This document shows, piece by piece, positions 1-64,000 of a stretch of 64,000 nucleotides of DNA (position 1 is the stretch's first letter; each line of letters begins with the position of its first letter). Source of the DNA: Candidatus Saccharimonadota bacterium (lineage in GTDB: Bacteria > Patescibacteriota > Saccharimonadia > CAILAD01 > BJGX01); assembly GCA_046350735.1 (NCBI GenBank), contig JAXLZU010000001.1, positions 76,530 through 140,529 on the forward strand. The letters run 5' to 3'. A program made the translations under genes and the position numbers. The notes under the pieces were generated by a model. That model did not search any database, had not been told where the DNA came from, and worked only from the letters and a program-made list of their open reading frames with translations.

Positions 1-728
1 CCTGAGTTGTTACGAAAAGTCATGTAGGCTGGATATGTCTTATTTGATTTGGAACTAGCTGACCCCATATGGTATGCATATGTATCCTTAACACAGTAAT
101 TCTTATAGCCCATAACAATAGAGCGCAACGCTACATCTACATCTTCTAAGTACATAAACATTGTTTCATCAAATAAAGATTCAAATGGTTGTGCATCAAT
201 AAACTCACGTGTATACATAGCTGCGGCAGCATTTACGCCCATTGTAGTGAATGAACTCGGAATGTTAATCAGATCATCTCTGTATGAACCCTGAGTGGCT
301 TGCCCACTTCTCGATAAGAATATATGCGTAGAATCTATTATGTTATGGTTGTAATAATCGAGAGTAATACCTTGCATTGCTGCTACACGCTTCTTGCCGT
401 CGGCGAAAGTAACTAGTTTTTGTGCCCATAATTTCTCAATTGTAGCGTCGGTGTTTAATAGAGCGATATACTCAACATTCTTATCTTTTAGTGCTTCGCG
501 AATACCAATATTATTTCCTTTAGCAAATCCATTATTTTTACCAGTTTCAATGCAAATTACATCTGGATAATTCTCTTTTACTAATTTAACAGAGTTGTCG
601 GCAGATCCATTATCAACATAATATATTTTTATATTGCTATACGTCTGCGCGAGCACAGAATTAATACATTCAGGCAATAATTTCTCGTTGTGCCACCCAA
701 CAATAATAAAAGCTACTACCTTTTTCAT
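1..728 (-). CDS. family-2 glycosyltransferase (GT2), C-terminally truncated by window edge
   Basis: Start ATG at 726-728 overlaps stop of downstream gene (ATGA). Translation MKKVVAFIIVGWHNEKLLPECINSVLAQTYSNIKIYYVDNGSADNS... shows the GT2 DxD-region signature. ORF continues to position 1. Confidence 0.8.
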   Translation of the reverse strand, partial: MKKVVAFIIVGWHNEKLLPECINSVLAQTYSNIKIYYVDNGSADNSVKLVKENYPDVICIETGKNNGFAKGNNIGIREALKDKNVEYIALLNTDATIEKLWAQKLVTFADGKKRVAAMQGITLDYYNHNIIDSTHIFLSRSGQATQGSYRDDLINIPSSFTTMGVNAAAAMYTREFIDAQPFESLFDETMFMYLEDVDVALRSIVMGYKNYCVKDTYAYHMGSASSKSNKTYPAYMTFRNNS

Positions 729-2413
729 AGTTGTTCATTCATTAAATTATACTTGTTTGTAACCGGTAACTGGCCGTGCATAGTAGTTTCAAAATCTTCT
801 TTTCCATATTGAGAAAGATTGTTACTAAAATTAGCTTTTGTTTGAATTGAATCTTTAAAATTCTTGGGCATAGTGAAGATATCACGAAATAAACAGCGTC
901 CAAGTGATGTTTTGTAAAGATTCTTAGTTTCACATATTTTGTTTAGCTCAGAAAAAAGAGCAGTAAAATTATCTGCTGAAATATTTGGTGTAAGTTTCGA
1001 CTCAAATGCTACAATTCCTTCCATAACTGTGTCAACGTTTCTGTCCCAATCTGCATCACCAAAACTAGTTTTTTGATTATACTTTAATCCTTTGAAGATA
1101 GGGTAGTTTCCTTCGGTAGTCTCTACAGAACCTTTATACATAACACTACCAAGGTAGTCGATTATTGTAGGAGTAATCAGTCCAATATGTTTTTGTGTAA
1201 GAAATGCAGCCATGGTATCAAGCCAAGAACTATTATTTGGTAAAGCCATACAATCAATTATTACTATTATCTCATTCTCTTCTTTTGCTTTCATTATGAT
1301 ATTATTAAACTTACCTAATGTAACCTCTTTTTTACTTGAGGTTAGCCCGTTATTCTTAACTCCATACCATTTCAAGTTATGTTTTGATTTTGTTTTATTC
1401 TGGATATGTCGTATAAAATTGTTGGTAAACAACTCATTTTCTAGATTTAGTATTATCCCAACCTTTTTATGGGGGATAGAGATCTTTGCTTCATAGAACC
1501 CGGGTGTTTTATTGCGTATTTTTACTTTTGCCTTAACGCCCTTGTGTAAATAGTAATCTTCTAATGACTTCGTTCCTGCAGTTGCAATGCTTTTCTTATT
1601 CTCAAAAGCAGAAGCAGTTGATCCGATCGCCTCTCTCCAATAGTACAAAACATATGGTACATGTATGATGTCGTTTGTGTATGATGATATTCGCAAAAAC
1701 ATATCATAGTCTTGAGCGCCATCTTTGGTTTTATCAAACCATCCCACCTTGTTGAAGATGTCTCTTTTCATTAATGTAAAATGGGTAATATAGTTTAGGT
1801 TACTAAGCAGGTCAGGCGAGTAGCTTGGTTTATAATGAGGCCCAAAATACTGCTCACCATCCTCGGTTAACTTACATTCGTCACTATAAAACATCTGGCC
1901 TTTTGGAAACTCATTGATTGCACCCACCATTAGCAATAGAGCATCAGGGTGCAATACATCGTCATGATCTAGAAGTGCAATAAAGTCACCTTTACTGAGT
2001 TTTATTGCTGAGTTGGTATTCTCACTAATACCTTTATTTTCAATCTTCTTTCTTTTAATCCGTTTGTCGTAGTCTTCAATTTGTTCAAAGTACTCGATTG
2101 CCTTTTTGCTATCACTCCCATCGGCCACAATAAGTTCGAAGTTCTCATAACTCTGATTGAGTACAGAGTTGAGAAGTGCATCAAAGTATTTACGCTGCGT
2201 ATTGTAGACAGGTACAACAATTGAAATTAGTGGTTTATTCTTTAGATTGATGTCCTTAGGTAGAACTCGTTGAATCTCACAACTCTTTTCTACTAAATAA
2301 TTATGCAGCGGATTATACCTCGGTGAATAAATACCAAGGGCTGAAAGGATTTTAATTAATCCTTTTCTTCGTTTACTGTTGGGAGGAAATAGTTTTTTTA
2401 AGATTGCTCTCAT
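725..2413 (-). CDS. GT2 glycosyltransferase with extra C-terminal domain
   Basis: 562-aa ORF. N-terminus ISIVVPVYN...LVADGSD...LLDHDDVLHPDAL is a classic GT2 core. About 250 aa of C-terminal extension. Confidence 0.85.
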   Translation of the reverse strand: MRAILKKLFPPNSKRRKGLIKILSALGIYSPRYNPLHNYLVEKSCEIQRVLPKDINLKNKPLISIVVPVYNTQRKYFDALLNSVLNQSYENFELIVADGSDSKKAIEYFEQIEDYDKRIKRKKIENKGISENTNSAIKLSKGDFIALLDHDDVLHPDALLLMVGAINEFPKGQMFYSDECKLTEDGEQYFGPHYKPSYSPDLLSNLNYITHFTLMKRDIFNKVGWFDKTKDGAQDYDMFLRISSYTNDIIHVPYVLYYWREAIGSTASAFENKKSIATAGTKSLEDYYLHKGVKAKVKIRNKTPGFYEAKISIPHKKVGIILNLENELFTNNFIRHIQNKTKSKHNLKWYGVKNNGLTSSKKEVTLGKFNNIIMKAKEENEIIVIIDCMALPNNSSWLDTMAAFLTQKHIGLITPTIIDYLGSVMYKGSVETTEGNYPIFKGLKYNQKTSFGDADWDRNVDTVMEGIVAFESKLTPNISADNFTALFSELNKICETKNLYKTSLGRCLFRDIFTMPKNFKDSIQTKANFSNNLSQYGKEDFETTMHGQLPVTNKYNLMNEQL

Positions 2414-2466
2414 AGTTTTATTAGGGTAATATATTGTATACTCAGTATAGTATATAGTATAAAACC

Positions 2467-3282
2467 ATGATTCAGAAAAAAATAGAAAATAAGATAAGAA
2501 CCAATTATAGATATTTTGATTTAATTCGAGAGTTGGCAGTTACAGATTTTAAATTAAAATACCAAGGTTCATTGATAGGTTACGCCTGGTCACTTGTAAA
2601 GCCATTAGCGATGTTTGGTGTACTATATCTTGTATTTACTGTATTTGTTCGCATCGGTTCTGGTATACAGCACTATGCATTATATCTACTACTTGGTATT
2701 GTGCTCTGGACTTACTTTGCAGATGCAACCAACACGACTATGAAAGCTGTAGCTGACAAAGGTGATATGATGCGAAAAGTATACTTTCCGCGTATCACCA
2801 TTATTATCGCGGCAAGCATTAGTTCGGCTATTACTTTATTATTGAATCTAATTGTTGTATTTATCTTTATTATTCTCGCAAGAATTGTTCCTGGATGGAA
2901 TGCCTTACTATTCATCCCGCTCTTAATTGAGCTCTTTATTCTTTGTCTTGGAATTGCTTTCATTACGAGTGCAATGTTTGTGAAATATCGTGATGTCGGT
3001 CATATTTGGGAAGTATTATTGCAGTTATTATTCTATGCAAGCGCGATTATCTATCCGCTACAAATAGTGCCTATTAGATACCAGAAGTTTATTCTACTCA
3101 ATCCTATCACTCAGATAGTACAAGATGCTAGATATTTACTAGTGACAAAAGAGACAATTACAGCAGAATCAGTTCTTAAAATGCCCCTCCAGTTTGTCCC
3201 ATATATTATTACAATACTAATTGTAGTGATTGGATTCATATATTTTGAAAGATCTTCAAAAAACTTTGCAGAGGAAGCGTAG
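2467..3282 (+). CDS. ABC-2 type polysaccharide/teichoic-acid export permease (Wzm/TagG-like)
   Basis: 271 aa with 6 predicted TM helices. ABC-2 permease signature. Immediately followed by its ATPase. Confidence 0.88.
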   Translation: MIQKKIENKIRTNYRYFDLIRELAVTDFKLKYQGSLIGYAWSLVKPLAMFGVLYLVFTVFVRIGSGIQHYALYLLLGIVLWTYFADATNTTMKAVADKGDMMRKVYFPRITIIIAASISSAITLLLNLIVVFIFIILARIVPGWNALLFIPLLIELFILCLGIAFITSAMFVKYRDVGHIWEVLLQLLFYASAIIYPLQIVPIRYQKFILLNPITQIVQDARYLLVTKETITAESVLKMPLQFVPYIITILIVVIGFIYFERSSKNFAEEA

Positions 3283-3283
3283 T

Positions 3284-4435
3284 ATGAAACGAGACACGGC
3301 AATTACAATTAGTCATATTAGCAAAACCTTTAAAGTACCACATGAAAAGCACACCAGTCTAAAAACTGCGGCCGTTAACATTTTTAAAACAAGAAAATAT
3401 ACTAAGTTTAAGGTTCTAGAAGATATTGATTTTGAAATAAAAAAAGGTGAATTCTTTGGTATCGTAGGAAAGAATGGCAGTGGAAAAAGTACATTATTAA
3501 AAATACTTGCTAATATCTACCAACCGAATAAGGGGAGAATAAGAGTAAATGGTACATTAGCACCATTTATAGAGTTAGGCGTTGGCTTTAACCCTGAGCT
3601 TACCGGACGAGAGAATGTATACTTAAGCGGTACAATACTTGGGATGAAAAGAAAGAAGATTGAAGAAATTTATAATGAGATAGTAGATTTCGCAGAAATT
3701 GGTGAATTTATGGACCAAAAATTAAAAAACTACTCATCAGGCATGCAAGTAAGATTAGCATTTTCTATAGCAGTACGTGCAGAATCTGATATTCTATTAA
3801 TTGATGAAGTACTAGCTGTAGGGGATGCAGCTTTTCAAGAGAAATGTCTTAATTATTTCGAAGAACTTAAGAGATTTAACAAGACAGTAGTATTTGTCTC
3901 TCATGATATGGAAGCAGTAACGCGGTTCTGCGACAAAGTAGTATTGATAGATAATGGACAAGTTATAAGCAGCGGTAGCGCCGATTTAGTTGCAAGTAAA
4001 TACTATCAAATCAATATGAACGATTCAGAAAATAAGCACAATGCTGAAACCACATCTCACCTAAAAAAGATTGTCTTGAAAGACAATAATGGAAGAGAAG
4101 CACATATTTTTGAAAGTCCAAAAAAGATTCAAGTAACTGTTGAGTGGAAGAAGAATCCAGAAATACAGAACATTGGCATAGCTATATTTAGAAATGATGG
4201 TACTTACTGTTTTGGGACAAATACTCAAATTGACAATTTTAAGGTGAATGACTCTAAGGTTCAGTTAGAATACGAAAATCTTAATTTGGCACAAGGTACA
4301 TATTTGCTAAAAATAAGCTTTTTTAACAAAAATGACAAGTTACCAATCGAGTTTATTGATAACGCTGTTCAATTTAAGATAAAAGACGAAACGAAGCAAC
4401 AAGGTATAATAAGAGTTAAATCTAGTTGGTATTAA
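3284..4435 (+). CDS. polysaccharide export ABC ATPase (Wzt/TagH-like) with C-terminal glycan-binding-type extension
   Basis: Walker A GKNGSGKST, ABC signature LSSGMQVRL, Walker B LLIDE. About 140-aa C-terminal extension resembling a Wzt_C terminal-residue binding domain. Start moved to the ATG at 3284 just after the permease stop, instead of the ORF-track start at 3230. Confidence 0.88.
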   Translation: MKRDTAITISHISKTFKVPHEKHTSLKTAAVNIFKTRKYTKFKVLEDIDFEIKKGEFFGIVGKNGSGKSTLLKILANIYQPNKGRIRVNGTLAPFIELGVGFNPELTGRENVYLSGTILGMKRKKIEEIYNEIVDFAEIGEFMDQKLKNYSSGMQVRLAFSIAVRAESDILLIDEVLAVGDAAFQEKCLNYFEELKRFNKTVVFVSHDMEAVTRFCDKVVLIDNGQVISSGSADLVASKYYQINMNDSENKHNAETTSHLKKIVLKDNNGREAHIFESPKKIQVTVEWKKNPEIQNIGIAIFRNDGTYCFGTNTQIDNFKVNDSKVQLEYENLNLAQGTYLLKISFFNKNDKLPIEFIDNAVQFKIKDETKQQGIIRVKSSWY

Positions 4436-4558
4436 TTGAATATACCAATATGACCAATACGTTTATAGTATGTTCCTCCTGTAACTATAGAGGATAATCC
4501 GATATTAATGGGTGTATAATACAAGAATTAATCAAAGTTGAGTGAAGGAGTATTGTTT

Positions 4559-5470
4559 ATGTCAAATTACTCGAATGTAGTGCTATCTGATGACCCTAAT
4601 ACCCCATGGTATCGAATATTTGCGTATATTGAGCCACAAAGCAGAGTTCTTGATGTTGGTTGTAGCGCCGGTAATTTTGGCAAGGCACTAATCGATCAGA
4701 AAAAGTGTATGGTTGATGGTATTGAAGTTAACAAACAAGATTCTATAAAAGCTAAAAAGAAACTGATGAATGTATATAATATTAATATTGAGAACACAGA
4801 TTTTAAAAACTTACCAGGTGACTATCGATATATATATTTTGGCGATGTTATTGAGCATTTAGTTGATCCAGTTTCAGTGTTGAAAAAAATTACAAAATTA
4901 TTATCCAAAGATGGTGAAATATTATTTTCTATACCAAATATGGCACATCTTTCTGTTCGATTAATGCTTTTAAGTGGCGAATTCAATTATGCTAAAACAG
5001 GATTACTCGATAATACTCACCTTCACTTTTATACGTTTAAGGAGATTGAAAGAGTATTTAATGAAGCAGGGTATGAGATTGTTTATCAAAAACCAATTAT
5101 TAAAGAGTATCCCCGTAAACTACTAGCTAAAGAATTAAAGAAAGTCGGTCTTAAAGGTGAAGAAACTTTCTTTAAAAGAGCATTGAATTCTGATGCTGTG
5201 GTTTGGCAGTATGTAGGAGCTGCAAGAAGATCAAACACACCCAAAGAAGCAGCTGTTCTACCGGCCATTAGCCCTGGATTAGAATTTGAAGAATTATATG
5301 CAACAACAGCTCAAGAATGCAGAGATATTATTTTAGAAAATAAGCAATTACAAGAACAATACCAAACTGCACTCAAAGTGATTAGACAAAAAAATAAAGA
5401 ACTACACACGTCTAAAAATCTCCCTTATTTTGTTATGAAAAAAATAAAAAACAGACTAAAGAGCACTTAG
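4559..5470 (+). CDS. class I SAM-dependent methyltransferase with C-terminal coiled-coil tail
   Basis: Motif I VLDVGCSAGNFG. AAGGAG RBS 8 nt upstream of the ATG at 4559. C-terminal heptad-like KQLQEQYQTALKVIRQKNKEL. Confidence 0.8.
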   Translation: MSNYSNVVLSDDPNTPWYRIFAYIEPQSRVLDVGCSAGNFGKALIDQKKCMVDGIEVNKQDSIKAKKKLMNVYNINIENTDFKNLPGDYRYIYFGDVIEHLVDPVSVLKKITKLLSKDGEILFSIPNMAHLSVRLMLLSGEFNYAKTGLLDNTHLHFYTFKEIERVFNEAGYEIVYQKPIIKEYPRKLLAKELKKVGLKGEETFFKRALNSDAVVWQYVGAARRSNTPKEAAVLPAISPGLEFEELYATTAQECRDIILENKQLQEQYQTALKVIRQKNKELHTSKNLPYFVMKKIKNRLKST

Positions 5471-5471
5471 T

Positions 5472-7433
5472 ATGGTTTCTGATAAAAATTCTGTCTCACA
5501 TCAAAATATCTTAGAAGTTAATAACGAGTTCTTTAATGAGGATGAAAGCAAAGAAATATATGTACGAAATAAAAATGATCCTCGATTAATTTCATTCTAC
5601 TTGCCACAATTTTACCCTATCCCCGAGAATGACAAGAGTTGGGGTAAAGGGTTTACGGAATGGACAAATGTTAGAAAAGCTGAGCCACGCTTCGTAGGCC
5701 ATCAACAACCATTTTTACCTCTGAACGATGACTATTACGATCTGAGAGATCCGAATGTTTTAGAACAACAAATACGATTAGCCAAACAATATGGTATCTT
5801 TGGTTTTTGCTTTTACCACTATTGGTTCAGTGGAAAAAGACTACTAGATGTGCCTCTAGATATCTTTTTACAAAATAAGCAATGGGACTTTGGTTTTATG
5901 ATTTGTTGGGCAAATGAGAATTGGACAAAACGCTGGGATGGCAGAGAAGAAGAAATAATTATCGCCCAAAAATATAGAGATAATGACCCCTTAGAATTCA
6001 TCAAGTCTGTTGAACATATAATAATTGATCCGCGCTATATAAGAAACAATAACAAGCCTGTGCTAATGGTTTATAGAGCACCTGACCTGAGGGATCCACT
6101 TGCTTACTCAAATATCTGGAGAAAATATTTGCGCGATAAATACTCAATTGAGATTGAACTTGTAACCACAATAGGTTTTGATTTGGTCGATCCACGATCG
6201 TATGGCTTTGATAAGGCCTTGGATTTTGAACCACTAACGTATGGTTTAAAAAAGTCTGGTAATGACGGTTCCCAGGTAATATCACGAAAGGTTTCAAGAA
6301 AACTAATTGATAAAGAATTTACTGGTAATGTTGAGGATTATAGGAATATAGCATTGGACGATAAACAGTATGAAGTATTTAATTTCCCAAACTACAAGGC
6401 TATTATGCCGTCGTGGGATAATGATGCCAGAAGAAAAGGAAAGGGATTTACTATGCACAATTCAACTCCTGATGTTTACGCACATTGGCTAAAAAATACA
6501 ATAAAAATAGAAACTAGTAATAATAAACAAGAACCTCTGATATTTATTAACGCCTGGAATGAATGGGGTGAAGGGGCGGTCCTAGAGCCCACAAAACATT
6601 TTGGATATGCTAACTTGTTAAGAACAGCTGAAATACTGTCGCAGTATAATAAGTCAAAGAGGAATCTAGATAATTTCCCTCTCTATAGAATTCGAAGAGG
6701 GGGAGATAGTAAGTTGGCTGTGGTAATTCACCTGGAAGGTGGACTCAACTGGGATGTTTTAAACGAGAAGCTTGGTTATTTAAAGAATATAAAACATGAT
6801 CTATTTTTTTATATATCTAAAGACTTAGATATTAGTGAATCTTATATTCAACAACTCTACCCAAATTCAAACATTTATTACTTTAGCCCTAATGAATATA
6901 TTATGATGCGCCTTATGCATGTAGGTAGACGATTACTAGAATGTGGATATGATAATCTCCTCAATATTGCATCGTCACAAAGCATCAATTTGGATAAGGG
7001 CATTGAGGATATCTTACCGAGTAAACAGCAAGCATTCAAAGCTTATAAGACACTACAGAATCATTCAAACAGCGCTATAGGGGTTACGGAGCATTCATCG
7101 CCACTTACTAATACTGTCGTTAAAGACAATCCAAAGATTAAAGAGGTTTTGTCGAATATATACAACCCAACTCTTGCGGACATTATTTTAGAAGAGACAT
7201 TTGGTTTCGGAAAGTACAAAAATTATTCTTTTTGGGTTAATCTGCCTACAATCAGCCAACTATTAAATTTTTATTTTCTACCTTATGATTTTCTTAACCC
7301 CACCGAAGGAACTCCTGATGCACTTAATGATGCGTTATGGAATGTTTTTTGGATGCTACCAAAGCTTAGAGGAGGATCTATATACAGCATCGGTAAGGGC
7401 GACATTATGACAGAAAAGTTTGAAGTAATGTAA
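5472..7433 (+). CDS. WbsX-like glycan-processing protein (Glyco_tran_WbsX family)
   Basis: N-terminal FYLPQFYPIPENDKSWGKGFTEWTNV is the hallmark of the WbsX family. 653 aa. Confidence 0.72.
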   Translation: MVSDKNSVSHQNILEVNNEFFNEDESKEIYVRNKNDPRLISFYLPQFYPIPENDKSWGKGFTEWTNVRKAEPRFVGHQQPFLPLNDDYYDLRDPNVLEQQIRLAKQYGIFGFCFYHYWFSGKRLLDVPLDIFLQNKQWDFGFMICWANENWTKRWDGREEEIIIAQKYRDNDPLEFIKSVEHIIIDPRYIRNNNKPVLMVYRAPDLRDPLAYSNIWRKYLRDKYSIEIELVTTIGFDLVDPRSYGFDKALDFEPLTYGLKKSGNDGSQVISRKVSRKLIDKEFTGNVEDYRNIALDDKQYEVFNFPNYKAIMPSWDNDARRKGKGFTMHNSTPDVYAHWLKNTIKIETSNNKQEPLIFINAWNEWGEGAVLEPTKHFGYANLLRTAEILSQYNKSKRNLDNFPLYRIRRGGDSKLAVVIHLEGGLNWDVLNEKLGYLKNIKHDLFFYISKDLDISESYIQQLYPNSNIYYFSPNEYIMMRLMHVGRRLLECGYDNLLNIASSQSINLDKGIEDILPSKQQAFKAYKTLQNHSNSAIGVTEHSSPLTNTVVKDNPKIKEVLSNIYNPTLADIILEETFGFGKYKNYSFWVNLPTISQLLNFYFLPYDFLNPTEGTPDALNDALWNVFWMLPKLRGGSIYSIGKGDIMTEKFEVM

Positions 7434-7528
7434 TTAACAAAAACAATCCAATTTACTGTGTACATAATGAAGCAGTTATATAAAAGCCAACGTAATAATA
7501 ACCTCTTATAAATGATATAATAACAGGT

Positions 7529-8500
7529 ATGAAACAACCAACTGTAAGCGTGGTAGTACCAAATTGGAATGGCAAAGACATATTAGGTAAATGCCTAGAC
7601 TCGCTACAAACACAAAGCTACAGGCCAGCTGAGATTATTGTTGTAGAGAATGGTAGTATTGATGGCTCGGCCGAGTATATTGCCAAACACTATCCAGAAG
7701 TTGCGCTGATTGTAGAACCGGAAAATCTCGGGTTTGCAGGCGGAGTAAATGTTGGTATAAAAGCAGCCAAATCTGATTATATTTGGCTGTTTAATAACGA
7801 CGCGGTGGCGCAAAAAGATTGTTTGGCCAAACTAGTGGCTACAGCAGTAAAGAGCAACGCAGATATTACCTCTGCAGTTATTCTTAGCCAAGACGGTAAA
7901 AAGATAGATTCCGATGGAGATGTCTATACTATCTATGGGTTTCCTTACCCCAGACACCGTAACTTGGCAGCTAGCGAACTACCAAAGCAAGATGAACCTA
8001 TCTTTGCTGCTAGCGGCGGTGCTAGCCTGTATAAAGCATCGCTATTTACAGACATTGGCTACTTCGAAGAATCGTTCTTTGCGTATTACGAAGATGTAGA
8101 CTTAAGTATGCGTGCACAGTTGCAGAAAAAATCTCTTTGGCTTAGCCATAATGCCATTGTGTTACATGCCACCAGCCATACCAGTAATAAAATTCCCGGG
8201 TTCGGCAGAGAGATGGCAATTAGAAATAGTATATATATCTTTTGGCGTGATCTACCAAAAGGTGTACAGGGCAAAGTTTTTTGGCGATTCTTATGTGCCA
8301 ATTGGCGGCTTAGTTTGGTTTCGATACTCAAGGGACATCCATACAGAGTTTTACGGGCGCACTTTACTGCGTTGTTCCATACTCCACAATTACTAAAGGC
8401 AAGAAAAGAAATTCAGTCTAGCAAAAAAATGAGTGCCGAACAATTTCTCGGCCTTATTAGTAGAGAGAACCCGTTTAAAGTATTAAAGAGTCGCCAGTAA
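7529..8500 (+). CDS. GT2 glycosyltransferase
   Basis: VSVVVPNWNG...IVVENGSIDGS...LFNNDAV motifs. 323 aa. Confidence 0.85.
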   Translation: MKQPTVSVVVPNWNGKDILGKCLDSLQTQSYRPAEIIVVENGSIDGSAEYIAKHYPEVALIVEPENLGFAGGVNVGIKAAKSDYIWLFNNDAVAQKDCLAKLVATAVKSNADITSAVILSQDGKKIDSDGDVYTIYGFPYPRHRNLAASELPKQDEPIFAASGGASLYKASLFTDIGYFEESFFAYYEDVDLSMRAQLQKKSLWLSHNAIVLHATSHTSNKIPGFGREMAIRNSIYIFWRDLPKGVQGKVFWRFLCANWRLSLVSILKGHPYRVLRAHFTALFHTPQLLKARKEIQSSKKMSAEQFLGLISRENPFKVLKSRQ

Positions 8501-9336
8501 TGTTAAGCATTATTACGATTAACTACAATACCCAAAAGTTGCTCGAGGATTGCTTAAACTCTATTAAGCGATATATAAATATTGAGAGTTATGAAGTAAT
8601 AGTGGTAGATAACGCCTCAGAAGAATTTAGTGAGGCAGCATTAAAAAAGATTATTCCAGGTATTACTATAATTCACTCTAAAGAAAATCTTGGTTTTGCA
8701 AAAGCCAATAACTTGGCTGCCAAGCAAGCAAAAGGCGAGTATTTGTGGTTTTTAAATAGTGACACCAAGCTAAATAAAGACAGCAATATTAGCGTGCTAA
8801 TACAGTTTTTAGATTCGCACAAAGAATATGGCGCTGCCGCACCACTCGTACTCGATGCAAAAAATGTACCACAACAATATCAATATGGGTATTGGCCAGC
8901 GGTCTGGCGTATGATACTCGAAAAGCCAGTGAACGCTAGAGTATCTAAGAATCCACTCCATGCCAAGTACTGGCGTTGGCTCAATGCAGACTATTTACCA
9001 TTGCAAAGTCGGGATGTCGACTGGGTAAGTGGTGCTGCTATGATGATACGCAAAAATGTGTTCAACGAGGTGGGTGGCTTTGAGGCTGAATACTTTTTGT
9101 ATTACGAAGATGTCGACTTGTGTCGCAAGTTGTGGGCCAACAAACAAAAGATTCGCTTCGTAAAAGATGCACAGATTATACATTTAGAAGGTGGCAGCGA
9201 GGGCGATATGTCTAAGAAAAAACTTATTGCTTATCATAGCCAAGACATTTACTTTAAGCGCTGGGGGAGTCCGGTTTCGCGATTTGCATTACACAAGGTT
9301 CGTCGACCGTACGCTAAGAGATGGCAGAAGAAATAA
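8500..9336 (+). CDS. GT2 glycosyltransferase
   Basis: LSIITINYNT...VIVVDNAS...FLNSDT motifs. Start overlaps upstream stop (TAATG). Confidence 0.85.
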   Translation: MLSIITINYNTQKLLEDCLNSIKRYINIESYEVIVVDNASEEFSEAALKKIIPGITIIHSKENLGFAKANNLAAKQAKGEYLWFLNSDTKLNKDSNISVLIQFLDSHKEYGAAAPLVLDAKNVPQQYQYGYWPAVWRMILEKPVNARVSKNPLHAKYWRWLNADYLPLQSRDVDWVSGAAMMIRKNVFNEVGGFEAEYFLYYEDVDLCRKLWANKQKIRFVKDAQIIHLEGGSEGDMSKKKLIAYHSQDIYFKRWGSPVSRFALHKVRRPYAKRWQKK

Positions 9337-12104
9337 AATCATATATAGCACAAGCAAATGTCTATTTGCTAAGCGCACTGTTATTCTTTTTGCCATTTGA
9401 GATTTGGCCGCAACTGTATTGGTACAGCACGGCAGTTCGACCAAGCCATATCGTTGGTACTCTATTATTACTCATTAATATACCAATGCTGATAAAACGG
9501 CGTTGGGACTGGCTGCAGTTACCATGGGTATTGCTAGCCTTGTTTTTGCTAACAGGGGTTATATCGGCATTCTATAACAAAAGTACCAGCCACAGTTATC
9601 TAACTCTTATGTTGTATGGGTATGAGTTTGTGTTGGCTTTTTGTGTTGCACAAATAATTAATAAGCGAGACTTAGCATGGTATCGCAATATTATTCTTAT
9701 TAGTGGAAGTCTAGTTGTGATATTTGCCTTGTGGCAATTTTTTGGTGATGTGCTTGGTGTTTCTACTCATTACACGCTTTTGGCTACTCGCTATTCTAAG
9801 CTTATCTTTGGGTATCCTCGAATAACGGGGCTGAGTTTTGAGCCTGCTACTCTAGTAAACTATCTTATTATCCCACTTAGTCTGGCACTTGTAACATTTT
9901 TTGTAAAACCTAGTAAGCGCTATTTTGTTTTGTCTGTTGCATTCTTAAGTAGTATATTCTTGGCAACATCACGCTCGGCATTTATTGGGTTGTCGCTAAT
10001 ATCTCTTATATTGTTAGTAGTTCTTGCAGCTAAAAGGTACTATAAAGAAATTGTTTATCTTGGTTTATTAGTAGTTATGTCTGCTGTTTTTGCGGCTACA
10101 ATTTTGTTTGTAGGTGCACGCCTGGCCAGACCAGTGCAGGTAGCAGTTCCGTCTGATATTCAGACAACTATACCACAGACAGGCATTAATCCTTCGGTGG
10201 TACGTCATAACCTGACTACTCAGCTTGCTTCTGTAGAAACAAATACCTCGGTACAGACTCGCTTAGATTCATGGCGAGCAGGAATAAAAGTATTTATTAC
10301 TCATCCTGTATTAGGAATAGGACCAGGAAATTTACAGGCCACATTAGCACGACAGTTTAATGTTGATACATCAATATATAGCGGCAATTCGCTATCACGT
10401 AGCGTATATGTACAACTTTTGGCAGAGCAGGGTATTGTTGGTAGCGGCATATTAATTGTTTTTCTGATTACCTTACTTTGGTTGGCGGTACAGGTATGGC
10501 CAAGAATACATAGTAAACAAGAAGAAATATGGCTGTTGGCAATAGTACTTATGAGTATAATGTTTTTGGTGCAGTGGCAGAGCCTAGGTAATTTAGCAGT
10601 TACACATACATGGATATTTGTTGGTGTGCTCGTTGGTATCACTGGCTCGGTAAAAGTAATGTATTTAGACAATCTTCGTCGTCGTGTGCAGAGCAGTGTA
10701 TGGCTTCGCCAAAACAAATTAGCTTTAGTAATATCTGCAATAAGTTTTGGATATTATGTACTACTGCAATATTTGTTATATCGTAAGTTGCAGATACCAA
10801 TGCTCGATCTCGGTTTGTTTAACAGGCATATGTATGGGCTGGTTCACTCGGGCCTCAGCATTAATCCTCTTAAGGGCTATAATCTCTTGGGCGACCATGC
10901 GCACTTTTTCTTATTGCCACTAGTGCCACTGTATTATCTTTGGCAAGCCCCCGGATTCTTACTTGTCTTGCAAGCACTTTGTATTGTACTCAGCGGTTGG
11001 CCAATATATTTAATTGCCAAACACTATTCATCCAAGCCTCAGCTGGCAGCATTCTGGCTGCTGCCGTACTTTTTATTCTTTGGGTTCTTTTCTGCACTCG
11101 TCTATTCTTTTCACGACTCAGCTGCCGCCGTCTTACCACTGGCCTGGGTGCTGTATTTTCTATTAGTAAGTAAAAACTATCGGCATTTATGTATTGGCTT
11201 AGCAACACTGTTGCTCTTTCGCGAAGACATGCCGCTCGTAGCACTAATGGTAGCAATTTATCTAATAATAGTTGAACGTAAATATTGGCTTGGTGTAGCA
11301 ATTGGGTTTGTTAGTGCACTATATTTTGCTGTTATAACTAAGCTATGGCTACCACTATTTGGGCCGAGTTATGGATATGAAAAAACAAATTTTGGCAGCG
11401 GCATACAAGATGTAGTAAAAGCAGTATTTCTACAGCCACTTGGTGTCGTAAAAGCGTTCTTTTTGCCGAGCGAAAAGCTACGCAACATGCTAGCTATGGT
11501 ATTTTCATTCGGTGGTTTTAGTATCTTTGCTCTCGAAATAGTAATTTTACTTTTACCACTGTGGCTAGGGAGATTTTTAAGTACTGAGACATGGCGATGG
11601 GGAAGCTTTGAGCACTACTCGGCATCGCAAGCCCCAATATTGGCAGCCGCATCTATTATTGGTTTGTATCGGTTGATACAATTTTTACACAAAAATTATG
11701 GTGTTAATAAAGAGTTACTATACAAGATAGCCATTAGCTCTACGATACTATTGGCCTTTAGTATTAACATAGCTATGCACCAATATGCAGTACTAAAGCC
11801 ATTGTCCCTTCGGTTTTATAAGCTCACCCCTACAGAGCGGAGTGCTCGCACAGCATTTCAGTTAATTCCTAAAAATGCGAGCGTTGGTGCGAGCTCGGCA
11901 TTTGCTATGCTTTCTTCGCGTGCAGAGATTTATTACTTACCACTACCAGAGGGGGCACACCCAGAATATATTGTTATTTCGAGCAACCTAGAAAAATGGC
12001 CATTTATGAGCAAGCAGGAAGTTGATGAGTATATTAGTGTACTTACAAATAATGGCTATAGAGAAGTATTTAACGAAAATACTGTTGTGATACTACAAAG
12101 ATAA
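9321..12104 (+). CDS. large polytopic membrane protein: N-terminal O-antigen-ligase/Wzy_C-like domain fused to C-terminal DUF2079-like domain
   Basis: 927 aa with more than 20 predicted TM helices. Periplasmic-loop motif R..W......HP.LG.G.GN and NSLSRSVYVQLLAEQGIVG resemble the Wzy_C/WaaL family. Second half (LGDHAHFFLLPLVPLYYLW...) resembles DUF2079 predicted membrane glycosyltransferase-like proteins. Confidence 0.65.
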   Translation: MAEEIKSYIAQANVYLLSALLFFLPFEIWPQLYWYSTAVRPSHIVGTLLLLINIPMLIKRRWDWLQLPWVLLALFLLTGVISAFYNKSTSHSYLTLMLYGYEFVLAFCVAQIINKRDLAWYRNIILISGSLVVIFALWQFFGDVLGVSTHYTLLATRYSKLIFGYPRITGLSFEPATLVNYLIIPLSLALVTFFVKPSKRYFVLSVAFLSSIFLATSRSAFIGLSLISLILLVVLAAKRYYKEIVYLGLLVVMSAVFAATILFVGARLARPVQVAVPSDIQTTIPQTGINPSVVRHNLTTQLASVETNTSVQTRLDSWRAGIKVFITHPVLGIGPGNLQATLARQFNVDTSIYSGNSLSRSVYVQLLAEQGIVGSGILIVFLITLLWLAVQVWPRIHSKQEEIWLLAIVLMSIMFLVQWQSLGNLAVTHTWIFVGVLVGITGSVKVMYLDNLRRRVQSSVWLRQNKLALVISAISFGYYVLLQYLLYRKLQIPMLDLGLFNRHMYGLVHSGLSINPLKGYNLLGDHAHFFLLPLVPLYYLWQAPGFLLVLQALCIVLSGWPIYLIAKHYSSKPQLAAFWLLPYFLFFGFFSALVYSFHDSAAAVLPLAWVLYFLLVSKNYRHLCIGLATLLLFREDMPLVALMVAIYLIIVERKYWLGVAIGFVSALYFAVITKLWLPLFGPSYGYEKTNFGSGIQDVVKAVFLQPLGVVKAFFLPSEKLRNMLAMVFSFGGFSIFALEIVILLLPLWLGRFLSTETWRWGSFEHYSASQAPILAAASIIGLYRLIQFLHKNYGVNKELLYKIAISSTILLAFSINIAMHQYAVLKPLSLRFYKLTPTERSARTAFQLIPKNASVGASSAFAMLSSRAEIYYLPLPEGAHPEYIVISSNLEKWPFMSKQEVDEYISVLTNNGYREVFNENTVVILQR

Positions 12105-12162
12105 GCTATTCTTTCGTAATTGTACTCAAGAGTGAAATAATTCAACAGCTATTCAGAATTGT

Positions 12163-12705
12163 TTATTTGGCTCTAACACCATTTGGCTGGATTACCCACC
12201 AAAAACCGCCATGTGTTCTAACGTTATGGCACTCTACTTCTCCGGCTTTCTCATGTGCGTAATAATATAATGGATGACCATTGTAGGTAACTTGAGTAGT
12301 ACCATCACTGCGCTTAGTGGTTCCAAGCAATTGACTATTTACCTCAGCAGTTGCAATCGGTGTACCATTTGTTAGCACAGGCGGCCACTCTTTGGCACAG
12401 TCTCCATAGCATTTAGCTGTTGACGAATCTTCTAGTTGCCAAATATAGATAGCCTGATTGTTGTTATCAAAAAGCATCACGCCATATTTACTGTTACCGG
12501 TTTTAATAATAGTTCCGGTAGCAGTATCTTCTTTGTTTACTTCAGGCTTATTGTTAGGCGGTGCTGATTCAATATTTTTGTTAGCAGCTGTTTGATTATT
12601 ATTACTATTTAATCGAAATAAAAAGTAGCCAAGGCATGCTATTGCTATTACAAACGCAAGTATACCCAACCAAACTAACTTAGAGTTATTTTTTGTTACT
12701 TTCAT
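12163..12705 (-). CDS. secreted/membrane-anchored protein of the COG4315 (Yx[FWY]xx[DE] repeat) family
   Basis: N-terminal TM anchor. Low-complexity linker. C-terminal IYIWQLED and LYYYAHEKAGE repeats. Confidence 0.55.
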   Translation of the reverse strand: MKVTKNNSKLVWLGILAFVIAIACLGYFLFRLNSNNNQTAANKNIESAPPNNKPEVNKEDTATGTIIKTGNSKYGVMLFDNNNQAIYIWQLEDSSTAKCYGDCAKEWPPVLTNGTPIATAEVNSQLLGTTKRSDGTTQVTYNGHPLYYYAHEKAGEVECHNVRTHGGFWWVIQPNGVRAK

Positions 12706-12754
12706 ATACCTATTATACTAAAAAAGACCGATACAATTCGTATCGGTCAATAAG
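12706..12754 (-). terminator. rho-independent terminator downstream of hydrolase gene
   Basis: On the minus strand: GACCGATACGAATTGTATCGGTC hairpin followed by TTTTTT. Confidence 0.6.
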
Positions 12755-14080
12755 TTATCTTCCTGGCCAGGAGCTATCTGCCCAAGCCCAGCCAATGTAT
12801 GGTCCGGCACCTACCGAGCTAATAGTGGTAATACGGGCGCCATAAGCCTTTCCATTATATGTATATCCATTACTCACAAACTGACCGTTGCCAATAGATA
12901 GCATTACATGGCCATAGCCACCATTTACATTTGCGGCACCAAAGAACGCTAAGGCACCGGCAGGCACATTAGTATCACCTCTATGCATTTGCCCAGTGGC
13001 AATTTTAGCATTCGCATTGGCAAGTGCACTGCCATATCGCCCACGTGTACCAAAGGCTTGCTCCACCATAAGTTCACACAGACCGTTCCAAGAAGTACTA
13101 CCAACTTGTGATTTAGCCCAGTTGATTGCTCGCTGCTCTTTGGTAGTAATTATCGGGGAAGGTGGAGCAGAACAACCTGCAGCCCCAGCGTATGGGTAGG
13201 TAGCAAACATGGTATTAATTTCGGCTTGCGATGCCGAGCGGACACCATTCCAACCACCATAGCAACGTAGCAATGTTTCGGCACTAGACATACCAAATAT
13301 TTGCCCGTTGTGCAGTAAGAAAACGGTTCCATTTGGCGACAAAAGTTTGGTGCCTTCTGGCAGGCTATACTGACAACCTGCAGTACCGCCACCGGGGTAC
13401 GTTATTGTAAGTCTAAGAATCTCGGCATCACTAACATGATGTACCGCTGACCAACCGCCATAACAGCCAAGAACTGCCGGGCTCGGAATGGCGAGCCAAG
13501 TACTATTTCTTACTAAATATACACCTGGTCCAGAACCTTGCAAGAGCGTATTGTTTGCATAAGTAATTCTACTACAGGTAAACGTACCGGCATTTGAGTA
13601 GGTAGCCATGGCCCAACGAAATTCATAGGCTGGCATGTTCATTTGTACTGGTGCCCAACCACCTAGACACGCAATAAGTGTTTCGGGGTTAGGAACCCAA
13701 TAGCTATTGCTGCCCGAAATTACGTACACCGCACTACTGTTAGGGTCTTTAAAGGTCTTATTATTTGGGTAAACTACCCGGCAGAACGCGGGCTGACTAA
13801 CACCCATAGTTACTATGGCATCATTAAGAAGGCTATCATTAATCCAATTAACGCGAGACCAACCACCTAGGCAAGTAGTGAGTGTTTCTGGGTCTAAGAT
13901 GGGATGGAGGTTACCATTACTCACATAATACACACCAGGCCCCGAACCCTTTAGTAGACTGCCATCGGGGTAACGTGTGCTGGCAGAAGCCTGTTGTTGT
14001 GAAAGTGCAAGGCCACAAATCGTAAGAACAATGGCCAATAATGAAAAAACGACCTTGTGGGTCGTAGGGGAGGTTTCCAT
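12755..14080 (-). CDS. secreted cell-wall hydrolase: signal peptide, about 5 CxGGW repeats, C-terminal CHAP/NlpC-P60-like Cys-His domain
   Basis: AAGGAGG RBS 6 nt before the second in-frame ATG (METSPTTHKVVFSLLAIVLTICGLALS signal peptide). Repeated modules of about 55 aa each contain C(L/Y)GGW. C-terminus has WNGLCELMV...GYGHVMLSIG (Cys/His pair). Visibly GC-richer than neighbouring genes. Confidence 0.7.
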   Translation of the reverse strand: METSPTTHKVVFSLLAIVLTICGLALSQQQASASTRYPDGSLLKGSGPGVYYVSNGNLHPILDPETLTTCLGGWSRVNWINDSLLNDAIVTMGVSQPAFCRVVYPNNKTFKDPNSSAVYVISGSNSYWVPNPETLIACLGGWAPVQMNMPAYEFRWAMATYSNAGTFTCSRITYANNTLLQGSGPGVYLVRNSTWLAIPSPAVLGCYGGWSAVHHVSDAEILRLTITYPGGGTAGCQYSLPEGTKLLSPNGTVFLLHNGQIFGMSSAETLLRCYGGWNGVRSASQAEINTMFATYPYAGAAGCSAPPSPIITTKEQRAINWAKSQVGSTSWNGLCELMVEQAFGTRGRYGSALANANAKIATGQMHRGDTNVPAGALAFFGAANVNGGYGHVMLSIGNGQFVSNGYTYNGKAYGARITTISSVGAGPYIGWAWADSSWPGR

Positions 14081-14229
14081 TGTCATCCTCCTTGTTCGGC
14101 GCTGGGGACTTGTGATTACAATGGAATATATCCACCTTACCAAATCTAAAAATGGCTTTGCAAGCAGCAGCAGTTTTATGCCGCCTCATGCTTAAAAAAT
14201 ATACTATTTTAAGGTATAATACCCTAGAT

Positions 14230-15348
14230 ATGAAGATCGTAATTGATGGTCGTTTTATAAAGCAAACTGGCATAGGTCGCTACATTGAAGAAATGGTTGA
14301 GCAGGTTTTACTTATCGACAAAAAAAACCAATATGTACTAATTATTCGCAAAAAAGACAAAGACCAAATTACCCTTAAGGCCAAGAATTTATCATTACTT
14401 CCGGTCGATATGGATTGGTATAACTTTAAAGAGCAAATACAGCTTGCCAAAATAATAGAATCGCAAAAGCCAGACTTAGTACATTTTACTAATTTTAATT
14501 TTCCACTACGTTATCGTGGTAAATTTGTAATGACTATACACGATCTTACCTTATTGCACTTTCAGAATATTCGCAAAAAAGGTATGGGCACGCTTAAGTA
14601 CAAAGTGCGAGATCAAGCTAGGCGTTTGGCAATGCGCCAAGGTGTAAAACGCGCCAAAATGCTACTTGTAGATAGCGAGTATGTAAAAGAAGATATTGCC
14701 AAAACCTACCATGTAAGACGCAATAAAATTGTGGTTGCACCACTTGCTGGTGAAGCCGCGTATCAACGTGCTCGGGTAGATTTAGAAAAATATGGTATTA
14801 ACAAACCATTCTTGTTTTATACCGGCAATGCCTATCCACACAAAAATCTCGAACGCCTAATTCTGGCATTTGGACAGCTAACAACTAAGTATCTCTTAGA
14901 CTATCAATTAGTTATTGGTGGTAAAAAAGATGATTTTCACGAAGGCTTAGAAGAAGAAGTAAAAAAATCTGGTCTGAGTGAGCGAGTTATCTTTACGGGC
15001 TTTGTAAGCGATGCCGAGCTAGCAGGGCTATATAAAGCTGCTACTTTGTATGTTTTGCCATCACTCTCAGAAGGCTTTGGCTTGCCTGGGCTTGAAGCAA
15101 TGAGTTATGGCCTGCCGGTAGTTAGCAGTAATGCTACCTGTCTACCAGAAGTATTAGAAGATGCCGCGGTATATTTTGACCCTCGTAGCGTTAAAGATAT
15201 AGCTGCAGTTATTGCTAATACACTCGCCGACAAAGACTTGCTCGCCAAGCTAACCAAAAAAGGCTATCGTCAAATTAAAAAATACAGTTGGCGTAAGACT
15301 GCTAAGATAACACATGAAGTGTATGAAAAGGTATTAAGACAAAAATAA
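14230..15348 (+). CDS. GT4 (GT-B fold) glycosyltransferase
   Basis: MKIVIDGRFI start. C-terminal EGFGLPGLEAMSYGLPVVSS is the GT4 signature. Start moved to the ATG at 14230 rather than the ORF-track start at 14152. Confidence 0.85.
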   Translation: MKIVIDGRFIKQTGIGRYIEEMVEQVLLIDKKNQYVLIIRKKDKDQITLKAKNLSLLPVDMDWYNFKEQIQLAKIIESQKPDLVHFTNFNFPLRYRGKFVMTIHDLTLLHFQNIRKKGMGTLKYKVRDQARRLAMRQGVKRAKMLLVDSEYVKEDIAKTYHVRRNKIVVAPLAGEAAYQRARVDLEKYGINKPFLFYTGNAYPHKNLERLILAFGQLTTKYLLDYQLVIGGKKDDFHEGLEEEVKKSGLSERVIFTGFVSDAELAGLYKAATLYVLPSLSEGFGLPGLEAMSYGLPVVSSNATCLPEVLEDAAVYFDPRSVKDIAAVIANTLADKDLLAKLTKKGYRQIKKYSWRKTAKITHEVYEKVLRQK

Positions 15349-15353
15349 GTAAG

Positions 15354-16382
15354 TTAATTTTTGTTTGGTATAGTTTTAATGGCTTCCCACATTTCGGGGT
15401 GGCCGTTTTCTTTTAGCCAGTACCACCATTCTGATCCCCACAGATCAAACTCTCTTATTTGGCTCTGCCGAGCATACTCAATATTCTCATATAAAATTTT
15501 AGGGTTCATAGTAGCAAATGCTTCTTGGGGGTTGAGATTTTCGTTGCCAACTTTACCCCACGCCTCAGCTTGAAGCTCGTGAATTTTTATTTCTGAGCGA
15601 GTATAGAGGTTAATTATGGCAGCTTTCCACCAAAAGTAGAGGCCAGTTTGTGGGTAACGAAAGTAACCAAATGGACTCCACACCCAACGATACATCGAAA
15701 ACCCAAAGATATTACCATATGGCAAACGCACAGGAAAACCATTCTGATTACTCTGCGTAATAACTATTGGACGTGATGAGTCTAGACTCTTAACTAAGTT
15801 ATATTCAGCCTGATAATCTTTAGAGTTTAAGTTTTGAGCTGGACAATCACCAAAACTTTTTAGTAAGAACTCATTCTCTAACTGCCATTTCTCTATAGTA
15901 GGATTGTTTTTATACCTATTTACTACTGCCTCGAGCATTTTGAGTGATTCGGCATGTACTGCTTGAGAATTAGTCTTGTCTAGCCAAGCAGGGTAGTAAC
16001 ATTCGGGTACACGTAGGCTTTTTTGACCAATTACCATAGTAAGCTTGGCACCGCGTTTGCTCGCTTCATTTACCATGTAATCGGTTTGGCTAAAGTCGTA
16101 TACATCTGGCTGTGGCTCTAGCCTGTCCCAATAGGCTGCAATACGAATATGTCTAAAACCTAGCTCATCCATAAGCGAAGTAAAGTTTTTCTGCCAGTCG
16201 CTACCATAACGCTCTGCCTGTACTTGACTAAAGCTTACGCCAATTTGTTCTTGTCTATTGTGATTGAGCAACCAAAAACGCATCATCAAAACAAACGAAA
16301 CAACAATAACTATACCAATTAAAATAAGTGTGGTTCTCACTGCCCAATGGAGCTTTGGATTGGTAGTCTTAGCAACTTTCAT
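15354..16382 (-). CDS. membrane-anchored TIM-barrel glycoside hydrolase (clan GH-A, GH5/GH113-like)
   Basis: N-terminal TM helix. GFRHIRIAAYWDRLEP and WQLENE (NEP-type catalytic acid motif). Confidence 0.5.
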   Translation of the reverse strand: MKVAKTTNPKLHWAVRTTLILIGIVIVVSFVLMMRFWLLNHNRQEQIGVSFSQVQAERYGSDWQKNFTSLMDELGFRHIRIAAYWDRLEPQPDVYDFSQTDYMVNEASKRGAKLTMVIGQKSLRVPECYYPAWLDKTNSQAVHAESLKMLEAVVNRYKNNPTIEKWQLENEFLLKSFGDCPAQNLNSKDYQAEYNLVKSLDSSRPIVITQSNQNGFPVRLPYGNIFGFSMYRWVWSPFGYFRYPQTGLYFWWKAAIINLYTRSEIKIHELQAEAWGKVGNENLNPQEAFATMNPKILYENIEYARQSQIREFDLWGSEWWYWLKENGHPEMWEAIKTIPNKN

Positions 16383-16434
16383 AGATGTGTATTATAACAA
16401 ATAAAATACCCCACCGTCTGGTAGGGTAATGGTA

Positions 16435-17670
16435 CTAGGTAAGTAGATATTGATTGCCAAGAAGCCAAGGACTGTCTGGAGTTTGAGGACGATAACGAAT
16501 GTGCTGCTGAATCATTTCTACTTGCTTCGTATACATATCTCTTGGTGTAGCGCGGGTAATACTAAGGTGTCGTCGTACTAAGCGTTGAATGTCTTTGAAG
16601 AAACCAGAATAATCACCTGAGCGATACTCAGTACTAGCAAGCGTCATGGTAATAATTCGCAATAGTAACCGTTGCTGGTCTTTTTCTGCATGTTTTAGCT
16701 CGGAGAGAAGCATATCTAACTCACCTAGTTGTTGTTCGGCAAGTAGAGCTTCAACAAGCATTTCTGCAGCAATTGGTGAGTCACTCTGAGTAAGGCAATG
16801 GTGGTTTATCCAGACCTTTGCCCAGAAGTAGGGCTTTAGACCGAGTCTGTCGAGTCGCTTGGTAGCTTCTCTCATAAAAGCATTAACACGTTTTCTCCCT
16901 ACGCGTACACTACTCAGCATAGTCTGCAGATCCCAAATATCGGCCGCGATTGTTTCGGCAAAGGTGGTACAATTAAGATAACGATAACGCAGAGACTTCT
17001 CAGAGAGAGCATCGTACTCTAGTTGCAATCGCAGGCGAGCAATAGCTGCTGTTAGTCGAGCAGCATTGGCACTAGGGTTGTATCGAGCGAGCGAATCGCG
17101 AAACCCAACAGAATTTTCTACTCGACTGCGCGCATCTTTTCTAAGAAGTGTTCTACACAGCTGCATATCTGATGCAACTAGCCTAAGCAAATCAGCTTCG
17201 CCACTAGAATCTTGCAAGAGTTTAAACCAATCATCGAGCAGGCGCTGTCGAACTTCTTGCACAGTTTCTCTACGAGTTGTATCAAGATCAGAACGCAATG
17301 CAATATTTCTACTACCTTGAATACCAGAACGAATACCAGACTCTACCGTCACAAAGGTCTCATGCTCACTAAGTGGTGGTCGAGCCCTAACGTAAATAAG
17401 CACTTCACCAACCAAATCCATATCTTTAATGTCTGATACTTTGGTAACTACCCAATACTTCTCAGAGATATTTCTACCAGGCCTTACTAGGATCTGTCTA
17501 GCTCGAATATTGCGCGAACGCAGCTTTTTACCAGTAATAATTGGCTGTACCTCAACCCCAAGAGCATAGCTAAAGCGCATATCTTCTTGCACTGTCAATG
17601 TTTCTCCCTTTGTAGGTTCTCTCTTGAGAGCGAACGTATAATACCATGTAACACCTTGACTTTCAACCAT
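16435..17670 (-). CDS. hypothetical protein (411 aa, Arg-rich, no recognisable domain)
   Basis: Long ORF with coding-like composition, GC-richer than surroundings. No motif I can assign. Confidence 0.55.
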   Translation of the reverse strand: MVESQGVTWYYTFALKREPTKGETLTVQEDMRFSYALGVEVQPIITGKKLRSRNIRARQILVRPGRNISEKYWVVTKVSDIKDMDLVGEVLIYVRARPPLSEHETFVTVESGIRSGIQGSRNIALRSDLDTTRRETVQEVRQRLLDDWFKLLQDSSGEADLLRLVASDMQLCRTLLRKDARSRVENSVGFRDSLARYNPSANAARLTAAIARLRLQLEYDALSEKSLRYRYLNCTTFAETIAADIWDLQTMLSSVRVGRKRVNAFMREATKRLDRLGLKPYFWAKVWINHHCLTQSDSPIAAEMLVEALLAEQQLGELDMLLSELKHAEKDQQRLLLRIITMTLASTEYRSGDYSGFFKDIQRLVRRHLSITRATPRDMYTKQVEMIQQHIRYRPQTPDSPWLLGNQYLLT

Positions 17671-17719
17671 ATCAACAGATATAATCGTGTGGTTAGAGGT
17701 ATTTTAAAAGCAGAAGAAA

Positions 17720-18034
17720 ATGAAAAAAGATACTCGAAAATATATTGATAGGCGGGATTATCTAATTGCTGCAGTTGCCAAAAGACGTAAGGTACTAAAA
17801 GAAAAATCAGTACAATACAAAGGTGGTAAGTGCGAGCTATGTGGCTACGAGAAATGTATTGAAGCCTTGGATTTTCATCATAAAGATCCAAAAACAAAGA
17901 AATTTGGCATTAGCCATAAAGGATATACTCGCAGCTGGCAGGATGTGCAAGGCGAACTAAATAAGTGTGTTTTGGTTTGTGCAAATTGCCATAGAGAGAT
18001 AGAAGCAGGAGTATCAAACATTAATCCGGGGTAG
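17720..18034 (+). CDS. HNH endonuclease
   Basis: CELCGY...HHKDP...CANCH (HNH/zinc-ribbon motif). Stop codon lies inside the 5' acceptor stem of the following tRNA. Confidence 0.85.
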   Translation: MKKDTRKYIDRRDYLIAAVAKRRKVLKEKSVQYKGGKCELCGYEKCIEALDFHHKDPKTKKFGISHKGYTRSWQDVQGELNKCVLVCANCHREIEAGVSNINPG

Positions 18035-18336
18035 CTCAGTGGTAGAGCAGTTGGCTGTAAATTGATGCAGCGTTTAGTGGTAACACTAAGATGAAAATAG
18101 GGTGAATTGCGGGAAGCCTAAGTGAGAATATGGTAATCCGCAGCCAAGCCAAGAAGAGCAAAGGTTTCTTGGAAGGTTCAGAGACTAGAGGGTGAGACTC
18201 AACAATAATCTCTCAGATAGCGCCCTACATCCGTCATGGCGGATGATGATATAGTCCATTCCCATTTGAAAATTTGGGGTAGATGTAACCAATTGGTCGC
18301 TGGTTCGAATCCAGTCCCCGGAGCCATAGTACTTAT
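18025..18336 (+). tRNA. tRNA-Asn(GUU) interrupted by a group I intron in the anticodon loop
   Basis: 5' exon 18025-18058 TCCGGGGTAGCTCAGTGGTAGAGCAGTTGGCTGT. 3' exon 18296-18336 TAACCAATTGGTCGCTGGTTCGAATCCAGTCCCCGGAGCCA. Joined sequence gives a 75-nt cloverleaf with anticodon loop CUGUUAA (GUU), closely resembling bacterial tRNA-Asn. CCA is encoded. Confidence 0.85.
18059..18295 (+). mobile_element. group I self-splicing intron (ORF-less), inserted between anticodon-loop positions 35 and 36
   Basis: 5' exon ends in U and pairs with internal guide GCAGC (18068-18072) to form P1 with a U.G wobble. Intron ends in G. Core elements UUGCGGGAAGCC, UAUGGUAAUCCGCAGCCAAG, P7 5' strand CAGAGACUAGA and P7 3' strand AUAUAGUCC match the Tetrahymena-type group I core. 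Confidence 0.8.
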
Positions 18337-18350
18337 GCTTAAAAGACCCA

Positions 18351-18376
18351 ACCGGGTCTTTTTTGATATGATGTTG
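18351..18376 (+). terminator. rho-independent terminator after tRNA-Asn
   Basis: AAGACCC-AACC-GGGTCTT hairpin plus TTTTT. Confidence 0.6.
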
Positions 18377-18378
18377 TC

Positions 18379-19128
18379 ATGTCAATTTACGAGGCCATTA
18401 TTTTTGACCTAGATGGCACTGCCATAAGCAGTGAGCCCAATGCTGTTCCTTCTGACAAAGTAGTTAAGGCAGTTGAAGATGCACAAAAATCGATGCATTT
18501 GTGTGCAGCGACTGGCCGCTCAATAACAAATTCAAAGTATCTTTTAGATGCTCTAAAACTAAATAGTCCATGTGTAATTTCGGCTGGCACCCAAATTGTT
18601 AACCCCAAAACTGAAGAGATTTTGTGGGAGGCAACGATTGACGAAAAAGATGTGGAAAGTGTTTTAGAAGTTTGCAAGCCTTACAATTTTGAAATTTTGT
18701 CTGGAACAGAACTTGTTGGCGAAGGTGCTGCTGCAGCCGAGAGAAAGCCCCATACAACTAACGTGCTATACATTATGGCTGTAAGCAAAACCGATGCTGA
18801 AGTAATATCAAAAGCTTTATCAGGAATTAAAGGCATATCATCAAGCGAAGTGCCGTCATGGGTAGAACATGGAGTTGATATTCACATTACTAACAAAGAA
18901 GCCACGAAAGAGCACGCTGTTGAGAAATTACTAGATATTATTGGCGTAGATAAAGACAAAGTTATTGGAGTTGGTGATGCCGACAACGATGTGCACTTAT
19001 TTAAGTCTGTAGGGCATAAAGTTGCAATGGGCAATGCAACTGATAGACTAAAAAAACTTGCAGACGAAGTAGCACCGTCGGTCACAGAAGACGGACTGGC
19101 TGCAATTATTCAGAAGTACTCAACATAA
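18379..19128 (+). CDS. Cof-type HAD-IIB phosphatase
   Basis: IFDLDGT motif I. GDADNDVHLF motif IV. 249 aa. Confidence 0.85.
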   Translation: MSIYEAIIFDLDGTAISSEPNAVPSDKVVKAVEDAQKSMHLCAATGRSITNSKYLLDALKLNSPCVISAGTQIVNPKTEEILWEATIDEKDVESVLEVCKPYNFEILSGTELVGEGAAAAERKPHTTNVLYIMAVSKTDAEVISKALSGIKGISSSEVPSWVEHGVDIHITNKEATKEHAVEKLLDIIGVDKDKVIGVGDADNDVHLFKSVGHKVAMGNATDRLKKLADEVAPSVTEDGLAAIIQKYST

Positions 19129-19134
19129 AATTAG

Positions 19135-19173
19135 TTCTAACTTCCATCACCACTCGGAGCCAAAGTTAGAACC
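19135..19173. repeat. palindromic repeat R1 (GTTCTAACTT-loop-AAGTTAGAAC), REP-like/attC-like family
   Basis: 10-bp perfect inverted repeat flanking loop CCATCACCACTCGGAGCC. Related copies at 20066, 20747, 22510 and 23338. Confidence 0.6.
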
Positions 19174-19181
19174 AAACACAA

Positions 19182-19209
19182 CAGAGGTAAATGCCTCTGT
19201 TTTTGTTTT
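19182..19209 (+). terminator. rho-independent terminator
   Basis: CAGAGG-TAAATG-CCTCTG hairpin plus TTTTTGTTTT. Confidence 0.55.
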
Positions 19210-19258
19210 AGGGTGGCTATAGCGAATAATGTTAGAACTAATTTGATATGATGGATTT

Positions 19259-19666
19259 ATGAAAATATTCGTATCAGGGCAAATAGACGAAAAAGAAGAA
19301 ATTAATGTAATATACCAAAAGCTTCAGCAAGCTGGTCATGAAGTTACGCACGATTGGACTAAGACTGATGGTATTGGCGACAAACTAAAAAACCAAAAAG
19401 AATCTGGCTTACGTGCAGCAAAAGATATTACAGGAGTTGTAGAGGCTGACATATATATTCTAGTAAGCAATAACAAAAAACCAGGCAAAGGAATGTATGT
19501 AGAGCTAGGAGCAGCATTAGCGCTGAATGAAGCACTTGGCAAACCTCAGATTTTTACAATCGGTAATAGAAACCATCTTTCTATTTTCTATTTGCATCCA
19601 GCGGTAACGCACTTAAAGACAATTGAAGATGTACTACAACAACTAGATGGAACAAAACAGGTATAA
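19259..19666 (+). CDS. nucleoside 2-deoxyribosyltransferase-like protein
   Basis: MKIFVSGQI... 135 aa, Rossmann-like NDT-type fold signature. Paralogous to the next gene. Confidence 0.55.
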   Translation: MKIFVSGQIDEKEEINVIYQKLQQAGHEVTHDWTKTDGIGDKLKNQKESGLRAAKDITGVVEADIYILVSNNKKPGKGMYVELGAALALNEALGKPQIFTIGNRNHLSIFYLHPAVTHLKTIEDVLQQLDGTKQV

Positions 19667-19669
19667 AAA

Positions 19670-20055
19670 GTGAAAGTAGTCATCTGTAGCTCAACTAGGC
19701 ATCACGATACAGCCGAGTATTACGCAAAGGAAATAAAAGAAGCTGGTATAGAGGTATTTTGTCCACCAATAGTATCGAGTACAGAAAAATGGAGACGACT
19801 GAGTGATAAACAAAAGAAAAAAGAGTTAAAAAACTCATTGAAGAACACTTCAACGAGATTAGCTCATCGGATGCAATTTTAATTATCAACAAAAATAACT
19901 ATATCGGAACAAGTGTAAATATAGAGATTGGCTATGCTGCTGCAAAGTCAAAACGCATCTTTGCCATAGAACCTGACGCTGACTTATCACGCTCAACCTT
20001 AATTGAAGTAGTTATTAACGGCCCACAACAAATCAAAGAACTATTGGCTGATTGA
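19670..20055 (+). pseudogene. nucleoside 2-deoxyribosyltransferase-like gene disrupted by a frameshift in an A-rich tract
   Basis: Frame 2 ORF 19670-19882 (MKVVICSSTRHH...) stops. The +1 frame continues from about 19810 as ...VKKLIEEHFNEISSSDAILIINKNNYIGTSVNIEIGYAAAKSKRIFAIEPD... to the stop at 20055. The shift lies within AAAAGAAAAAAGAGTTAAAAAACTC (19812-19836). Confidence 0.6.
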
Positions 20056-20065
20056 ACTTAATAGT

Positions 20066-20104
20066 GTTTCTAACTTCCATTACCACCCGGAGCCAAGTAA
20101 AAAC
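20066..20104. repeat. palindromic repeat R2 (degenerate right arm)
   Basis: GTTTCTAACTTCCATTACCACCCGGAGCCAAGTAAAAAC. Loop is near-identical to R1. Confidence 0.5.
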
Positions 20105-20117
20105 ACCAGAAGATTCT
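20093..20117 (+). terminator. rho-independent terminator
   Basis: ACACCAGAA-GA-TTCTGGTGT hairpin plus TTTTT. Confidence 0.55.
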
Positions 20118-20323
20118 GGTGTTTTTACTTGGTTTCGAGAATTGAATTGAGAACCAGGTAACCGCAAAGCGGTTGGTTCGTAAGGAGCGAAAGGATGGCA
20201 GAAGCCGTAGGCTTTGAGAACCGAAGTGACGGAATAGCTAGCGAAGCGCAGCGTCATCAATACCTAGAGTAGTAGTAACCGCCCAAAAAAACTATATAAG
20301 TCATATTTGCTATAATTAAACAA

Positions 20324-20737
20324 ATGCAAAATAATCAAAGATCAACCAATAGTGGATCTAACGGCACCGAAGTAGAATATTCTGCAGATGTCGATATAAT
20401 AGGAACAAACAAAATTTCACCTAACACCAAGAGTACTAATGTTCCACTGATACTTACTATTCTTAGTATTGTAGCAGTACCTCTTAACTATATAATTCTT
20501 GCTGTAACAGGAAAGCTAATTAGCGGAAATATAGTATTAGGTTTTATTGCATTAATACCATTCCTTAGTCCATTACCGCTTGCTATCACGGCACTTGTAG
20601 TTAATAGAAACAATACTAAATTTCACAAACTTACAGTTATTTTAGCTATTATAGAAATTATCTTGTATTCGCTATTACTTGGCATGCTTATTGCGTTTAT
20701 GTTATTAATTCGTACTTGGGTCGGAACTGGTGGTTGA
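20324..20737 (+). CDS. small integral membrane protein (hypothetical)
   Basis: 137 aa with 3-4 hydrophobic helices. Confidence 0.55.
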   Translation: MQNNQRSTNSGSNGTEVEYSADVDIIGTNKISPNTKSTNVPLILTILSIVAVPLNYIILAVTGKLISGNIVLGFIALIPFLSPLPLAITALVVNRNNTKFHKLTVILAIIEIILYSLLLGMLIAFMLLIRTWVGTGG

Positions 20738-20746
20738 TTCCATAGG

Positions 20747-20778
20747 ACTAACTTCCGCTACCAATCGAAGCTAGACCA
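20747..20778. repeat. palindromic repeat R3 (degenerate)
   Basis: GACTAACTTCCGCTACCAATCGAAGCTAGACC shares the CTAACTTCC left arm. Confidence 0.4.
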
Positions 20779-20839
20779 ACTATCTTACAGAGTATCCAGT
20801 AAGCATTCATACTACTAGATTTTGTTATAATCAACTTGA

Positions 20840-21247
20840 ATGAACATAAAAAACGTATCAATAAATACTCTTAAGTGGCTGATCGCTATCTTTTATATAT
20901 CGGCTTTGTCTGTACAGTTTCTAGTGTTGCTAAAAGTGATCCCTTACTACTGGGTAAATGGTGGTAAGTCAGCTTCCTATGAATCTCAACTAGTGCAGTC
21001 GCTAATTAGCATTGTCATTATTTTTATACTATATATATTTGTATGGAAGTTATTGTATCAAAAAGGACTTATCAAAAAGTGGAAGTTACGAGCGCTATAT
21101 GTAATTACATTCTTCTGGCTTTTGGGCTTCTTAATGCAACTTGCTGGCACAGAATTTGAACGGTATTTTTTGTCATTATTCTTGTTGTTGGGTGTTGTAT
21201 CTCACGGGATGCTCGTCCTGCGAGCTCGCTCCATTGTTAGTTTGTGA
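20840..21247 (+). CDS. small integral membrane protein (hypothetical)
   Basis: 135 aa with 4 predicted TM helices. Confidence 0.55.
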   Translation: MNIKNVSINTLKWLIAIFYISALSVQFLVLLKVIPYYWVNGGKSASYESQLVQSLISIVIIFILYIFVWKLLYQKGLIKKWKLRALYVITFFWLLGFLMQLAGTEFERYFLSLFLLLGVVSHGMLVLRARSIVSL

Positions 21248-21282
21248 CCTGTATGCTGAGCCAAGGTACTTAAAAAGACCTA

Positions 21283-22428
21283 TTGGGTCATTTTTCTAAA
21301 ATAGGCATTCAAACTTTAAAAGACTCAAAAAGGTTCTATTCTGTTAAGATATATTTAATGAGTACAAAAGCACACACTACAATCCCAACCAAGAAAGAAG
21401 TAGATGCAGAGCTACCTATAGAACCACAAGCTCAGAAAATTCATTGGTGGGTTTTTGCTTTAGTCGGTCTGTTGGTTTTAGAATTTGTTACAATAATTGT
21501 ACTAGCACTTGTATGGTGGCCATTACATATTTTTTATAAGTCTGTCCCAGTTACTGTTAAAAGTACTCTACGATCAGTAAAAATAGTTGCAGTTGGTGAT
21601 ATTAGTTGTGGTCCAGATGATCCAAAGAGAAATGGTATCGATCCAACCAGGTGCCAAGATAATAAAGTTTTTGATTTAATAAAAACAATTAATCCAGATA
21701 AGATACTATTGCTTGGTGATATTCAGTATTCAACAGGTAGTATCGAAGCATTTAATAACACATTTAATACAAACTGGGGTCAATTAAAATCTAAGTTTTT
21801 ACCTACCCCCGGGAATCATGAGTATGGTACTAAAAACGCCCAAGGATACTTTACGTATATGAATGATGGTAATAATAATGGTATCGCTGGTGATAATAAC
21901 TTAGGGTATTATGCTTCAGAAATTAATAATTGGAGTATTTATTCTCTTGATTCAAACTGTCCAGAAACCAACGATTGTTCTATTGGATCAAAGCAAATAC
22001 AGTGGTTAGAAAGTCAGCTAAGTAATGAGAGTAATACTTGTCAGTTGGCCTTCTGGCATCATCCACAGTTTAGTTCTGGTAAACACAGTGCAGATTCTAG
22101 TCAAATAAATAGATTACCTGATGCGTGGAAGATGCTGCAAGACAAAAAGGCAGAAATTGTATTGAATGGCCACGATCATATCTATGAAAGATTTGACAAG
22201 CAGTTATTGGATGGCCAGAAGAGTGTATATGGTATACAGGAATTTGTGGTTGGGAGTGGAGGATATTCTCATTATGAAAGAATAGCTAATAGACCCAATA
22301 GTGCATTCTTTAATAACACAGACTTTGGAGTTTTGGTGCTTGAATTATATCAGGGATCGTATAATTGGAAGTTTATTAATCTTAGCGGACAAGTATTAGA
22401 TGAAGGGGCCGAAACTTGTAACAAATAG
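21283..22428 (+). CDS. membrane-anchored metallophosphoesterase (calcineurin-like / purple-acid-phosphatase-like)
   Basis: VAVGDISCG...LLGDIQY...GNHEY...GHDHIYER motifs. Alternative start at the ATG at 21357 (MSTKAHTT...) is possible. Confidence 0.82.
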   Translation: MGHFSKIGIQTLKDSKRFYSVKIYLMSTKAHTTIPTKKEVDAELPIEPQAQKIHWWVFALVGLLVLEFVTIIVLALVWWPLHIFYKSVPVTVKSTLRSVKIVAVGDISCGPDDPKRNGIDPTRCQDNKVFDLIKTINPDKILLLGDIQYSTGSIEAFNNTFNTNWGQLKSKFLPTPGNHEYGTKNAQGYFTYMNDGNNNGIAGDNNLGYYASEINNWSIYSLDSNCPETNDCSIGSKQIQWLESQLSNESNTCQLAFWHHPQFSSGKHSADSSQINRLPDAWKMLQDKKAEIVLNGHDHIYERFDKQLLDGQKSVYGIQEFVVGSGGYSHYERIANRPNSAFFNNTDFGVLVLELYQGSYNWKFINLSGQVLDEGAETCNK

Positions 22429-22509
22429 CTTTATAGCCATGATTCTGAATAATAACAATATCTAGTTTATAAGATAGTGGATGTTATTATTACAATTATA
22501 TAATAATGG

Positions 22510-22546
22510 TCTTAACTTCTATCGCTATCCAAAACCAAAGTTATAA
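22510..22546. repeat. palindromic repeat R4
   Basis: TCTTAACTT-CTATCGCTATCCAAAACCA-AAGTTATAA. Confidence 0.45.
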
Positions 22547-22594
22547 AGATAATTCTTACGTAGCATATAAAAGTCGCTAAGAGTTTTGACACAA

Positions 22595-23335
22595 TTAAAT
22601 GAGAAATAATAAGCCAATAACTGGCAAGGTAAACATTAGAAGTGTGGATACAGTAACTACTTTAGTAGTGACTGAATTTGGGAAGGTAAAGTCTACTCCA
22701 AGAGATAAGATACTAAAGTCGTACAAGAAATGAATAAGTATTGGTAGCCACAGGGTTCCACTAAGAATCAAAATAAAGTAAAAATTTAGCCCCATACATA
22801 CTGTTCCTGCTACTTGTGTGGCGGTTTTACGAATATCTTGGCCATTAAAATAATTTACAAAATGGAGAGCACCAAAAATAAGCGAAGAAAAAACACCAAC
22901 AAGAATTACCGAGTAGCCTGCATTTTGCAAGGCGCTAACAGCAATACCTCTTACCAATAGTTCTTCTGAAAATCCAACAATGAGAGTGGCCATAGACAAA
23001 AATAGTAGTCGTTTTTTGTTATGCAAGGTGTCTCTCAATAAACTAAAACGAGCAAAAATTGAGATAATTGTAACAATTGGGATAACCAACAGTATTTGCT
23101 GGCTAATTTGAGGAGAGTACTTAAAAACTTTAGGTACCCAGTGCAAGCTAATGGCAAATGTTGTAAGTAAAAGAGTCGTAATACCTATTGGATAGATTAT
23201 TCCTCTTTTTATGTTTTTGACATTCTTGCCGATTTCAGTGTATTTTACACCAAATATTTTTGTAAAAATAAAAATTAACAATACATAGAAAAAACAGATG
23301 GAAATAGCTGTAAACATTACATCTATTGTACACAA
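22595..23335 (-). CDS. CPBP-family (CAAX/Abi) intramembrane metalloprotease
   Basis: SEELLVRG (EExxxR), FGALHF (FxxxH) and HFLYD motifs. Multiple TM helices. Confidence 0.85.
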   Translation of the reverse strand: MCTIDVMFTAISICFFYVLLIFIFTKIFGVKYTEIGKNVKNIKRGIIYPIGITTLLLTTFAISLHWVPKVFKYSPQISQQILLVIPIVTIISIFARFSLLRDTLHNKKRLLFLSMATLIVGFSEELLVRGIAVSALQNAGYSVILVGVFSSLIFGALHFVNYFNGQDIRKTATQVAGTVCMGLNFYFILILSGTLWLPILIHFLYDFSILSLGVDFTFPNSVTTKVVTVSTLLMFTLPVIGLLFLI

Positions 23336-23337
23336 TA

Positions 23338-23376
23338 CGTTCTAACTTTTATTACTATATTCAGTTAAAGTTAGAA
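23338..23376. repeat. palindromic repeat R5 (GTTCTAACTT-loop-AAGTTAGAAC)
   Basis: Arms identical to R1. Followed, as at R1, by a conserved block ...AATTTGATATGAT... directly preceding a start codon. Confidence 0.6.
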
Positions 23377-23417
23377 CCAAATACAAGTATATAGAATTAA
23401 TTTGATATGATTATTTT

Positions 23418-23843
23418 ATGAAAATTAAGAGTAAAAGTAATAAGAAGCAAGAATTATTCTTAAGTATGGCACTTGGGGTATTGCTCTACTCAGTGGTGCT
23501 TGGATTTTTTAACGACTATACAACTATTCTGCACACTACCTCTTACTCCGTTACATTTCTGTTGGCAATTGTAATGCAAATACTTACATATCTTACTTTT
23601 GCAGTAAAAGATATAGCCAAAACATGGTTTAAATCAAAGGACTCCAAAGTATATAAGTTTGCTTTGGTTTTTACCATATGGCTAATACTGTTTTTATCTA
23701 AGTTTGTGTTTCTCTGGGTAATAAGCTTGGTATTTAGAGAACAAGTGCATATTAGTGGCTTTGTTGGACTACTTTTTATTGTGGCAATTCTGACAATTCT
23801 TCAGCAGCTATTTGAGCTGGCTTATTATAAATTGGCCGATTAA
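23418..23843 (+). CDS. small integral membrane protein (hypothetical)
   Basis: 141 aa with 4 predicted TM helices. Confidence 0.55.
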   Translation: MKIKSKSNKKQELFLSMALGVLLYSVVLGFFNDYTTILHTTSYSVTFLLAIVMQILTYLTFAVKDIAKTWFKSKDSKVYKFALVFTIWLILFLSKFVFLWVISLVFREQVHISGFVGLLFIVAILTILQQLFELAYYKLAD

Positions 23844-23945
23844 TTCTAGCACTCTTTCTAGCTTATACTGCAATTAAATGAATTGCAGAGTGTTTTTTAA
23901 CAGGCAATACGGTTAATTTGTTATAATAAAAATAAGATATACAAT

Positions 23946-24404
23946 ATGCAAAATATTACACCCAACTTATGGTTTGATGGTAACGCAAAAGAAGCAGTAG
24001 ATTTCTATACCTCAATCTTTACAGATAGCAAGATATTTTCTACAGAGTACTATCCTAATAGCCAAAAAGAAGGCTTGGCTGATTTTCAGAAAGAGTTGGC
24101 TGGTAAAGTACTTACTATAGAGTTTGAGCTAAATGGTTTACGTTTTGTTGCAATTAATGCTGGGCCAGAGTTTAAGTTTAATGAAGCGGTATCATTTTCT
24201 ATTACCTGCCAAAATCAGAAAGAAATAGATTATTATTGGGAGAAGCTCTCGAGCGTACCAGAATCTGAGCAATGTGGTTGGTGTAAAGATAAGTATGGAC
24301 TTAGTTGGCAGGTTGTACCAAAAAATATGCAACAGCTAATGCAGAAGCCAGATGCCTTTAAGACATTAATGCAACAAAAGAAGATTGTAATAAGCGAATA
24401 TTAA
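23946..24404 (+). CDS. VOC-superfamily protein (PhnB / 3-demethylubiquinone-9 3-methyltransferase-like domain)
   Basis: N-terminal ITPNLWFDGNAKEAVDFY and C-terminal DKYGLSWQVVP. Confidence 0.78.
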   Translation: MQNITPNLWFDGNAKEAVDFYTSIFTDSKIFSTEYYPNSQKEGLADFQKELAGKVLTIEFELNGLRFVAINAGPEFKFNEAVSFSITCQNQKEIDYYWEKLSSVPESEQCGWCKDKYGLSWQVVPKNMQQLMQKPDAFKTLMQQKKIVISEY

Positions 24405-24430
24405 CTGAATAATTTTGTTATTATAAAACT

Positions 24431-24712
24431 ATGAGTGTAGCTACAAAAAAACAAATCTCTGGCGGGGTAGTGCATACATTACCAACTGATCTAAAAAATG
24501 AATTACTCTCGTCCCCAGATGCACTAAAAGAATGGGAAGATATTACACCTTTAGCGCGCAATGAATGGATATGCTGGACAATTTCTGTAAAAAAGCCAGA
24601 GACCAGAAAACAACATGTTAATAGGGTGGTAGAGGAGTTAGTAACTGGTAAGCGTCGACCTTGTTGTTGGGCAGGCTGTCCTCACCGAAAACGTAATAGT
24701 CAACTTGGTTAA
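24431..24712 (+). CDS. YdeI/OmdA-family protein
   Basis: LPTDLKNELLSSPDALKEWEDITPLARNEWICWTISVKKPETR matches the YdeI/OmpD-associated domain. Confidence 0.72.
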   Translation: MSVATKKQISGGVVHTLPTDLKNELLSSPDALKEWEDITPLARNEWICWTISVKKPETRKQHVNRVVEELVTGKRRPCCWAGCPHRKRNSQLG

Positions 24713-24778
24713 TAATTTTCTTATCTTAGATTAACAACTTTTCCTCAATTTGTATGAGTATTACGATATAGTAGGTAC

Positions 24779-25126
24779 ATGGATAAAGTAAGTCAACTTA
24801 TTAACAAGCAAAGTGCAGAACGTCAAGACGAATTAAATCGAGTACGCACGATTGTTCAAAATAACTTTCCTCAAGCCACTGAAAAAATTAGTTACGGAAT
24901 GCCAGCTTTTTATTACAACGGTAAATTGTTATTATGTTACGCTGCACAAAAAAGTCATTATGGTCTTTACCCAACATCCCTACCAATAAAAGAGCTAGAA
25001 AAAGAGCTGAAACCGTACGATGTTTCTAAGGGGGCAATTCGTTACACAAAAGAAAATCGTATTACTGAAAACCTATTAATAAAACTAACTAAAATTAGAG
25101 TTAAACAGATAGTTGCAAATATCTGA
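24779..25126 (+). CDS. DUF1801 (YdhG-like) protein
   Basis: YGMPAFYYNGKLLLCYAAQKSHYGLYP. Confidence 0.72.
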   Translation: MDKVSQLINKQSAERQDELNRVRTIVQNNFPQATEKISYGMPAFYYNGKLLLCYAAQKSHYGLYPTSLPIKELEKELKPYDVSKGAIRYTKENRITENLLIKLTKIRVKQIVANI

Positions 25127-25159
25127 GTATAAAATAAAAGCTTTAACGGAGAAAAATAT

Positions 25160-25318
25160 ATGGCTATAACACCAAACTGTGATGTGTGCGGCAAAGAGCT
25201 TGATGAATATGGTGCCATATTATTTGGGCCACCAAGCAATAATAAGAGCGAGAAGTTTCATATTTGCAAGAATTGCTATACTCATCTTATAAACCTTTTG
25301 AGAATTAAGCATAAGTAG
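25160..25318 (+). CDS. small zinc-ribbon protein (52 aa), not in ORF track
   Basis: MAITPNCDVCGKEL...HICKNCYTHL has two CxxC pairs. Fills an otherwise empty 200-nt gap. Confidence 0.4.
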   Translation: MAITPNCDVCGKELDEYGAILFGPPSNNKSEKFHICKNCYTHLINLLRIKHK

Positions 25319-25333
25319 TCTATAGTAATACAT

Positions 25334-25762
25334 ATGGAAACATTACCAAGTTTTATCAAGGAACAATCGCTTGGCGTTTTGTGTACAAGTGATGAAAATT
25401 GTAATCCGTCTGGCGCAACAGTCTTTTTTGTAGAAAAAGATCAAAAACTCTATATCATGACCCACGAAAAAAGTTTAAAAGTACAGCATATTAAGAATAA
25501 TCCTAATGTTTGTTTTGTGATTGCTGATCCTATCCATTATCATCAGGCACAGCTTTACGCGACAGCAAAAATAGCAGAGAACCCGGGGGATTACTTACCT
25601 CTAGTAGAAGAGGTAATAAAAAAATATTCTGAAAGAACAGAAGATTTTATACCTTATGTACATATAAAGAACGAAGGAGATGCTCCGGTAATATTAGAGT
25701 TAACCTTAAAGCAAAATCGGTCTTATCAGCCAGATGAAGGTTTGGTGGATAAAAAACTTTAA
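25334..25762 (+). CDS. PNPOx-like FMN-binding split-barrel protein
   Basis: Pyridoxamine-5'-phosphate-oxidase-like / general stress protein 26 type sequence. 142 aa. Confidence 0.72.
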   Translation: METLPSFIKEQSLGVLCTSDENCNPSGATVFFVEKDQKLYIMTHEKSLKVQHIKNNPNVCFVIADPIHYHQAQLYATAKIAENPGDYLPLVEEVIKKYSERTEDFIPYVHIKNEGDAPVILELTLKQNRSYQPDEGLVDKKL

Positions 25763-25789
25763 TAACAAAAGAAGCTGATACGAGCAAAC

Positions 25790-26677
25790 ATGAACATTCT
25801 CGAAACGAATAAGCTGACTAAATTTTATGGCCACGAACGTGGTATAGAAAATTTAGATATGCAGATAGAGGAGGGTGAAATCTTTGGGTTTATTGGCCCG
25901 AATGGTGCGGGTAAATCTACTACTATTCGTACGTTGTTAAATATTATTTTTCCGACCAGTGGTAGCGCAACAATTTTTGGTAAAGACATTATTAAAGAAG
26001 GACCAACTATTCGCCAGCAAATTGGCTATCTACCATCCGAAGTCTTTTATTATGAGAATATGAAGGCAATAGAGCTGTTGCGTTATTCGGCAAGTTTTTA
26101 TGATTTGCCAAAATCAAAGACCGAAGCGCGTATAAAAGATTTGGCAAAACTACTCGATTTAAACCTAAATAAGAAGATTGACGATCTGAGCTTTGGTAAT
26201 AAAAAGAAAGTCGGCATTATTCAGGGCTTACTTCACGAGCCAAAGCTAATTATTCTCGATGAGCCGACTGGAGGGCTAGACCCACTTATACAGCAAAAAT
26301 TTTTTAAACTTATCCGCGAAGAGAACAAGCGGGGCGCTACAGTGCTTTTTAGCTCGCACATTCTTGGTGAAGTGCAACGACTATGTAGTAGAGTTGCTAT
26401 TATCAAAGAGGGTAAGATTATCCGGGTAGAGAAGCTGAGTGAGTTACTTAGCAGTACTACCAAACGATTTCACTTACAAGCCTTATCACCAATTCCAAAG
26501 TCTGTCATTAGCTCGATTAAAGGGGTAAGCGAGATTGTAACCGATGGCAATGAAATGAATTTTTTGTTTCGAGGCCATTTGCGTGATATTACTCAGGTTA
26601 TTGCCAAATTAGACTTAGTTAATCTAGAAGTTACAGAGCCTGATTTAGAAGAAATATTTTTACATTACTATAAGTAG
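25790..26677 (+). CDS. ABC transporter ATP-binding protein (ABC-2 subfamily)
   Basis: GPNGAGKST, LSFGNKKKV, ILDEPTGGLD. Confidence 0.9.
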   Translation: MNILETNKLTKFYGHERGIENLDMQIEEGEIFGFIGPNGAGKSTTIRTLLNIIFPTSGSATIFGKDIIKEGPTIRQQIGYLPSEVFYYENMKAIELLRYSASFYDLPKSKTEARIKDLAKLLDLNLNKKIDDLSFGNKKKVGIIQGLLHEPKLIILDEPTGGLDPLIQQKFFKLIREENKRGATVLFSSHILGEVQRLCSRVAIIKEGKIIRVEKLSELLSSTTKRFHLQALSPIPKSVISSIKGVSEIVTDGNEMNFLFRGHLRDITQVIAKLDLVNLEVTEPDLEEIFLHYYK

Positions 26678-26679
26678 CT

Positions 26680-27474
26680 ATGAATATTTTCTGGCAAGAA
26701 CTTAAATACTATCGACGCAGTACAGCTATTTGGATTGTAGTGCTTTGTGCTGTAATGTTGTTATTTCTGTCAGTCTATCCATCACTTTCTACGCAAATTG
26801 ATACATTTCGCGAGATAGTATCTAAATATCCAAAAGCACTGCTTACGGCAATTAATTTTCAATTTTCAATTTTTTATAGTGTGTATGGCCTATTTTCTTA
26901 TATGCTCACATTTATATGGGTTGCAGGGGCTATTATGGCAATGAACTACGGCGTTTCTGTGATTGGCAAAGAGACTTCGGGGCGCACAGCCGACTTTTTA
27001 TTATCCAAACCAGTTGGGAGAGTTAGAGTGCTGAGTGAAAAATTTGCTGCCACGTTTGTACTGATACTCATAACAAACATTTTCTTTACGAGCCTAACAT
27101 TTTTGGGTGCCAAAGTTATTTCTAATACTGGATTTAGTGAAAAAAGTTTCTTATTACTTAGCGTAAGCTTGTTTTTTATTCAGCTATTCTTTGTGACGCT
27201 TGGTTTTTTGGTAGGTACAATGTCTCGCAAAATACGATCAGTCATCTCAGTGACGCTTCCTACTGTTTTTGGATTTTATACTGTAGGCGCTTTGGCCGCC
27301 ATAGTAGATAAGCCTTTTGCTTACTACCTCACACCATTTAAGTATTTTGATGCTACGTATATTTTTCAAAACAATCATTACCAATATACCTATCTTATTG
27401 TGCTTGCAGTTTTTGTCTTGGTTTGTCTCGCTGGTAGTTATAGTATCTATTTACACAAGGATATCACCGACTAA
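26680..27474 (+). CDS. ABC-2 transporter permease
   Basis: 264 aa, 6 TM helices. Translationally coupled to the ATPase. Confidence 0.75.
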   Translation: MNIFWQELKYYRRSTAIWIVVLCAVMLLFLSVYPSLSTQIDTFREIVSKYPKALLTAINFQFSIFYSVYGLFSYMLTFIWVAGAIMAMNYGVSVIGKETSGRTADFLLSKPVGRVRVLSEKFAATFVLILITNIFFTSLTFLGAKVISNTGFSEKSFLLLSVSLFFIQLFFVTLGFLVGTMSRKIRSVISVTLPTVFGFYTVGALAAIVDKPFAYYLTPFKYFDATYIFQNNHYQYTYLIVLAVFVLVCLAGSYSIYLHKDITD

Positions 27475-28283
27475 TGCAAATGATTTGGCATGAGTTAAAA
27501 AGCAATCTCAAAGGTCTGATTGGCTGGACTATTGCAGTAATTATCTTTCAGCTTAGTGGTTATAGTAAATACCAAGGTTTTGCTGCAGCCGAAAGTTCTA
27601 ACTCGCTAAATTCTATTACCAATGTATTTCCGCCCGCTTTGCAAGCATTATTTGGAATGAGCAATCTCAATATTGGTACCCTGATTGGTTATTTTGGTAT
27701 ATTGTATGTGTATTTTGCACTAATGGGCTGTATATATTCTGGCTTGCTTGGTGCTAACATTATTGCTAAAGAAGAGCGAGATAAGACATCAGAATTTTTG
27801 TATACTCGGCCGGTAAGTCGAAATAAAGCACTCACTGCCAAAGTTACTGTAGGAATCTTTAATAGTGTATTCTTATGGGCGGTTATTGTAATAAGCTCGA
27901 TTATTGGTGTGGCTATTACAAATAGTTATCATTTTTCATTAAGTGGCCAGGTAATGCAAATGATGTGGGGAATATTACTAATGCAAATATTTTTCTTTTG
28001 TCTTGGTATGTTTTTTGCTGGGCTGTTTAAACGGCCTAAATTACCTACTACTGCTATAACAATATCTATTGTCGGAGCGTATTTTTTGGCAGCTTTTGCA
28101 GATTTGAATGTTAGTCTAAATTGGTTGCGTTTTTTTACACCATTTCGTTGGTTTAGTGCGCCTAGCATTGTTAATACAGGCCATGTAGCTTTAGGGTACA
28201 CTGTGTTAGCTATTATATTTTCACTAGTATTAATAACTTTCGGTTTTGTCTTGTTTGATAGGCGTGACATTACTGTTGGATAA
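27474..28283 (+). CDS. ABC-2 transporter permease (second subunit)
   Basis: 269 aa, 6 TM helices. Start overlaps upstream stop. Confidence 0.75.
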   Translation: MQMIWHELKSNLKGLIGWTIAVIIFQLSGYSKYQGFAAAESSNSLNSITNVFPPALQALFGMSNLNIGTLIGYFGILYVYFALMGCIYSGLLGANIIAKEERDKTSEFLYTRPVSRNKALTAKVTVGIFNSVFLWAVIVISSIIGVAITNSYHFSLSGQVMQMMWGILLMQIFFFCLGMFFAGLFKRPKLPTTAITISIVGAYFLAAFADLNVSLNWLRFFTPFRWFSAPSIVNTGHVALGYTVLAIIFSLVLITFGFVLFDRRDITVG

Positions 28284-28349
28284 ACGCTTGTAAAAAAATG
28301 TGCACCAGGGTGTATAATATAAACATAACATTAATTAAAGGAGTACAGT

Positions 28350-28754
28350 ATGGCTTCAAATAATAAAGAAGTAACTGGCTGGGTCGGTTGGGTGGCCTTT
28401 GCCGGTATATATATGGTAATTGCTGGTATTTTCCAGTTAATTGTCGGTTTCGTAGCATTGTTTAAAAATGATATCTACTTGGTAGGTAAAAGTACCGTAT
28501 GGTTTTTTGACTATTCAACCTGGGGTTGGATACATATGTTGATTGGCCTTATTGTTTTGCTTGTTGGCTTGGCAATCTTGGCTGGTCAAACATGGGGAAG
28601 AGTGGTAGGTGTAATTATGGTGGCAATTAGTTTAATTGCTACTTTTGCATTCTTGCCAATTTACCCATTCTGGTCAGTTGTTGTTTTAGTAGTTGATGCA
28701 TTAATTCTTTATGCATTAATAGCCCATGGTGGCGAAATGAAGGAAATGGAATAA
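28350..28754 (+). CDS. small integral membrane protein (hypothetical)
   Basis: AAAGGAG RBS. 134 aa with 4 TM helices. Confidence 0.6.
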   Translation: MASNNKEVTGWVGWVAFAGIYMVIAGIFQLIVGFVALFKNDIYLVGKSTVWFFDYSTWGWIHMLIGLIVLLVGLAILAGQTWGRVVGVIMVAISLIATFAFLPIYPFWSVVVLVVDALILYALIAHGGEMKEME

Positions 28755-28780
28755 CCCAATATATTCTCTCTAACTTCACA

Positions 28781-28810
28781 AAAAACCCATTTGATAATGG
28801 GTTTTTTGTT
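28781..28810 (+). terminator. rho-independent terminator
   Basis: AAACCCATT-TGATA-AATGGGTTT plus TTTTG. A partial CTCTAACTTCAC copy of the repeat arm lies just upstream (28766-28778). Confidence 0.55.
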
Positions 28811-28845
28811 TATAAATAGTATTTAGGTTTATAATAAGCAAAAGC

Positions 28846-30108
28846 ATGTTAAAACAGAGCAAAACCAAACAGTCTTTCTGGAGACACCATCGAGTTTTCT
28901 TAGTAATTCTAACTATGGTTGTTCTGATACTTCTTATTCTTATAGGTATTTTAGGATATCAACAGTATCAGGCTAATCAATATCAAAATAGTATTAGCTC
29001 GTTCTATAATACGAGTAACTTACCTCTCAATGGACCACTTGGCCAAGTTGTAAGAAGCGAGCCGCTTGGGCAAACAGTGCCAGGCGGAAGTGCACAGAGA
29101 ATCTTATATCGTACTCAAAGAGCTGACGGCACACCAACATTTGCTTCAGGTATTGTTTTTATTCCCAGTTTATCAACTACGACACCTCGTCCAGTTGTTG
29201 CCTGGGCGCACGGCACAATCGGCATGGGGCCACAATGTGCGCCATCACGTAATGCCAATTCTGTAGCTAGTATTGATTGGATTAGCTTGATGATGCAGCG
29301 AGGGTGGGTAGTAGCCGCTACAGATTATGCAGGGCTTGGAACACCGGGCATTGAAGAATATTTGATAGGCAATAGTGAATCAAACGACGTTCTTAATAGT
29401 GTTAGGGCAGCACGAAATATTACTAGTGCGCAAGCCGGCAATGTATTTACCGTCTGGGGACACTCACAGGGTGGACACTCAGCACTCTTTACCGCCAAAA
29501 ATGCCGCAAGTTATGCACCAGAGTTACAGCTAGTAGGTACAGCAGCAACTGCTCCTGCCGCAGAACTTGTACCGCTCTTTAACGAGCAGAATGGCCAAGC
29601 AATAGATTGGGTAATTGGTCCTGAGGCAATTATTTCTTGGCCATCAGTGTATGCCAATCTCAATGCCCAGGATGTCTTGACTTCTGCCGGTAAGAATAAT
29701 TACCAACAAATTGCTCAAAAATGCATTGATGCTGCAGCAATAAGTGGCATTGTTCGTAATGGTTTGCATCAACAGTTCTTTAATACCAATATTATGAATA
29801 TTCCCGCTTGGAAAACTGCTGCACAGGCCCAAACTGCACCAATATTAAAGCCAAACCAACCAGTTTTTGTTGGTGAAACGTTGGCCGACCAAGTTGTATT
29901 GCCCAACACAACAGCCCTATATATTCAGCAAGCTTGCGCGGCAAACTCAAATTTAACTTCTCTGTGGCTAAATGATGTAGGTCATATACAACTACAGACT
30001 GTGATAGCTCCAGCAGTAATTAATTGGCTTGGAGATAGATTTGCAAGTCGAACAAATATTTCTACCTGCAATCAGCCATTACCTATCGCGCCAGCACAAT
30101 CTAGCTAG
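28846..30108 (+). CDS. secreted lipase/esterase (alpha/beta-hydrolase, secretory-lipase-like)
   Basis: N-terminal TM/signal anchor. Nucleophile elbow GHSQGGH. Confidence 0.72.
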   Translation: MLKQSKTKQSFWRHHRVFLVILTMVVLILLILIGILGYQQYQANQYQNSISSFYNTSNLPLNGPLGQVVRSEPLGQTVPGGSAQRILYRTQRADGTPTFASGIVFIPSLSTTTPRPVVAWAHGTIGMGPQCAPSRNANSVASIDWISLMMQRGWVVAATDYAGLGTPGIEEYLIGNSESNDVLNSVRAARNITSAQAGNVFTVWGHSQGGHSALFTAKNAASYAPELQLVGTAATAPAAELVPLFNEQNGQAIDWVIGPEAIISWPSVYANLNAQDVLTSAGKNNYQQIAQKCIDAAAISGIVRNGLHQQFFNTNIMNIPAWKTAAQAQTAPILKPNQPVFVGETLADQVVLPNTTALYIQQACAANSNLTSLWLNDVGHIQLQTVIAPAVINWLGDRFASRTNISTCNQPLPIAPAQSS

Positions 30109-30166
30109 GTGTAGATAACAATGTTCTAAAACGCTTTAGTTGGGGTTATAATAAAGCATAACTTAT

Positions 30167-30985
30167 ATGAACAAAAAATATTCAAAACTCGATATCCTGC
30201 GTTGGGTAATTCTAATAATAATAGCCATTACAAACATATACATAGTAAAAAATCCTGTACTATCTTTGCTAATATTCTTGTTACCAATCACTTTTGTATT
30301 CTTACATAGTGGTAATTATTTTGGTTGGGTGCATACCCTCATTATGTTTGTACTAATTATTGCAATTGGATTTTTAGGAGAATATCTTGGTGTTCATACA
30401 GGAGTAATCTTTGGTAATTACTATTACAACCCTAGCCCCAATGTAAACGGATTTCTTATAGGAGGTGTGCCACCACTAGTAACATTTAGTTATGTATCGA
30501 TGGGCTATACCTGTTATATTTTGTCACGAATTATTTTAGGCTACTACAAGAAGGTAACTGGTTGGATGGTATTGGGTATCGCGGCAATGGCTGCAGTATT
30601 TATGGTAATTTGGGATATGTGTTTTGATCCAACCTCTTCTATTGTCCAGCATCTTTGGACATGGCAGAAGGGAGGTGCCTACTTTGGTGAGCCCTTTCAA
30701 AATTTTACGGGTTGGTTTATGGTAACCTTTACATTTTTTGTGGCTATAGGACTGTATTTGTGGTGGCGTTCGAAACCCAAAGACTATATTGCTAAGCCAA
30801 GCAAACTATTTTTATTAGAACCAATTATTCTTTTTGCCGCCAGTGCATTCTCTATCGTTGTTAAAGAAATGTCTCCAAGCCCAACTGTACTGCAGCAAAA
30901 TCTTGCTCTCATTGCATTATTTGGTATGGGTACAATTATACTAATTGCGGTATTACGGTTACTAACTACGAAAGGTTTTCACTAA
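30167..30985 (+). CDS. polytopic membrane protein (hypothetical)
   Basis: 272 aa with about 7 TM helices. Translationally adjacent to the next gene. Confidence 0.6.
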   Translation: MNKKYSKLDILRWVILIIIAITNIYIVKNPVLSLLIFLLPITFVFLHSGNYFGWVHTLIMFVLIIAIGFLGEYLGVHTGVIFGNYYYNPSPNVNGFLIGGVPPLVTFSYVSMGYTCYILSRIILGYYKKVTGWMVLGIAAMAAVFMVIWDMCFDPTSSIVQHLWTWQKGGAYFGEPFQNFTGWFMVTFTFFVAIGLYLWWRSKPKDYIAKPSKLFLLEPIILFAASAFSIVVKEMSPSPTVLQQNLALIALFGMGTIILIAVLRLLTTKGFH

Positions 30986-30987
30986 GA

Positions 30988-32652
30988 ATGGACATTGATA
31001 AAAATACAAAACAGAATATTGCAGCTGCACTTTGGCTAGATGAATATAATGAGGAAAAAATAGATAAAGACTTGCTACAACAAATTAATTCCGATAAAAA
31101 CTCATCTACTCAAATAGGTGCACGTATGCGACATTATTTGCAGTGGCTGAAAGACAATCAACAAACTCATAATCCTAATTACAGTAAACGTTATACATTA
31201 TTAACAAGCTTGGTGGGCGATATTAATGTACAAGCTGCCTATGTAATTGCAATGAAATTCTTGGGAAATAACGCAACCCAGGGATTTGAGGAAATGCCGA
31301 GCGTTTCTAATATAACGTTTCCCCGTGATCATGCACCACAGTTACGTAGCCAAGTTGGTTGGCATTTCTTTGTTGGTAGTGCTTGGGATGAAGATGGAGA
31401 AGAGTATGGAATAGAATTAATGTTTTTTAGAATTGCACTTTTGCCACCGAATATGGCCAATCAACTTGGTATTAGTGATATAGAAAATCAAATTGTAGAA
31501 ATTCAACTTGGAATATCTAAGGCAGGTGAAAGACATTATCAGGCAGAACCGATTGTAGTTGCCGGTACCTCAGGACTTATAGATATTATACCTAACCCAC
31601 TGCGTTACACTGTAGGTAAAAATGAAATTCGTGTTGACAAAAAAGACTCATTCTTTCCGATAAATGTTAAAGCCCAAGGTGATGATAATGGTCAGAGCCC
31701 TGCGGTAAGATTGGGTGTAGACCTTACTTTTACAAATGGTAGAGAATATCTTTACCAGGGTGACGATGGTTGTATGCCATGTGTTGCCGGAATGGGTACA
31801 CTCTATTATTCAATACCCAACTTAACTCTTAAGTCTGGCAGCTCAATTGTATATAAAGGTAAAAAAGTGACTCTTAAGAAAGGTACATTTTGGTTTGATC
31901 ATCAGTGGGGATTCTTGGGTGGTAATTCTCATTCTGCCATTCTTCGGGCTGCAAACAATATTGGCAAACCTATGCAGATGGGCTGGGATTGGTATATGGC
32001 CCAATTCGTAGGTAATAGACAACTAACAATGTTTGCTTCGCATAGTCCTGCTAATAAGCAATTTTATTTTCAGACAGGGCCAAAAGAGCCCGGTACAATG
32101 ACAGTTGATGTTGCGGGTAAGTATATGGATGAGAACAAAAAACTACACAATACATGGGGCACTCTAGTAATCGATAAATGGGTAAAAAGCGAAGCAAGCC
32201 CTAACCCAGATAAGTACCCAATAACGCACACGTGGCATCCTAACCACTGGAAGTTTGCATTCGACAAAACACTACCAGAGGAAATTCGTAACTTTGAGCT
32301 TCATCAGATTGTTCCGGTAGCTCAAACCAATTATTTTGCAAATGGATCACAGTATAATGAGGGTGCCGTGTATATTACTAATCCAGAAGGTAAGGATATA
32401 GGACGTGGTTTTGCCGAGGCTGTGCAATATGCCGACTGTACTGATAACATGATTAAATTGGCCGGATTTAATTACACAAAAGAAATTCACAATCTTTTTT
32501 CTCAGAGCGCTTCTTGGCCACGCAAATTATCTAGCTTATTGTATGTACTAGTGCATCAAAAAGAATTAAAGAAAACACTCTCTAGCGCAAAAGGAATGGA
32601 GTTCTTTAGTCGACCCAGTAAATCATCACCCAAAGTGAGCTCGAGACATTAA
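30988..32652 (+). CDS. AttH/CrtC-like (lipocalin-like domain) protein
   Basis: FWFDHQWGF and W-rich beta-strand pattern resemble the hydroxyneurosporene-synthase/AttH family. Assignment is tentative. Confidence 0.45.
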   Translation: MDIDKNTKQNIAAALWLDEYNEEKIDKDLLQQINSDKNSSTQIGARMRHYLQWLKDNQQTHNPNYSKRYTLLTSLVGDINVQAAYVIAMKFLGNNATQGFEEMPSVSNITFPRDHAPQLRSQVGWHFFVGSAWDEDGEEYGIELMFFRIALLPPNMANQLGISDIENQIVEIQLGISKAGERHYQAEPIVVAGTSGLIDIIPNPLRYTVGKNEIRVDKKDSFFPINVKAQGDDNGQSPAVRLGVDLTFTNGREYLYQGDDGCMPCVAGMGTLYYSIPNLTLKSGSSIVYKGKKVTLKKGTFWFDHQWGFLGGNSHSAILRAANNIGKPMQMGWDWYMAQFVGNRQLTMFASHSPANKQFYFQTGPKEPGTMTVDVAGKYMDENKKLHNTWGTLVIDKWVKSEASPNPDKYPITHTWHPNHWKFAFDKTLPEEIRNFELHQIVPVAQTNYFANGSQYNEGAVYITNPEGKDIGRGFAEAVQYADCTDNMIKLAGFNYTKEIHNLFSQSASWPRKLSSLLYVLVHQKELKKTLSSAKGMEFFSRPSKSSPKVSSRH

Positions 32653-32840
32653 TGAGTATGAAAGAGAAAAATCGCAAAAATATTATTGCTGCAGTTGTTG
32701 GTGTGCTACTTCTTGCTATGATAGTAGCTGGTATTACGTATTTCATACATCTACAAAATGAAACCCGTGAAAAAAACCTTAAAATTACCCCAACCTTTAC
32801 CGGTCCGCCAACACAAGCCAATCAATAATTACAGTCCAAT
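32652..32840 (+). CDS. small single-TM protein (62 aa), not in ORF track
   Basis: MSMKEKNRKNIIAAVVGVLLLAMIVAGITYFIH... Start overlaps upstream stop. Confidence 0.3.
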
Positions 32841-32880
32841 TTCAGGAAAAATTCAGCTAACCTGGGTTACAATACGGACT

Positions 32881-33564
32881 ATGCGAATACTTATTGTCGA
32901 AGACGAACATAAAATAGCCAATGCTCTCAAACGAGGACTCGAGCAAGAATCTTATGCGGTTGACGTTGAATATGATGGTGAGGATGGATTGCAGGCGGCA
33001 CTAAATGAAGATTATGATTTGTTAATTCTTGATAGGATGTTGCCAGGTGTTGAAGGGATGGAGATTTGCCGACGAGTTAGAGAGAAAAATATTCACTGTC
33101 CAATAATTATGCTCACCGCAAAAGATCAGATAAAAGATCGCGTAGCGGGGTTAAATTCTGGTGCAGATGATTATTTAATAAAACCATTTGCCTTTGAGGA
33201 GTTACTAGCTAGAATTAAAGCCTTATTACGTAGACCGCAAGACAACCTTGGCACAGTATTAAAGTCTGACAATCTTACTCTCGACACAGTAAATTATGAA
33301 GTAAAGAGAGATAAAAAACCTATTGCATTATCATCTAAAGAATACGCTTTGCTTTATTATTTGCTACGAAATCAAAATAGAGTGTTGAGTAAAGACACGA
33401 TAATATCACATGTCTGGGATTTTGATGCTGATGTTTTACCGAATACCGTTGAAGTTTATATGGGGTACTTGCGTAACAAGATAGACAAACCATTTACGGG
33501 CCCGAATCTTATCCACACTATTAGAGGGTTTGGATATAGGTTTGGGGTAGACAAACATGTATAG
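32881..33564 (+). CDS. OmpR-family response regulator
   Basis: MRILIVEDE..., phospho-acceptor LILDRMLPG. C-terminal winged helix. Start moved to the ATG at 32881 rather than the ORF-track start at 32758. Confidence 0.9.
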   Translation: MRILIVEDEHKIANALKRGLEQESYAVDVEYDGEDGLQAALNEDYDLLILDRMLPGVEGMEICRRVREKNIHCPIIMLTAKDQIKDRVAGLNSGADDYLIKPFAFEELLARIKALLRRPQDNLGTVLKSDNLTLDTVNYEVKRDKKPIALSSKEYALLYYLLRNQNRVLSKDTIISHVWDFDADVLPNTVEVYMGYLRNKIDKPFTGPNLIHTIRGFGYRFGVDKHV

Positions 33565-34591
33565 ACTTGCTCGTTTTTGGCGTGATTTAAGCCCAGCACT
33601 TAAGCTAACCATTGCATACTTAAGTATCTTAATGTTGATTAGTTTATTTTTTAGCATTGTCTTATACAACTTAGCTGCAAATCAACTAGAGAGTAGTTTG
33701 CGTCGACAATATGTAAAGTTAACACCAGGTAGCACTATAGTTATTCCACGTGGCCCTAATCCTGTGCAAGTAGAAGAAGAAATACAAAATGCTCGCCAAA
33801 ATCTTTTACTAGAATTAATATATTTTAATGCAATTATTTTGGCGCTTAGTGGACTAATAAGTTATTTGTTAGCGCGACAAACGGTAAAGCCAATAGAAGA
33901 TGCTCTGGAGGCGCAAAGTCGTTTTACTGCCGATGCTAGCCATGAGCTACGTACGCCGCTAGCAGCCATGCAGACCGAGATAGAAATAGCTTTGCGAGCA
34001 AAAAAAATCCCCACTGCAGAGGCACGCGAGCTGTTACAGAGCAACCTTGAAGAAGTAATTAAGCTACGTAATTTATCGGATGGTCTGCTTCGTTTGGCCA
34101 GAGCCGACAGTAGTGGTAAAAGTCTTGCGACGTCAAAAATTAACCTCGCTAAGGTAGTAAAAGAGGCCACCGAGCGAGTTGCAACAGCTGCCAAAAGCAA
34201 ACAAATAAAGATAAAAAACGAAGTAAACACCGTTTGGGTAGCAGCAGAAAAAGAAAGTCTTATCGATCTTATTGTTATATTGCTCGATAATTCAATAAAA
34301 TATAGTGATAAAAAAACTGAGGTGAAAATTATGTATAGCACTTCAGCAAATCATGTAAAACTATCTGTTAGTGACAATGGTCCGGGAATTGCAAAAAAAG
34401 ATTTAGAACATATTTTTGAAAGATTTTATCGATCAGATAACTCTCGAACAAAAAAACCAGATAGTGGATATGGCCTCGGACTATCGATAGCTGCAAAAAT
34501 TGCTCAACTACATGGCGGCAGTATTGGTGTAAAAAGTGCAGAAGGTAAAGGCTCAGTATTTACAGTTGTTTTATTAAAATGTAATTCTTAG
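33557..34591 (+). CDS. sensor histidine kinase (HisKA + HATPase_c)
   Basis: H-box ASHELRTPL. N, G1 and G2 boxes (DNGPGI, GYGLGLSI). Two N-terminal TM helices. Confidence 0.9.
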   Translation: MYRLARFWRDLSPALKLTIAYLSILMLISLFFSIVLYNLAANQLESSLRRQYVKLTPGSTIVIPRGPNPVQVEEEIQNARQNLLLELIYFNAIILALSGLISYLLARQTVKPIEDALEAQSRFTADASHELRTPLAAMQTEIEIALRAKKIPTAEARELLQSNLEEVIKLRNLSDGLLRLARADSSGKSLATSKINLAKVVKEATERVATAAKSKQIKIKNEVNTVWVAAEKESLIDLIVILLDNSIKYSDKKTEVKIMYSTSANHVKLSVSDNGPGIAKKDLEHIFERFYRSDNSRTKKPDSGYGLGLSIAAKIAQLHGGSIGVKSAEGKGSVFTVVLLKCNS

Positions 34592-34629
34592 TCTTCTAAC
34601 AACATATCTGATAGGATAGATGTACCACT

Positions 34630-35277
34630 ATGAAAAAATCTAAAGAAGTTCAAATATTTAGTGTTCAACTAGAAAATTGGCTTAACGGAAACACGCCAAA
34701 AACTCTTGGCGGGTTGCGCGATGTCTTTGCTGAAAAGAGCTTTGCTATAACCTTTATCTTATTAATGGCGGTGCCTGCCTTACCATTGCCTACCGGAGGT
34801 ATTACCCATGTTTTCGAAATTATTGTAATGCTTATGAGCTTTCAGATGATGCTAGGATTTCAGAAGTTCTGGCTACCAAAGAAATTACAAAAGACCAAGT
34901 TAAAATCTCTCACTCATCCAAAGACAGTAAACAAGATTACACGATTGGTTCAGTGGTTTGAGAGACACTCAAAACCACGTCTGGCAGAAGGAATTCAAAC
35001 CAAAGGATTTGTGTCGGTTTCGGCGGCAGTAATTTTTATTTTTACACTTGCTGCTTTTTTATCACCACCATTTTCTGGTCTAGATACGTTGCCGGCTCTT
35101 GGCGTAGTAATTCTCTCAGTAGGTATTCTTCTAGAAGACATAATTGTGGTAATACTAGGAGTAATCTTTGGGATAATTGGTATAGCACTGTCATTATTTT
35201 TAGGCGACACAATTATTGTCTTTATACACAATTGTATCTCGAGCGTACAATCGGTGTGCAGACAAGTTATTAAGTAA
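34630..35277 (+). CDS. ExoD-like exopolysaccharide-synthesis membrane protein
   Basis: 215 aa. ...PALPLPTGGITHVFEII... matches the ExoD family pattern. Confidence 0.55.
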   Translation: MKKSKEVQIFSVQLENWLNGNTPKTLGGLRDVFAEKSFAITFILLMAVPALPLPTGGITHVFEIIVMLMSFQMMLGFQKFWLPKKLQKTKLKSLTHPKTVNKITRLVQWFERHSKPRLAEGIQTKGFVSVSAAVIFIFTLAAFLSPPFSGLDTLPALGVVILSVGILLEDIIVVILGVIFGIIGIALSLFLGDTIIVFIHNCISSVQSVCRQVIK

Positions 35278-35362
35278 CAATCTCATTCTCACAGTCTTGC
35301 AATTTGAAGACTCGCAAAATACAATTGCTATTAAGCATAAGAATTAAAATTTAGGAGAAAAA

Positions 35363-35767
35363 ATGACAGATTATACAACGACTACCACTACTAGTAGTGC
35401 TAATGCAGGAGCCATAGGCGCAGTACTAGTTATCTATTGGTTGCTTATTTTGGTAGTTGCTATTTTGGCGATTGCCGGAATGTGGAAGACATTTGCTAAA
35501 GCTGGAAAACCAGGTTGGGCAGCAATTGTTCCAATTTATAATATTATTGTAATGCTAGAGATAATTAACCGACCGCTATGGTGGATTCTTCTCTTCTTTA
35601 TTCCTTTTGTTAATTTAATTGTGTACATTATTATTGCTCTCGATATGGCAAAAGCTTTTGGCAAAAGCACTGCGTTTGGAATTTTTGGACTTTGGATCTT
35701 CAGCTTTATTGGCTATCTAATGCTTGGATTTGGGTCTGCCAAATATGTCGGCGCACCAAACAAATAG
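35363..35767 (+). CDS. DUF5684-like membrane protein
   Basis: GKPGWAAIVPIYNIIVMLEIINRPLWWILL motif. Confidence 0.5.
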   Translation: MTDYTTTTTTSSANAGAIGAVLVIYWLLILVVAILAIAGMWKTFAKAGKPGWAAIVPIYNIIVMLEIINRPLWWILLFFIPFVNLIVYIIIALDMAKAFGKSTAFGIFGLWIFSFIGYLMLGFGSAKYVGAPNK

Positions 35768-36008
35768 TATTTGTACTTGGTAATAATCAATATATTCCCG
35801 GGCTTATTGCCCGGGATGATTATTATTGAGCTGATATACTCTTTATATATGAGTAAGTATCGTATAGGTATTATTATATTTCTCGTTCTTGTTTTTGGGA
35901 TACTAGTGTATAAAGCTAGGGATGTAGATTTTCACAAAAATCTCAGGCCGGCTATTTCAATTGATCAACATTAGTTTTACTAGCTTCAGAACTGCTACAA
36001 TATGTAAG

Positions 36009-37172
36009 ATGAACAATAATCAATATTCTCAAAAAGCTCTCGAAGAGCATAAAAAGTTAGCCGGAAAAATACAAACCATAGGTCGTGCCGATCTCACTAA
36101 AGCTGAGCAGTTGTCTACGTATTACACGCCAGGTGTTGGTGCAGTAAGCTCGTATTTGGCCAAACATCCCGAGGAAGTCAAAGACTATACGATTGCTGGC
36201 AATACAGTGGCTGTGGTGTCTGATGGTTCTGCTGTGCTTGGGCTAGGTAATGTCGGCCCAGAAGCGGCCTTACCTGTAATGGAAGGTAAGGCAATGCTGT
36301 TTTCTCAACTAGGGGGAGTGAATGCTTTTCCAATTGTGTTACGTAGTCAGGACACACAAGAAATTATTAATACTATTGTAAATATTGCACCTGTCTTTGC
36401 TGCAATAAATTTAGAAGATATAGCAGCACCGGCATGCTTTGCTATAGAAAAAGCACTGCAAACCAGGCTTACAATACCTGTTGTGCATGACGATCAGCAT
36501 GCTACCGCAATTGCAGTATTGGCAGGGCTTATTAATGCCCTAACAGTTGTTAACAAGCAAGCCGATAAAATTAAGGTTGTTATTCTAGGCGCGGGAGCGG
36601 CGGGTAATGCAGTAGCCAAACTATTAGTTGCGTATGGGGTTGGCGAAATTATTACAGTTGATAGTAGGGGAATTATTTATAAAGGTAGAGAGGAGCTAGA
36701 TGAGTATAAGTCTGAGCTTGCCAATATTACTAATAAAACTGCTATCCAGGGTTTGGCAGAGGACGCTGTAACAGATGCTGATGTTATTATCGGACTTACT
36801 ACAGGTGGTACCATCTTGCCCAACTACATTAAGATGATGAATACACAGCCAATTGTTTTTGCCCTGGCAAACCCTATACCAGAGATTATGCCCGTGGATG
36901 CTTTGCAGGCAGGTGCCGCTGTTGTTGCGACTGGGCGATCTGATTTTGCTAATCAAATTAATAATGTTTTAGTTTTTCCAGGGCTTTTTAAAGGATTGAT
37001 TGAGAGTAGACAAATGGTGGTTAGCGAAGCTATCAAAATTACTGCAGCAACTGCTTTGGCCAAATGTGTTAAAAACCCAGCGCCAGATAATATTGTTCCA
37101 AGTGTTTTTGATGAGCGAGTTGTGCCGGCAATTACCGAAGCACTCACAGCCAAGCATAAGCATAGCACTTGA
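36009..37172 (+). CDS. NAD(P)-dependent malic enzyme
   Basis: LSTYYTPGVG, GAGAAG NAD-binding motif. Full malic-enzyme architecture without PTA domain. Start at the ATG at 36009 rather than the upstream TTG at 35961. Confidence 0.9.
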   Translation: MNNNQYSQKALEEHKKLAGKIQTIGRADLTKAEQLSTYYTPGVGAVSSYLAKHPEEVKDYTIAGNTVAVVSDGSAVLGLGNVGPEAALPVMEGKAMLFSQLGGVNAFPIVLRSQDTQEIINTIVNIAPVFAAINLEDIAAPACFAIEKALQTRLTIPVVHDDQHATAIAVLAGLINALTVVNKQADKIKVVILGAGAAGNAVAKLLVAYGVGEIITVDSRGIIYKGREELDEYKSELANITNKTAIQGLAEDAVTDADVIIGLTTGGTILPNYIKMMNTQPIVFALANPIPEIMPVDALQAGAAVVATGRSDFANQINNVLVFPGLFKGLIESRQMVVSEAIKITAATALAKCVKNPAPDNIVPSVFDERVVPAITEALTAKHKHST

Positions 37173-37229
37173 TTTGCAAGCTTTTTGAGATTACGATAGA
37201 GAAAACAACTTAACATAAGGAACGTTATA

Positions 37230-37973
37230 ATGGACGTAAAGAAAACACCAAAAAAACCTGCTACATCAACTAATCAGGCGGCTCCTGCTGCTACCCCAGA
37301 ACCTACACAGGCAAGTGCACCACAAGCTACCAAAAAGAATAATGGTATGGCTGTTGCTGCTCTAATACTGGTAATTATTGGTATCTTTGTTCCGGGCCTC
37401 AGCATTATTGGTATTATTCTAGCTATTGTAGCTCTGGTACAAACAAAAAAGACCAACGAAGGTGGCCGTGGCATGGCAATAGCTGCCTTAGTTATTGCGA
37501 TTATCGAAATTCTACTTGGTGCAATATTGCTGTTTGTTGTTATGTTTGCTTTTAATAAAGCACTCAAAGATAACGGGGTGAACGTTAATAATGGCAGTGT
37601 TAATGTAACAGGTAAAAACGGCGAATCTCTCAGTGTAGGTAATGCTAAAGTCCCAGATGGCTTCCCTAGCGACGTGCCAATTTATAAGCCCTCTGATGTA
37701 ATACTCTCACTCAAAACAAAAGAAGGTTACAATGTAACTTTGGCTACCAGCGATAGCGCACAGCAAGTATCTGATTATTATCAAACCCAGATGGTTAACA
37801 ACGGCTGGACAAAAGATGATACTGGTGCAGTCTTTAATGCTAATGTTGTACAGTCTTATAGTAAGGGTGATAGCCAGGTAGAACTTCTTATTGGTAGTAA
37901 TTCAAAATCAACAAATGATAAGAAGACTACAGTAAGTATTACTTATGTAAATAAAGCAAATAGCTCACAATAG
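37230..37973 (+). CDS. membrane protein with DUF4190-like N-terminus and extracellular C-terminal domain
   Basis: Pro/Ala-rich N-terminus. Two TM helices (GIILAIVALV..., AIAALVIAII...). Confidence 0.5.
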   Translation: MDVKKTPKKPATSTNQAAPAATPEPTQASAPQATKKNNGMAVAALILVIIGIFVPGLSIIGIILAIVALVQTKKTNEGGRGMAIAALVIAIIEILLGAILLFVVMFAFNKALKDNGVNVNNGSVNVTGKNGESLSVGNAKVPDGFPSDVPIYKPSDVILSLKTKEGYNVTLATSDSAQQVSDYYQTQMVNNGWTKDDTGAVFNANVVQSYSKGDSQVELLIGSNSKSTNDKKTTVSITYVNKANSSQ

Positions 37974-37991
37974 ATTTAGATCTAAATAAAT

Positions 37992-38579
37992 ATGAGTATT
38001 AATACCGCCGACGTCCAAGCAGTTTTAAAACCGAGCATAAAACGAATTGCCTGGACGTTTGGCATTGCTGTTGTACTGCTAATAATACTTAATATTAACT
38101 TAATAATATTGCAGTCAACCTCTAATACTATCCTTGCTCAAAGCGATGTTCAGGATAGTATTATTTCGCAGTTACAAGCCTGGACTTCTTCACCAATATT
38201 AAATCTTGCTATTCTTGTTATCTTTTGGGTATGTGTTGGGCTTATTGCTTATTCGATAATCTACGCAATTTATAGTCTTGCTACCGAAGCGCAAAATGAA
38301 GTGGTTGTAGAAGAAGAGTATGTAAACAGGGGTGAGACCAAAAAACGCCTAAAAGGCTCGGCATATGCCCTTGGTATTATTGGCGGCATAATAATACTCG
38401 GCCTTCTTAGTCTGAGAATATTAGTACCGCTCTGGAATAGTTGGTTTGAAAACTTTATTTTAGGAATTCGCTCAACCCCAATTACAGCAATTCTTTACCT
38501 TCTTGCTTCACTTATTGGTCTTGGAATAAATGTGTATTTATTTGAAATACTTATTAACTGGTCGCTTTATTTAGAGTAG
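37992..38579 (+). CDS. integral membrane protein (hypothetical)
   Basis: 195 aa with 4 TM helices. Confidence 0.5.
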   Translation: MSINTADVQAVLKPSIKRIAWTFGIAVVLLIILNINLIILQSTSNTILAQSDVQDSIISQLQAWTSSPILNLAILVIFWVCVGLIAYSIIYAIYSLATEAQNEVVVEEEYVNRGETKKRLKGSAYALGIIGGIIILGLLSLRILVPLWNSWFENFILGIRSTPITAILYLLASLIGLGINVYLFEILINWSLYLE

Positions 38580-38891
38580 TTACTTTAGCTTGGATAAGTC
38601 CCATTTACGTTGCCAGTTGGTATCCATCTTTTTTCTATAAATATCTGCAGGGTCGTACCCGAGCACTTTGATGAGTTGAATACATTGCACAATAACATCA
38701 ATGCATTCTTCGGCAGTGTGTTCACTAGCTTCATCATTCTTAAAAGATTCTTGAATTTCTTTGGCTTCTAAACAAACGCGCTCTATGAGAAATCCTGTAG
38801 CATCCTTTGTAATGGGGAAGCCTTTAGCTCGGGCAAGATTCAAGACCTCATTACCAATCTGGGTAAGATCTTGGTCTTTTGGGTATTTCAT
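38580..38891 (-). CDS. MazG-like all-alpha nucleotide pyrophosphohydrolase
   Basis: 103 aa. EAKEIQESFK...EECIDVIVQCIQL resembles the MazG/dCTPase-like NTP-PPase fold. 3 nt downstream of the lexA stop. Confidence 0.5.
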   Translation of the reverse strand: MKYPKDQDLTQIGNEVLNLARAKGFPITKDATGFLIERVCLEAKEIQESFKNDEASEHTAEECIDVIVQCIQLIKVLGYDPADIYRKKMDTNWQRKWDLSKLK

Positions 38892-38894
38892 TAC

Positions 38895-39521
38895 TTAATA
38901 CTTACGAATAAGACCGATAACTACACCCTGAATCTTGAGAGGAGTACCCGGCTCAACATAGATGGGTTCCATGCTTGAGTTAGCAGGCTGCAAGCGAATA
39001 CGTCTGGCTTCTTTATAATATCGTTTTAGGGTGGCTTCTGAGTTGTTGACAAGAGCAACTACTACATCACCATTACTAGGAACTTCTTTTTCTTGCACCA
39101 CCACATAGTCACCGTCGTGAATGCCGTCTTCTATCATACTTTCGCCTTTTACTTGTAAGACATACGAGTTTTTAGAACCAACCATAAATGGTGGTACCTC
39201 AAGGGTTTCGGCGTGGCCAGTCATTGTCTCTATTGGGCTACCAGCCGCAATAAGACCGAGAATAGGGAGGCCAACCCCCGGCTTATTTACTTGTTCTTGA
39301 ACATCTTCTACCGGAATAAGTGATCGTGCTGAATTATTACCTTTTTGTAACAGCCCTTTAGCCACGAGTGTATCGATATGTTGTGCAACGGTAGCAACCG
39401 AATTCAGCTTAAGACCGTTGGCGATTTCTCTATAGCTTGGTGAATAACCTTTTTGTTCAATAAAGGTAGTTATATAGTCGAGCGTCTTTCTTTGTTTCTT
39501 AGTGAGTGCTTGTTTCATGTA
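38895..39521 (-). CDS. lexA: LexA repressor
   Basis: N-terminal wHTH. Ala-Gly cleavage site (LIAAGSPIE). Ser/Lys dyad GESM...K in the S24 domain. GGAGGG RBS before MKQALTKK. Confidence 0.9.
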   Translation of the reverse strand, partial: YMKQALTKKQRKTLDYITTFIEQKGYSPSYREIANGLKLNSVATVAQHIDTLVAKGLLQKGNNSARSLIPVEDVQEQVNKPGVGLPILGLIAAGSPIETMTGHAETLEVPPFMVGSKNSYVLQVKGESMIEDGIHDGDYVVVQEKEVPSNGDVVVALVNNSEATLKRYYKEARRIRLQPANSSMEPIYVEPGTPLKIQGVVIGLIRKY

Positions 39522-39556
39522 GTATCCCTCCGAAATATTACTTACTAATATAATAA

Positions 39557-39571
39557 CGAACAGCATACGAA
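39557..39571 (-). promoter_or_regulatory. putative LexA operator: GTTC-N7-GTTC direct repeat in the lexA promoter spacer
   Basis: Gene-strand sequence is TTGACA-TGTTCGTATGCTGTTCG-TTATTATATT. The direct repeat sits between the -35 TTGACA and an AT-rich -10. Confidence 0.4.
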
Positions 39572-39884
39572 CATGTCAACATAAAAAGTAAACATTTTTC
39601 TAAAATAGTATGTTTTAACCTGTTGAAGTTTCTATTTATGCCGGGGATTGTAGATACTTTTTGTGATAAATAGTAATCATTTTTTTTCTTGGAAACACAC
39701 GACTTTTCTAGAAGAAATACAAATGTACATATGGGAATTATCATGTATTGTGTCTCTTGCAGAATTAGAGTCTTTAACTGAAGCAATAAACAGCATTACT
39801 TATGGTATAACTGCCAAAAATAAAACTAAATATGCTGCAATTAATTGCGGAATATGGATAATGTACTCTTACGGAATAATTTAA

Positions 39885-40292
39885 CTATATAGCTCGCATA
39901 CGATTGCTACGCGAATTGTGTTCGACTTCCGCCAATCTAAGCTCTTCTAATAGTGGTGGCATGTACATACCAAACCTTCCACGCAGGCCTTTTTTGAGGC
40001 CATACCATCCACCTACTGGATTACTAGAGGATCGGCCCCATGCCTCAACTGTTCCTTCCTTGGCAGGCTTTTGTTCGTCAGCACTACCAAGCTCCATCCA
40101 GTCACCATGTTTCTTGAGCATAGCATGCAAATCGTTAATTGCCCGTTTATCGTAGAGCAGGGTTGTCTTGCCAACAACACACACTATTACTTCCTTACCA
40201 TCTTTTTCGTCTAAGTACATTTCATATTCGGATGAAAGTGGTGGTGTTTTTAGTTTCCATGGGTTTTCTTTTGTGCCTTTTTCTGCTGACAT
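39885..40292 (-). CDS. conserved hypothetical protein
   Basis: 135 aa. Motifs NPW.LKTPP...GDWMELGSADEQKPAK...NPVGGWYGL. No family name assigned. Confidence 0.55.
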   Translation of the reverse strand: MSAEKGTKENPWKLKTPPLSSEYEMYLDEKDGKEVIVCVVGKTTLLYDKRAINDLHAMLKKHGDWMELGSADEQKPAKEGTVEAWGRSSSNPVGGWYGLKKGLRGRFGMYMPPLLEELRLAEVEHNSRSNRMRAI

Positions 40293-40312
40293 AATTACTC
40301 CTTTAAGTTTGT

Positions 40313-40747
40313 TTATTGGCTATTGAATGACTCTTTGTAGTTCGATAGAAATGCATTTGTAATCATTTGTTTTAATGTTTCAATATCTATATCCTTTAAT
40401 GATTTAATATAAAGACATCCTTTACCTACTTTATGTGGTCCAAGTTTTTTGAGTAACTCATTATTGGTGTGCATAAGATCATACATAACAAGGCCATAAA
40501 TCGTTAAAGCTTGCTTACGTGGAGAAAAGCCTACACGCAATGAGTCTCCCTCGCGCCCAGATTGGTACTTATAATGATAACTACCATAACCTACTATACT
40601 TGAGCCCCACATGACTGGTTCTTCGCCAGTGCATACTTTGAATATTTCGAGCAATTGTATACTGTCTTGTTTTCGAGCTTCATTTTCAATAGCATTTATA
40701 AAATCTTTAACACTTGAATTATTCTTCTGGGTCTTATTCTCTGTCAT
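40313..40747 (-). CDS. DUF1801 (YdhG-like) protein
   Basis: ...VMWGSSIVGYGSYHYKYQSGREGD... second DUF1801 paralog in the window. Confidence 0.68.
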   Translation of the reverse strand: MTENKTQKNNSSVKDFINAIENEARKQDSIQLLEIFKVCTGEEPVMWGSSIVGYGSYHYKYQSGREGDSLRVGFSPRKQALTIYGLVMYDLMHTNNELLKKLGPHKVGKGCLYIKSLKDIDIETLKQMITNAFLSNYKESFNSQ

Positions 40748-40808
40748 GCCCTAATTATATCAAATGCAAATATTTAACCCTGTTACAAACATAAATGTAT
40801 TAGAGAGT

Positions 40809-41375
40809 TTACTTACCATTTTTGTTTTGGTAGTCGAGAATTGCTTGAGAAACTTTACCGTCTGCTTTTAAGTTCTCCCAGAAAAGAATCTCTTTTTTGT
40901 TGATATACATACTATCTTCTGGCCCATGTAATTCATTACCAAGCTTAGTGAGTGAAAGTTGTGGCTGAGTAGTATTATTTTGCGTTTGGCCGTTTTGCTG
41001 ACCCTGTACCTGAAGGTAGAAGATGTTTGTTAGTTTGACGTATTCATCATTAATATTTGAGATTTTACCAAAGTAAACCATATTGTTACTCAAGAAAACC
41101 GCCTGATAGCCCTTTGAATTAACAGCACCACTGGTATTTATCGTGCCCCACAGCATAGTGAGGGCTGCGCAAACCAATACTAAGGCAATGGCAGCTAGAG
41201 CAATAACCCCTACTAAGAAAGGTGCCTTAGACTGCTTGGGCGGACGTGGCGGAGGCGGGGTAGCTGGTCGATGAGGTGGTGGTGGGGAAGTCTGTGGGCG
41301 TACAGCTGGCCGAGGGCGGGCAGCATGACGCATACTTGGTGGTATACCAGTAGGACGGCCAGGTTTAGATTCCAT
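40809..41375 (-). CDS. proline-rich, single-TM membrane protein (hypothetical)
   Basis: N-terminal PTGIPPSMRHAARPRPAVRPQTSPPPP... TM helix, then a conserved C-terminal domain. Confidence 0.5.
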   Translation of the reverse strand: MESKPGRPTGIPPSMRHAARPRPAVRPQTSPPPPHRPATPPPPRPPKQSKAPFLVGVIALAAIALVLVCAALTMLWGTINTSGAVNSKGYQAVFLSNNMVYFGKISNINDEYVKLTNIFYLQVQGQQNGQTQNNTTQPQLSLTKLGNELHGPEDSMYINKKEILFWENLKADGKVSQAILDYQNKNGK

Positions 41376-41497
41376 AAATATTAACTCCTTTGCTTTACAA
41401 ACCTATTACTTACTCTATTCTAACCATATCGCTCATGCTTAGCAACGGGTTTTGACGGGTTAGGATGCAAAAAACTTCGAATTTGCCTATTGACATC

Positions 41498-41526
41498 ACC
41501 TTACAGGTTTCGTAATCTTAAGAACA
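41498..41526 (+). promoter_or_regulatory. sigma-70-like promoter (TTGACA-N17-TAATCT)
   Basis: Consensus -35. 17-nt spacer. GAGGAGG RBS at 41543-41549 before the ATG at 41556. Confidence 0.5.
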
Positions 41527-41555
41527 TAAGTAAAAATTAATTGAGGAGGAGTTAA

Positions 41556-41759
41556 ATGACTTACGAACACACTAATTCTAGAGGTCAAAAATATTTTCTT
41601 CACCAGCGAGAAGTAACTCTCAAAGGTGGACGCTTGCAAACAATTTACTTTTTTGCACGCGAAGTTAAAGATGGTGCTATCGATGCACTACCAGAAGGTT
41701 ACGAAGTAGTAGAAAACACTCGTACTGGTCTTCCAATTCTTAAAAAATCTAACAAGTAG
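41556..41759 (+). CDS. small conserved hypothetical protein (67 aa)
   Basis: Strong promoter, RBS and terminator bracket this ORF. Confidence 0.55.
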   Translation: MTYEHTNSRGQKYFLHQREVTLKGGRLQTIYFFAREVKDGAIDALPEGYEVVENTRTGLPILKKSNK

Positions 41760-41778
41760 ATTTAGACAGAATTTATGC

Positions 41779-41806
41779 AGAGGCGCCCTTATGGGCGCTT
41801 TTTGTT
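41779..41806 (+). terminator. rho-independent terminator
   Basis: GGCGCCC-TTAT-GGGCGC plus TTTTTG. Confidence 0.55.
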
Positions 41807-41884
41807 AATAGTGAAAACAGATTGAAAAAAAGTATTTTTTCAGATAGAATGAGTGAGTTATTTAAGATAATTTAATGATTTCGA

Positions 41885-41960
41885 GGGCCCGTAGCTCAGT
41901 GGTTAGAGCAGTCGGCTCATAACCGATTGGTCCCTGGTTCAAATCCAGGCGGGCCCACCA
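41885..41960 (+). tRNA. tRNA with CAU anticodon, elongator type; resembles tRNA-Ile2 (lysidine) more than tRNA-Met
   Basis: GGGCCCGTAGCTCAGTGGTTAGAGCAGTCGGCTCATAACCGATTGGTCCCTGGTTCAAATCCAGGCGGGCCCACCA. D-loop and variable region resemble E. coli ileX. C4-G69 and C5-G68 present. Confidence 0.85.
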
Positions 41961-41967
41961 GTAATTA

Positions 41968-42000
41968 TAAAAAAGACCCTAGTAGTGGGTCTTTTTTTAT
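41968..42000 (+). terminator. rho-independent terminator after tRNA
   Basis: AGACCC-TAGTAGT-GGGTCT plus TTTTTTT. Confidence 0.6.
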
Positions 42001-42290
42001 TTCTGGCTATTATGTCGCTGTTTTTCTACCTCTAATTGCAGGCGAGCAGTGTGGCCGATAGAACCTTTGTCGGTTACTTCTGAGTATCGTGGCATATTAC
42101 CTCTGGTGGCATTTATTTTTTGCTGTAGCTCATATGTCTTTTTGGCTGCCACACTTTCTTCTAAATGTCTCTCGGTAGCTCGGTCGGCAGGTGGTTCTGA
42201 CGAGTCGATAACCACCGACTCGTAATCGGCTGGTGTTACCAGGCGGGGTGGTGTAAAGCGTTGTATTCGACTTGTATTTTCACCATTCAT
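41997..42290 (-). CDS. doubtful small ORF (97 aa)
   Basis: Only an ORF-track entry. 3' end overlaps the terminator T-run. No recognisable features. Confidence 0.2.
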   Translation of the reverse strand: MNGENTSRIQRFTPPRLVTPADYESVVIDSSEPPADRATERHLEESVAAKKTYELQQKINATRGNMPRYSEVTDKGSIGHTARLQLEVEKQRHNSQK

Positions 42291-42406
42291 AATCTTATTG
42301 TAAGAACCAGATACAAAAATGGCAAATCTAACTTTCTTATGCTTGAAAATGTAGCTAAGTTAGGCCAAAATTGTGCGAGTACCTTCCCAACAAGTAGAGG
42401 TGAGCA

Positions 42407-43324
42407 ATGCCACGTAACTTTATGCAGTTGCTACAGGCCCAGCAAGACAAGGGGAACTTTGTCTGTGTTGGTCTCGATAGTGATCAGAAGAGATTACCCG
42501 GCTACCTAGTTACAAAATATAACGGCTATCTACGAGCTCAAATTGAATTCAATAGAAGCATTATCGATGCTACCAAAGATTTTGCAGGTGCATATAAGCC
42601 AAATTTAGCGTTTTACCCTGATGCTTCAGGTAAGACTGTCTTAAAAAGTGCTATTGATTATATTCGTCAGGTTGCTCCAGATGTTCCAGTAATTCTCGAT
42701 GCCAAGCAGGGCGATATTGGCAATACTAATAATGGTTATGTGTTTGATGACTTTGGCTATTATGGTGCAGATGCGGCAACAGTACACAATTATATGGGTA
42801 TGGAAGCAATGCGACCATTCTTAGATAATCCCGACAATGGTGTTATTGTGCTCTGTCGTACCAGTAATGATGGCGCTGGTGAGTTACAAGATCTGATGGT
42901 GCAACCTTCAGCTGAAGAAGCGAAGGCTATTGGTATCCCTTCACTACTTTCGATACCGCTCTACGAGTATATTGCCTACAGGGTGTCGCGCGCGTGGAAC
43001 TACAATGAGAATGTGTGTGTTGTAGTTGGTGCTACTAGACCAGAAGAACTGGCTGAGGTTCGTCGTATTGTTGGTGACATGCCAATTTTGTTACCTGGCA
43101 TTGGTGCTCAGGGTGGAGACCTTGAGGCTACTATTGATGCCGGTAAGAACAGTAAGGACCAGGGCATGATTATTAACAATAGTCGTGGCATTATCTTTGC
43201 CTACGAAAAAGATGATGAATACGGAGAAGATCAATTTGGTCTTGCTGCCCGTAAGGCCGGACTAGCTATGCACCATGCAATTCGCGAACATCTTGGTTTG
43301 CCATATGGCCAGCTGAACATCTGA
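42407..43324 (+). CDS. pyrF: orotidine-5'-phosphate decarboxylase (long, type-2 form)
   Basis: VCVGLDSD...ILDAKQGDIGNT catalytic Asp-x-Lys-x-x-Asp region. 305 aa. Confidence 0.82.
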   Translation: MPRNFMQLLQAQQDKGNFVCVGLDSDQKRLPGYLVTKYNGYLRAQIEFNRSIIDATKDFAGAYKPNLAFYPDASGKTVLKSAIDYIRQVAPDVPVILDAKQGDIGNTNNGYVFDDFGYYGADAATVHNYMGMEAMRPFLDNPDNGVIVLCRTSNDGAGELQDLMVQPSAEEAKAIGIPSLLSIPLYEYIAYRVSRAWNYNENVCVVVGATRPEELAEVRRIVGDMPILLPGIGAQGGDLEATIDAGKNSKDQGMIINNSRGIIFAYEKDDEYGEDQFGLAARKAGLAMHHAIREHLGLPYGQLNI

Positions 43325-43335
43325 AAGGACACACC

Positions 43336-44070
43336 ATGAGCGATGAAGCCTTGGAGATGGTTACCAACTATGGTTGCCGGGTATTCGATGGTGAACACTT
43401 TGTGTATAAATCTGGTATGCATGGGCCGGCGTACATCAACGTAGACCCAGTACTGTACCAGCCATGGGCATTGTATAGTATTGGTCGCAAGTTGGCCGAG
43501 CCTTATATTCCTGCAGGATTGCGATCGTCTGGCGTGGTGCCAGATGTTGTGGCCGACCCTGCCGTGGGTGGAATTAGTTTTGGGCTAATGACAGCCCTTG
43601 CCATTAATGAGCGCATTGATGCCTTTGCTACCAATCTTACTATGCGAGAGCAGTATCCAGAGCAAGTTATGCATGTCTTTGCTGAGAAGCAAAAGACTGA
43701 CAATGGCCAAGAAATTTTTGTTATCTCTCGTACCGGCTTTGCTGCACAGTGCAAAGGTAAAAAGGTTTTGGTGGTAGAAGATATTCTTAACTCTGGTGTC
43801 AGCACTGCCGGAGTTATAGAATGTGTGCGGACTGCCGGCGGAGAAGTAATTGGCGTTGCTTGCCTAGTTAGTCGGGGCGGTGCCACCGCGGAATCACTCG
43901 GTGTACCACGCTTTGACGCGCTTATTGACATTAATATGCTGCAATACGACGCAGCTACATGTCCGCTTTGCGCCGAGCGTCGGCCAATGGTGATAGATGA
44001 CTCACTTGGTAAAGGTAAAGGTTGGGCGGAGAAGCATTCTGACTACCCGACCAAATTACTACTTAACTAG
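43336..44070 (+). CDS. pyrE: orotate phosphoribosyltransferase-like type I PRTase
   Basis: PRPP-binding motif VLVVEDILNSGVSTAG. N-terminal hood region typical of OPRTase. GC-richer than surroundings. Confidence 0.7.
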   Translation: MSDEALEMVTNYGCRVFDGEHFVYKSGMHGPAYINVDPVLYQPWALYSIGRKLAEPYIPAGLRSSGVVPDVVADPAVGGISFGLMTALAINERIDAFATNLTMREQYPEQVMHVFAEKQKTDNGQEIFVISRTGFAAQCKGKKVLVVEDILNSGVSTAGVIECVRTAGGEVIGVACLVSRGGATAESLGVPRFDALIDINMLQYDAATCPLCAERRPMVIDDSLGKGKGWAEKHSDYPTKLLLN

Positions 44071-44136
44071 ACAATTATGCCTTTCGATATATCGAAAGGC
44101 TTTTTTAATATCTGAAAAATTGCTAGAGTATAAATA

Positions 44137-44886
44137 ATGATTATTGAGGTAAAAAATCTAAAGAAAGAATACGGCAAAGTAAAAGCCGTACGGGGTGTTA
44201 GCTTTGCTGTAGAAGAAGGCGAGGTGTTCGGTATACTTGGGCCAAATGGTGCAGGTAAAACCACAACACTTGAGATGATGGAAGGATTGCGCGAGGTGAG
44301 TAGTGGCAGTATTGATATTGACGGTATTGATGTACGTAAGAACCCAGATGATGTAAAAGAAATTATTGGCGTACAGTTGCAGAGTAGTGCTTTTTTTGAA
44401 CACCTTAGTTTGGTCGAGCTGCTGAAGGTTTTTCGTGATCTCTATAGCACACGACGCGATCCACACGAGTTATTAAAAGAAGTTGGGCTAAGTAAAAAGG
44501 CAAAAGCACAAGTAAAAGAACTTTCTGGTGGACAAAAACAGCGCTTTAGTATAGCCGCTGCATTGGTTAATGACCCAACGGTATTATTCTTAGACGAGCC
44601 AACCACTGGGCTCGACCCGCAAGCAAGACGCAACCTCTGGGAGCTCGTGCAACAAATAAAAGCGAAGGGTAAAACCATTATTCTTACCACACATTATATG
44701 GATGAGGCAGAGCTGCTTTGCGACAGGATTGCCATTATGGATAATGGCAAAATTATTGCCCTTGATACCCCACAAAATCTGATTGATGCATTATTAAAGC
44801 GCGGTTTTAAAAAGAAAATGCCTACTAACAAGGCAAATTTAGAGGATGTATTTATTGATCTAACAGGAAAGGCTATTAGAGACTAG
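44137..44886 (+). CDS. ABC transporter ATP-binding protein (ABC-2 subfamily)
   Basis: GPNGAGKTT, LSGGQKQRFS, LFLDEPTTGLD. Confidence 0.9.
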   Translation: MIIEVKNLKKEYGKVKAVRGVSFAVEEGEVFGILGPNGAGKTTTLEMMEGLREVSSGSIDIDGIDVRKNPDDVKEIIGVQLQSSAFFEHLSLVELLKVFRDLYSTRRDPHELLKEVGLSKKAKAQVKELSGGQKQRFSIAAALVNDPTVLFLDEPTTGLDPQARRNLWELVQQIKAKGKTIILTTHYMDEAELLCDRIAIMDNGKIIALDTPQNLIDALLKRGFKKKMPTNKANLEDVFIDLTGKAIRD

Positions 44887-44887
44887 C

Positions 44888-46015
44888 ATGGATAAGCAAC
44901 ATCCACATCACAAAAAGCGTTGGTTGGCCTATAAAACTCTCACAGTTGCTAGTGTAAAAATGTACTTTCGTAATCGTTCTGCTGTATTCTTTACACTGTT
45001 TATTCCGGTGATGTTTATTCTTATTTTTGGCGCATTTAATTCTACCAAGCAAAGTAGTTTTAAGCTGACTATTGTAAATAATAGTAATAGCGAACTTGCC
45101 GGACAGTTTACCAGGGCATTAGAAGATAACAAAAATGTTTTTGATGCCTCGCAAAATAATCTAGATAATGCCAAAGATTTATTAGATAAGGGAAAAACAG
45201 ATTTAATAATTGTTGTACCACCCGAGTTTGGTGCTATCGATACGTCAACCCAAAAGCTAAAGAATGCTGAGATTATTACCTATTACAACAAAGGTCAGCC
45301 CCAAGCTGGCCAGGCCGCAAGCCTGGTAATTGGCCAGATAGTAAGCGGGTTTAATAATCAAATTACTCGTACACCAGTTATTTATAGTGTAAATTCGCAA
45401 GGAATTAACACTCACAATCTTAGTTACCTAGACTACTTAGTACCAGGCATTTTGGCTTTATCAATAATGCAGTTGGGTATTTTTAGTATTGCTTTTGCTT
45501 TTGTAAGTTTTAAATCGACCGGTGCTTTGCGCCGACTTTTTGTTACTCCAACACATCCAATTAGTTTTATTTTTGGCCAATCAGTTGCTCGCTTTCTAAT
45601 TGCATTTTTGCAAATAGGCCTGCTCTTGGCTTTGAGTATCTTGGTATTCAAAGTACATGTTGTGGGTAGTATCTTAAATATGTTTATCTTGGCTTTCTTA
45701 GGTATTATTGTATTTTTAATGTTTGGTTTTGCTGTGGCGGGTTGGGCAAAAGACGAAAATCAAGCGGCACCAATAGCCAACTTAATTACGTTTCCGATGC
45801 TGTTTCTCTCTGGCACGTTTATACCACGAGACAACTTACCAGTATGGCTGCAAAAAATAACCGGTATTTTACCACTAACATATCTAGCCGATGCAATGCG
45901 TTCGGTTTCTACTCTTGGGTATTCTCTTTGGCAGGTTAGAATGGATATCCTTGGGCTATTAGTCTGGGGTATTGTAATGTTTATAGTTGCAATTAAAGTC
46001 TTTAAATGGGAATAA
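44888..46015 (+). CDS. ABC-2 transporter permease
   Basis: 375 aa. N-terminal TM, large extracytoplasmic loop, then 5 TM helices. Confidence 0.8.
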   Translation: MDKQHPHHKKRWLAYKTLTVASVKMYFRNRSAVFFTLFIPVMFILIFGAFNSTKQSSFKLTIVNNSNSELAGQFTRALEDNKNVFDASQNNLDNAKDLLDKGKTDLIIVVPPEFGAIDTSTQKLKNAEIITYYNKGQPQAGQAASLVIGQIVSGFNNQITRTPVIYSVNSQGINTHNLSYLDYLVPGILALSIMQLGIFSIAFAFVSFKSTGALRRLFVTPTHPISFIFGQSVARFLIAFLQIGLLLALSILVFKVHVVGSILNMFILAFLGIIVFLMFGFAVAGWAKDENQAAPIANLITFPMLFLSGTFIPRDNLPVWLQKITGILPLTYLADAMRSVSTLGYSLWQVRMDILGLLVWGIVMFIVAIKVFKWE

Positions 46016-47241
46016 GACCAGTCTCTAATACGTTGCGTAGTGCTTTAGTTAATGATAGCTGGGTACTAGTAGCTTCAGACTTGCATTTGGCGGCTAATAC
46101 AACTTCAGCAAGTCTAGCTGTGGAGCGTGAGTTGAGCAGAGCAATAAGCGAAGGAAGTAAGCATCAGCATGGCATTATTGTTCTTAATGGAGACATTATT
46201 GAGATGTGGGCTGGTGAACGACCAAGCGTAGTAAAGGCATTGAAGGCACACCCAAAATTAACCCGGGCGATTGCAGACTTTGCAAAACTACCAGACCATA
46301 AAGTCTTTTATGTAATCGGTAATCACGATGGCAAGCTTGGTTGGGACAAGAAAAGCCAAAAGGATGTGGCGAGTTATCTCTCTGCCAAGTTATGTTTTAC
46401 TCTTGAGCTAATATCTCCACAGGGCAGTATACGTTTTGAGCATGGTCATCGGTTTGACCCAGATAATTCGTTTGAAGACCCGCGCGACCCATATGACAAA
46501 CCATTTGGTCAGTACCTAGTTCAGCAAGCACTACCTTTAGTAAAGGAAAGCCAAGGCAAACTACTAGCTGGTATTGATCATTTAGCTGAGCCTCACCAGT
46601 TTCCAAAATTTGTTGCCAGTAGAGTTATGTATCGCGAGATAGTAAACCGTAGCTGGTGGCTATTAATACCAATCATTATTACACTCATAGGTCGTATAGT
46701 TGTAGGTCTGGGCATTTATCAAGTATCAGGAATAGACTCTAAGCATATTTTGGAGATAATTATTCTTACTGAGCTGGCAGTATTTATTAATGTTGCCTTG
46801 ATTGTTTTGGTGCTGGTCTTGATATTGCAAAATATTCTCAAGCGGGCTAAAGGTATACCTGGCCAAGGAGCTGGCATACATCATAATGACCCTCCACGTG
46901 ATGAAGCTAAGTTGCAAATCCATAAGGGTAATTTAGGTGTCATTACCGGCCATACGCATCGACCAGAGCTAACCAAAATTGAACATGGATTTTATGCTAA
47001 CAGCGGCTGTGGTACAAAAATGATTATGGCTAGTAAAGCAAAGTTTGGTCTGCCCAAGACATATATAGCAAAGAATCAATTAAGTTGGCTCGAGCTTACC
47101 TTTGCCGATAACTTAGATATAAACCTTTATAGCGGATCTACCGTGGTAGGTGAGCAAACTCGACTAGAACGCGCACTAACCAAGAAAAGGCATAGTGAGC
47201 AGCCAATTGGGTTACAAAAACACCTAAGAATTGAATTATAA
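46006..47241 (+). CDS. metallophosphoesterase with internal TM segments
   Basis: VLVASDLHL, NGDIIEMW, GNHDG, GHTHRPE motifs. Two central TM helices. Confidence 0.8.
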   Translation: MGIRPVSNTLRSALVNDSWVLVASDLHLAANTTSASLAVERELSRAISEGSKHQHGIIVLNGDIIEMWAGERPSVVKALKAHPKLTRAIADFAKLPDHKVFYVIGNHDGKLGWDKKSQKDVASYLSAKLCFTLELISPQGSIRFEHGHRFDPDNSFEDPRDPYDKPFGQYLVQQALPLVKESQGKLLAGIDHLAEPHQFPKFVASRVMYREIVNRSWWLLIPIIITLIGRIVVGLGIYQVSGIDSKHILEIIILTELAVFINVALIVLVLVLILQNILKRAKGIPGQGAGIHHNDPPRDEAKLQIHKGNLGVITGHTHRPELTKIEHGFYANSGCGTKMIMASKAKFGLPKTYIAKNQLSWLELTFADNLDINLYSGSTVVGEQTRLERALTKKRHSEQPIGLQKHLRIEL

Positions 47242-47272
47242 AAAAAACACTACCGTTTCGATAATGTATTTT

Positions 47273-47295
47273 TTATTGGTGGCTGGAGCTGGAAT
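47273..47295. repeat. 23-nt direct repeat duplicating the 3' end of the minus-strand tRNA at 47440-47516
   Basis: TTATTGGTGGCTGGAGCTGGAAT is identical at 47273-47295 and 47436-47458. The second copy covers the tRNA 3' end plus 4 nt. Confidence 0.6.
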
Positions 47296-47410
47296 GTTGC
47301 ATGGCAATTTCATTCGGTGCTCGAAAACTACTCAAACAAGTTTGGTATTTTCTGCGCGCCTCATTCCACGACCCAGCGTCGCCGGTTCAGTCTAGTCTGT
47401 CGGTAATAAA

Positions 47411-47439
47411 AAAAGATTACCAGTGTAATCTTTCATTAT
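47411..47439 (-). terminator. rho-independent terminator downstream of minus-strand tRNA
   Basis: Minus strand AAGATTAC-ACTG-GTAATCTT plus TTTTTTT. Confidence 0.55.
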
Positions 47440-47516
47440 TGGTGGCTGGAGCTGGAATTGAACCAGCGACCTCAGGCTTATGAGTCCCGCGCTCTAACCA
47501 ACTGAGCTATCCAGCC
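47440..47516 (-). tRNA. tRNA with CAU anticodon, elongator tRNA-Met-like
   Basis: Minus-strand GGCTGGATAGCTCAGTTGGTTAGAGCGCGGGACTCATAAGCCTGAGGTCGCTGGTTCAATTCCAGCTCCAGCCACCA. D-loop AGTTGGTTA as in elongator Met. One A-G mismatch at the base of the anticodon stem. Confidence 0.78.
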
Positions 47517-47769
47517 TCGTCTGATTTATGTTTCAACTTACATTAGTTTAAAATAATTAACCTAATTCCAGTTTACACTTAAACCATCCTCTTCAATCAA
47601 AAAACAGCTATCAAATGCTGTCGTTTTTGATTGGTAAAAATATGACTGCTTTATTTTACCAGGTTGAACCTGGATAGTAAATATTTATACAGCATCAATT
47701 TGTATGTCTAACTTGAATATTAGAATTAAATTCGTTACCATAAGGGTAATAGTAAAAAGGAACACATAA

Positions 47770-47928
47770 ATGGCAACAAAAAGCAGAACCGGTAAATTGA
47801 CCCTGACAAAGAAGAAAAAGAAATACTTTGATCCTATTATTCTGGTTGCTATATTGTGCATTGCTCTAGCAGGAATGGCTTTTGTACTCTATGCCAGTGC
47901 TGCTACTGTTGATTCTGTAGTTCGTTAG
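47770..47928 (+). CDS. small single-TM protein (52 aa), not in ORF track
   Basis: MATKSRTGKLTLTKKKKKYFDPIILVAILCIALAGMAFVLY... Basic N-terminus plus TM helix. Confidence 0.3.
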   Translation: MATKSRTGKLTLTKKKKKYFDPIILVAILCIALAGMAFVLYASAATVDSVVR

Positions 47929-47964
47929 AGCTGGCTTAGCTGGTACATATGATAAAATATTGGT

Positions 47965-48360
47965 ATGCGTAAGCTATTTGATTTTACTCGACTCGCATTT
48001 TGGATTGGTCTTGGCATCATTATTTATATGTTTGCAGTTTTAACCAACGAGACAGGTAAAAACTATAATTTGCGCGCCAAAACTGATGAGTTAGACAATC
48101 AAATTACTCAGTTGCAGTCTCAGATAGAAGAGTTAGGTTATAAAGTAACGTACTATCAGACCTCAGATTATAAAGAAAAAGTAGCACGCGATAAGCTCGG
48201 TATGCAGAAACCAGGTGAGCAGGTAGTAATTGTACAAAAAACTGATACGGTTACTAGTACACTTCAGCCCACCCAACAGGTCGAGCTAAAGACTAAAGAA
48301 GAGATAGAAGCCGAAAAGCCACATTGGCAGCAATGGCGAGAATTCTTATTAGGGTCTTGA
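47965..48360 (+). CDS. septum-formation initiator FtsB/DivIC-like protein
   Basis: N-terminal TM helix. Coiled coil (LDNQITQLQSQIEELG). C-terminal YKEKVARDKLGMQKPGEQVV box typical of FtsB/DivIC. Confidence 0.62.
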   Translation: MRKLFDFTRLAFWIGLGIIIYMFAVLTNETGKNYNLRAKTDELDNQITQLQSQIEELGYKVTYYQTSDYKEKVARDKLGMQKPGEQVVIVQKTDTVTSTLQPTQQVELKTKEEIEAEKPHWQQWREFLLGS

Positions 48361-48409
48361 AAAATAGGGTTCTTTCGTTTATAATTTTCAAGTACTAAAA
48401 ACGAAATAT

Positions 48410-48484
48410 CGCGGGGTAGAGCAGTGGCAGCTCGTCGGGCTCATAACCCGGAGGTCGCAGGTTCGAATCCTGCCCCCGCTACCA
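48410..48484 (+). tRNA. initiator tRNA-fMet(CAU)
   Basis: CGCGGGGTAGAGCAGTGGCAGCTCGTCGGGCTCATAACCCGAAGGTCGCAGGTTCGAATCCTGCCCCCGCTACCA. Unpaired C1-U72. Three consecutive G-C pairs closing the anticodon stem. CCA encoded. Confidence 0.9.
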
Positions 48485-48520
48485 AGAAAAAATCCCAACT
48501 TTGGTTGGGGTTTTTTCTTT
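48485..48520 (+). terminator. rho-independent terminator after tRNA-fMet
   Basis: CCCAAC-TTTGG-TTGGGG hairpin plus TTTTTTCTTT. Confidence 0.6.
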
Positions 48521-48617
48521 GAATTGGACAAAGGTTAGGTTTTGCGACGCCAAGTTTTACTTGGCTAGTCGCAGGGGCGGTGAAGTGGGTGTAACAAGTG
48601 GAAAAGGTTTAGCCGCT

Positions 48618-48633
48618 ATCCTGCCCCCGCTAC
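48618..48633. repeat. 16-nt direct repeat of the tRNA-fMet 3' end (ATCCTGCCCCCGCTAC)
   Basis: Identical to 48467-48482 inside the tRNA. The next 4 nt differ at one position (TAAG vs CAAG). Confidence 0.55.
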
Positions 48634-48734
48634 TAAGCAAAAAAACATAGTTTCTATTCTGTCTTACTACAATACTTATAGCTTTAGAGTTATTCATATG
48701 ATAATCTGAAAGTAAATAATAATAAGGAGCAATT

Positions 48735-49106
48735 ATGGCTAACTCAGATAATGGCAGTGATACAAAACTACTTTTTTTAAAAACCGCAAGAGTGCTAACC
48801 TATATAGTCTATGCGTTTATGTTGGTTGCAGTAATATTTTTATCCATTGGCTTTTTCTTGTTATTATTTGGAGCAAATCCAAACGTTGGCTTTACTCAAT
48901 TTGTTTACAAAGTAGCTGCAGAGTTTTTGCAGCCATTTAGAGGAATATTCCCAGCACATCAGGTGGGTGAAACTGGTTACTTTAGTACATCTGCACTATT
49001 TGCGATCATTATCTATATCTTACTTGCACTTGGTATAAATTCATTGATTACATATATAACAGCTAAGATGTTGCTTCACCAAAAAGAGCTAGAAAAACTT
49101 AGCTAA
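48735..49106 (+). CDS. YggT-family-like small membrane protein
   Basis: FLQPFRGIFP...FSTSALFAIIIYILLAL resembles the YggT motif. AAGGAG RBS. Confidence 0.45.
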   Translation: MANSDNGSDTKLLFLKTARVLTYIVYAFMLVAVIFLSIGFFLLLFGANPNVGFTQFVYKVAAEFLQPFRGIFPAHQVGETGYFSTSALFAIIIYILLALGINSLITYITAKMLLHQKELEKLS

Positions 49107-49186
49107 AGCATTTCTTGGTAGTAAACCTAGGTAATATAGGTGGTCATTTAGCTTATACAAGATATTAAAAGCAGGTATAATACATA

Positions 49187-50518
49187 GTGATGCTCAGTAC
49201 TCGGCTACATGACCATTTACAGGCAACCGATCTGCTACCCCCACAATCTAAATTAGTGGTGGCTGTTTCTGGTGGGGTAGATTCTGTTGCCCTTCTAAAC
49301 ATGTTACATGAGCTACAAGATTTTTATGGTTGGCAAATGGTTGTTGCACACCTAGATCATAATGCTCGTCCTTCTAGTGCACATGATGCCCAATTTGTTG
49401 CTGGCTTGGCAGAATCGTACAATATGCCGTTTTATTTAGAAAAACTCAGTAAAGACAATGCGACAACAGAAGCAGCATGGCGAGCTGCACGATACTCATT
49501 CTTAGAAAGACTTCGTGAAGAGCTCAATTACCATACTATTGTTACCGCTCACCATGGCGACGATCGAATTGAGACAGCAGTATTTAACTCTATTAGGGGG
49601 GCTGACAGGGAAGGTATTACCGCCCTCAAAGCAAAACGCGGCAATATTTCTCGCCCGCTTTTACCTTTTAGTAAGGCCGAAATTATTACCTATGCCAACC
49701 TCAAAGAATTACCATTTGTTACCGATGAAACAAATACCGACATTGGTTTTAGTCGTAACTATGTACGCGAAGAGCTCTTACCGCTGGGCAGCACAATGTA
49801 TCGTAACTTTCGTCACTCGTTTCATACCGTGCTAAATCATCTAGAAGATTTGAACAAAAAAATCTCACTAAGACTGCATAATGTTGTTACAGATCTTACC
49901 ATAAGTTCATCCGCAGAGAGTGTCGAGCTTGCCAAAGAGGGATTTCGTAAGTTGCCTGATACAATTGCTCTTAATGTAATTGCACTCTTGGCAAAACAGC
50001 TAAGCCCAGGTATTGGTCTTAGTCAGAGCAATCTAAGGCAAGCACTTGGCTTTTGGCAAACCGGCAAAAGCGGTAGTAGCAAAAACCTTAAGGCTGGCTT
50101 GCAACTCTCGATAGGATATGATACCGTAAGAATCGCATATCATACCGACGAAACCTTACTCACTTCTGAAGAAACTGCTCGATTGCTTACCGATTCTAGC
50201 CCCTATCAAAATAAACATTTTACCATCCAAATGACAGGCTCTATTGCTCAGGGGGATGATTCTGTCATTTTAAAACCAGCAAAATATTATGTACGTTTGC
50301 GCCAGAGTGGTGACAGAATTGCTCCTATTGGTTTGCAAGGCAGCAAGAAATTACAAGATATATTTGTTGATAAAAAAATACCGCGAGAGCTCAGAGGACA
50401 TTGGCCTATCATTGTAAATAGTCGTAATGAGGTAGTATGGGTGCCATTTATTGCCACGAGTCGCAACCACAGTGTTGACTCAAAAAGCGGTATAAAGATA
50501 GTTTGTAAGAAGAATTAA
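49187..50518 (+). CDS. tilS: tRNA(Ile)-lysidine synthetase
   Basis: PP-loop SGGVDS. TilS-type N-terminal domain. 443 aa. Confidence 0.9.
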   Translation: MMLSTRLHDHLQATDLLPPQSKLVVAVSGGVDSVALLNMLHELQDFYGWQMVVAHLDHNARPSSAHDAQFVAGLAESYNMPFYLEKLSKDNATTEAAWRAARYSFLERLREELNYHTIVTAHHGDDRIETAVFNSIRGADREGITALKAKRGNISRPLLPFSKAEIITYANLKELPFVTDETNTDIGFSRNYVREELLPLGSTMYRNFRHSFHTVLNHLEDLNKKISLRLHNVVTDLTISSSAESVELAKEGFRKLPDTIALNVIALLAKQLSPGIGLSQSNLRQALGFWQTGKSGSSKNLKAGLQLSIGYDTVRIAYHTDETLLTSEETARLLTDSSPYQNKHFTIQMTGSIAQGDDSVILKPAKYYVRLRQSGDRIAPIGLQGSKKLQDIFVDKKIPRELRGHWPIIVNSRNEVVWVPFIATSRNHSVDSKSGIKIVCKKN

Positions 50519-50520
50519 TT

Positions 50521-52347
50521 ATGATGAAAAAGATACCACGACAGGTTTTTTATATTGTAGCTGCTTTAGTTATTCTGGGTGGCTTGCTTGCCTATGCAAA
50601 TTTTAGTGAGCCCAAAACTACCCAGGTGAGTATTAGTAAAATGATAGAACAGGCCAATGCTGGCCAGATAGATAAGATAGAAGTTGCTGGTGATAATCTT
50701 ACTATCACACTTAAAGATGGTACAAAAGAAGAAGCTATAAAAGAGTCAAACACCAATCTAAAAGACTACGGTATTGATTACACAAAGGTAAAAGTTGAAG
50801 CGAAAAATCCTGATTCTGGATTGACAAAAATTTTTGATTTTCTCCTAACAATACTGCCTATTGCACTTATTATTGGCTTCTTCTACTTTATTATGCGCCA
50901 GGCGCAAGGTAGCAATAACCAGGCAATGAGCTTCGGTAAGAGCAAAGCACGTGTGTTTGGTCTAGAAAAAGAAAAAGTAAAATTTAGCGATGTAGCCGGT
51001 GCGATAGAGGCTAAGACTGAATTGCAAGAAATTGTAGAGTTTCTAAAATACCCTACCAAATTTGAATCACTTGGCGCAAAGATTCCAAAAGGGGTACTGC
51101 TATTTGGCTCGCCTGGTACGGGTAAAACTCTTTTGGCCCGTGCTGTGGCGGGTGAAGCAGATGTGCCTTTCTTTTCTATCTCAGGTTCGGAATTTGTAGA
51201 AATGTTTGTGGGTGTAGGCGCTAGTCGTGTACGAGATCTCTTTGGTAAAGCTAAGAAAAATGCACCATGTATTATTTTTATAGACGAGATTGATGCTGTT
51301 GGTCGCCAACGTGGTGCTGGCTTAGGAGGTGGTCATGACGAGCGCGAACAAACACTTAACCAGATATTGGTAGAAATGGATGGATTTGAGCAGGGCACTA
51401 ATGTAATTGTAATGGCTGCTACCAACAGACCAGATGTACTCGACCCAGCGTTACTTCGTCCAGGTAGGTTTGATCGTCGTATTACACTCGATGCACCAGA
51501 CATGAAGGCCCGCGAAGAAATTTTAGAAGTACACACCAAGAATAAACCACTCGATAGCTCAGTAAAGCTTGGTGAGATTGCCCGCAAAACCCCTGGTGTA
51601 TCCGGTGCAGATCTTGCTAACATTGCCAACGAAGCGGCTATCTTTGCAGCTCGAGCAAACCGTAAAAAACTGATCCAAGCAGACTTTCATGAAGCTGTCG
51701 AAAAGATTGCCCTTGGCCCAGAGCGAAAAAGCCATATTCTTAATGATAATGAGAAAAAGCTTACTGCATACCACGAGGCCGGACATGCCTTACTGAGCCA
51801 TTTGCTACCCAAGTGCCATCCGGTACATAAGGTATCGATTGTTAGCCGTGGTATGGCTGGCGGCGTTACTTGGAGTCTACCAGAAGAAGACAAGCATTTA
51901 CATTCTATTGCCGATTTTAAAGATGATCTTGCCATGAGTCTCGGTGGACGTAGTGCCGAAAAGCTTGTTTTTGGTGAAGAAAACATTACTACCGGTGCTG
52001 AAAGCGATCTAAAACACGCCAATGAACTTGCCAAACGTATGGTAACAGAATATGGCATGAGCGATAAGCTGAAGAATCGTTTCTTTGGTGATGGTGAAGG
52101 CTCTGTCTTTTTGGGTCGCAGTATGGGCGAAGGTAAAAATTACTCAGAAGAAATGGCAGCTGTTATTGATAACGAAGTAGCCAAGCTGATTAACGAAGCA
52201 AGCAAAAAGGCCGAAGACACTATTCGTAAAAATCGCAAAAAACTCGATCTCATTGCTACTACTTTAATAGAGAAAGAAACGCTCGAAGGGCCTGCTTTTG
52301 CAAAGCTCTTTGCACCTATAGACAAAGCTGCTCGCAAAAAAGCCTAA
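50521..52347 (+). CDS. ftsH: ATP-dependent zinc metalloprotease FtsH
   Basis: Two TM helices. AAA+ Walker A GPPGTGKT-like (GSPGTGKT). SRH. Zinc-binding HEAGHA. Confidence 0.95.
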
Positions 52348-52433
52348 GCAAATTCGTCTGTAACTACTACACTCTAGCTGCTTAGCTTGACGCTCCATAA
52401 CCATAACCTCTATACTATTTACATATAAGAGAA

Positions 52434-54374
52434 GTGGAGTATATGCCCGAAGAACAGGTAGCAGAAATAGTTGCGCCAACTTGGCTAAAAGTTACTACTT
52501 GGTTATTACTAATAACCACTGGAATTATTCTAGTAATTCTCTGTTTTTGGTGGCGACAATATACCGCAAAGATAGACGATCTTACCTCTCGTAACTATGT
52601 CGGAAAGACTGATACTGGCGATTTCTTAAAGCAAGGAATGAGTGCAACAACAGGCCAGTTAACTGTTGATGGTAAAGCCATCATTAATGGCGATTTGCAT
52701 GTTACGGGTACTATTACGACAGATCAGAATAATATTAGCGTATCTAACTCAGCAGGTAATTATTATACCAATTACTTTGCCGGTGGTTGTAGTGCTCAGG
52801 TAATCTGTAACTCTACACTACTGCAAACAAGAAAAGAATTTGTTATTCAGCCAAGTAGTCCGTACGTAGTTGGCGCTACAGTTCGAGGTAACACAACACA
52901 GGCAGTCGATCTCTTACAGCTTCAAAATGCATCTGGATACTCTATGATAAATGTTACTGCGAATGGTAGGCTCGGAGTGAATAATCCAAGTCCGCAATAT
53001 AATGTTGACGTCAATGGTCAAGGAAGATTTTTGGGGCATACTGCGTATGGTAATGTATCAGCTGTAGATAATCCAAGTATACTTACACCGCTTACAGGCA
53101 CCCCTGTTATTAGGGTAAATGGCACCCAAGAGGTTGTTACAAATTTAACCCCCGGGTATAACTATTATTCTGGTGCATCTTCCGAATATTTTGTTAATTT
53201 GGGACAATCTGCTAATTCTCAGTACTTTACAGGTGGATATCATGCGGGTGAGATTGTTAGCGGTAACCCTCAAGACTATTTAGGATTAGCAGGAGAGACT
53301 GGTCTTGCAGTACATGAGGGCACTGGCAATATTAATTTAATGTCTGGTATATTGGGCTACACCTTTAATAACTCTAGTGGTAATATTGGTGCGGCGGCTG
53401 GAACATTTGGATTTCTGAAAAACAATGATAGTGGCAATATTGATACCGGCGTTGGTGCAGGAGGGGTAATAGAAAATCCTGGAGTTGGTGTAATAGGAAT
53501 TGCGAATGGTTTGTCTTCTAGTGTAATTAACGGTGGTCTTTTCGGTGGAGGCTCTGGTTCTATTGGTAATGCAAATGGGGTATCTGCTGGCGTAACCAAT
53601 AATAGTTCTGGAACTATAGATAATGTCACAGTTTATGATGTTCAGCCGGTAGTAAATAATGGCGGTGCAATCGGTAATGTAAGAGGGATTTATATCGGCG
53701 ACCAAAGCGCAGTTGCTAATGTTTCTGGAGTTAAGTACAACCTAGAGTCTATGGGAAATAATAGTACTAATCTTTTCCATGGTGCAGTTGGTGTTGGCTC
53801 TGGTGCTGCACCAACCAATAAACTTACTGTTACCGACACCACCACCAACAACGTTGCCAAGTTTAACGGTACTGGCGTAAATCAATGTACCGTCGTAGCT
53901 GGTACTGGATGGAGCTGTAGTAGTGATGAAACATTAAAGACTAACATTCTAAGTATTAGTAATGGCCTCGGTGTCATTACCCAACTTCAAGGTGTCACCT
54001 ATAACTGGAAGAGTGACCCTAACGGTACCCGCCAAGATGGCTTTATTGCCCAAGACATCCAAAAGATCTTACCCGAACTCGTTACTACCGACTCTAACGG
54101 TAAACTCTCTCTTAACAAAGACGGTATTATGCCCTTTATTGTAGAAGCCATAAAAGAACAAAACGGCAACTTAGACAAAACCAACCAACAACTCTCTGAC
54201 CAAGGTATTAAACTCACTAGCCTGAGTGATGAGTTGGTGGCACTGACGAAGCGGGTAGATCAGCATGATGTGGATATAGAACAATTAAAGGCGCAAGTAC
54301 AACAACTAAATAGTCGTCTGCAAAAACTCGAACCAGCGAATACTAATTCTACTAACACTACTACAACACCATAA
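52434..54374 (+). CDS. membrane-anchored tail-fibre-like surface protein with C-terminal intramolecular-chaperone (peptidase S74-type) domain
   Basis: N-terminal TM helix. About 400 aa of Gly/Asn/Ser-rich beta-repeat region (SGNIGAAAGTFGF..., SGNIDTGVGAGG...). C-terminus SSDETLKTNI...GVTYNWKSD...GFIAQDIQKILPELV...GIMPFIVEAIKEQ matches the phage tail-fibre chaperone/autoproteolytic domain. Start may be the GTG at 52434 or the ATG at 52443. Confidence 0.72.
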   Translation: MEYMPEEQVAEIVAPTWLKVTTWLLLITTGIILVILCFWWRQYTAKIDDLTSRNYVGKTDTGDFLKQGMSATTGQLTVDGKAIINGDLHVTGTITTDQNNISVSNSAGNYYTNYFAGGCSAQVICNSTLLQTRKEFVIQPSSPYVVGATVRGNTTQAVDLLQLQNASGYSMINVTANGRLGVNNPSPQYNVDVNGQGRFLGHTAYGNVSAVDNPSILTPLTGTPVIRVNGTQEVVTNLTPGYNYYSGASSEYFVNLGQSANSQYFTGGYHAGEIVSGNPQDYLGLAGETGLAVHEGTGNINLMSGILGYTFNNSSGNIGAAAGTFGFLKNNDSGNIDTGVGAGGVIENPGVGVIGIANGLSSSVINGGLFGGGSGSIGNANGVSAGVTNNSSGTIDNVTVYDVQPVVNNGGAIGNVRGIYIGDQSAVANVSGVKYNLESMGNNSTNLFHGAVGVGSGAAPTNKLTVTDTTTNNVAKFNGTGVNQCTVVAGTGWSCSSDETLKTNILSISNGLGVITQLQGVTYNWKSDPNGTRQDGFIAQDIQKILPELVTTDSNGKLSLNKDGIMPFIVEAIKEQNGNLDKTNQQLSDQGIKLTSLSDELVALTKRVDQHDVDIEQLKAQVQQLNSRLQKLEPANTNSTNTTTTP

Positions 54375-54451
54375 TTTGCTAAATAATTATTAAGAATATT
54401 CGTTTTATATTTGCTTACGCAACAGGTATACTACTGGTATAATACCTATCA

Positions 54452-55966
54452 GTGAAAGATATTCTCAAACATATAAATAAATCGCGCACACTTGGTGTTG
54501 CAGCGTTTTTGATTTCGCTCAGTTATATGCTGAGTCGAGTTTTGGGTCTTGTACGTGATAGGCTCTTAGCAAGTAATTTTGGTGTATCTGCTAGTACCGA
54601 TGCGTATACAGCTGCTTTTCGTATTCCGGACTTGTTGTTTACTATTCTGGTATCGGGTGCCTTTGCAGTATCATTTATACCGGTATTCATTGGTTATATA
54701 GAAAAGAAGAAGGCAGCAGAAGGTTGGCATATTGCTTCATCACTGTTGAACATTTTTTCTATTGCTACTCTTAGCTTGGCAGTCATTGCCTTTATCTTGG
54801 CACCATATCTTGTAAAAGTCTTGGCACCAGGTTTTGATCAGCAGAGATTTGAGTTAACAGTAAATCTTACTCGTATAATGCTAATCACTCCTTTTTTATT
54901 TTCTATATCTTCGGTTTTTGGTGCAGTACAACAATCGTTTAATCGATTTACCTTATTTGCACTTGCTAGTGTTTTTTATAATATCGGAATTATTGTCGGT
55001 ATAATATTTTTCTCCAAACTATTTCCTGCTCAACCTATCTATGGTGTAGCTTATGGTGTAGTGTTTGGTACGGCATTACAGACAGCTGTACAAATCTTTG
55101 GCGTAATTGGTCTTGGATGGAAGTATAAGTTTAGTTTTGATTTTTGGCACCCTGGTGTTATTCGAGTTATTAAACTCATGATTCCACGCTCTATTGACTT
55201 AGCAATAGATCAGTTTAACTACATTATCGAGACGGCTATTGGGTCGCACTTAACTGTTGGTAGTTTATCTTCGTATTATTATGCAAATAACTTAAAAAAT
55301 GTACCCTTAGGTATATTTGGTACAGCTATTGCAACGGCAGTGTTTCCAAGTTTAATTCGGGCTGCAAAATCGAAAGACAAATCTAAACTACCAAGGGCAA
55401 TTGTTACAGATATGAGTCTGGTGTTGTTTTTTGTAGTGCCGAGTGCCGCTATTGCGATAGTTATGCGTGGATACATAGTTAGGTTGCTTTTTGGGTTTGG
55501 AGACCAAGCTACCGCCGACACTCTTGGCTGGCTGGCCGGATCGATTGTAGCAACCAGTATGTTTTTCTTAGTGGCTCGTATATTTTACGCACTCGAAGAT
55601 ACACTCACACCACTACTTACTAGTCTCAGCTCTATTGCAATAAATATCTTCTTTAGCATAATTTTAACCAAACGGTTTGGCGTTTCTGGTCTGGGAATGG
55701 CACTTAGTATTGCAACTTTTTACGAACTCATTTTATTAATGATAATCTTGCGATTTAAAATAGGCGATTACGGGTATCGTTCTATTACTATAGTGGCTTC
55801 TAAGCTAGTTATAGCAAGTTTAATAATGAGTGGTGTAATGTATCTACTTATTTTAAGAGTATTCCCATTATACAAAGCAGATGTTGGCTTCTTACATATT
55901 GCACCAAATTTTATTGTTATCTCGTTAGTAGGCGTTACAGTATTCTTTGTCTTAGCAAAATTCTAA
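54452..55966 (+). CDS. murJ: lipid II flippase MurJ
   Basis: 504 aa, 14 TM helices. MurJ/MviN N-terminal LGLVRDRLLAS. GTG start. Extended -10 TGGTATAAT at 54436-54444. Confidence 0.85.
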   Translation: MKDILKHINKSRTLGVAAFLISLSYMLSRVLGLVRDRLLASNFGVSASTDAYTAAFRIPDLLFTILVSGAFAVSFIPVFIGYIEKKKAAEGWHIASSLLNIFSIATLSLAVIAFILAPYLVKVLAPGFDQQRFELTVNLTRIMLITPFLFSISSVFGAVQQSFNRFTLFALASVFYNIGIIVGIIFFSKLFPAQPIYGVAYGVVFGTALQTAVQIFGVIGLGWKYKFSFDFWHPGVIRVIKLMIPRSIDLAIDQFNYIIETAIGSHLTVGSLSSYYYANNLKNVPLGIFGTAIATAVFPSLIRAAKSKDKSKLPRAIVTDMSLVLFFVVPSAAIAIVMRGYIVRLLFGFGDQATADTLGWLAGSIVATSMFFLVARIFYALEDTLTPLLTSLSSIAINIFFSIILTKRFGVSGLGMALSIATFYELILLMIILRFKIGDYGYRSITIVASKLVIASLIMSGVMYLLILRVFPLYKADVGFLHIAPNFIVISLVGVTVFFVLAKF

Positions 55967-56042
55967 GGGTAGCTCAGGCAGATATGATGCCCGGCGATGT
56001 CTTGCATCCGGTAAAAAGTATTGCGTCGAGGAAGGTTTTAAT

Positions 56043-57818
56043 ATGAAGCACATACGTAACTTTTTGTATTGTGCTCATATTGATCACGGCAAATCTACCC
56101 TGGCCGATAGAATGCTCGAAATTACTGGTACAGTTGAGAAGCGAGAAATGAAGCAGCAGTTATTAGACAGTATGGATCTCGAGCGAGAAAAAGGCATTAC
56201 AATTAAGTTACAGCCAGTACAGATGAAATGGCAAAACCATACTCTCAATCTAATAGACACTCCAGGACATGTAGACTTTAGCTATGAGGTTAGTCGTAGC
56301 CTGGCAGCTGTCGAGGGCGCAATCTTGGTGGTAGATGCTGCACAAGGTATTCAGGCCCAAACACTGGCGAATGTATATCTCGCACTTGAGGCAAACCTGA
56401 CTATTATTCCGGTACTCAACAAAATCGATCTACCCGCCGCAGACCCTGAGCGTGTAGCTAGGGAAGTTGCTAACCTCATTGGTTGTGAGCCAGACGAAAT
56501 ACTGCGTATCTCGGCTAAAGATGGGACAGGAGTAGAACAGTTGCTCGATAAGCTAGTCGAAGAGATACCGGCGCCAAAAGGAGACGAAAATACATCACTA
56601 AGGGCTCTGGTATTCGATTCGGTCTATGATGAATATCGTGGAGTTATTCTCTATATACGTGTAGTCGATGGCAGTATAAAAAAGGGCGATGCTCTCAAAA
56701 TGATGTTTTCTGGTCAAAATACTTTGGCAGTAGATGTGGGGCACTTTGCGCCTACAATGATTGCCGATAGCGAAATTCCCTGTGGGCAAATTGGATACAT
56801 CTGTACTAACTTAAAATCTATTACTGAGGCAAGAGTAGGTGATACTGTAACAACAGAAAAAAATCCATCCGAGCTACCACTGGATGGTTATAAAAAGATT
56901 AAGCCATATGTTTACGCGGGATTTTTTCCGGTAAGTGGTGAAGACTATCCAGCGCTTAAAGATGCTTTAGAAAAACTTACTCTCAATGATGCATCTTTAC
57001 AATATGAGCCTGAGTCATCGAAGGTATTAGGGTTCGGTTTTCGGCTGGGGTTTTTAGGCTTACTTCATCTAGAAATAGTTAAAGAAAGACTCGAGCGCGA
57101 ATTTAACCTCCAGCTCGTTATTACGAGCCCTAGCGTAGATTATCAAGTAAAAACCACCAATAATGAAGTAATAGAGGTAAAAAGTGCGGCTGACTTGCCA
57201 GATGTGAGTCGTATTCTAGAAATTAGCGAGCCATGGATAAATGGTGAGATTATTGTTCCGAGTGCTTATCTAGGGTCAATTATTCAGCTTATTAATTCGG
57301 TGCGTGGTATACAAAAAAACCTAAGTTATATCGAAAAAGAATTAGCGCTAGTAAGTTTTGAGGCACCACTTGCTAATGTATTAACTGATTTTTATGATGA
57401 TCTAAAAAGTATTAGTTCTGGCTATGGGTCATTTAATTATGATCTTAGCGGCTATAAGCCCGAAGATTTGGTAAGAGTAGATATTCTGGTGGGTGGTGAA
57501 ATGGTAGATTCACTTAGTGTCATTACACACAGAAGTGAGTCACTTAGTGTAGGGAGAAAAATTACAGAAAAACTCAAAGAAGTAATACCACGCCAGCTTT
57601 TTGAGGTAAGCTTGCAAGCTGCAATTGGCGGCAAGGTGATAGCTCGTGAAGATGTAAAAGCGATGGGAAAAAATGTAACTGCCAAATTGTATGGAGGAGA
57701 TGTTAGTCGAAAAAATAAGCTGCTCGATAAGCAAAAAAAAGGTAAAAAACGTATGAAAAAAATTGGTAAGGTCGATATACCAGCTGAAGCATTTATGGTA
57801 CTGTTAAAGAAAGATTAA
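56043..57818 (+). CDS. lepA: elongation factor 4 (LepA)
   Basis: FCIIAHIDHGKSTL-type G1 (YCAHIDHGKSTLADR), DTPGHVDF, NKID. Unique LepA C-terminal domain. Confidence 0.95.
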   Translation: MKHIRNFLYCAHIDHGKSTLADRMLEITGTVEKREMKQQLLDSMDLEREKGITIKLQPVQMKWQNHTLNLIDTPGHVDFSYEVSRSLAAVEGAILVVDAAQGIQAQTLANVYLALEANLTIIPVLNKIDLPAADPERVAREVANLIGCEPDEILRISAKDGTGVEQLLDKLVEEIPAPKGDENTSLRALVFDSVYDEYRGVILYIRVVDGSIKKGDALKMMFSGQNTLAVDVGHFAPTMIADSEIPCGQIGYICTNLKSITEARVGDTVTTEKNPSELPLDGYKKIKPYVYAGFFPVSGEDYPALKDALEKLTLNDASLQYEPESSKVLGFGFRLGFLGLLHLEIVKERLEREFNLQLVITSPSVDYQVKTTNNEVIEVKSAADLPDVSRILEISEPWINGEIIVPSAYLGSIIQLINSVRGIQKNLSYIEKELALVSFEAPLANVLTDFYDDLKSISSGYGSFNYDLSGYKPEDLVRVDILVGGEMVDSLSVITHRSESLSVGRKITEKLKEVIPRQLFEVSLQAAIGGKVIAREDVKAMGKNVTAKLYGGDVSRKNKLLDKQKKGKKRMKKIGKVDIPAEAFMVLLKKD

Positions 57819-57828
57819 CGAGACAATA

Positions 57829-58035
57829 ATGGACAAATCAAAACGACCACCCTTGAATCCAAGTGAAGTAAATTATAGTGCAGAAGGTGAACTAGAAAGT
57901 TATCGATACAATCCACACTCAAAAACCCGAACAGTTCTTGTGATACTATTCTTTGTTATTGTAGCAATATTGGTTTTGGTTGTTATAGGAGTTTGGTATT
58001 GGTATACTGGCAAAATTAATACATTACTTCAATAG
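57829..58035 (+). CDS. small single-TM protein (68 aa)
   Basis: Hydrophobic helix VLVILFFVIVAILVLVVIGVWYWY. Confidence 0.4.
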   Translation: MDKSKRPPLNPSEVNYSAEGELESYRYNPHSKTRTVLVILFFVIVAILVLVVIGVWYWYTGKINTLLQ

Positions 58036-58046
58036 ATTGGCCCGGT

Positions 58047-58304
58047 ATGAACGATACAGATATGCGCAAAGCAGAAAATAAACGCTCTATTATCACTGCG
58101 ATAGTATTTGTGGTAGGATTTAGCCTGCTTTTAATCGGTTTTATACTAATGATGAGAGCACTATTTGCACCGAAGACGCAATATAATGGTAAAAGCGCTT
58201 CTGGGCAATTCGAAGCTGATCAGGAGAGTGAGTTTTATCAGACACAAGAGAATGTATCACAACCAGATCCTCCAGCTACCACCCAAACAGAAGATAACCA
58301 ATAA
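58047..58304 (+). CDS. small single-TM protein (85 aa)
   Basis: TM helix plus acidic C-terminal tail. Confidence 0.4.
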   Translation: MNDTDMRKAENKRSIITAIVFVVGFSLLLIGFILMMRALFAPKTQYNGKSASGQFEADQESEFYQTQENVSQPDPPATTQTEDNQ

Positions 58305-58316
58305 TAAAAAACTCCA

Positions 58317-58343
58317 ATTAGCACTCTTGACACTAGAGTGCTA
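58317..58343 (+). promoter_or_regulatory. CIRCE operator (TTAGCACTC-N9-GAGTGCTAA), HrcA binding site
   Basis: Perfect 9-bp inverted repeat with 9-nt spacer TTGACACTA. Contains a -35 TTGACA. TACAAT -10 candidate at 58350-58355. Confidence 0.85.
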
Positions 58344-58407
58344 ATTTATATACAATGGTATGTATCAGCACTCTAAAGTGTTGATTGCCAAATAAACGTT
58401 TATTTTT

Positions 58408-59117
58408 ATGACAAAACGACAAGAAGAAATATTGGCCGATATTATTCGGCTCTATGCTGATAGTGCCGAGCCAGTAAGCTCGCGTGAGCTAGCCAGAATA
58501 TTTGGGCTGAGCTCAGCCACTATTCGTGCCGAGATGGCAGCATTAGAAACTAACGGCTATATCTTTCAGCCGCATGTTTCCGCTGGTAGAGTACCAACCG
58601 ACAAAGGCTATCGTTTTTTTGTTAACAATCTGGCAAATAACCCAGGTGAGAGTACTGATGTGATTCCTACTAGAAGTGTGCAAACAATAGCAAAGAGAGT
58701 CGACAGCCTCAAAGACAGAAGCGATAGTGCCATAAAAATCGCTGCCGAAACACTTAGTGATCTGACTGGCAATATGACTTTTGCTACGTTAAGTGATGCC
58801 GTCTATCTGCATGGTATGGGACAATTATTCTCACAGCCAGAATTTCTTGATCAGATACAAGCTTTGCAGGCTGCTCGGTTTATCGATGCTATGCAGACTT
58901 GGTTGAGTGAGGCAAAGATAGATAGCCTGCAGGTGTTTATAGGTTCGGAAAATCCTATCTCGCGGTCGAGTGGGTTAACTATGGTGGTGAATAGGTTTTC
59001 TAGCCCATATTCCGACCAAAGCTACATTGGTATTATTGGCCCAACCCGTCAGAGCTACGACAAGGTAATTAATCTAGTTGAGTCAACTACCGAGGCATTA
59101 GAGGAGGCCTTTAAAGC

Positions 59118-59121
<4 letters not shown>
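58408..59121 (+). CDS. hrcA: heat-inducible transcription repressor HrcA (short form)
   Basis: N-terminal wHTH RQEEILADIIRLYADSAEPVSSRELA. CIRCE immediately upstream. Confidence 0.82.
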
Positions 59122-61603
<2,482 letters not shown>

Positions 61604-61685
61604 TATTTTTATCGGGGCAAAGCGATAGACGATAATCACTATTGCTTTGCTCGAACAATACTTATAAGCGTGAGATAATACCTAT

Positions 61686-62294
61686 ATGACTACTACTAGC
61701 CCAGCCAGTATATTTATCGATGGTGAAAACCTGCTTTATGGTCTTCTCTCGGTTTTAATACCTGAAAAACTAGTACCTGAAAGGGCTGATTTAGTTAAGT
61801 TTGATCTTATCTCACTCTTTTTAGAGGCAGTTAAAGACAATACCAAACCGATTAATATTTACTACTATGGTACCAAGCCGCACGTTGTAAAAGACATGGG
61901 CGAGGAAGCTCTGGAGGCATCTACAAAAATGGTAGAACACAAGCAGGCATGGGGAGAATGGTTAGAGAAACAAAAAATTCTCTATATTACTGCTGGTAAT
62001 TTGCGTGCTAGACAAAAAAAAGAAGGGGTTATATTTCAAGAAAAAGGTGTAGACGTACGTATTGCTGTAGATATGGTAAAGCTAGCATATGAGGCTGACA
62101 AAATGCACTTTGTTGTAGCCAGTAGCGACAGTGATATTATTCCGGCACTGAGAGTTATTAAAGAAAAAGGACACCAGATTACCTATGTGGCAATGGCCGG
62201 TAGCACCAATAAAGCTATTTCGGCTAATGTAGATAAGACAGTAACCTTTAATCGCCAGGATATTATTACTAATTATAAAAGTGTTAACAAATAA
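61686..62294 (+). CDS. NYN-domain (LabA-like) predicted ribonuclease
   Basis: [17 protein letters not shown] and SSDSD acidic motifs of the NYN/PIN-like nuclease fold. Confidence 0.72.
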
Positions 62295-63211
62295 TGGCAG
62301 ACAAACGTGACTATTACGAAGTATTAGGGGTTGGTAGAGATGCATCTGCCGATGAGATAAAGAAAGCTTTCCGCAAAAAGGCTATAGAATTACACCCTGA
62401 CAAAGATACTGGAGATGAAGAAAAGTTTAAAGAGGTTAACGAAGCCTACGAGGTCTTAAGTAATGAGCAAAAGAAAGCAGCGTATGATCAATTTGGGCAT
62501 GCTGCAGGTGCCGAACAAGCGGGCGGAGGCAACCCATATGGTGCTGGCGGCAACCCGTTTGCTGGTGGTTTTGGTAGAGCTGAAGGCTTTGATGGCATGG
62601 AATTCAATTTTGGGGGAGGTAACTTAAATGATATTTTCGACATGTTCTTTACTGGTGGACGTAACAGAACTCGCGATGTCGAAATAAGTATTACTATAGA
62701 ATTCGAAGAAGCGGTGAAAGGAACCACTAAGACTATTAGTTTGCGTGTAGCCGACAGTAAGAATGGTGGTCGAAAAAACGAAGAGGTAAAGATAAAAATT
62801 CCGGCTGGCATTGATGATGGCCAGAGCATAAAGATGAGCGGTAAAGGTGAAATTAATCAGAATGGCGACCGGGGAGACCTATATGTTCATATTAGAGTGC
62901 GTCCCAGTAACGAGTTTCGTCGCGAAGGTGCAAATATTATTACCGAGCTAAATGTCGACTTTGTCGATGCGGTACTCGGCAGTGAGGCCGATGTTAAAAC
63001 ATTAGATGGTAAAACAACTATTAAAATTCCTGCTGGTACCCAGCCAGGTAAAATTCTCAAAATGACCGGTAAGGGTATGCCACTACTCGGTACCAATAGG
63101 CATGGCGACCATCTAATTATTGTAAATATTGCTATTCCTAAAAAAATTAGTAGTAAACAGCGACAAGCTCTAGAAGACTATCGTAAAGCTAGCAGTAGAA
63201 AATTCTGGTGA
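62294..63211 (+). CDS. dnaJ: DnaJ-class J-domain co-chaperone lacking the Cys-rich zinc-finger (type II-like)
   Basis: J domain with HPD. G/F-rich linker. Two C-terminal beta-sandwich substrate domains. No CxxCxGxG repeats. Confidence 0.82.
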
Positions 63212-63281
63212 ACAGCTTGTATCTTTATAGCTAAGAGAATTACTTGCTGCTTACCCAAGCAGAAGCTATACTTAGCATAAG

Positions 63282-63779
63282 ATGTTTCATATACCAAACT
63301 TTACGTTCAATCTCTTACTGTTTGGCCTGTCTGGTTTACTAGCGGCGTTAGGATTTATGTTTGGTGAAAACCGTATTAAGGTGGTGAGTTATGCAGCTTT
63401 TATTGCATTATTTATACTGCAAATTATTCCTGGTAGCTTTTTTGATAGCTTGGGTAAAAGTATTCATATAGATCTCGCTTCTCCTAAAGTGGCCTTTGTA
63501 GCAATTGTTTGTGCAGTCTTCTTTTTGGGTGCCCTAATTAATCAGAAAAAGGCAAAGTATAAGATGCGGGCTATCCCACTTGGAGTATTAACTGCTGTTT
63601 TTATTGTGGCGTTTTCTATAGGCTTGTTTCCGAGCAACCAAGCTAACGATCTTCTAACGAATTATAATCTAGCAGCAATGGTCAGCAATGTTCGCGTTCC
63701 CCTTATGTTGGCATTGGCTATCTGGCTGGCAGTTATACAGTTCCTACCAGACAAATCTGATAAAGATGACAAAAAATGA
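63282..63779 (+). CDS. integral membrane protein (hypothetical)
   Basis: 165 aa with 4 TM helices. Confidence 0.5.
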   Translation: MFHIPNFTFNLLLFGLSGLLAALGFMFGENRIKVVSYAAFIALFILQIIPGSFFDSLGKSIHIDLASPKVAFVAIVCAVFFLGALINQKKAKYKMRAIPLGVLTAVFIVAFSIGLFPSNQANDLLTNYNLAAMVSNVRVPLMLALAIWLAVIQFLPDKSDKDDKK

Positions 63780-64000
63780 CACAACTGTCAGAGAAATATC
63801 AACGGTCTCTTAGGATACTTCAACAGTCTCCAGAGTTTCATTTGAGCCAAAACGAAAAAAGAGAAGTTAAGCAATTTGAAGCTTTTCTATGTCGGCCAGA
63901 AATTCCTGGAGATCTTATTTTTTTATCTACTAGAGTGAAGGCACCCCAAAAAAATATTGCCTGGATTGCCAGACAAAAGGCAGGCTTAGAAACTATATGT
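63776..64000 (+). CDS. hypothetical protein, 3' end truncated by window edge
   Basis: ATG overlaps upstream stop (ATGA). ORF open to the window end. Confidence 0.45.
   Translation, partial: MTQLSEKYQRSLRILQQSPEFHLSQNEKREVKQFEAFLCRPEIPGDLIFLSTRVKAPQKNIAWIARQKAGLETIC

Follow-up and report, generated by a model that had tools for sequence, protein, structure and literature searches.

Repeats behind tRNA-Asn in Saccharibacteria: probable recombination-site junctions of an integron-like cassette array

Results

The five repeats (R1 to R5) found within 5 kb downstream of tRNA-Asn(GTT) in the window, the 64-kb stretch of DNA that was analysed, are probably att-type recombination-site junctions in a cassette array whose anchor is the 3' end of this tRNA gene. 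A preliminary description of this DNA had presented them as palindromic elements of either the integron attC or the REP/BIME type; it overlooked the key point, namely that the last bases of the repeat are those of the neighbouring tRNA-Asn 3' end. The unit common to the family is a 31-nt site, TAGTTCTAACTTCCATCACCAC-CCGGAGCCA, in which a conserved, cassette-borne 22-nt arm is followed by a 9-nt core, and this core has the same letters as the tRNA-Asn 3' end, GGAGCCA being invariant. By sequence comparison, the tRNA-Asn end reads ...CCCCGGAGCCA, against ...CACCCGGAGCCA in R2 and most family members. The features of the locus are as follows.

17720-18034, plus strand: free-standing HNH endonuclease gene, 104 aa (PHROG HNH endonuclease, E 5e-28)
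18025-18326, plus strand: tRNA-Asn(GTT), the array anchor; exon 1 18025-18058, intron 18059-18285 (anticodon loop), exon 2 18286-18326, end ...CCAGTCCCCGGAGCCA
18327-18378, plus strand: class A head; tRNA trailer TAGTACTTATGCTTAAAAGACCC, terminator hairpin, T-run and extended -10 (TGATATGAT) 7 nt from the ATG
18379-19128, plus strand: cassette 1 cargo, HAD-type hydrolase, 249 aa (Pfam Hydrolase_3, E 1.6e-40)
19132-19162, plus strand: R1, TAGTTCTAACTTCCATCACCAC + TCGGAGCCA, consensus match 30/31; forms a 39-nt palindrome (19134-19172) with the class C head
19163-19258, plus strand: class C head; AAGTTAGAACCAAACACAA, terminator 19180-19201, second GTTAGAAC at 19231, extended -10 7 nt from the ATG
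19259-20055, plus strand: cassette 2 cargo; nucleoside 2-deoxyribosyltransferase-like gene 19259-19666 (Pfam Nuc_deoxyrib_tr, E 1.7e-6) and a second, frameshift-interrupted reading frame 19670-20055
20065-20095, plus strand: R2, 31-nt site TGTTTCTAACTTCCATTACCACCCGGAGCCA; its core is the 5' arm of the next hairpin
20096-20294, plus strand: ORF-less 'D' cassette; terminator hairpin, conserved structured segment and decayed tRNA-Asn 3' half (ATCAATACCTAGAG, ca. 20258-20272)
20324-20737, plus strand: cargo, 137-aa membrane protein; TGCTATAAT 8 nt before the ATG
20743-20773, plus strand: R3, degenerate site, consensus match 22/31
20840-22428, plus strand: cargo, 135-aa membrane protein and metallophosphoesterase (21358-22428; Pfam Metallophos, E 8.4e-13)
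22507-22537, plus strand: R4, degenerate site, consensus match 21/31
22595-23335, minus strand: inverted cargo, CPBP/Rce1-like intramembrane protease (Pfam Rce1-like, E 1e-16)
23337-23367, plus strand: R5, most decayed site, 18/31; core destroyed (TTCAGTTA), 10-bp arms of the palindrome 23339-23377 intact
23368-25762, plus strand: distal small accessory genes; 141 aa, 3-dmu-9_3-mt, OmdA, DUF1801, 52 aa, PNPOx (Pfam)

The neighbouring tRNA-Asn of the preliminary description is real, but a group I intron (Rfam Intron_gpI, 18048-18278, 98.5 bits) interrupts it, and for this reason ARAGORN misses it. The exons (34 + 41 nt) add up to the 75-nt tRNA-Asn that ARAGORN found intronless at the related loci L001, L002, L095, L104, and L108. 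The last 10 nt of the HNH gene overlap the 5' end of the tRNA gene. The HNH gene occurs together with an intron-bearing tRNA in the window, L081, L106, and L110 and is missing where the tRNA is intronless; it is part of the conserved upstream flank and lies outside the cassette array.

The five copies are homologous, as had been described, but the palindrome is restricted to R1 and R5. A profile built from R1 to R5 recovered only these five in the window, on the plus strand alone, with the next-best matches at E>1, and the R1 26-mer with up to 3 mismatches gave 2 matches against 0.00 expected. The perfect 10-bp arms GTTCTAACTT/AAGTTAGAAC of R1 and R5 were borne out, around a loop of 19 nt rather than the 18 nt claimed, and folded as DNA hairpins (R1, -6.0 kcal/mol, z -4.5; R5, -6.4 kcal/mol, z -3.4), while R2, R3, and R4 gave no fold (z +1.0, -1.8, and -0.8). 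Since only two of the five copies fold, the palindrome is not a family-wide feature; its presence depends on which head comes after the site, and the R2 core is part of a 24-bp hairpin. The solitary GTTAGAAC noted at 19231 and the block TTTGATATGAT upstream of start codons are present, and the latter has a further copy at 18362, right after the tRNA. By contrast, the reported arm fragment at 28766-28778 turned out to be a mere 9-mer (TCTAACTTC) that was missed by the profile search and is indistinguishable from chance. The statement that four of the five copies lie 3' of a gene holds for R1, R2, and R3 (3 to 9 nt past the stop codon); R4 lies 78 nt past the stop, between convergent genes, and R5 adjoins the 5' end of a minus-strand gene.

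What is conserved in the 31-nt site family is sequence and not structure. Across genomes, the sites are identical at 28 to 31 of 31 positions where the flanking glycoside hydrolase shows only 52-64% protein identity, and the 22-nt non-tRNA arm is near-identical between divergent species, its sequence being invariant and without covariation. The orientation of the site follows the tRNA even when the cargo is inverted, as with the CPBP gene of the window, the peptidase S51 gene of L106 (minus strand), and a 203-aa gene of L081. That it tracks the tRNA and not the cargo gene argues for a role at the DNA level rather than in a 3'-UTR. The farther a site ranks from the tRNA, the lower is its identity to the consensus (Spearman -0.74, p 4e-4; within-array permutation p 0.002).

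Each cassette is made up of a head (terminator and extended -10 promoter 7 to 8 nt before the ATG), usually one ORF, and the 31-nt site. This unit structure was found at at least 17 loci. The site begins with a TAG that often doubles as the stop codon of the cassette gene, as seen at 14 junctions. The class A head (TTATGCTTAAA), which may resemble a XerD arm, also stands behind repeat copies in L001, L003, L106, L053, and L104. The D cassette matched copies in L081 (two), L003, and L030 (nhmmer E 9.7e-54); its stem has one covarying pair, and it gave no match to an Rfam family. Cargo genes encode mixed small accessory enzymes (HAD, NUDIX, GNAT, GDSL, His-phosphatase, SDR, CPBP, and methyltransferases). 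The distal run has its own -10 elements without recognisable sites and probably represents older cassettes; in L015 a site copy precedes a homologue of the 3-dmu gene, and OmdA and DUF1801 were found again in the corresponding neighbourhood of L001, L003, L030, L106, and L115.

When the pattern was scanned against 185,579 species genomes, only 5 Saccharibacteria MAGs matched, with one locus apiece. Arrays starting directly after tRNA-Asn, with all sites in the same orientation, were observed in the window and in at least 6 other Saccharimonadia genomes (L001, L021, L081, L095, L104, and L106). The gene content between the repeats was compared among relatives, as had been proposed. L081 and L106 share the 3.3-kb upstream flank of the window at ca. 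79-82% nucleotide identity up to the tRNA end or promoter, and beyond that point there is not one cassette ORF common to the window and these two loci; the cassette 1 hydrolase, for example, is missing from both. Cassette 2 is found in L053 at 95% nucleotide identity with a different downstream neighbour, and the homology ends one base past CCA (...GGAGCCAA, ca. 20096), the sequences being unrelated thereafter. In L014 and L075 the reverse is seen: the sequences ahead of CGGAGCCA are unrelated, and those beginning with it are 100% identical. Homology between arrays thus breaks, at base resolution, exactly at ...GGAGCCA, with a crossover point that is not placeable inside the core. Units also change position: the D cassette, third in the window, is the first one behind the tRNA in L081; the class C head is preceded by R1 in the window but immediately by the tRNA-Asn CCA in L095 (90.8% identity over 87 nt); and the neighbours of a GNAT cassette differ among L021, L075, and L082. 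These comparisons demonstrate turnover and shuffling of cassettes with breakpoints at the core, although misassembly at repeats could account for some rearrangements, the comparison sequences being mostly MAG or metagenome contigs.

A scan of all window ORFs of at least 110 aa, apart from DnaK and LepA, which were recognised by inspection, detected no recombinase of any class, and none was detected among the array-flanking ORFs of the related loci. There were no integrase fragments in any array, no intI in the 64 kb or the related loci, and no Y1/RAYT transposase in the window. The 31-nt site was not found as an attP on phage, plasmid, or viral contigs, and a search for circular cassette contigs yielded none.

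Discussion

In the proposed mechanism, the core of a cassette, which is probably excised as a circle, would recombine with the core at the tRNA-Asn end or in another site. Insertion would regenerate the tRNA and shift older cassettes distally, where their sites would decay; it would take place mostly at the tRNA-proximal end. The recombinase would be encoded outside the array and would have to act in trans. Since neither the window nor any array-bearing related locus yielded a recombinase, we infer this enzyme and the step of cassette excision. We also infer the recombinase type and the circular intermediate, and the cassettes may be expressed as leaderless transcripts. The 9-nt core together with conserved heads of 50-100 nt could also suffice for homologous recombination following natural transformation.

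The preliminary description was right in seeing cassette boundaries and a variable region beside tRNA-Asn; neither of the two identities that it offered for the repeats survived. Integron attC sites in an integrase-less cluster (CALIN) are very improbable. The small single-gene units in one orientation would agree with them, integrons also contain ORF-less and inverted cassettes, and the arms GTTCTAAC / GTTAGAAC fit the quoted consensus RYYYAAC / GTTRRRY at 6/7 each. The attC reading fails, however, because the 64 kb (and likewise the related loci) hold no integrase gene, sequence rather than structure is conserved, only two of five copies form the palindrome, as set by the next head, the 10-bp stem is perfect and free of extrahelical bases within 39 nt (57-141 nt for attC), and each cassette has a promoter of its own; moreover, a tRNA gene and not attI serves as the anchor. 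REP/BIME-type extragenic palindromes spread by a RAYT transposase are scarcely credible: the elements are indeed short and extragenic, with two palindromic copies, but they cluster at a single locus, also in each of the 5 MAGs, of which all contigs were scanned, keep a single orientation in every genome examined, are not dispersed, and end in a tRNA-derived core, and the window has no Y1/RAYT transposase.

It is also unlikely that the repeats are scars of classical tRNA islands, in which successive tycheposon- or P4-type integrase elements at tRNA-Asn each left a partial tRNA repeat and lost their interiors and integrases, so that the genes between the repeats would be leftovers and not mobile units. 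tRNA islands with tandem integration, partial tRNA repeats, and decayed remnants are documented (10.1101/2020.12.28.424599). tRNA-Asn is a general hotspot, occupied in L108 and L115 by phage-like and defence genes together with a large serine recombinase and in L110 by a metal-resistance island, and the D element holds a longer pseudo-tRNA-Asn 3' half that is typical of a displaced tRNA end. Random deletion, however, would not be expected to leave one ORF per unit time after time, a stop codon coinciding with the site start at 14 junctions, heads 7 to 8 nt from the ATG, or the same unit structure at so many loci with a near-identical non-tRNA arm across divergent species; nor would whole units reappear beside different neighbours in arrays without integrase fragments. 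Somewhat less probable still is an expression 'punctuation' module (3'-UTR/insulator plus terminator-promoter head) that spread without dedicated site-specific recombination, either through duplication or through natural transformation followed by homologous recombination. Most copies do lie right behind a stop codon and ahead of a terminator, the heads are conserved terminator-promoter units, and the R2 core sits inside a hairpin; the conserved 80-130 nt flanks could act as homology arms. Such a module leaves unexplained why the element ends in the tRNA-Asn 3' end and why at least 7 genomes have arrays that start at this tRNA. It also does not account for an orientation that follows the tRNA rather than the adjacent gene, for R5 at a gene 5' end, or for an invariant 22-nt arm with no covariation; the element has no conserved RNA fold (two of five copies fold) and no Rfam match.

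The favoured reading, a cassette array built at the tRNA-Asn 3' end, has several parallels. Prochlorococcus tycheposons likewise integrate at tRNA 3' ends with partial tRNA copies between units, new arrivals displacing older ones inward and decayed remnants lying distally, in a streamlined host with few other mobile elements; they span several kb, encode a tyrosine or large serine recombinase of their own and usually carry a replication module (10.1101/2020.12.28.424599). The units described here, in contrast, measure 0.2-1.8 kb, lack recombination and replication genes, and have a common 22-nt non-tRNA arm. Recombinase-less modules mobilised in trans include the CIMEs of streptococcal ICEs, Xer-exploiting IMEX, and the pdif modules of Acinetobacter plasmids, which are also small, site-bounded, dependent on an enzyme encoded elsewhere, and built up in tandem at their target; they use ICE att or dif-like XerC/XerD sites, whereas the present array targets a tRNA end.

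As in integron arrays (attI/attC, IntI), ordered and mostly single-gene miscellaneous cassettes lie in one orientation on a fixed chromosomal platform, their content and order vary between relatives, and ORF-less and inverted cassettes occur; the decay of sites along the array suggests insertion at the platform-proximal end. Unlike integrons, the platform is the tRNA-Asn 3' end instead of attI, the site is a sequence-conserved 31-mer with a tRNA-derived core instead of a folded, structure-conserved attC, each cassette brings a terminator and a promoter and does not depend on Pc, and no integrase is adjacent. The array, with its small swappable accessory genes between sites, recurs in Saccharibacteria, and its best reading is integron-like gene capture, built by site-specific recombination with a recombinase acting in trans.

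Repeats downstream of tRNA-Asn

A profile built from the five repeats R1 to R5 matched the 64-kb window at five places, all on the plus strand and within 4.3 kb, and the next-best match had an E value above 1. The profile search of the window located the repeats as follows.

R1, 19132-19162, plus strand, 31-nt site
R2, 20065-20095, plus strand, 31-nt site
R3, 20743-20773, plus strand, 31-nt site
R4, 22507-22537, plus strand, 31-nt site
R5, 23337-23367, plus strand, 31-nt site

A 26-mer derived from R1 occurred twice when up to three mismatches were allowed, against 0.00 expected. The preliminary description had taken the repeats for five palindromic elements; all five are homologous repeats, but only R1 and R5 form hairpins, and R2, R3 and R4 did not fold as DNA hairpins. 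In R1 and R5, perfect 10-bp inverted arms without bulges enclose a loop of 19 nt, not 18 nt as first described, in an element of 39 nt, and DNA folding gave -6.0 kcal/mol (z -4.5) for R1 and -6.4 kcal/mol (z -3.4) for R5. The palindrome arises only where the site is followed by one type of downstream sequence, the class C head described below (in the window at R1 and R5, in the related locus L081 at one copy), and thus characterises a single type of junction and not the whole family. A further arm fragment reported at 28766-28778 proved to be a 9-mer that the profile missed and that is indistinguishable from chance. R5 and R1 are identical at 29 of 31 positions in the arms and immediate flanks and at ca. 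7 of 19 in the loop (23349-23367 versus 19144-19162), and of nine cytosines in the loop, eight are replaced by T in R5. In this single case, either the arms may have been under selection, or cytosines exposed in the hairpin loop may have changed to T with a strand bias.

The tRNA-Asn anchor

Upstream of the repeats, reading of the sequence revealed a tRNA gene that ARAGORN missed.

tRNA-Asn(GTT), 18025-18326: exon 1, 18025-18058; intron in the anticodon loop, 18059-18285; exon 2, 18286-18326

Rfam identified a group I intron at 18048-18278 (98.5 bits), and the summed exons give a 75-nt tRNA-Asn, equal in length to the intron-less ones that ARAGORN detects in relatives. The 3' end of tRNA-Asn reads ...CCAGTCCCCGGAGCCA, R2 reads ...CACCCGGAGCCA and R1 reads ...CACTCGGAGCCA; therefore, every well-kept repeat ends in the 3' end of the adjacent tRNA. 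The 9-nt core CCGGAGCCA is common to the tRNA and every well-preserved copy of the site.

The intron of 227 nt was also present in L081 and in the related loci L106 and L110, and a free-standing HNH endonuclease gene (17720-18034) overlaps the 5' end of tRNA-Asn. This gene and the intron occurred together in four genomes (the window, L081, L106 and L110) and were both missing in the intron-less L108, L021 and L095, suggesting that the group I intron and an external homing endonuclease form a pair. A small GIY-YIG gene was also found nearby in L107 and L110.

In array-less relatives, tRNA-Asn is followed by other islands. In L115 (GCA_041906685.1, 2130-21500), a large serine recombinase gene and phage-like genes (terminase and ParB-methylase) follow the tRNA together with a type I restriction-modification system and a Thoeris system (ThsA/ThsB), and in L110 a metal-resistance island does so. 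Thus, tRNA-Asn is a general integration hotspot in this clade.

The site family in other genomes

A degenerate 24-mer was scanned against one genome per species of 185,579 species, and it matched only five Saccharibacteria/Saccharimonadia MAGs, at one locus in each. A 17-mer scan of metagenomes returned 97 stretches, of which about sixteen were true members extending through GGAGCCA; the remaining ca. 80 were rejected as chance matches that do not extend into GGAGCCA. In a census of 38 copies from 17 loci, the consensus was TAGTTCTAACTTCCATCACCAC-CC-GGAGCCA, with positions 1-22 and 25-31 near-invariant and positions 23-24 variable, and the copies within each locus were co-oriented. The site was identical at 28 to 31 of 31 positions between genomes whose flanking hydrolase shares only 52-64% protein identity. 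Arrays start right at the CCA of tRNA-Asn in the window and in L001, L021 (the same as L002), L081, L095, L104 and L106. Several metagenome contigs start or end at a copy of the site (the end of L095, exactly at CCA, and the starts of L015 and L036), which could be accounted for by branching of the assembly graph at the repeat, owing to strain heterogeneity or simple repeat collapse.

Cassette anatomy

Each cassette consists of a head (the sequence after the CCA), usually one ORF, and a site, and the units measure 0.2-1.8 kb with one or two cargo genes. The pattern was clearest in L001, where tRNA...GGAGCCA is followed by the trailer TTGCACTTATACTTAAACGAC, a hairpin with a T-run, TGTTATGAT, ca. 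7 nt and ATG; the gene ends with its stop codon inside TAGTTCTAAC...GGAGCCA, after which the trailer follows again, for five rounds with one gene per round. At 14 junctions, positions 1-3 of the site (TAG) are the exact stop codon of the upstream ORF. The heads after CCA fell into four classes.

Class A head: the tRNA's own trailer, terminator and -10
Class B head: unit of ca. 100 nt, starting GCAATAATTCCAGATAGAACGCC
Class C head: starting AAGTTAGAACC
Class D head: hairpin and ORF-less element of ca. 200 nt, ending in a longer pseudo-tRNA-Asn 3' half

For every class, there are genomes in which it follows a copy of the site and others in which it adjoins the tRNA directly. The inverted repeat GTTAGAAC was considered as a family-wide right arm and rejected, as it occurs only in head classes B and C (8 of 46 heads carry it at no fewer than seven of eight positions) and these heads are not independent of one another.

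Six array genes in the window carry an extended -10-like element (TGNTATRAT) 7-8 nt upstream of ATG, after terminator hairpins.

Extended -10-like elements: 18363-18381, 19243-19261, 20307-20326, 20823-20842, 23402-23420 and 24415-24433

These elements were not picked up by a generic sigma-70 scan, and the genes that carry them have no Shine-Dalgarno sequence. Judging from this spacing and the missing Shine-Dalgarno sequence, transcripts of the array genes probably lack a leader.

Copies of the D cassette were found in the window (20096-20294), L081 (8487-8698 and 10044-10233) and L003 (3953-4152) and, in reverse complement, in L030 (49-250) and L021 (4520-4683, 5715-5921 and 6565-6761). The cassette is ca. 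200 nt long and ORF-less, with a terminator hairpin, a conserved stem GAACCAG..[CCGGC GAA GCCGG]..CTGGTTC with one covarying pair, and an insert of ca. 85 nt, and its copy of the tRNA-Asn 3' half matches the host's own tRNA variant in each case. It may represent a tRNA end that has been displaced, a segment of some larger recombination site, or the gene of a small RNA. Rfam contained no family for the repeats or the D element, beyond chance miRNA-like matches to a hairpin.

Turnover, breakpoints and polarity

The upstream flank is common to the window, L081 and L106 and comprises a GT4 gene, a glycoside hydrolase gene, the gene of a 411-aa protein, the HNH gene and the tRNA, with ca. 79-82% nucleotide identity between the window and the other two over 3.3 kb. 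In L081, homology to the window extends as far as the CCA of the tRNA, in L106 it ends shortly ahead of the ATG of the first cassette, and no cassette ORF is common to the window and these loci. The content of small cassettes differs between relatives, and homology breaks at the core, which supports the preliminary view of a variable, cassette-like region next to tRNA-Asn. Similar breakpoints were seen elsewhere: L053 is 95% identical to window positions 19570-20096 through ...GGAGCCAA of R2 and unrelated beyond, and L014 and L075 are 100% identical from CGGAGCCA on and unrelated to its left. Units also occurred in other positions or beside other neighbours. The D element occupies the first place behind the tRNA in L081 but the third in the window, the class C head is preceded by R1 in the window and by the tRNA in L095, and a GNAT cassette has different neighbours in L021, L075 and L082.

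Identity of R1 to R5 to the consensus fell with rank from the tRNA (30, 28, 22, 21 and 18 of 31 positions). When five arrays were pooled, identity and rank were negatively correlated (Spearman -0.74, p 4e-4; within-array permutation p 0.002), a polarity consistent with cassettes being inserted beside the tRNA and their junctions decaying with age. The site keeps the orientation of the tRNA even where the cargo is inverted; examples in the window, L106 and L081 are, respectively, the CPBP gene (22595-23335), a peptidase S51 gene on the minus strand and a gene of 203 aa. Since the orientation follows the tRNA and not the cargo gene, this rule argues against a role of the site as a 3'-UTR.

Cargo of the cassettes

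According to Pfam, the cargo consists of small accessory enzymes and membrane proteins, including HAD, nucleoside deoxyribosyltransferase-like, metallophosphoesterase, CPBP, NUDIX, GNAT, GDSL, histidine phosphatase, SDR, methyltransferase and 2'-5' RNA-ligase-like proteins. In L052 (441-1547, minus strand), a fusion of a GNAT acetyltransferase with an aminoglycoside-2''-adenylyltransferase-like (ANT(2'')) domain (Pfam E 7.7e-31) lies downstream of a copy of the site, on the strand opposite to it, and looks like a resistance gene in an array of uncultured Saccharibacteria. OmdA/YdeI and DUF1801 genes were found downstream of tRNA-Asn in the window (24431-25126), L001, L003, L030, L106 and L115, and seem to be either commonly carried cargo or genes that have long resided in the island; the window has a second DUF1801 gene at another place (40313-40747). 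In cassette 2 of the window, the second ORF (19670-20055) has a frameshift in an A-run at ca. 19815-19830; beyond an ORF of 70 aa, the sequence stays open until the stop at 20055. Outside the array, the window contains three tRNA(CAT) genes near tilS, one of which is probably tRNA-Ile2 because tilS is nearby, and, amid housekeeping genes, a gene for a 646-aa protein with a Peptidase_S74 (endosialidase chaperone) domain, a domain typical of phage tail fibres (features at 41885-41960, 47440-47516, 48410-48484, 49187-50518 and 52434-54374).

Search for a recombinase and a donor

A Pfam scan of every ORF of 110 aa or more in the window, apart from DnaK and LepA (identified by eye), found no integrase, resolvase, DDE or Y1 domain. 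These ORFs, therefore, include neither of the enzymes that the preliminary description had proposed to look for, intI and a RAYT transposase. No recombinase was found in the array flanks of the related loci, no integrase or replication genes inside the cassettes, and no dif site in the window. In L108 and L109, a gene with Resolvase, Recombinase and Zn_ribbon domains, encoding a large serine recombinase, lies right after tRNA-Asn. It was rejected as the array enzyme because L115, an extension of the L108/L109 contig, has neither the 31-nt site nor a partial tRNA-Asn copy in the 19 kb downstream, leaving this recombinase unlinked to cassettes.

The conserved 411-aa protein is encoded divergently upstream of tRNA-Asn (16435-17670, minus strand), where intI is placed in an integron. 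It has only 15 homologues among 5.8 billion proteins and no Pfam or PHROG family; its AlphaFold model is mostly helical and of low confidence (pLDDT 59), and Foldseek gave no PDB match below E 0.3. Because of these results and because it also adjoins tRNA-Asn in the array-less L108 and L110, it was not supported as a recombinase candidate.

When the site was searched for as an attP, IMG/VR gave chance 17-mer matches only, none of which extended, INPHARED phages gave terminator-like matches only, and PLSDB plasmids gave no match. No terminal overlaps indicating circular cassette contigs were found. Since these searches yielded no recombinase, attP donor or circular contig, we infer the enzyme, the circular intermediate and the exact crossover point.

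Discussion

R1 to R5 are probably, though by no means certainly, the junction sites of a cassette array anchored at tRNA-Asn and built by site-specific recombination through the 9-nt core with a trans-acting recombinase. Recombination through the core would join cassettes at the tRNA-Asn end, the recombinase would be supplied in trans, and new cassettes would be inserted next to the tRNA while older junctions decay. As in tRNA-targeting elements and tycheposon-like islands, the array lies at the 3' end of a tRNA that stays intact (starting at the CCA in the window and six other loci), direct repeats of this end bound the units, and breakpoints lie at the core. Each tRNA-targeting element, however, encodes its own integrase, and tycheposons a replication module as well, and the array units have neither. 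The nearest functional analogues are recombinase-less modules, namely CIMEs, IMEX elements and pdif modules, which are moved by a recombinase of the host or of a helper (Xer or an ICE integrase); the array units are likewise bounded by sites and lack their own recombinase, and breakpoints and shuffling suggest that the sites are functional.

Among the alternatives, the repeats could be scars of larger integrase-bearing islands, but this is less likely than a cassette array, given the regularity of the one-ORF units and the recurrence of entire units. Next in rank is an element that punctuates RNA or expression and was spread by homologous recombination; it would leave the tRNA core, the anchoring at the tRNA and the orientation rule unexplained. 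The preliminary description had favoured integron attC sites or REP/BIME elements, and neither identity was upheld. An attC identity, which we rank third, would account for an array of small cassettes whose content varies between relatives, as in integrons and CALINs. However, such arrays have an IntI-type tyrosine recombinase, adjacent in a complete integron or else at another place in the genome, and none was found here among window ORFs of at least 110 aa or in the flanks of related arrays. Moreover, attC sites are imperfect palindromes of 57-141 nt with R''/L''-L'/R' boxes and extrahelical bases, whose structure is conserved while the sequence varies; here, a perfect, bulge-free 10-bp stem in 39 nt forms in two of five copies, and the sequence is near-invariant over 38 copies. 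Integron cassettes are promoterless and served by a common Pc, whereas the array cassettes have their own putative -10 and terminator. A REP/BIME family ranks last, because such repeats are dispersed genome-wide in many copies and both orientations and need a cognate Y1 (RAYT) transposase, whereas the window has five copies in 64 kb, clustered within 4.3 kb in one orientation, and no Y1, and each of the five matched MAGs has one locus.

A wider proposal, which we advance tentatively and hold to be rather less probable than the cassette array itself, is that Saccharibacteria, ultra-small episymbionts of the Candidate Phyla Radiation, may possess an undescribed integron-like gene-capture platform, with the 3' end of tRNA-Asn as docking point, a sequence-specific 31-nt site, self-expressed and probably leaderless single genes, and a recombinase encoded elsewhere, possibly of unrecognised type. 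The array would function in the manner of an integron, from which it differs in that its platform is a tRNA end, its site is sequence-specific and tRNA-derived, and each cassette is predicted to be expressed autonomously. No description of such arrays in Saccharibacteria was found in the literature.

The 31-nt site is a ready-made probe for recovering cassettes from metagenomes, and genetic tools for the few Saccharibacteria that can be grown in culture could use it as a landing pad. For comparison with integrons, the array would be of value in that expression signals would come with each cassette and an essential gene would serve as the docking site, to be rebuilt at every insertion. Saccharibacteria, whose genomes measure ca. 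1 Mb, are dependent on a bacterial host and are regarded as having few ways to acquire genes. If the proposed reading is true, strain-level variation in these bacteria would have a main source in a dedicated array by which individual accessory genes are gathered and shuffled at a single tRNA, and this array would be a second, independent solution to the problem that integrons solve.

What the first reader, a model, noticed from the sequence alone, without database searches (positions are those of the whole stretch)
52434..54374. Membrane-anchored surface protein ending in a phage tail-fibre intramolecular chaperone (S74) domain
The C-terminal 110 aa (SSDETLKTNI...GVTYNWKSD...GFIAQDIQKILPELV...IMPFIVEAIKEQ) match the self-cleaving chaperone domain of phage tail fibres and endosialidases. 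It is preceded by a long Gly/Asn-rich beta-repeat region and an N-terminal TM anchor. The gene is housekeeping-embedded (between ftsH and murJ), not in a prophage. This suggests a cellular, trimeric fibre-like adhesin, possibly for host attachment, whose folding uses a phage-derived autoproteolytic chaperone.
Basis: partly seen in the sequence, partly recalled or inferred. Interest (0 to 1): 0.6.

Follow-up and report, generated by a model that had tools for sequence, protein, structure and literature searches.

The report
Membrane-anchored phage-type fibre in Saccharibacteria
A tiny parasitic bacterium (Saccharibacteria) carries, among its housekeeping genes, a membrane-anchored protein built like a phage tail fibre with the phage self-cleaving folding domain; it belongs to a shuffled multi-copy family and is a good candidate for how these parasites grip their host cells.

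Summary
The ORF (most likely 52443-54374, 643 aa; the GTG at 52434 adds 3 aa) ends in a genuine Peptidase_S74 intramolecular chaperone. Pfam gives 60.8 bits against a cutoff of 22. The SDxxxK Ser497/Lys502 dyad is invariant in 48 homologues. A confident model of the C-terminal module matches the MyRF, K1F and GA-1 chaperone structures. A 21-residue N-terminal hydrophobic helix and an 18-residue-periodic Gly/Asn-rich beta region precede it.

The genome is Candidatus Saccharibacteria, and the neighbours are divIC-yggT-tilS-ftsH and murJ-lepA-hrcA-grpE-dnaK. Relatives keep the ftsH/murJ site. Other paralogues sit after the ATP synthase genes. No phage genes were seen in the loci whose neighbours were examined. 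No viral record or contig carries the body or the anchor. 21 of 23 Saccharibacteria/Patescibacteria S74 ORFs have an N-terminal TM helix, against 0 of 37 viral ones. The family is mosaic: anchor, body and tip-plus-chaperone modules reassort, and the 3' module was recently exchanged with a same-genome paralogue.

Best reading: a trimeric cell-surface fibre that folds with its S74 chaperone, cleaves at Ser497 and stays membrane-anchored, probably for host recognition. The closest known analogues are the Bdellovibrio MAT fibres. Trimerisation, cleavage, surface display and adhesion are inferred. NCBI already labels the protein "tail fiber domain-containing".

The parts
52387..52416 (+). Promoter-like site (TTGACG, 18 nt spacer, TATACT), 27 nt upstream of the ATG in the 95-nt gap after ftsH
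   Evidence: It is a consensus match only; the number of such sites in the region equals the shuffle expectation. Well placed but unproven.
52443..54374 (+). Coding sequence of the S74 fibre protein (643 aa plus stop). The alternative GTG start at 52434 would add 3 aa.
   Evidence: P0001, 100% identical, 643 aa; GGAG at 52436-52439. dN/dS of about 0.1 against the orthologue in L005 shows a functional gene.
52443..52490 (+). Short acidic N-terminal tail (aa 1-16, MPEEQVAEIVAPTWLK), predicted to be cytoplasmic
   Evidence: Together with the TM helix it forms an anchor module that is 82-85% identical in the otherwise unrelated paralogues P0014/P0015.
52491..52553 (+). Single transmembrane helix / signal anchor (aa 17-37, VTTWLLLITTGIILVILCFWW)
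   Evidence: Kyte-Doolittle 19-residue maximum of 2.45. The position is conserved in all full-length homologues. The model shows a helix at aa 13-48 with pLDDT 55-70. No small-residue -3/-1 signal-peptidase motif is visible in the sequence.
52554..53921 (+). Mature fibre ectodomain (aa 38-493; 46.4 kDa), beta-rich and Gly/Asn/Val/Thr/Ser-rich, with two conserved Cys pairs (C116/C122, C482/C492)
   Evidence: The body is rare: only 2 clusters at E<=1e-30 and 5 at E<=1e-10 among 1.84 billion representatives.
52971..53012 (+). First 'capping-loop' motif (aa 177-190, LGVNNPSPQYNVDV)
   Evidence: Regex match. It resembles the MAT/MyRF motif V-G-G/N-pi-x-x-P-x-x-x-L described in PMC10769870. Conserved in orthologues.
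53250..53732 (+). Gly/Asn-rich beta-solenoid-like region (aa ~270-430) with 18-residue periodicity
   Evidence: Autocorrelation peaks at lags 18 and 36 for G, N and G+N. Regular short beta strands with pLDDT 56-70 in the otherwise poor full-length model. No DNA-level repeats.
53787..53831 (+). Second capping-loop motif (aa 449-463, VGVGSGAAPTNKLTV), 31 residues before the cleavage serine
   Evidence: hhalign aligns it with the last capping loop of the Bdellovibrio MAT-type protein P0021, which in turn matches the solved Bd3182 tip 8ojn.
53829..54289 (+). Recently exchanged 'tip plus chaperone' module (gene nt 1387-1847, aa ~463-616)
   Evidence: 94.8% nt identity to the gene of paralogue P0013 in L002, against 75.9% to the positional orthologue in L005. 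Over codons 461-617, dS is 0.27 against the paralogue; against the orthologue in L005, windowed dS over codons 421-540 is 1.6-2.5. Protein identity to P0011 is 95-100% from about aa 480 and only 12-45% before aa 440.
53922..53939 (+). The predicted scissile bond is Ser493-Ser494.
   Evidence: Ser and Lys are invariant in 48 of 48 aligned S74 proteins and in 12 of 12 family members. The Ser(i)/Lys(i+5) spacing equals T5 pb1 Ser1264/Lys1269, which cleaves the bond before the Ser (PMC4690869), and the Bdellovibrio SDxxxK motif.
53922..54086 (+). Peptidase_S74 (PF13884) core of the intramolecular chaperone (aa 494-548 in 643-aa numbering)
   Evidence: 60.8 bits. The module model has pLDDT above 90 here. 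Foldseek: 7dc3 MyRF ICA E=1e-5, probability 1.0; 3gw6 and 3gud intramolecular chaperones, probability 0.98-1.0.
54117..54329 (+). Two long helices (aa 559-586 and 591-629) forming the helical part of the chaperone, predicted to be a trimeric coiled coil or six-helix bundle
   Evidence: helices H123-150 and H155-193 of the fragment; block-mean pLDDT mostly 88-97, with a dip to 72 at the hinge and 75 at the far C-terminal end. Only weak coiled-coil family hits. Solved chaperones have a central trimeric coiled coil (PMC4690869).
54330..54371 (+). Thr/Asn-rich C-terminal tail ending in a conserved Pro (aa 630-643)
   Evidence: terminal Pro conserved in at least 90% of sequences. Function unknown. 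It lies on the fragment predicted to be released.

Best explanation
The gene encodes a chromosomal, vertically maintained cell-surface fibre of a Saccharibacteria (CPR/Patescibacteria) bacterium. It is built on the plan of a phage tail fibre or tailspike.

Proposed mechanism, with shown and inferred steps marked:
(1) The single N-terminal helix (aa 17-37) acts as an uncleaved signal anchor. The 16-residue tail stays in the cytoplasm and about 600 residues are exported. This step is inferred.
(2) Outside the membrane, three chains are held close together by their anchors. Their C-terminal S74 chaperone domains trimerise and template folding of the beta-rich body from the C-terminus backwards. 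This is inferred from the family's known mechanism.
(3) Once the trimer is correct, Ser494 is activated by Lys499 and cuts the Ser493-Ser494 bond, releasing a 16.5-kDa chaperone fragment. The motif, fold and invariance are shown; the cleavage is inferred.
(4) The mature 50.7-kDa chains remain as a membrane-tethered trimeric fibre whose distal tip is the conserved segment just before the cut. By scaling from the Bd3182 model, the fibre would be a few tens of nanometres long, enough to pass the wall. This is inferred.
(5) The fibre binds a surface structure, most likely a glycan, of the bacterial host on which the epibiont lives.

The gene is one member of a multi-copy family whose anchor, body and tip-plus-chaperone modules are reshuffled by recombination between paralogues. 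This diversifies binding specificity in the way phage receptor-binding proteins and Bdellovibrio MAT fibres diversify. The modularity and the exchange are shown; the link to specificity is inferred.
For: S74 identity: Pfam 60.8 bits against a cutoff of 22; invariant Ser/Lys in 48 of 48 sequences; C-terminal module model with pLDDT 81.8, whose top eight PDB matches are all intramolecular chaperones (7dc3, 3gw6, 3gud); profile hits to phage fibres 6f45 and 8jov.

Cellular, not viral: all neighbours are housekeeping genes. The orthologue in sister genome L005 sits at the same ftsH/murJ site; L003 has it directly after ftsH, and the P0004 contig directly before murJ-lepA. A second site after the ATP synthase genes (atpA-G-D, plus atpC in L050/L051) holds S74 genes in L004, L007, L013, L014, L050 and L051: tandem sets of two or more in L004, L007, L013 and L014, and a single gene in L050/L051. 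Phage records and IMG/VR contigs match only aa 366 onward, at no more than 55% identity.

Membrane targeting: 21 of 23 complete Saccharibacteria/Patescibacteria S74 ORFs have a KD>=2.4 segment starting at residues 18-81, against 0 of 37 viral ORFs.

Extracytoplasmic location: cysteines outside the TM helix come in close pairs in nearly every family member with an N-terminal TM helix. Paralogues P0011-13 carry the near-identical C-terminal module behind an unambiguous N-in anchor (RLRKR before the TM).

Trimer and adhesin character: collagen-like GXY runs in 14 relatives; YadA/Ata-like head repeats in the same-genome paralogue P0013; a Kelch propeller insert in body relative P0054.

Functional gene evolving fast: dN/dS is about 0.1, but dN is 0.162 against 0.006-0.055 for most neighbours and 0.127 for grpE.

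Mosaicism and recent exchange.

Precedent: Bdellovibrio MAT fibres end in S74 with SDxxxK, self-cleave, are surface-displayed and bind prey glycans (PMC10769870). The window family aligns with a MAT-type protein over the last capping loop plus S74 at 98.5% probability.
Against: No multimer prediction or experiment was possible, so trimerisation, cleavage and surface display are all inferred.

The full-length monomer model is unusable (pLDDT 41), so the fold of the body is not established.

For this protein and its closest orthologues, the positive-inside rule does not favour N-in. The N flank has 1 Lys/Arg and 3 acidic residues; the C flank has 3 Lys/Arg.

The neighbouring-chain Arg that completes the catalytic site in T5 pb1 (Arg1250) has no obvious conserved counterpart upstream of the Ser.

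No binding domain of known specificity is present. Nothing links the gene to host contact experimentally. The Saccharibacteria Tn-seq study and its supplements do not mention such proteins.

Overall dN/dS shows purifying rather than positive selection.
Confidence: 0.6

Rival explanations
1. The architecture and S74 maturation are the same, but the fibre is not a host adhesin. It is a general envelope component, such as a spacer, a protective coat, an S-layer-like or glycocalyx scaffold, or a biofilm or abiotic-surface attachment fibre.
For: No recognisable receptor-binding or lectin domain in this member. The gene sits among cell-envelope and division genes (DivIC, FtsH, MurJ). Overall purifying selection. 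No experimental link to host contact.
Against: The family is multi-copy, mosaic and fast-evolving, and its modules are exchanged. That pattern is typical of recognition proteins rather than structural coats. Paralogues carry adhesin-type modules: YadA-like heads, collagen-like segments and a Kelch propeller. The characterised phage and Bdellovibrio S74 fibres read here (T5 pb1 and the MAT fibres) are target-recognition proteins.
Confidence: 0.15
2. The N-terminal hydrophobic segment only targets the protein for export and is then removed, or the fibre is shed. The mature trimer would act away from the cell as a released lectin, toxin carrier or decoy, or would reattach non-covalently to the wall.
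For: Other cellular S74 proteins (Bacteroidota, Bdellovibrio MATs) use cleavable signal peptides. The charge distribution around the helix is atypical for a type II anchor.
Against: The hydrophobic stretch is 21 residues long and begins at residue 17, not at residues 1-10. Paralogues have 18-80-residue N-terminal tails before it. No conserved small-residue -3/-1 cleavage motif follows it (sequence). The anchor module is itself conserved and exchanged between paralogues.
Confidence: 0.1
3. The protein lies N-out/C-in, so the fibre and the S74 domain are cytoplasmic. In that case it would be a MyRF-like membrane-tethered protein with some intracellular role.
For: The positive-inside rule for the window protein gives 1 Lys/Arg on the N side and 3 on the C side. 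S74 domains fold in the cytoplasm in phage-infected cells and in MyRF. The best structural match is the MyRF ICA domain.
Against: S74 cleavage here would release only the chaperone, not a functional N-terminal domain. There is no DNA-binding or other effector domain. Cys residues are paired. The composition is Gly/Asn/Ser/Thr-rich with few charged residues. The identical C-terminal module is used behind clear N-in anchors in paralogues.
Confidence: 0.04
4. The gene is a decaying remnant of a phage tail-fibre gene with no present function, or part of an unrecognised prophage or tailocin.
For: PHROG tail-fibre and baseplate profiles match it. S74 is predominantly a phage domain: 1040 phage records match.
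Against: The ORF is intact, with dN/dS of about 0.1. Its position between housekeeping genes is conserved in several genomes. No phage genes were found in the parts of the 64-kb window that were sampled, or in the relatives' loci that were examined. No viral contig carries the body or the anchor. Viral S74 ORFs never have the TM anchor.
Confidence: 0.03

Closest known systems
Bdellovibrio bacteriovorus MAT (mosaic adhesive trimer) fibres, S74 subgroup, e.g. Bd3182 (Caulton et al. 2024, PMC10769870; PDB 8ojn)
   Same: Both are chromosomal, non-phage, multi-copy families in a bacterium that lives on other bacteria. Both have a C-terminal S74 chaperone with SDxxxK, a capping-loop motif shortly before the cleavage serine, and a mosaic architecture with one conserved end and variable modules. 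hhalign gives 98.5% probability over the last capping loop plus S74 against the MAT-type protein P0021.
   Different: MATs have a cleavable signal peptide followed by a conserved ~130-aa beta-rich N-terminal domain and occur in diderm predators. This family has an uncleaved TM helix, no detectable similarity to the N-terminal region or body of the MAT-type protein P0021, and comes from a Saccharibacterium. Saccharibacteria are described in the literature as having a Gram-positive-like envelope; this was not tested here. No Patescibacteria are listed among the MAT-like proteins in that paper's Table S3. Here the tip-plus-chaperone end is the conserved, exchanged module, whereas in MATs the tip is the variable part.
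Phage tail fibres and tailspikes with a C-terminal intramolecular chaperone: K1F endosialidase (3gw6), GA-1 neck appendage (3gud), T5 pb1 (PMC4690869), S16 gp37 (6f45)
   Same: S74 domain, Ser/Lys(i+5) dyad, helical C-terminal part and a beta-rich fibre body before it. Sequence and fold matches.
   Different: This protein is not in a phage and has no virion-attachment N-terminus; it has a TM anchor instead (0 of 37 viral S74 ORFs have one). Similarity to any phage record stops at the S74 region (at most 32% of the protein, at most 41% identity). The released fragment is 150 aa, against 133 aa in T5 pb1.
Eukaryotic MyRF ICA domain (7dc3)
   Same: Best structural match of the C-terminal module (E=1e-5, TM-score 0.53-0.60 on the target, 25-26% identity). 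Both are membrane proteins that use the phage chaperone domain.
   Different: According to the literature (not tested here), MyRF has its TM segment C-terminal to the ICA domain, and cleavage frees an N-terminal transcription factor. Here the TM helix is N-terminal and cleavage would free only the chaperone. No DNA-binding domain is present.
Trimeric autotransporter adhesins (YadA, Ata; type Vc secretion)
   Same: Both are trimeric fibre adhesins made of repetitive beta modules. The same-genome paralogue P0013 carries YadA/Ata-like head repeats and a collagen-like stretch.
   Different: No C-terminal beta-barrel translocator or anchor. Anchoring is by an N-terminal TM helix and trimerisation by an S74 chaperone. 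The window protein itself has no YadA repeats.

Membership tests
Peptidase S74 / C-terminal intramolecular chaperone domain (PF13884) | Significant match to the family HMM above the curated threshold | tested here: met
   60.8 bits against a cutoff of 22, E=1.5e-16, full model coverage, aa 497-551 of the 646-aa ORF.
Peptidase S74 / C-terminal intramolecular chaperone domain (PF13884) | Catalytic Ser and Lys five residues apart (SDxxxK) | tested here: met
   SDETLK is present. Ser and Lys are invariant in 12 of 12 family members and in 48 of 48 diverse homologues. The spacing is the same as T5 Ser1264/Lys1269.
Peptidase S74 / C-terminal intramolecular chaperone domain (PF13884) | Fold of solved chaperone domains (alpha/beta core plus long helices) | tested here: met
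   The module model has pLDDT 81.8. The top eight Foldseek PDB hits are all intramolecular chaperones: 7dc3, 3gw6 and 3gud, probability 0.98-1.0.
Peptidase S74 / C-terminal intramolecular chaperone domain (PF13884) | Located at the C-terminus of a beta-rich fibre or spike | tested here: met
   The domain occupies the last 150 of 643 residues, after a Gly/Asn-rich periodic beta region.
Peptidase S74 / C-terminal intramolecular chaperone domain (PF13884) | Trimerisation-dependent self-cleavage that releases the chaperone | not testable with these tools
   Only monomer prediction is available and no experiment was possible. The neighbouring-chain Arg of T5/K1F was not identified by sequence (one search compared).
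Bdellovibrio MAT superfamily (PMC10769870) | Signal peptide followed by the conserved ~130-aa beta-rich N-terminal domain | tested here: not met
   The window protein has a 21-residue TM helix starting at residue 17 and no signal-peptidase motif. hhalign and BLASTP find no N-terminal similarity to the MAT-type protein P0021. Caveat: no verified MAT N-domain sequence was available for a direct test.
Bdellovibrio MAT superfamily (PMC10769870) | Capping-loop motif V-G-G/N-pi-x-x-P-x-x-x-L in the beta-helical tip before S74 | tested here: met
   Two copies, at aa 177-190 and aa 449-463. The second aligns with the last capping loop of P0021, which matches Bd3182 / 8ojn.
Bdellovibrio MAT superfamily (PMC10769870) | Multi-copy, mosaic family encoded in the chromosome of a bacterium that attacks other bacteria | tested here: met
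   Several S74 loci per Saccharibacteria genome and tandem arrays. Module reassortment. The epibiotic lifestyle of Saccharibacteria comes from the literature (PMC10633639) and is not shown for this MAG.
Bdellovibrio MAT superfamily (PMC10769870) | Display on the cell surface and binding of prey or host surface glycans | not testable with these tools
   Requires localisation and binding experiments.
Phage tail fibre / tailspike (virion component) | Encoded in a phage or prophage next to other virion genes | tested here: not met
   Neighbours are housekeeping genes here and in the relatives examined. Phage and IMG/VR matches are limited to the S74 region.
Phage tail fibre / tailspike (virion component) | Soluble protein with an N-terminal virion-attachment region | tested here: not met
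   An N-terminal TM helix is present. 0 of 37 viral S74 ORFs have a comparable hydrophobic segment.
Trimeric autotransporter adhesin (type Vc) | C-terminal YadA-type beta-barrel membrane anchor | tested here: not met
   No YadA_anchor or autotransporter hit in Pfam or NCBIfam. The C-terminus is S74.
MyRF-type membrane-tethered factor | ICA domain N-terminal to the TM segment, with a releasable N-terminal DNA-binding domain | tested here: not met
   The TM helix is at the N-terminus and no DNA-binding domain is present. Only the ICA/S74 fold is shared.

The most novel reading that the evidence does not exclude
Saccharibacteria, and perhaps other Patescibacteria, may set their host range the way phages do. 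On this reading they use a chromosomal repertoire of membrane-anchored, S74-matured receptor-binding fibres, and recombination between paralogues at fixed housekeeping hot spots (after ftsH and after the ATP synthase genes) swaps anchor, body and tip modules and so retargets the epibiont to new hosts. Fibre repertoires would then predict which hosts uncultured CPR bacteria can colonise.
Probability: 0.3. Interest if true: 0.8.

Novelty: new variant of a known kind. Interest (0 to 1): 0.55.

Why it matters
How ultrasmall CPR/Patescibacteria epibionts recognise and hold on to their host bacteria is largely unknown. Type IV pili have been implicated, and additional close-range surface adhesins have been postulated but not identified (PMC11623550; PMC10633639).

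This locus, and the family around it, gives concrete and testable candidates. They are phage-style receptor-binding fibres that are membrane-anchored, multi-copy, fast-evolving and reshuffled by recombination.

The finding also extends the recently described idea of cellular S74 fibres (Bdellovibrio MATs) to a different phylum, a different anchoring solution and an epibiotic parasite. That suggests convergent or shared use of phage receptor-binding hardware by bacteria that live on other bacteria.

No paper in the searchable library pairs Saccharibacteria or Patescibacteria with S74 or tail-fibre-domain proteins. The gene does carry an automatic 'tail fiber domain-containing protein' label, so the domain itself is not a discovery.

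Tried and rejected
- Full-length AlphaFold2 monomer with the 12-sequence alignment: mean pLDDT 41. It was not used for fold search. No multimer option exists, so the trimer could not be modelled.
- BLASTP without composition correction suggested similarity to the Bdellovibrio protein over aa 243-624. hhalign confines the real homology to the last capping loop plus S74, so I treat the longer match as compositional.
- Prophage or tailocin context: none was found in the parts of the window that were sampled, or in the relatives' loci that were examined.
- Phage (INPHARED) and IMG/VR searches found only S74-region matches.
- Trimeric autotransporter and MyRF-type architectures were rejected on domain order.
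- Profile search of the PDB gave no significant hit for the body.
- The exact-sequence lookup of P0001 for the source record failed: not on record.
- The Tn-seq paper's text and supplements have no mention of tail fibre, S74 or endosialidase. It therefore remains unknown whether cultivated strains carry the family.
- Rfam, DNA repeat and terminator scans around the gene found nothing relevant.
- The positive-inside rule gave no clear topology for this protein. I rely instead on paired cysteines and on paralogues that share the module behind clear N-in anchors.


Full report
**What is there.** The window holds an uninterrupted ORF at 52434-54374 on the + strand. The database protein that is 100% identical (P0001, 643 aa, 'MAG: tail fiber domain-containing protein [Candidatus Saccharibacteria bacterium]', on a 797,647-bp contig) starts at the ATG at 52443. 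So do all homologues ('MPEEQ...'), and a GGAG lies just upstream. I therefore take 52443 as the start.

**The S74 claim.** Pfam PF13884 (Peptidase_S74, 'chaperone of endosialidase') matches with E=1.5e-16 and 60.8 bits against a curated cutoff of 22, covering the whole model. More than 15 PHROG tail-fibre and baseplate families hit the same region. A profile of the family hits the phage S16 long tail fibre tip (6f45, E=4.9e-7) and another phage fibre (8jov) among PDB sequences. The motif SDETLK supplies a Ser and a Lys five residues apart. Both are invariant in the 12 full-length relatives and in an alignment of 48 diverse S74 proteins. The spacing is that of T5 pb1 Ser1264/Lys1269, where the bond before the Ser is cut (PMC4690869), and of the Bdellovibrio SDxxxK motif. 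An AlphaFold2 model of the C-terminal 207 residues built on that alignment is confident (mean pLDDT 81.8, above 90 over the core). Its top eight Foldseek matches in the PDB are all intramolecular chaperones: the MyRF ICA domain 7dc3 (E=1e-5), the K1F endosialidase chaperone 3gw6 and the GA-1 chaperone 3gud. The module has the S74 core, two long helices (aa 559-586 and 591-629) and a Thr-rich tail. The fragment released by cleavage would be 150 aa and 16.5 kDa, not 110 aa.

**The rest of the protein.** Residues 17-37 (VTTWLLLITTGIILVILCFWW) form a strongly hydrophobic segment (Kyte-Doolittle 2.45 over 19 residues). It is conserved in position in every full-length homologue and is not followed by a signal-peptidase-type motif. 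The ectodomain (aa 38-493) is 16% Gly and 12% Asn and has few charged residues. It shows an 18-residue periodicity between about aa 270 and 430, with regular short strands in the otherwise poor full-length model (mean pLDDT 41). It contains two copies of the 'capping-loop' motif that Caulton et al. described in Bdellovibrio fibres and MyRF (aa 177-190 and 449-463). It has two conserved cysteine pairs (116/122 and 482/492). Across the family, cysteines outside the TM helix come in close pairs, which is the pattern expected for disulfide-stapled extracytoplasmic proteins. The body is rare. An exhaustive HMMER search of 1.84 billion representatives with aa 38-460 found only 2 clusters at E<=1e-30 and 5 at E<=1e-10. 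The few weaker relatives that were scanned are again fibre-type proteins with chaperone tails. One carries an inserted Kelch propeller, and two giant proteins repeat a ~65-aa segment of the body 13-14 times.

**Context.** Pfam confirms the neighbours as DivIC, YGGT, TilS and FtsH upstream and MurJ, LepA, HrcA, GrpE and DnaK downstream. The sampled ORFs in the rest of the window are cellular too: a surface-polysaccharide cluster, a lipase and malic enzyme. There is only one S74 gene in the window.

In sister genome L005 the same gene order holds, with the orthologue P0003 between ftsH and murJ. In L003 the orthologue follows ftsH as the second gene of a tandem S74 pair. On the P0004 contig two S74 genes precede murJ-lepA. 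A more distant orthologue (P0008) lies among metabolic genes.

A second recurrent site emerged. In L004, L007, L013 and L014, tandem sets of two or more S74 genes lie directly downstream of the ATP synthase alpha, gamma and beta subunit genes. In L050 and L051 a single S74 gene follows the epsilon subunit gene and is followed by gyrB and gyrA. None of these loci shows phage genes.

Against 50,697 phage records, 1040 match, but only within aa 385-605, at no more than 41% identity and covering no more than 32% of the protein. In IMG/VR, 47 loci match only from aa 366 onward, at no more than 55% identity.

**Cellular versus viral S74 proteins.** I extracted every S74-bearing ORF from the fetched loci and scored the first 130 residues for hydrophobicity.
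- Saccharibacteria/Patescibacteria: 21 of 23 5'-complete ORFs have a segment with KD 2.4-3.4, starting at residues 18-81. This is a true signal anchor preceded by a tail.
- Other cellular lineages (mostly Bacteroidota): 7 of 39 reach 2.2 and 16 of 39 fall between 1.6 and 2.2, mostly starting at residues 1-10. This is signal-peptide-like.
- Viral contigs: 0 of 37 reach even 1.6.

Many Saccharibacteria paralogues have Arg/Lys clusters immediately before the helix (RLRKR, HNRR, AHRR and similar), which indicates N-in/C-out. The window protein and its nearest orthologues are the exception, with 1 Lys/Arg before the helix and 3 after, so the charge rule alone does not fix their orientation. I still place the fibre outside the cell. 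The reasons are the paired cysteines, the composition, and the fact that paralogues P0011-13 carry a C-terminal module 95-100% identical to this one behind an unambiguous N-in anchor.

**A mosaic, exchanging family.** Compared in 40-residue windows:
- P0011 (another metagenome) is 12-45% identical up to aa 440 and 95-100% identical from about aa 480 to the end.
- P0013, which one search places on the same 797,647-bp contig, is 95-100% identical over aa ~480-600 and unrelated elsewhere.
- P0014 and P0015, the tandem partners of the orthologue in sister genomes, share the first 40 residues (tail plus TM helix) at 82-85% and little else.

At the DNA level, gene nt 1387-1847 are 94.8% identical to the P0013 gene, against 75.9% to the positional orthologue in L005. 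Over codons 461-617, dS against the paralogue is 0.27. Against the orthologue, windowed dS over codons 421-540 is 1.6-2.5. This indicates recent gene conversion or module exchange between paralogues. Anchor, body and tip-plus-chaperone therefore reassort independently.

Against L005, the gene has dN 0.162 (77% amino-acid identity). Its neighbours have dN 0.006-0.055 (92-100% identity), and grpE has 0.127. dN/dS is about 0.1, though dS is saturated. The gene is functional but is the fastest-changing protein in the neighbourhood.

Trimeric-adhesin hallmarks occur in relatives. Collagen-like GXY runs of 6-18 triplets occur in 14 proteins. YadA/Ata-like head repeats occur in P0013 (PF05658; NF033481 E=4e-14, below the full-length cutoff).

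**How it most likely works.** Shown: a genuine S74 chaperone with an intact dyad at the C-terminus of a beta-rich, periodic body; an N-terminal membrane helix; chromosomal and conserved context; and family mosaicism. Inferred from established knowledge of S74 proteins (PMC4690869; PMC10769870):
1. Three chains are exported with the N-terminal helix retained in the membrane.
2. The chaperone domains trimerise and template folding of the fibre.
3. Correct trimer formation activates Ser494 through Lys499, and the Ser493-Ser494 bond is cut.
4. The 16.5-kDa chaperone leaves, exposing the distal tip.
5. The 50.7-kDa chains stay as a membrane-tethered trimeric fibre.

The role in host recognition rests on three things: the epibiotic lifestyle of cultivated Saccharibacteria (PMC10633639), the recognition function of the characterised phage and Bdellovibrio S74 fibres read here (T5 pb1 and the MAT fibres), and the family's copy number, mosaicism and fast evolution. 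It is plausible but untested. I give the whole chain 0.6. The structural and maturation part alone would rate higher, and the host-adhesion part lower.

**Comparison with what is known.** The nearest described system is the Bdellovibrio MAT ('mosaic adhesive trimer') superfamily. Thirteen of its 21 members end in S74 with SDxxxK, self-cleave, are displayed on the predator surface and bind prey glycans. P0021, a B. bacteriovorus protein that matches the solved Bd3182 tip 8ojn, aligns with the window family at 98.5% hhalign probability, but only over the last capping loop plus S74. The defining MAT N-terminus (signal peptide plus a conserved ~130-aa domain) is not present here, so I do not file this protein as a MAT member. 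It works like one but is anchored differently. Caulton's list of MAT-like proteins in other predators covers Oligoflexia, Micavibrio, Myxococcales, the FCB group, Ca. Uabimicrobium and Omnitrophica, but no Patescibacteria.

It is not a virion fibre (context, TM anchor). It is not a trimeric autotransporter (no beta-barrel anchor). It is not MyRF-like in logic (the TM helix is on the other side of the chaperone). Searches of the paper library found nothing that pairs Saccharibacteria or Patescibacteria with S74 or tail-fibre-domain proteins, and the Tn-seq and type IV pilus papers do not mention them.

**Verdict.** This is a new variant of a known kind: a TM-anchored, S74-matured fibre family in Saccharibacteria, already auto-labelled at the domain level but, as far as the searchable literature shows, not described or interpreted. 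Interest is moderate to fairly high (0.55). It offers concrete candidates for the unknown host-recognition hardware of CPR epibionts, but every functional step still needs experiments, and a specialist who knows the 2024 Bdellovibrio work would not be greatly surprised.

Noticed in passing
window 48735-51600, compared with L005: yggT, tilS and the first ~300 codons of ftsH are nearly identical to sister genome L005 (dS 0.00-0.08, 98-99.5% nt identity). The rest of ftsH and all other genes compared have dS of about 1-2.4 (74-85% nt identity). This looks like a recent homologous-recombination import of at least 2.7 kb between two Saccharibacteria lineages. One breakpoint lies inside ftsH (about 51,400-51,600) and the other lies between divIC and yggT.
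   Followed up: partly
L004 1-8600; L007 1-16400; L013 3600-16300; L014 1-11100; L050/L051 4000-10400: A second conserved site for S74 fibre genes lies directly downstream of the F-type ATP synthase genes (atpA-atpG-atpD, plus atpC in L050/L051). L004, L007, L013 and L014 carry tandem sets of two or more S74 genes there (ORFs of 671-1827 aa; up to five large ORFs in L007, not all confirmed as S74). L050/L051 carry a single S74 gene followed by gyrB-gyrA.
   Followed up: partly
window 54330-54371 (aa 630-643) and the C-termini of all family members: Every full-length family member ends in a Thr/Ser/Asn/Pro-rich tail whose very last residue is Pro (conserved in at least 90% of sequences). The tail lies on the fragment predicted to be released after cleavage. 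Its purpose is unknown.
   Followed up: no
window 41885-41960 (+), 47440-47516 (-), 48410-48484 (+): Three tRNA genes with anticodon CAT lie within 6.6 kb. The last is 700 nt upstream of tilS (49187-50518), the enzyme that modifies CAT-anticodon tRNA-Ile2. One of the three may therefore be tRNA-Ile2 rather than tRNA-Met.
   Followed up: no
L002 1-12064 (sister assembly GCA_964570715.1): The paralogue P0013 has a collagen-like run, YadA/Ata-like head repeats and the shared S74 module. It sits next to a 2263-aa protein with no significant Pfam hit (a weak, sub-threshold H-type lectin match at its C-terminus), a two-component system, and another 1154-aa S74 protein. This may be a surface-protein island.
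   Followed up: partly
window 725-12104: A surface-polysaccharide cluster: a GT2 glycosyltransferase, a Wzt-type ABC ATPase with a Wzt_C domain, a WbsX glycosyltransferase, and a 927-aa membrane protein with Wzy_C (O-antigen ligase-like) and DUF2079 domains.
   Followed up: no
P0055 (2104 aa) and P0056 (2488 aa): A ~65-residue segment of the fibre body recurs 13-14 times in two giant proteins. It corresponds to aa ~113-177 of the 643-aa protein, includes the Cys116/Cys122 pair and ends just before the first capping loop. One of the giant proteins has a weak Peptidase_G2 intramolecular-chaperone hit. The segment may be an unrecognised repeat domain.
   Followed up: partly
window 53337-53705 (-), 53357-53629 (-), 53999-54217 (-): Antisense ORFs of 72-122 aa lie inside the S74 gene. 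They look like by-products of the Gly/Asn/Ser/Thr-rich coding strand, and nothing suggests they are genes.
   Followed up: no
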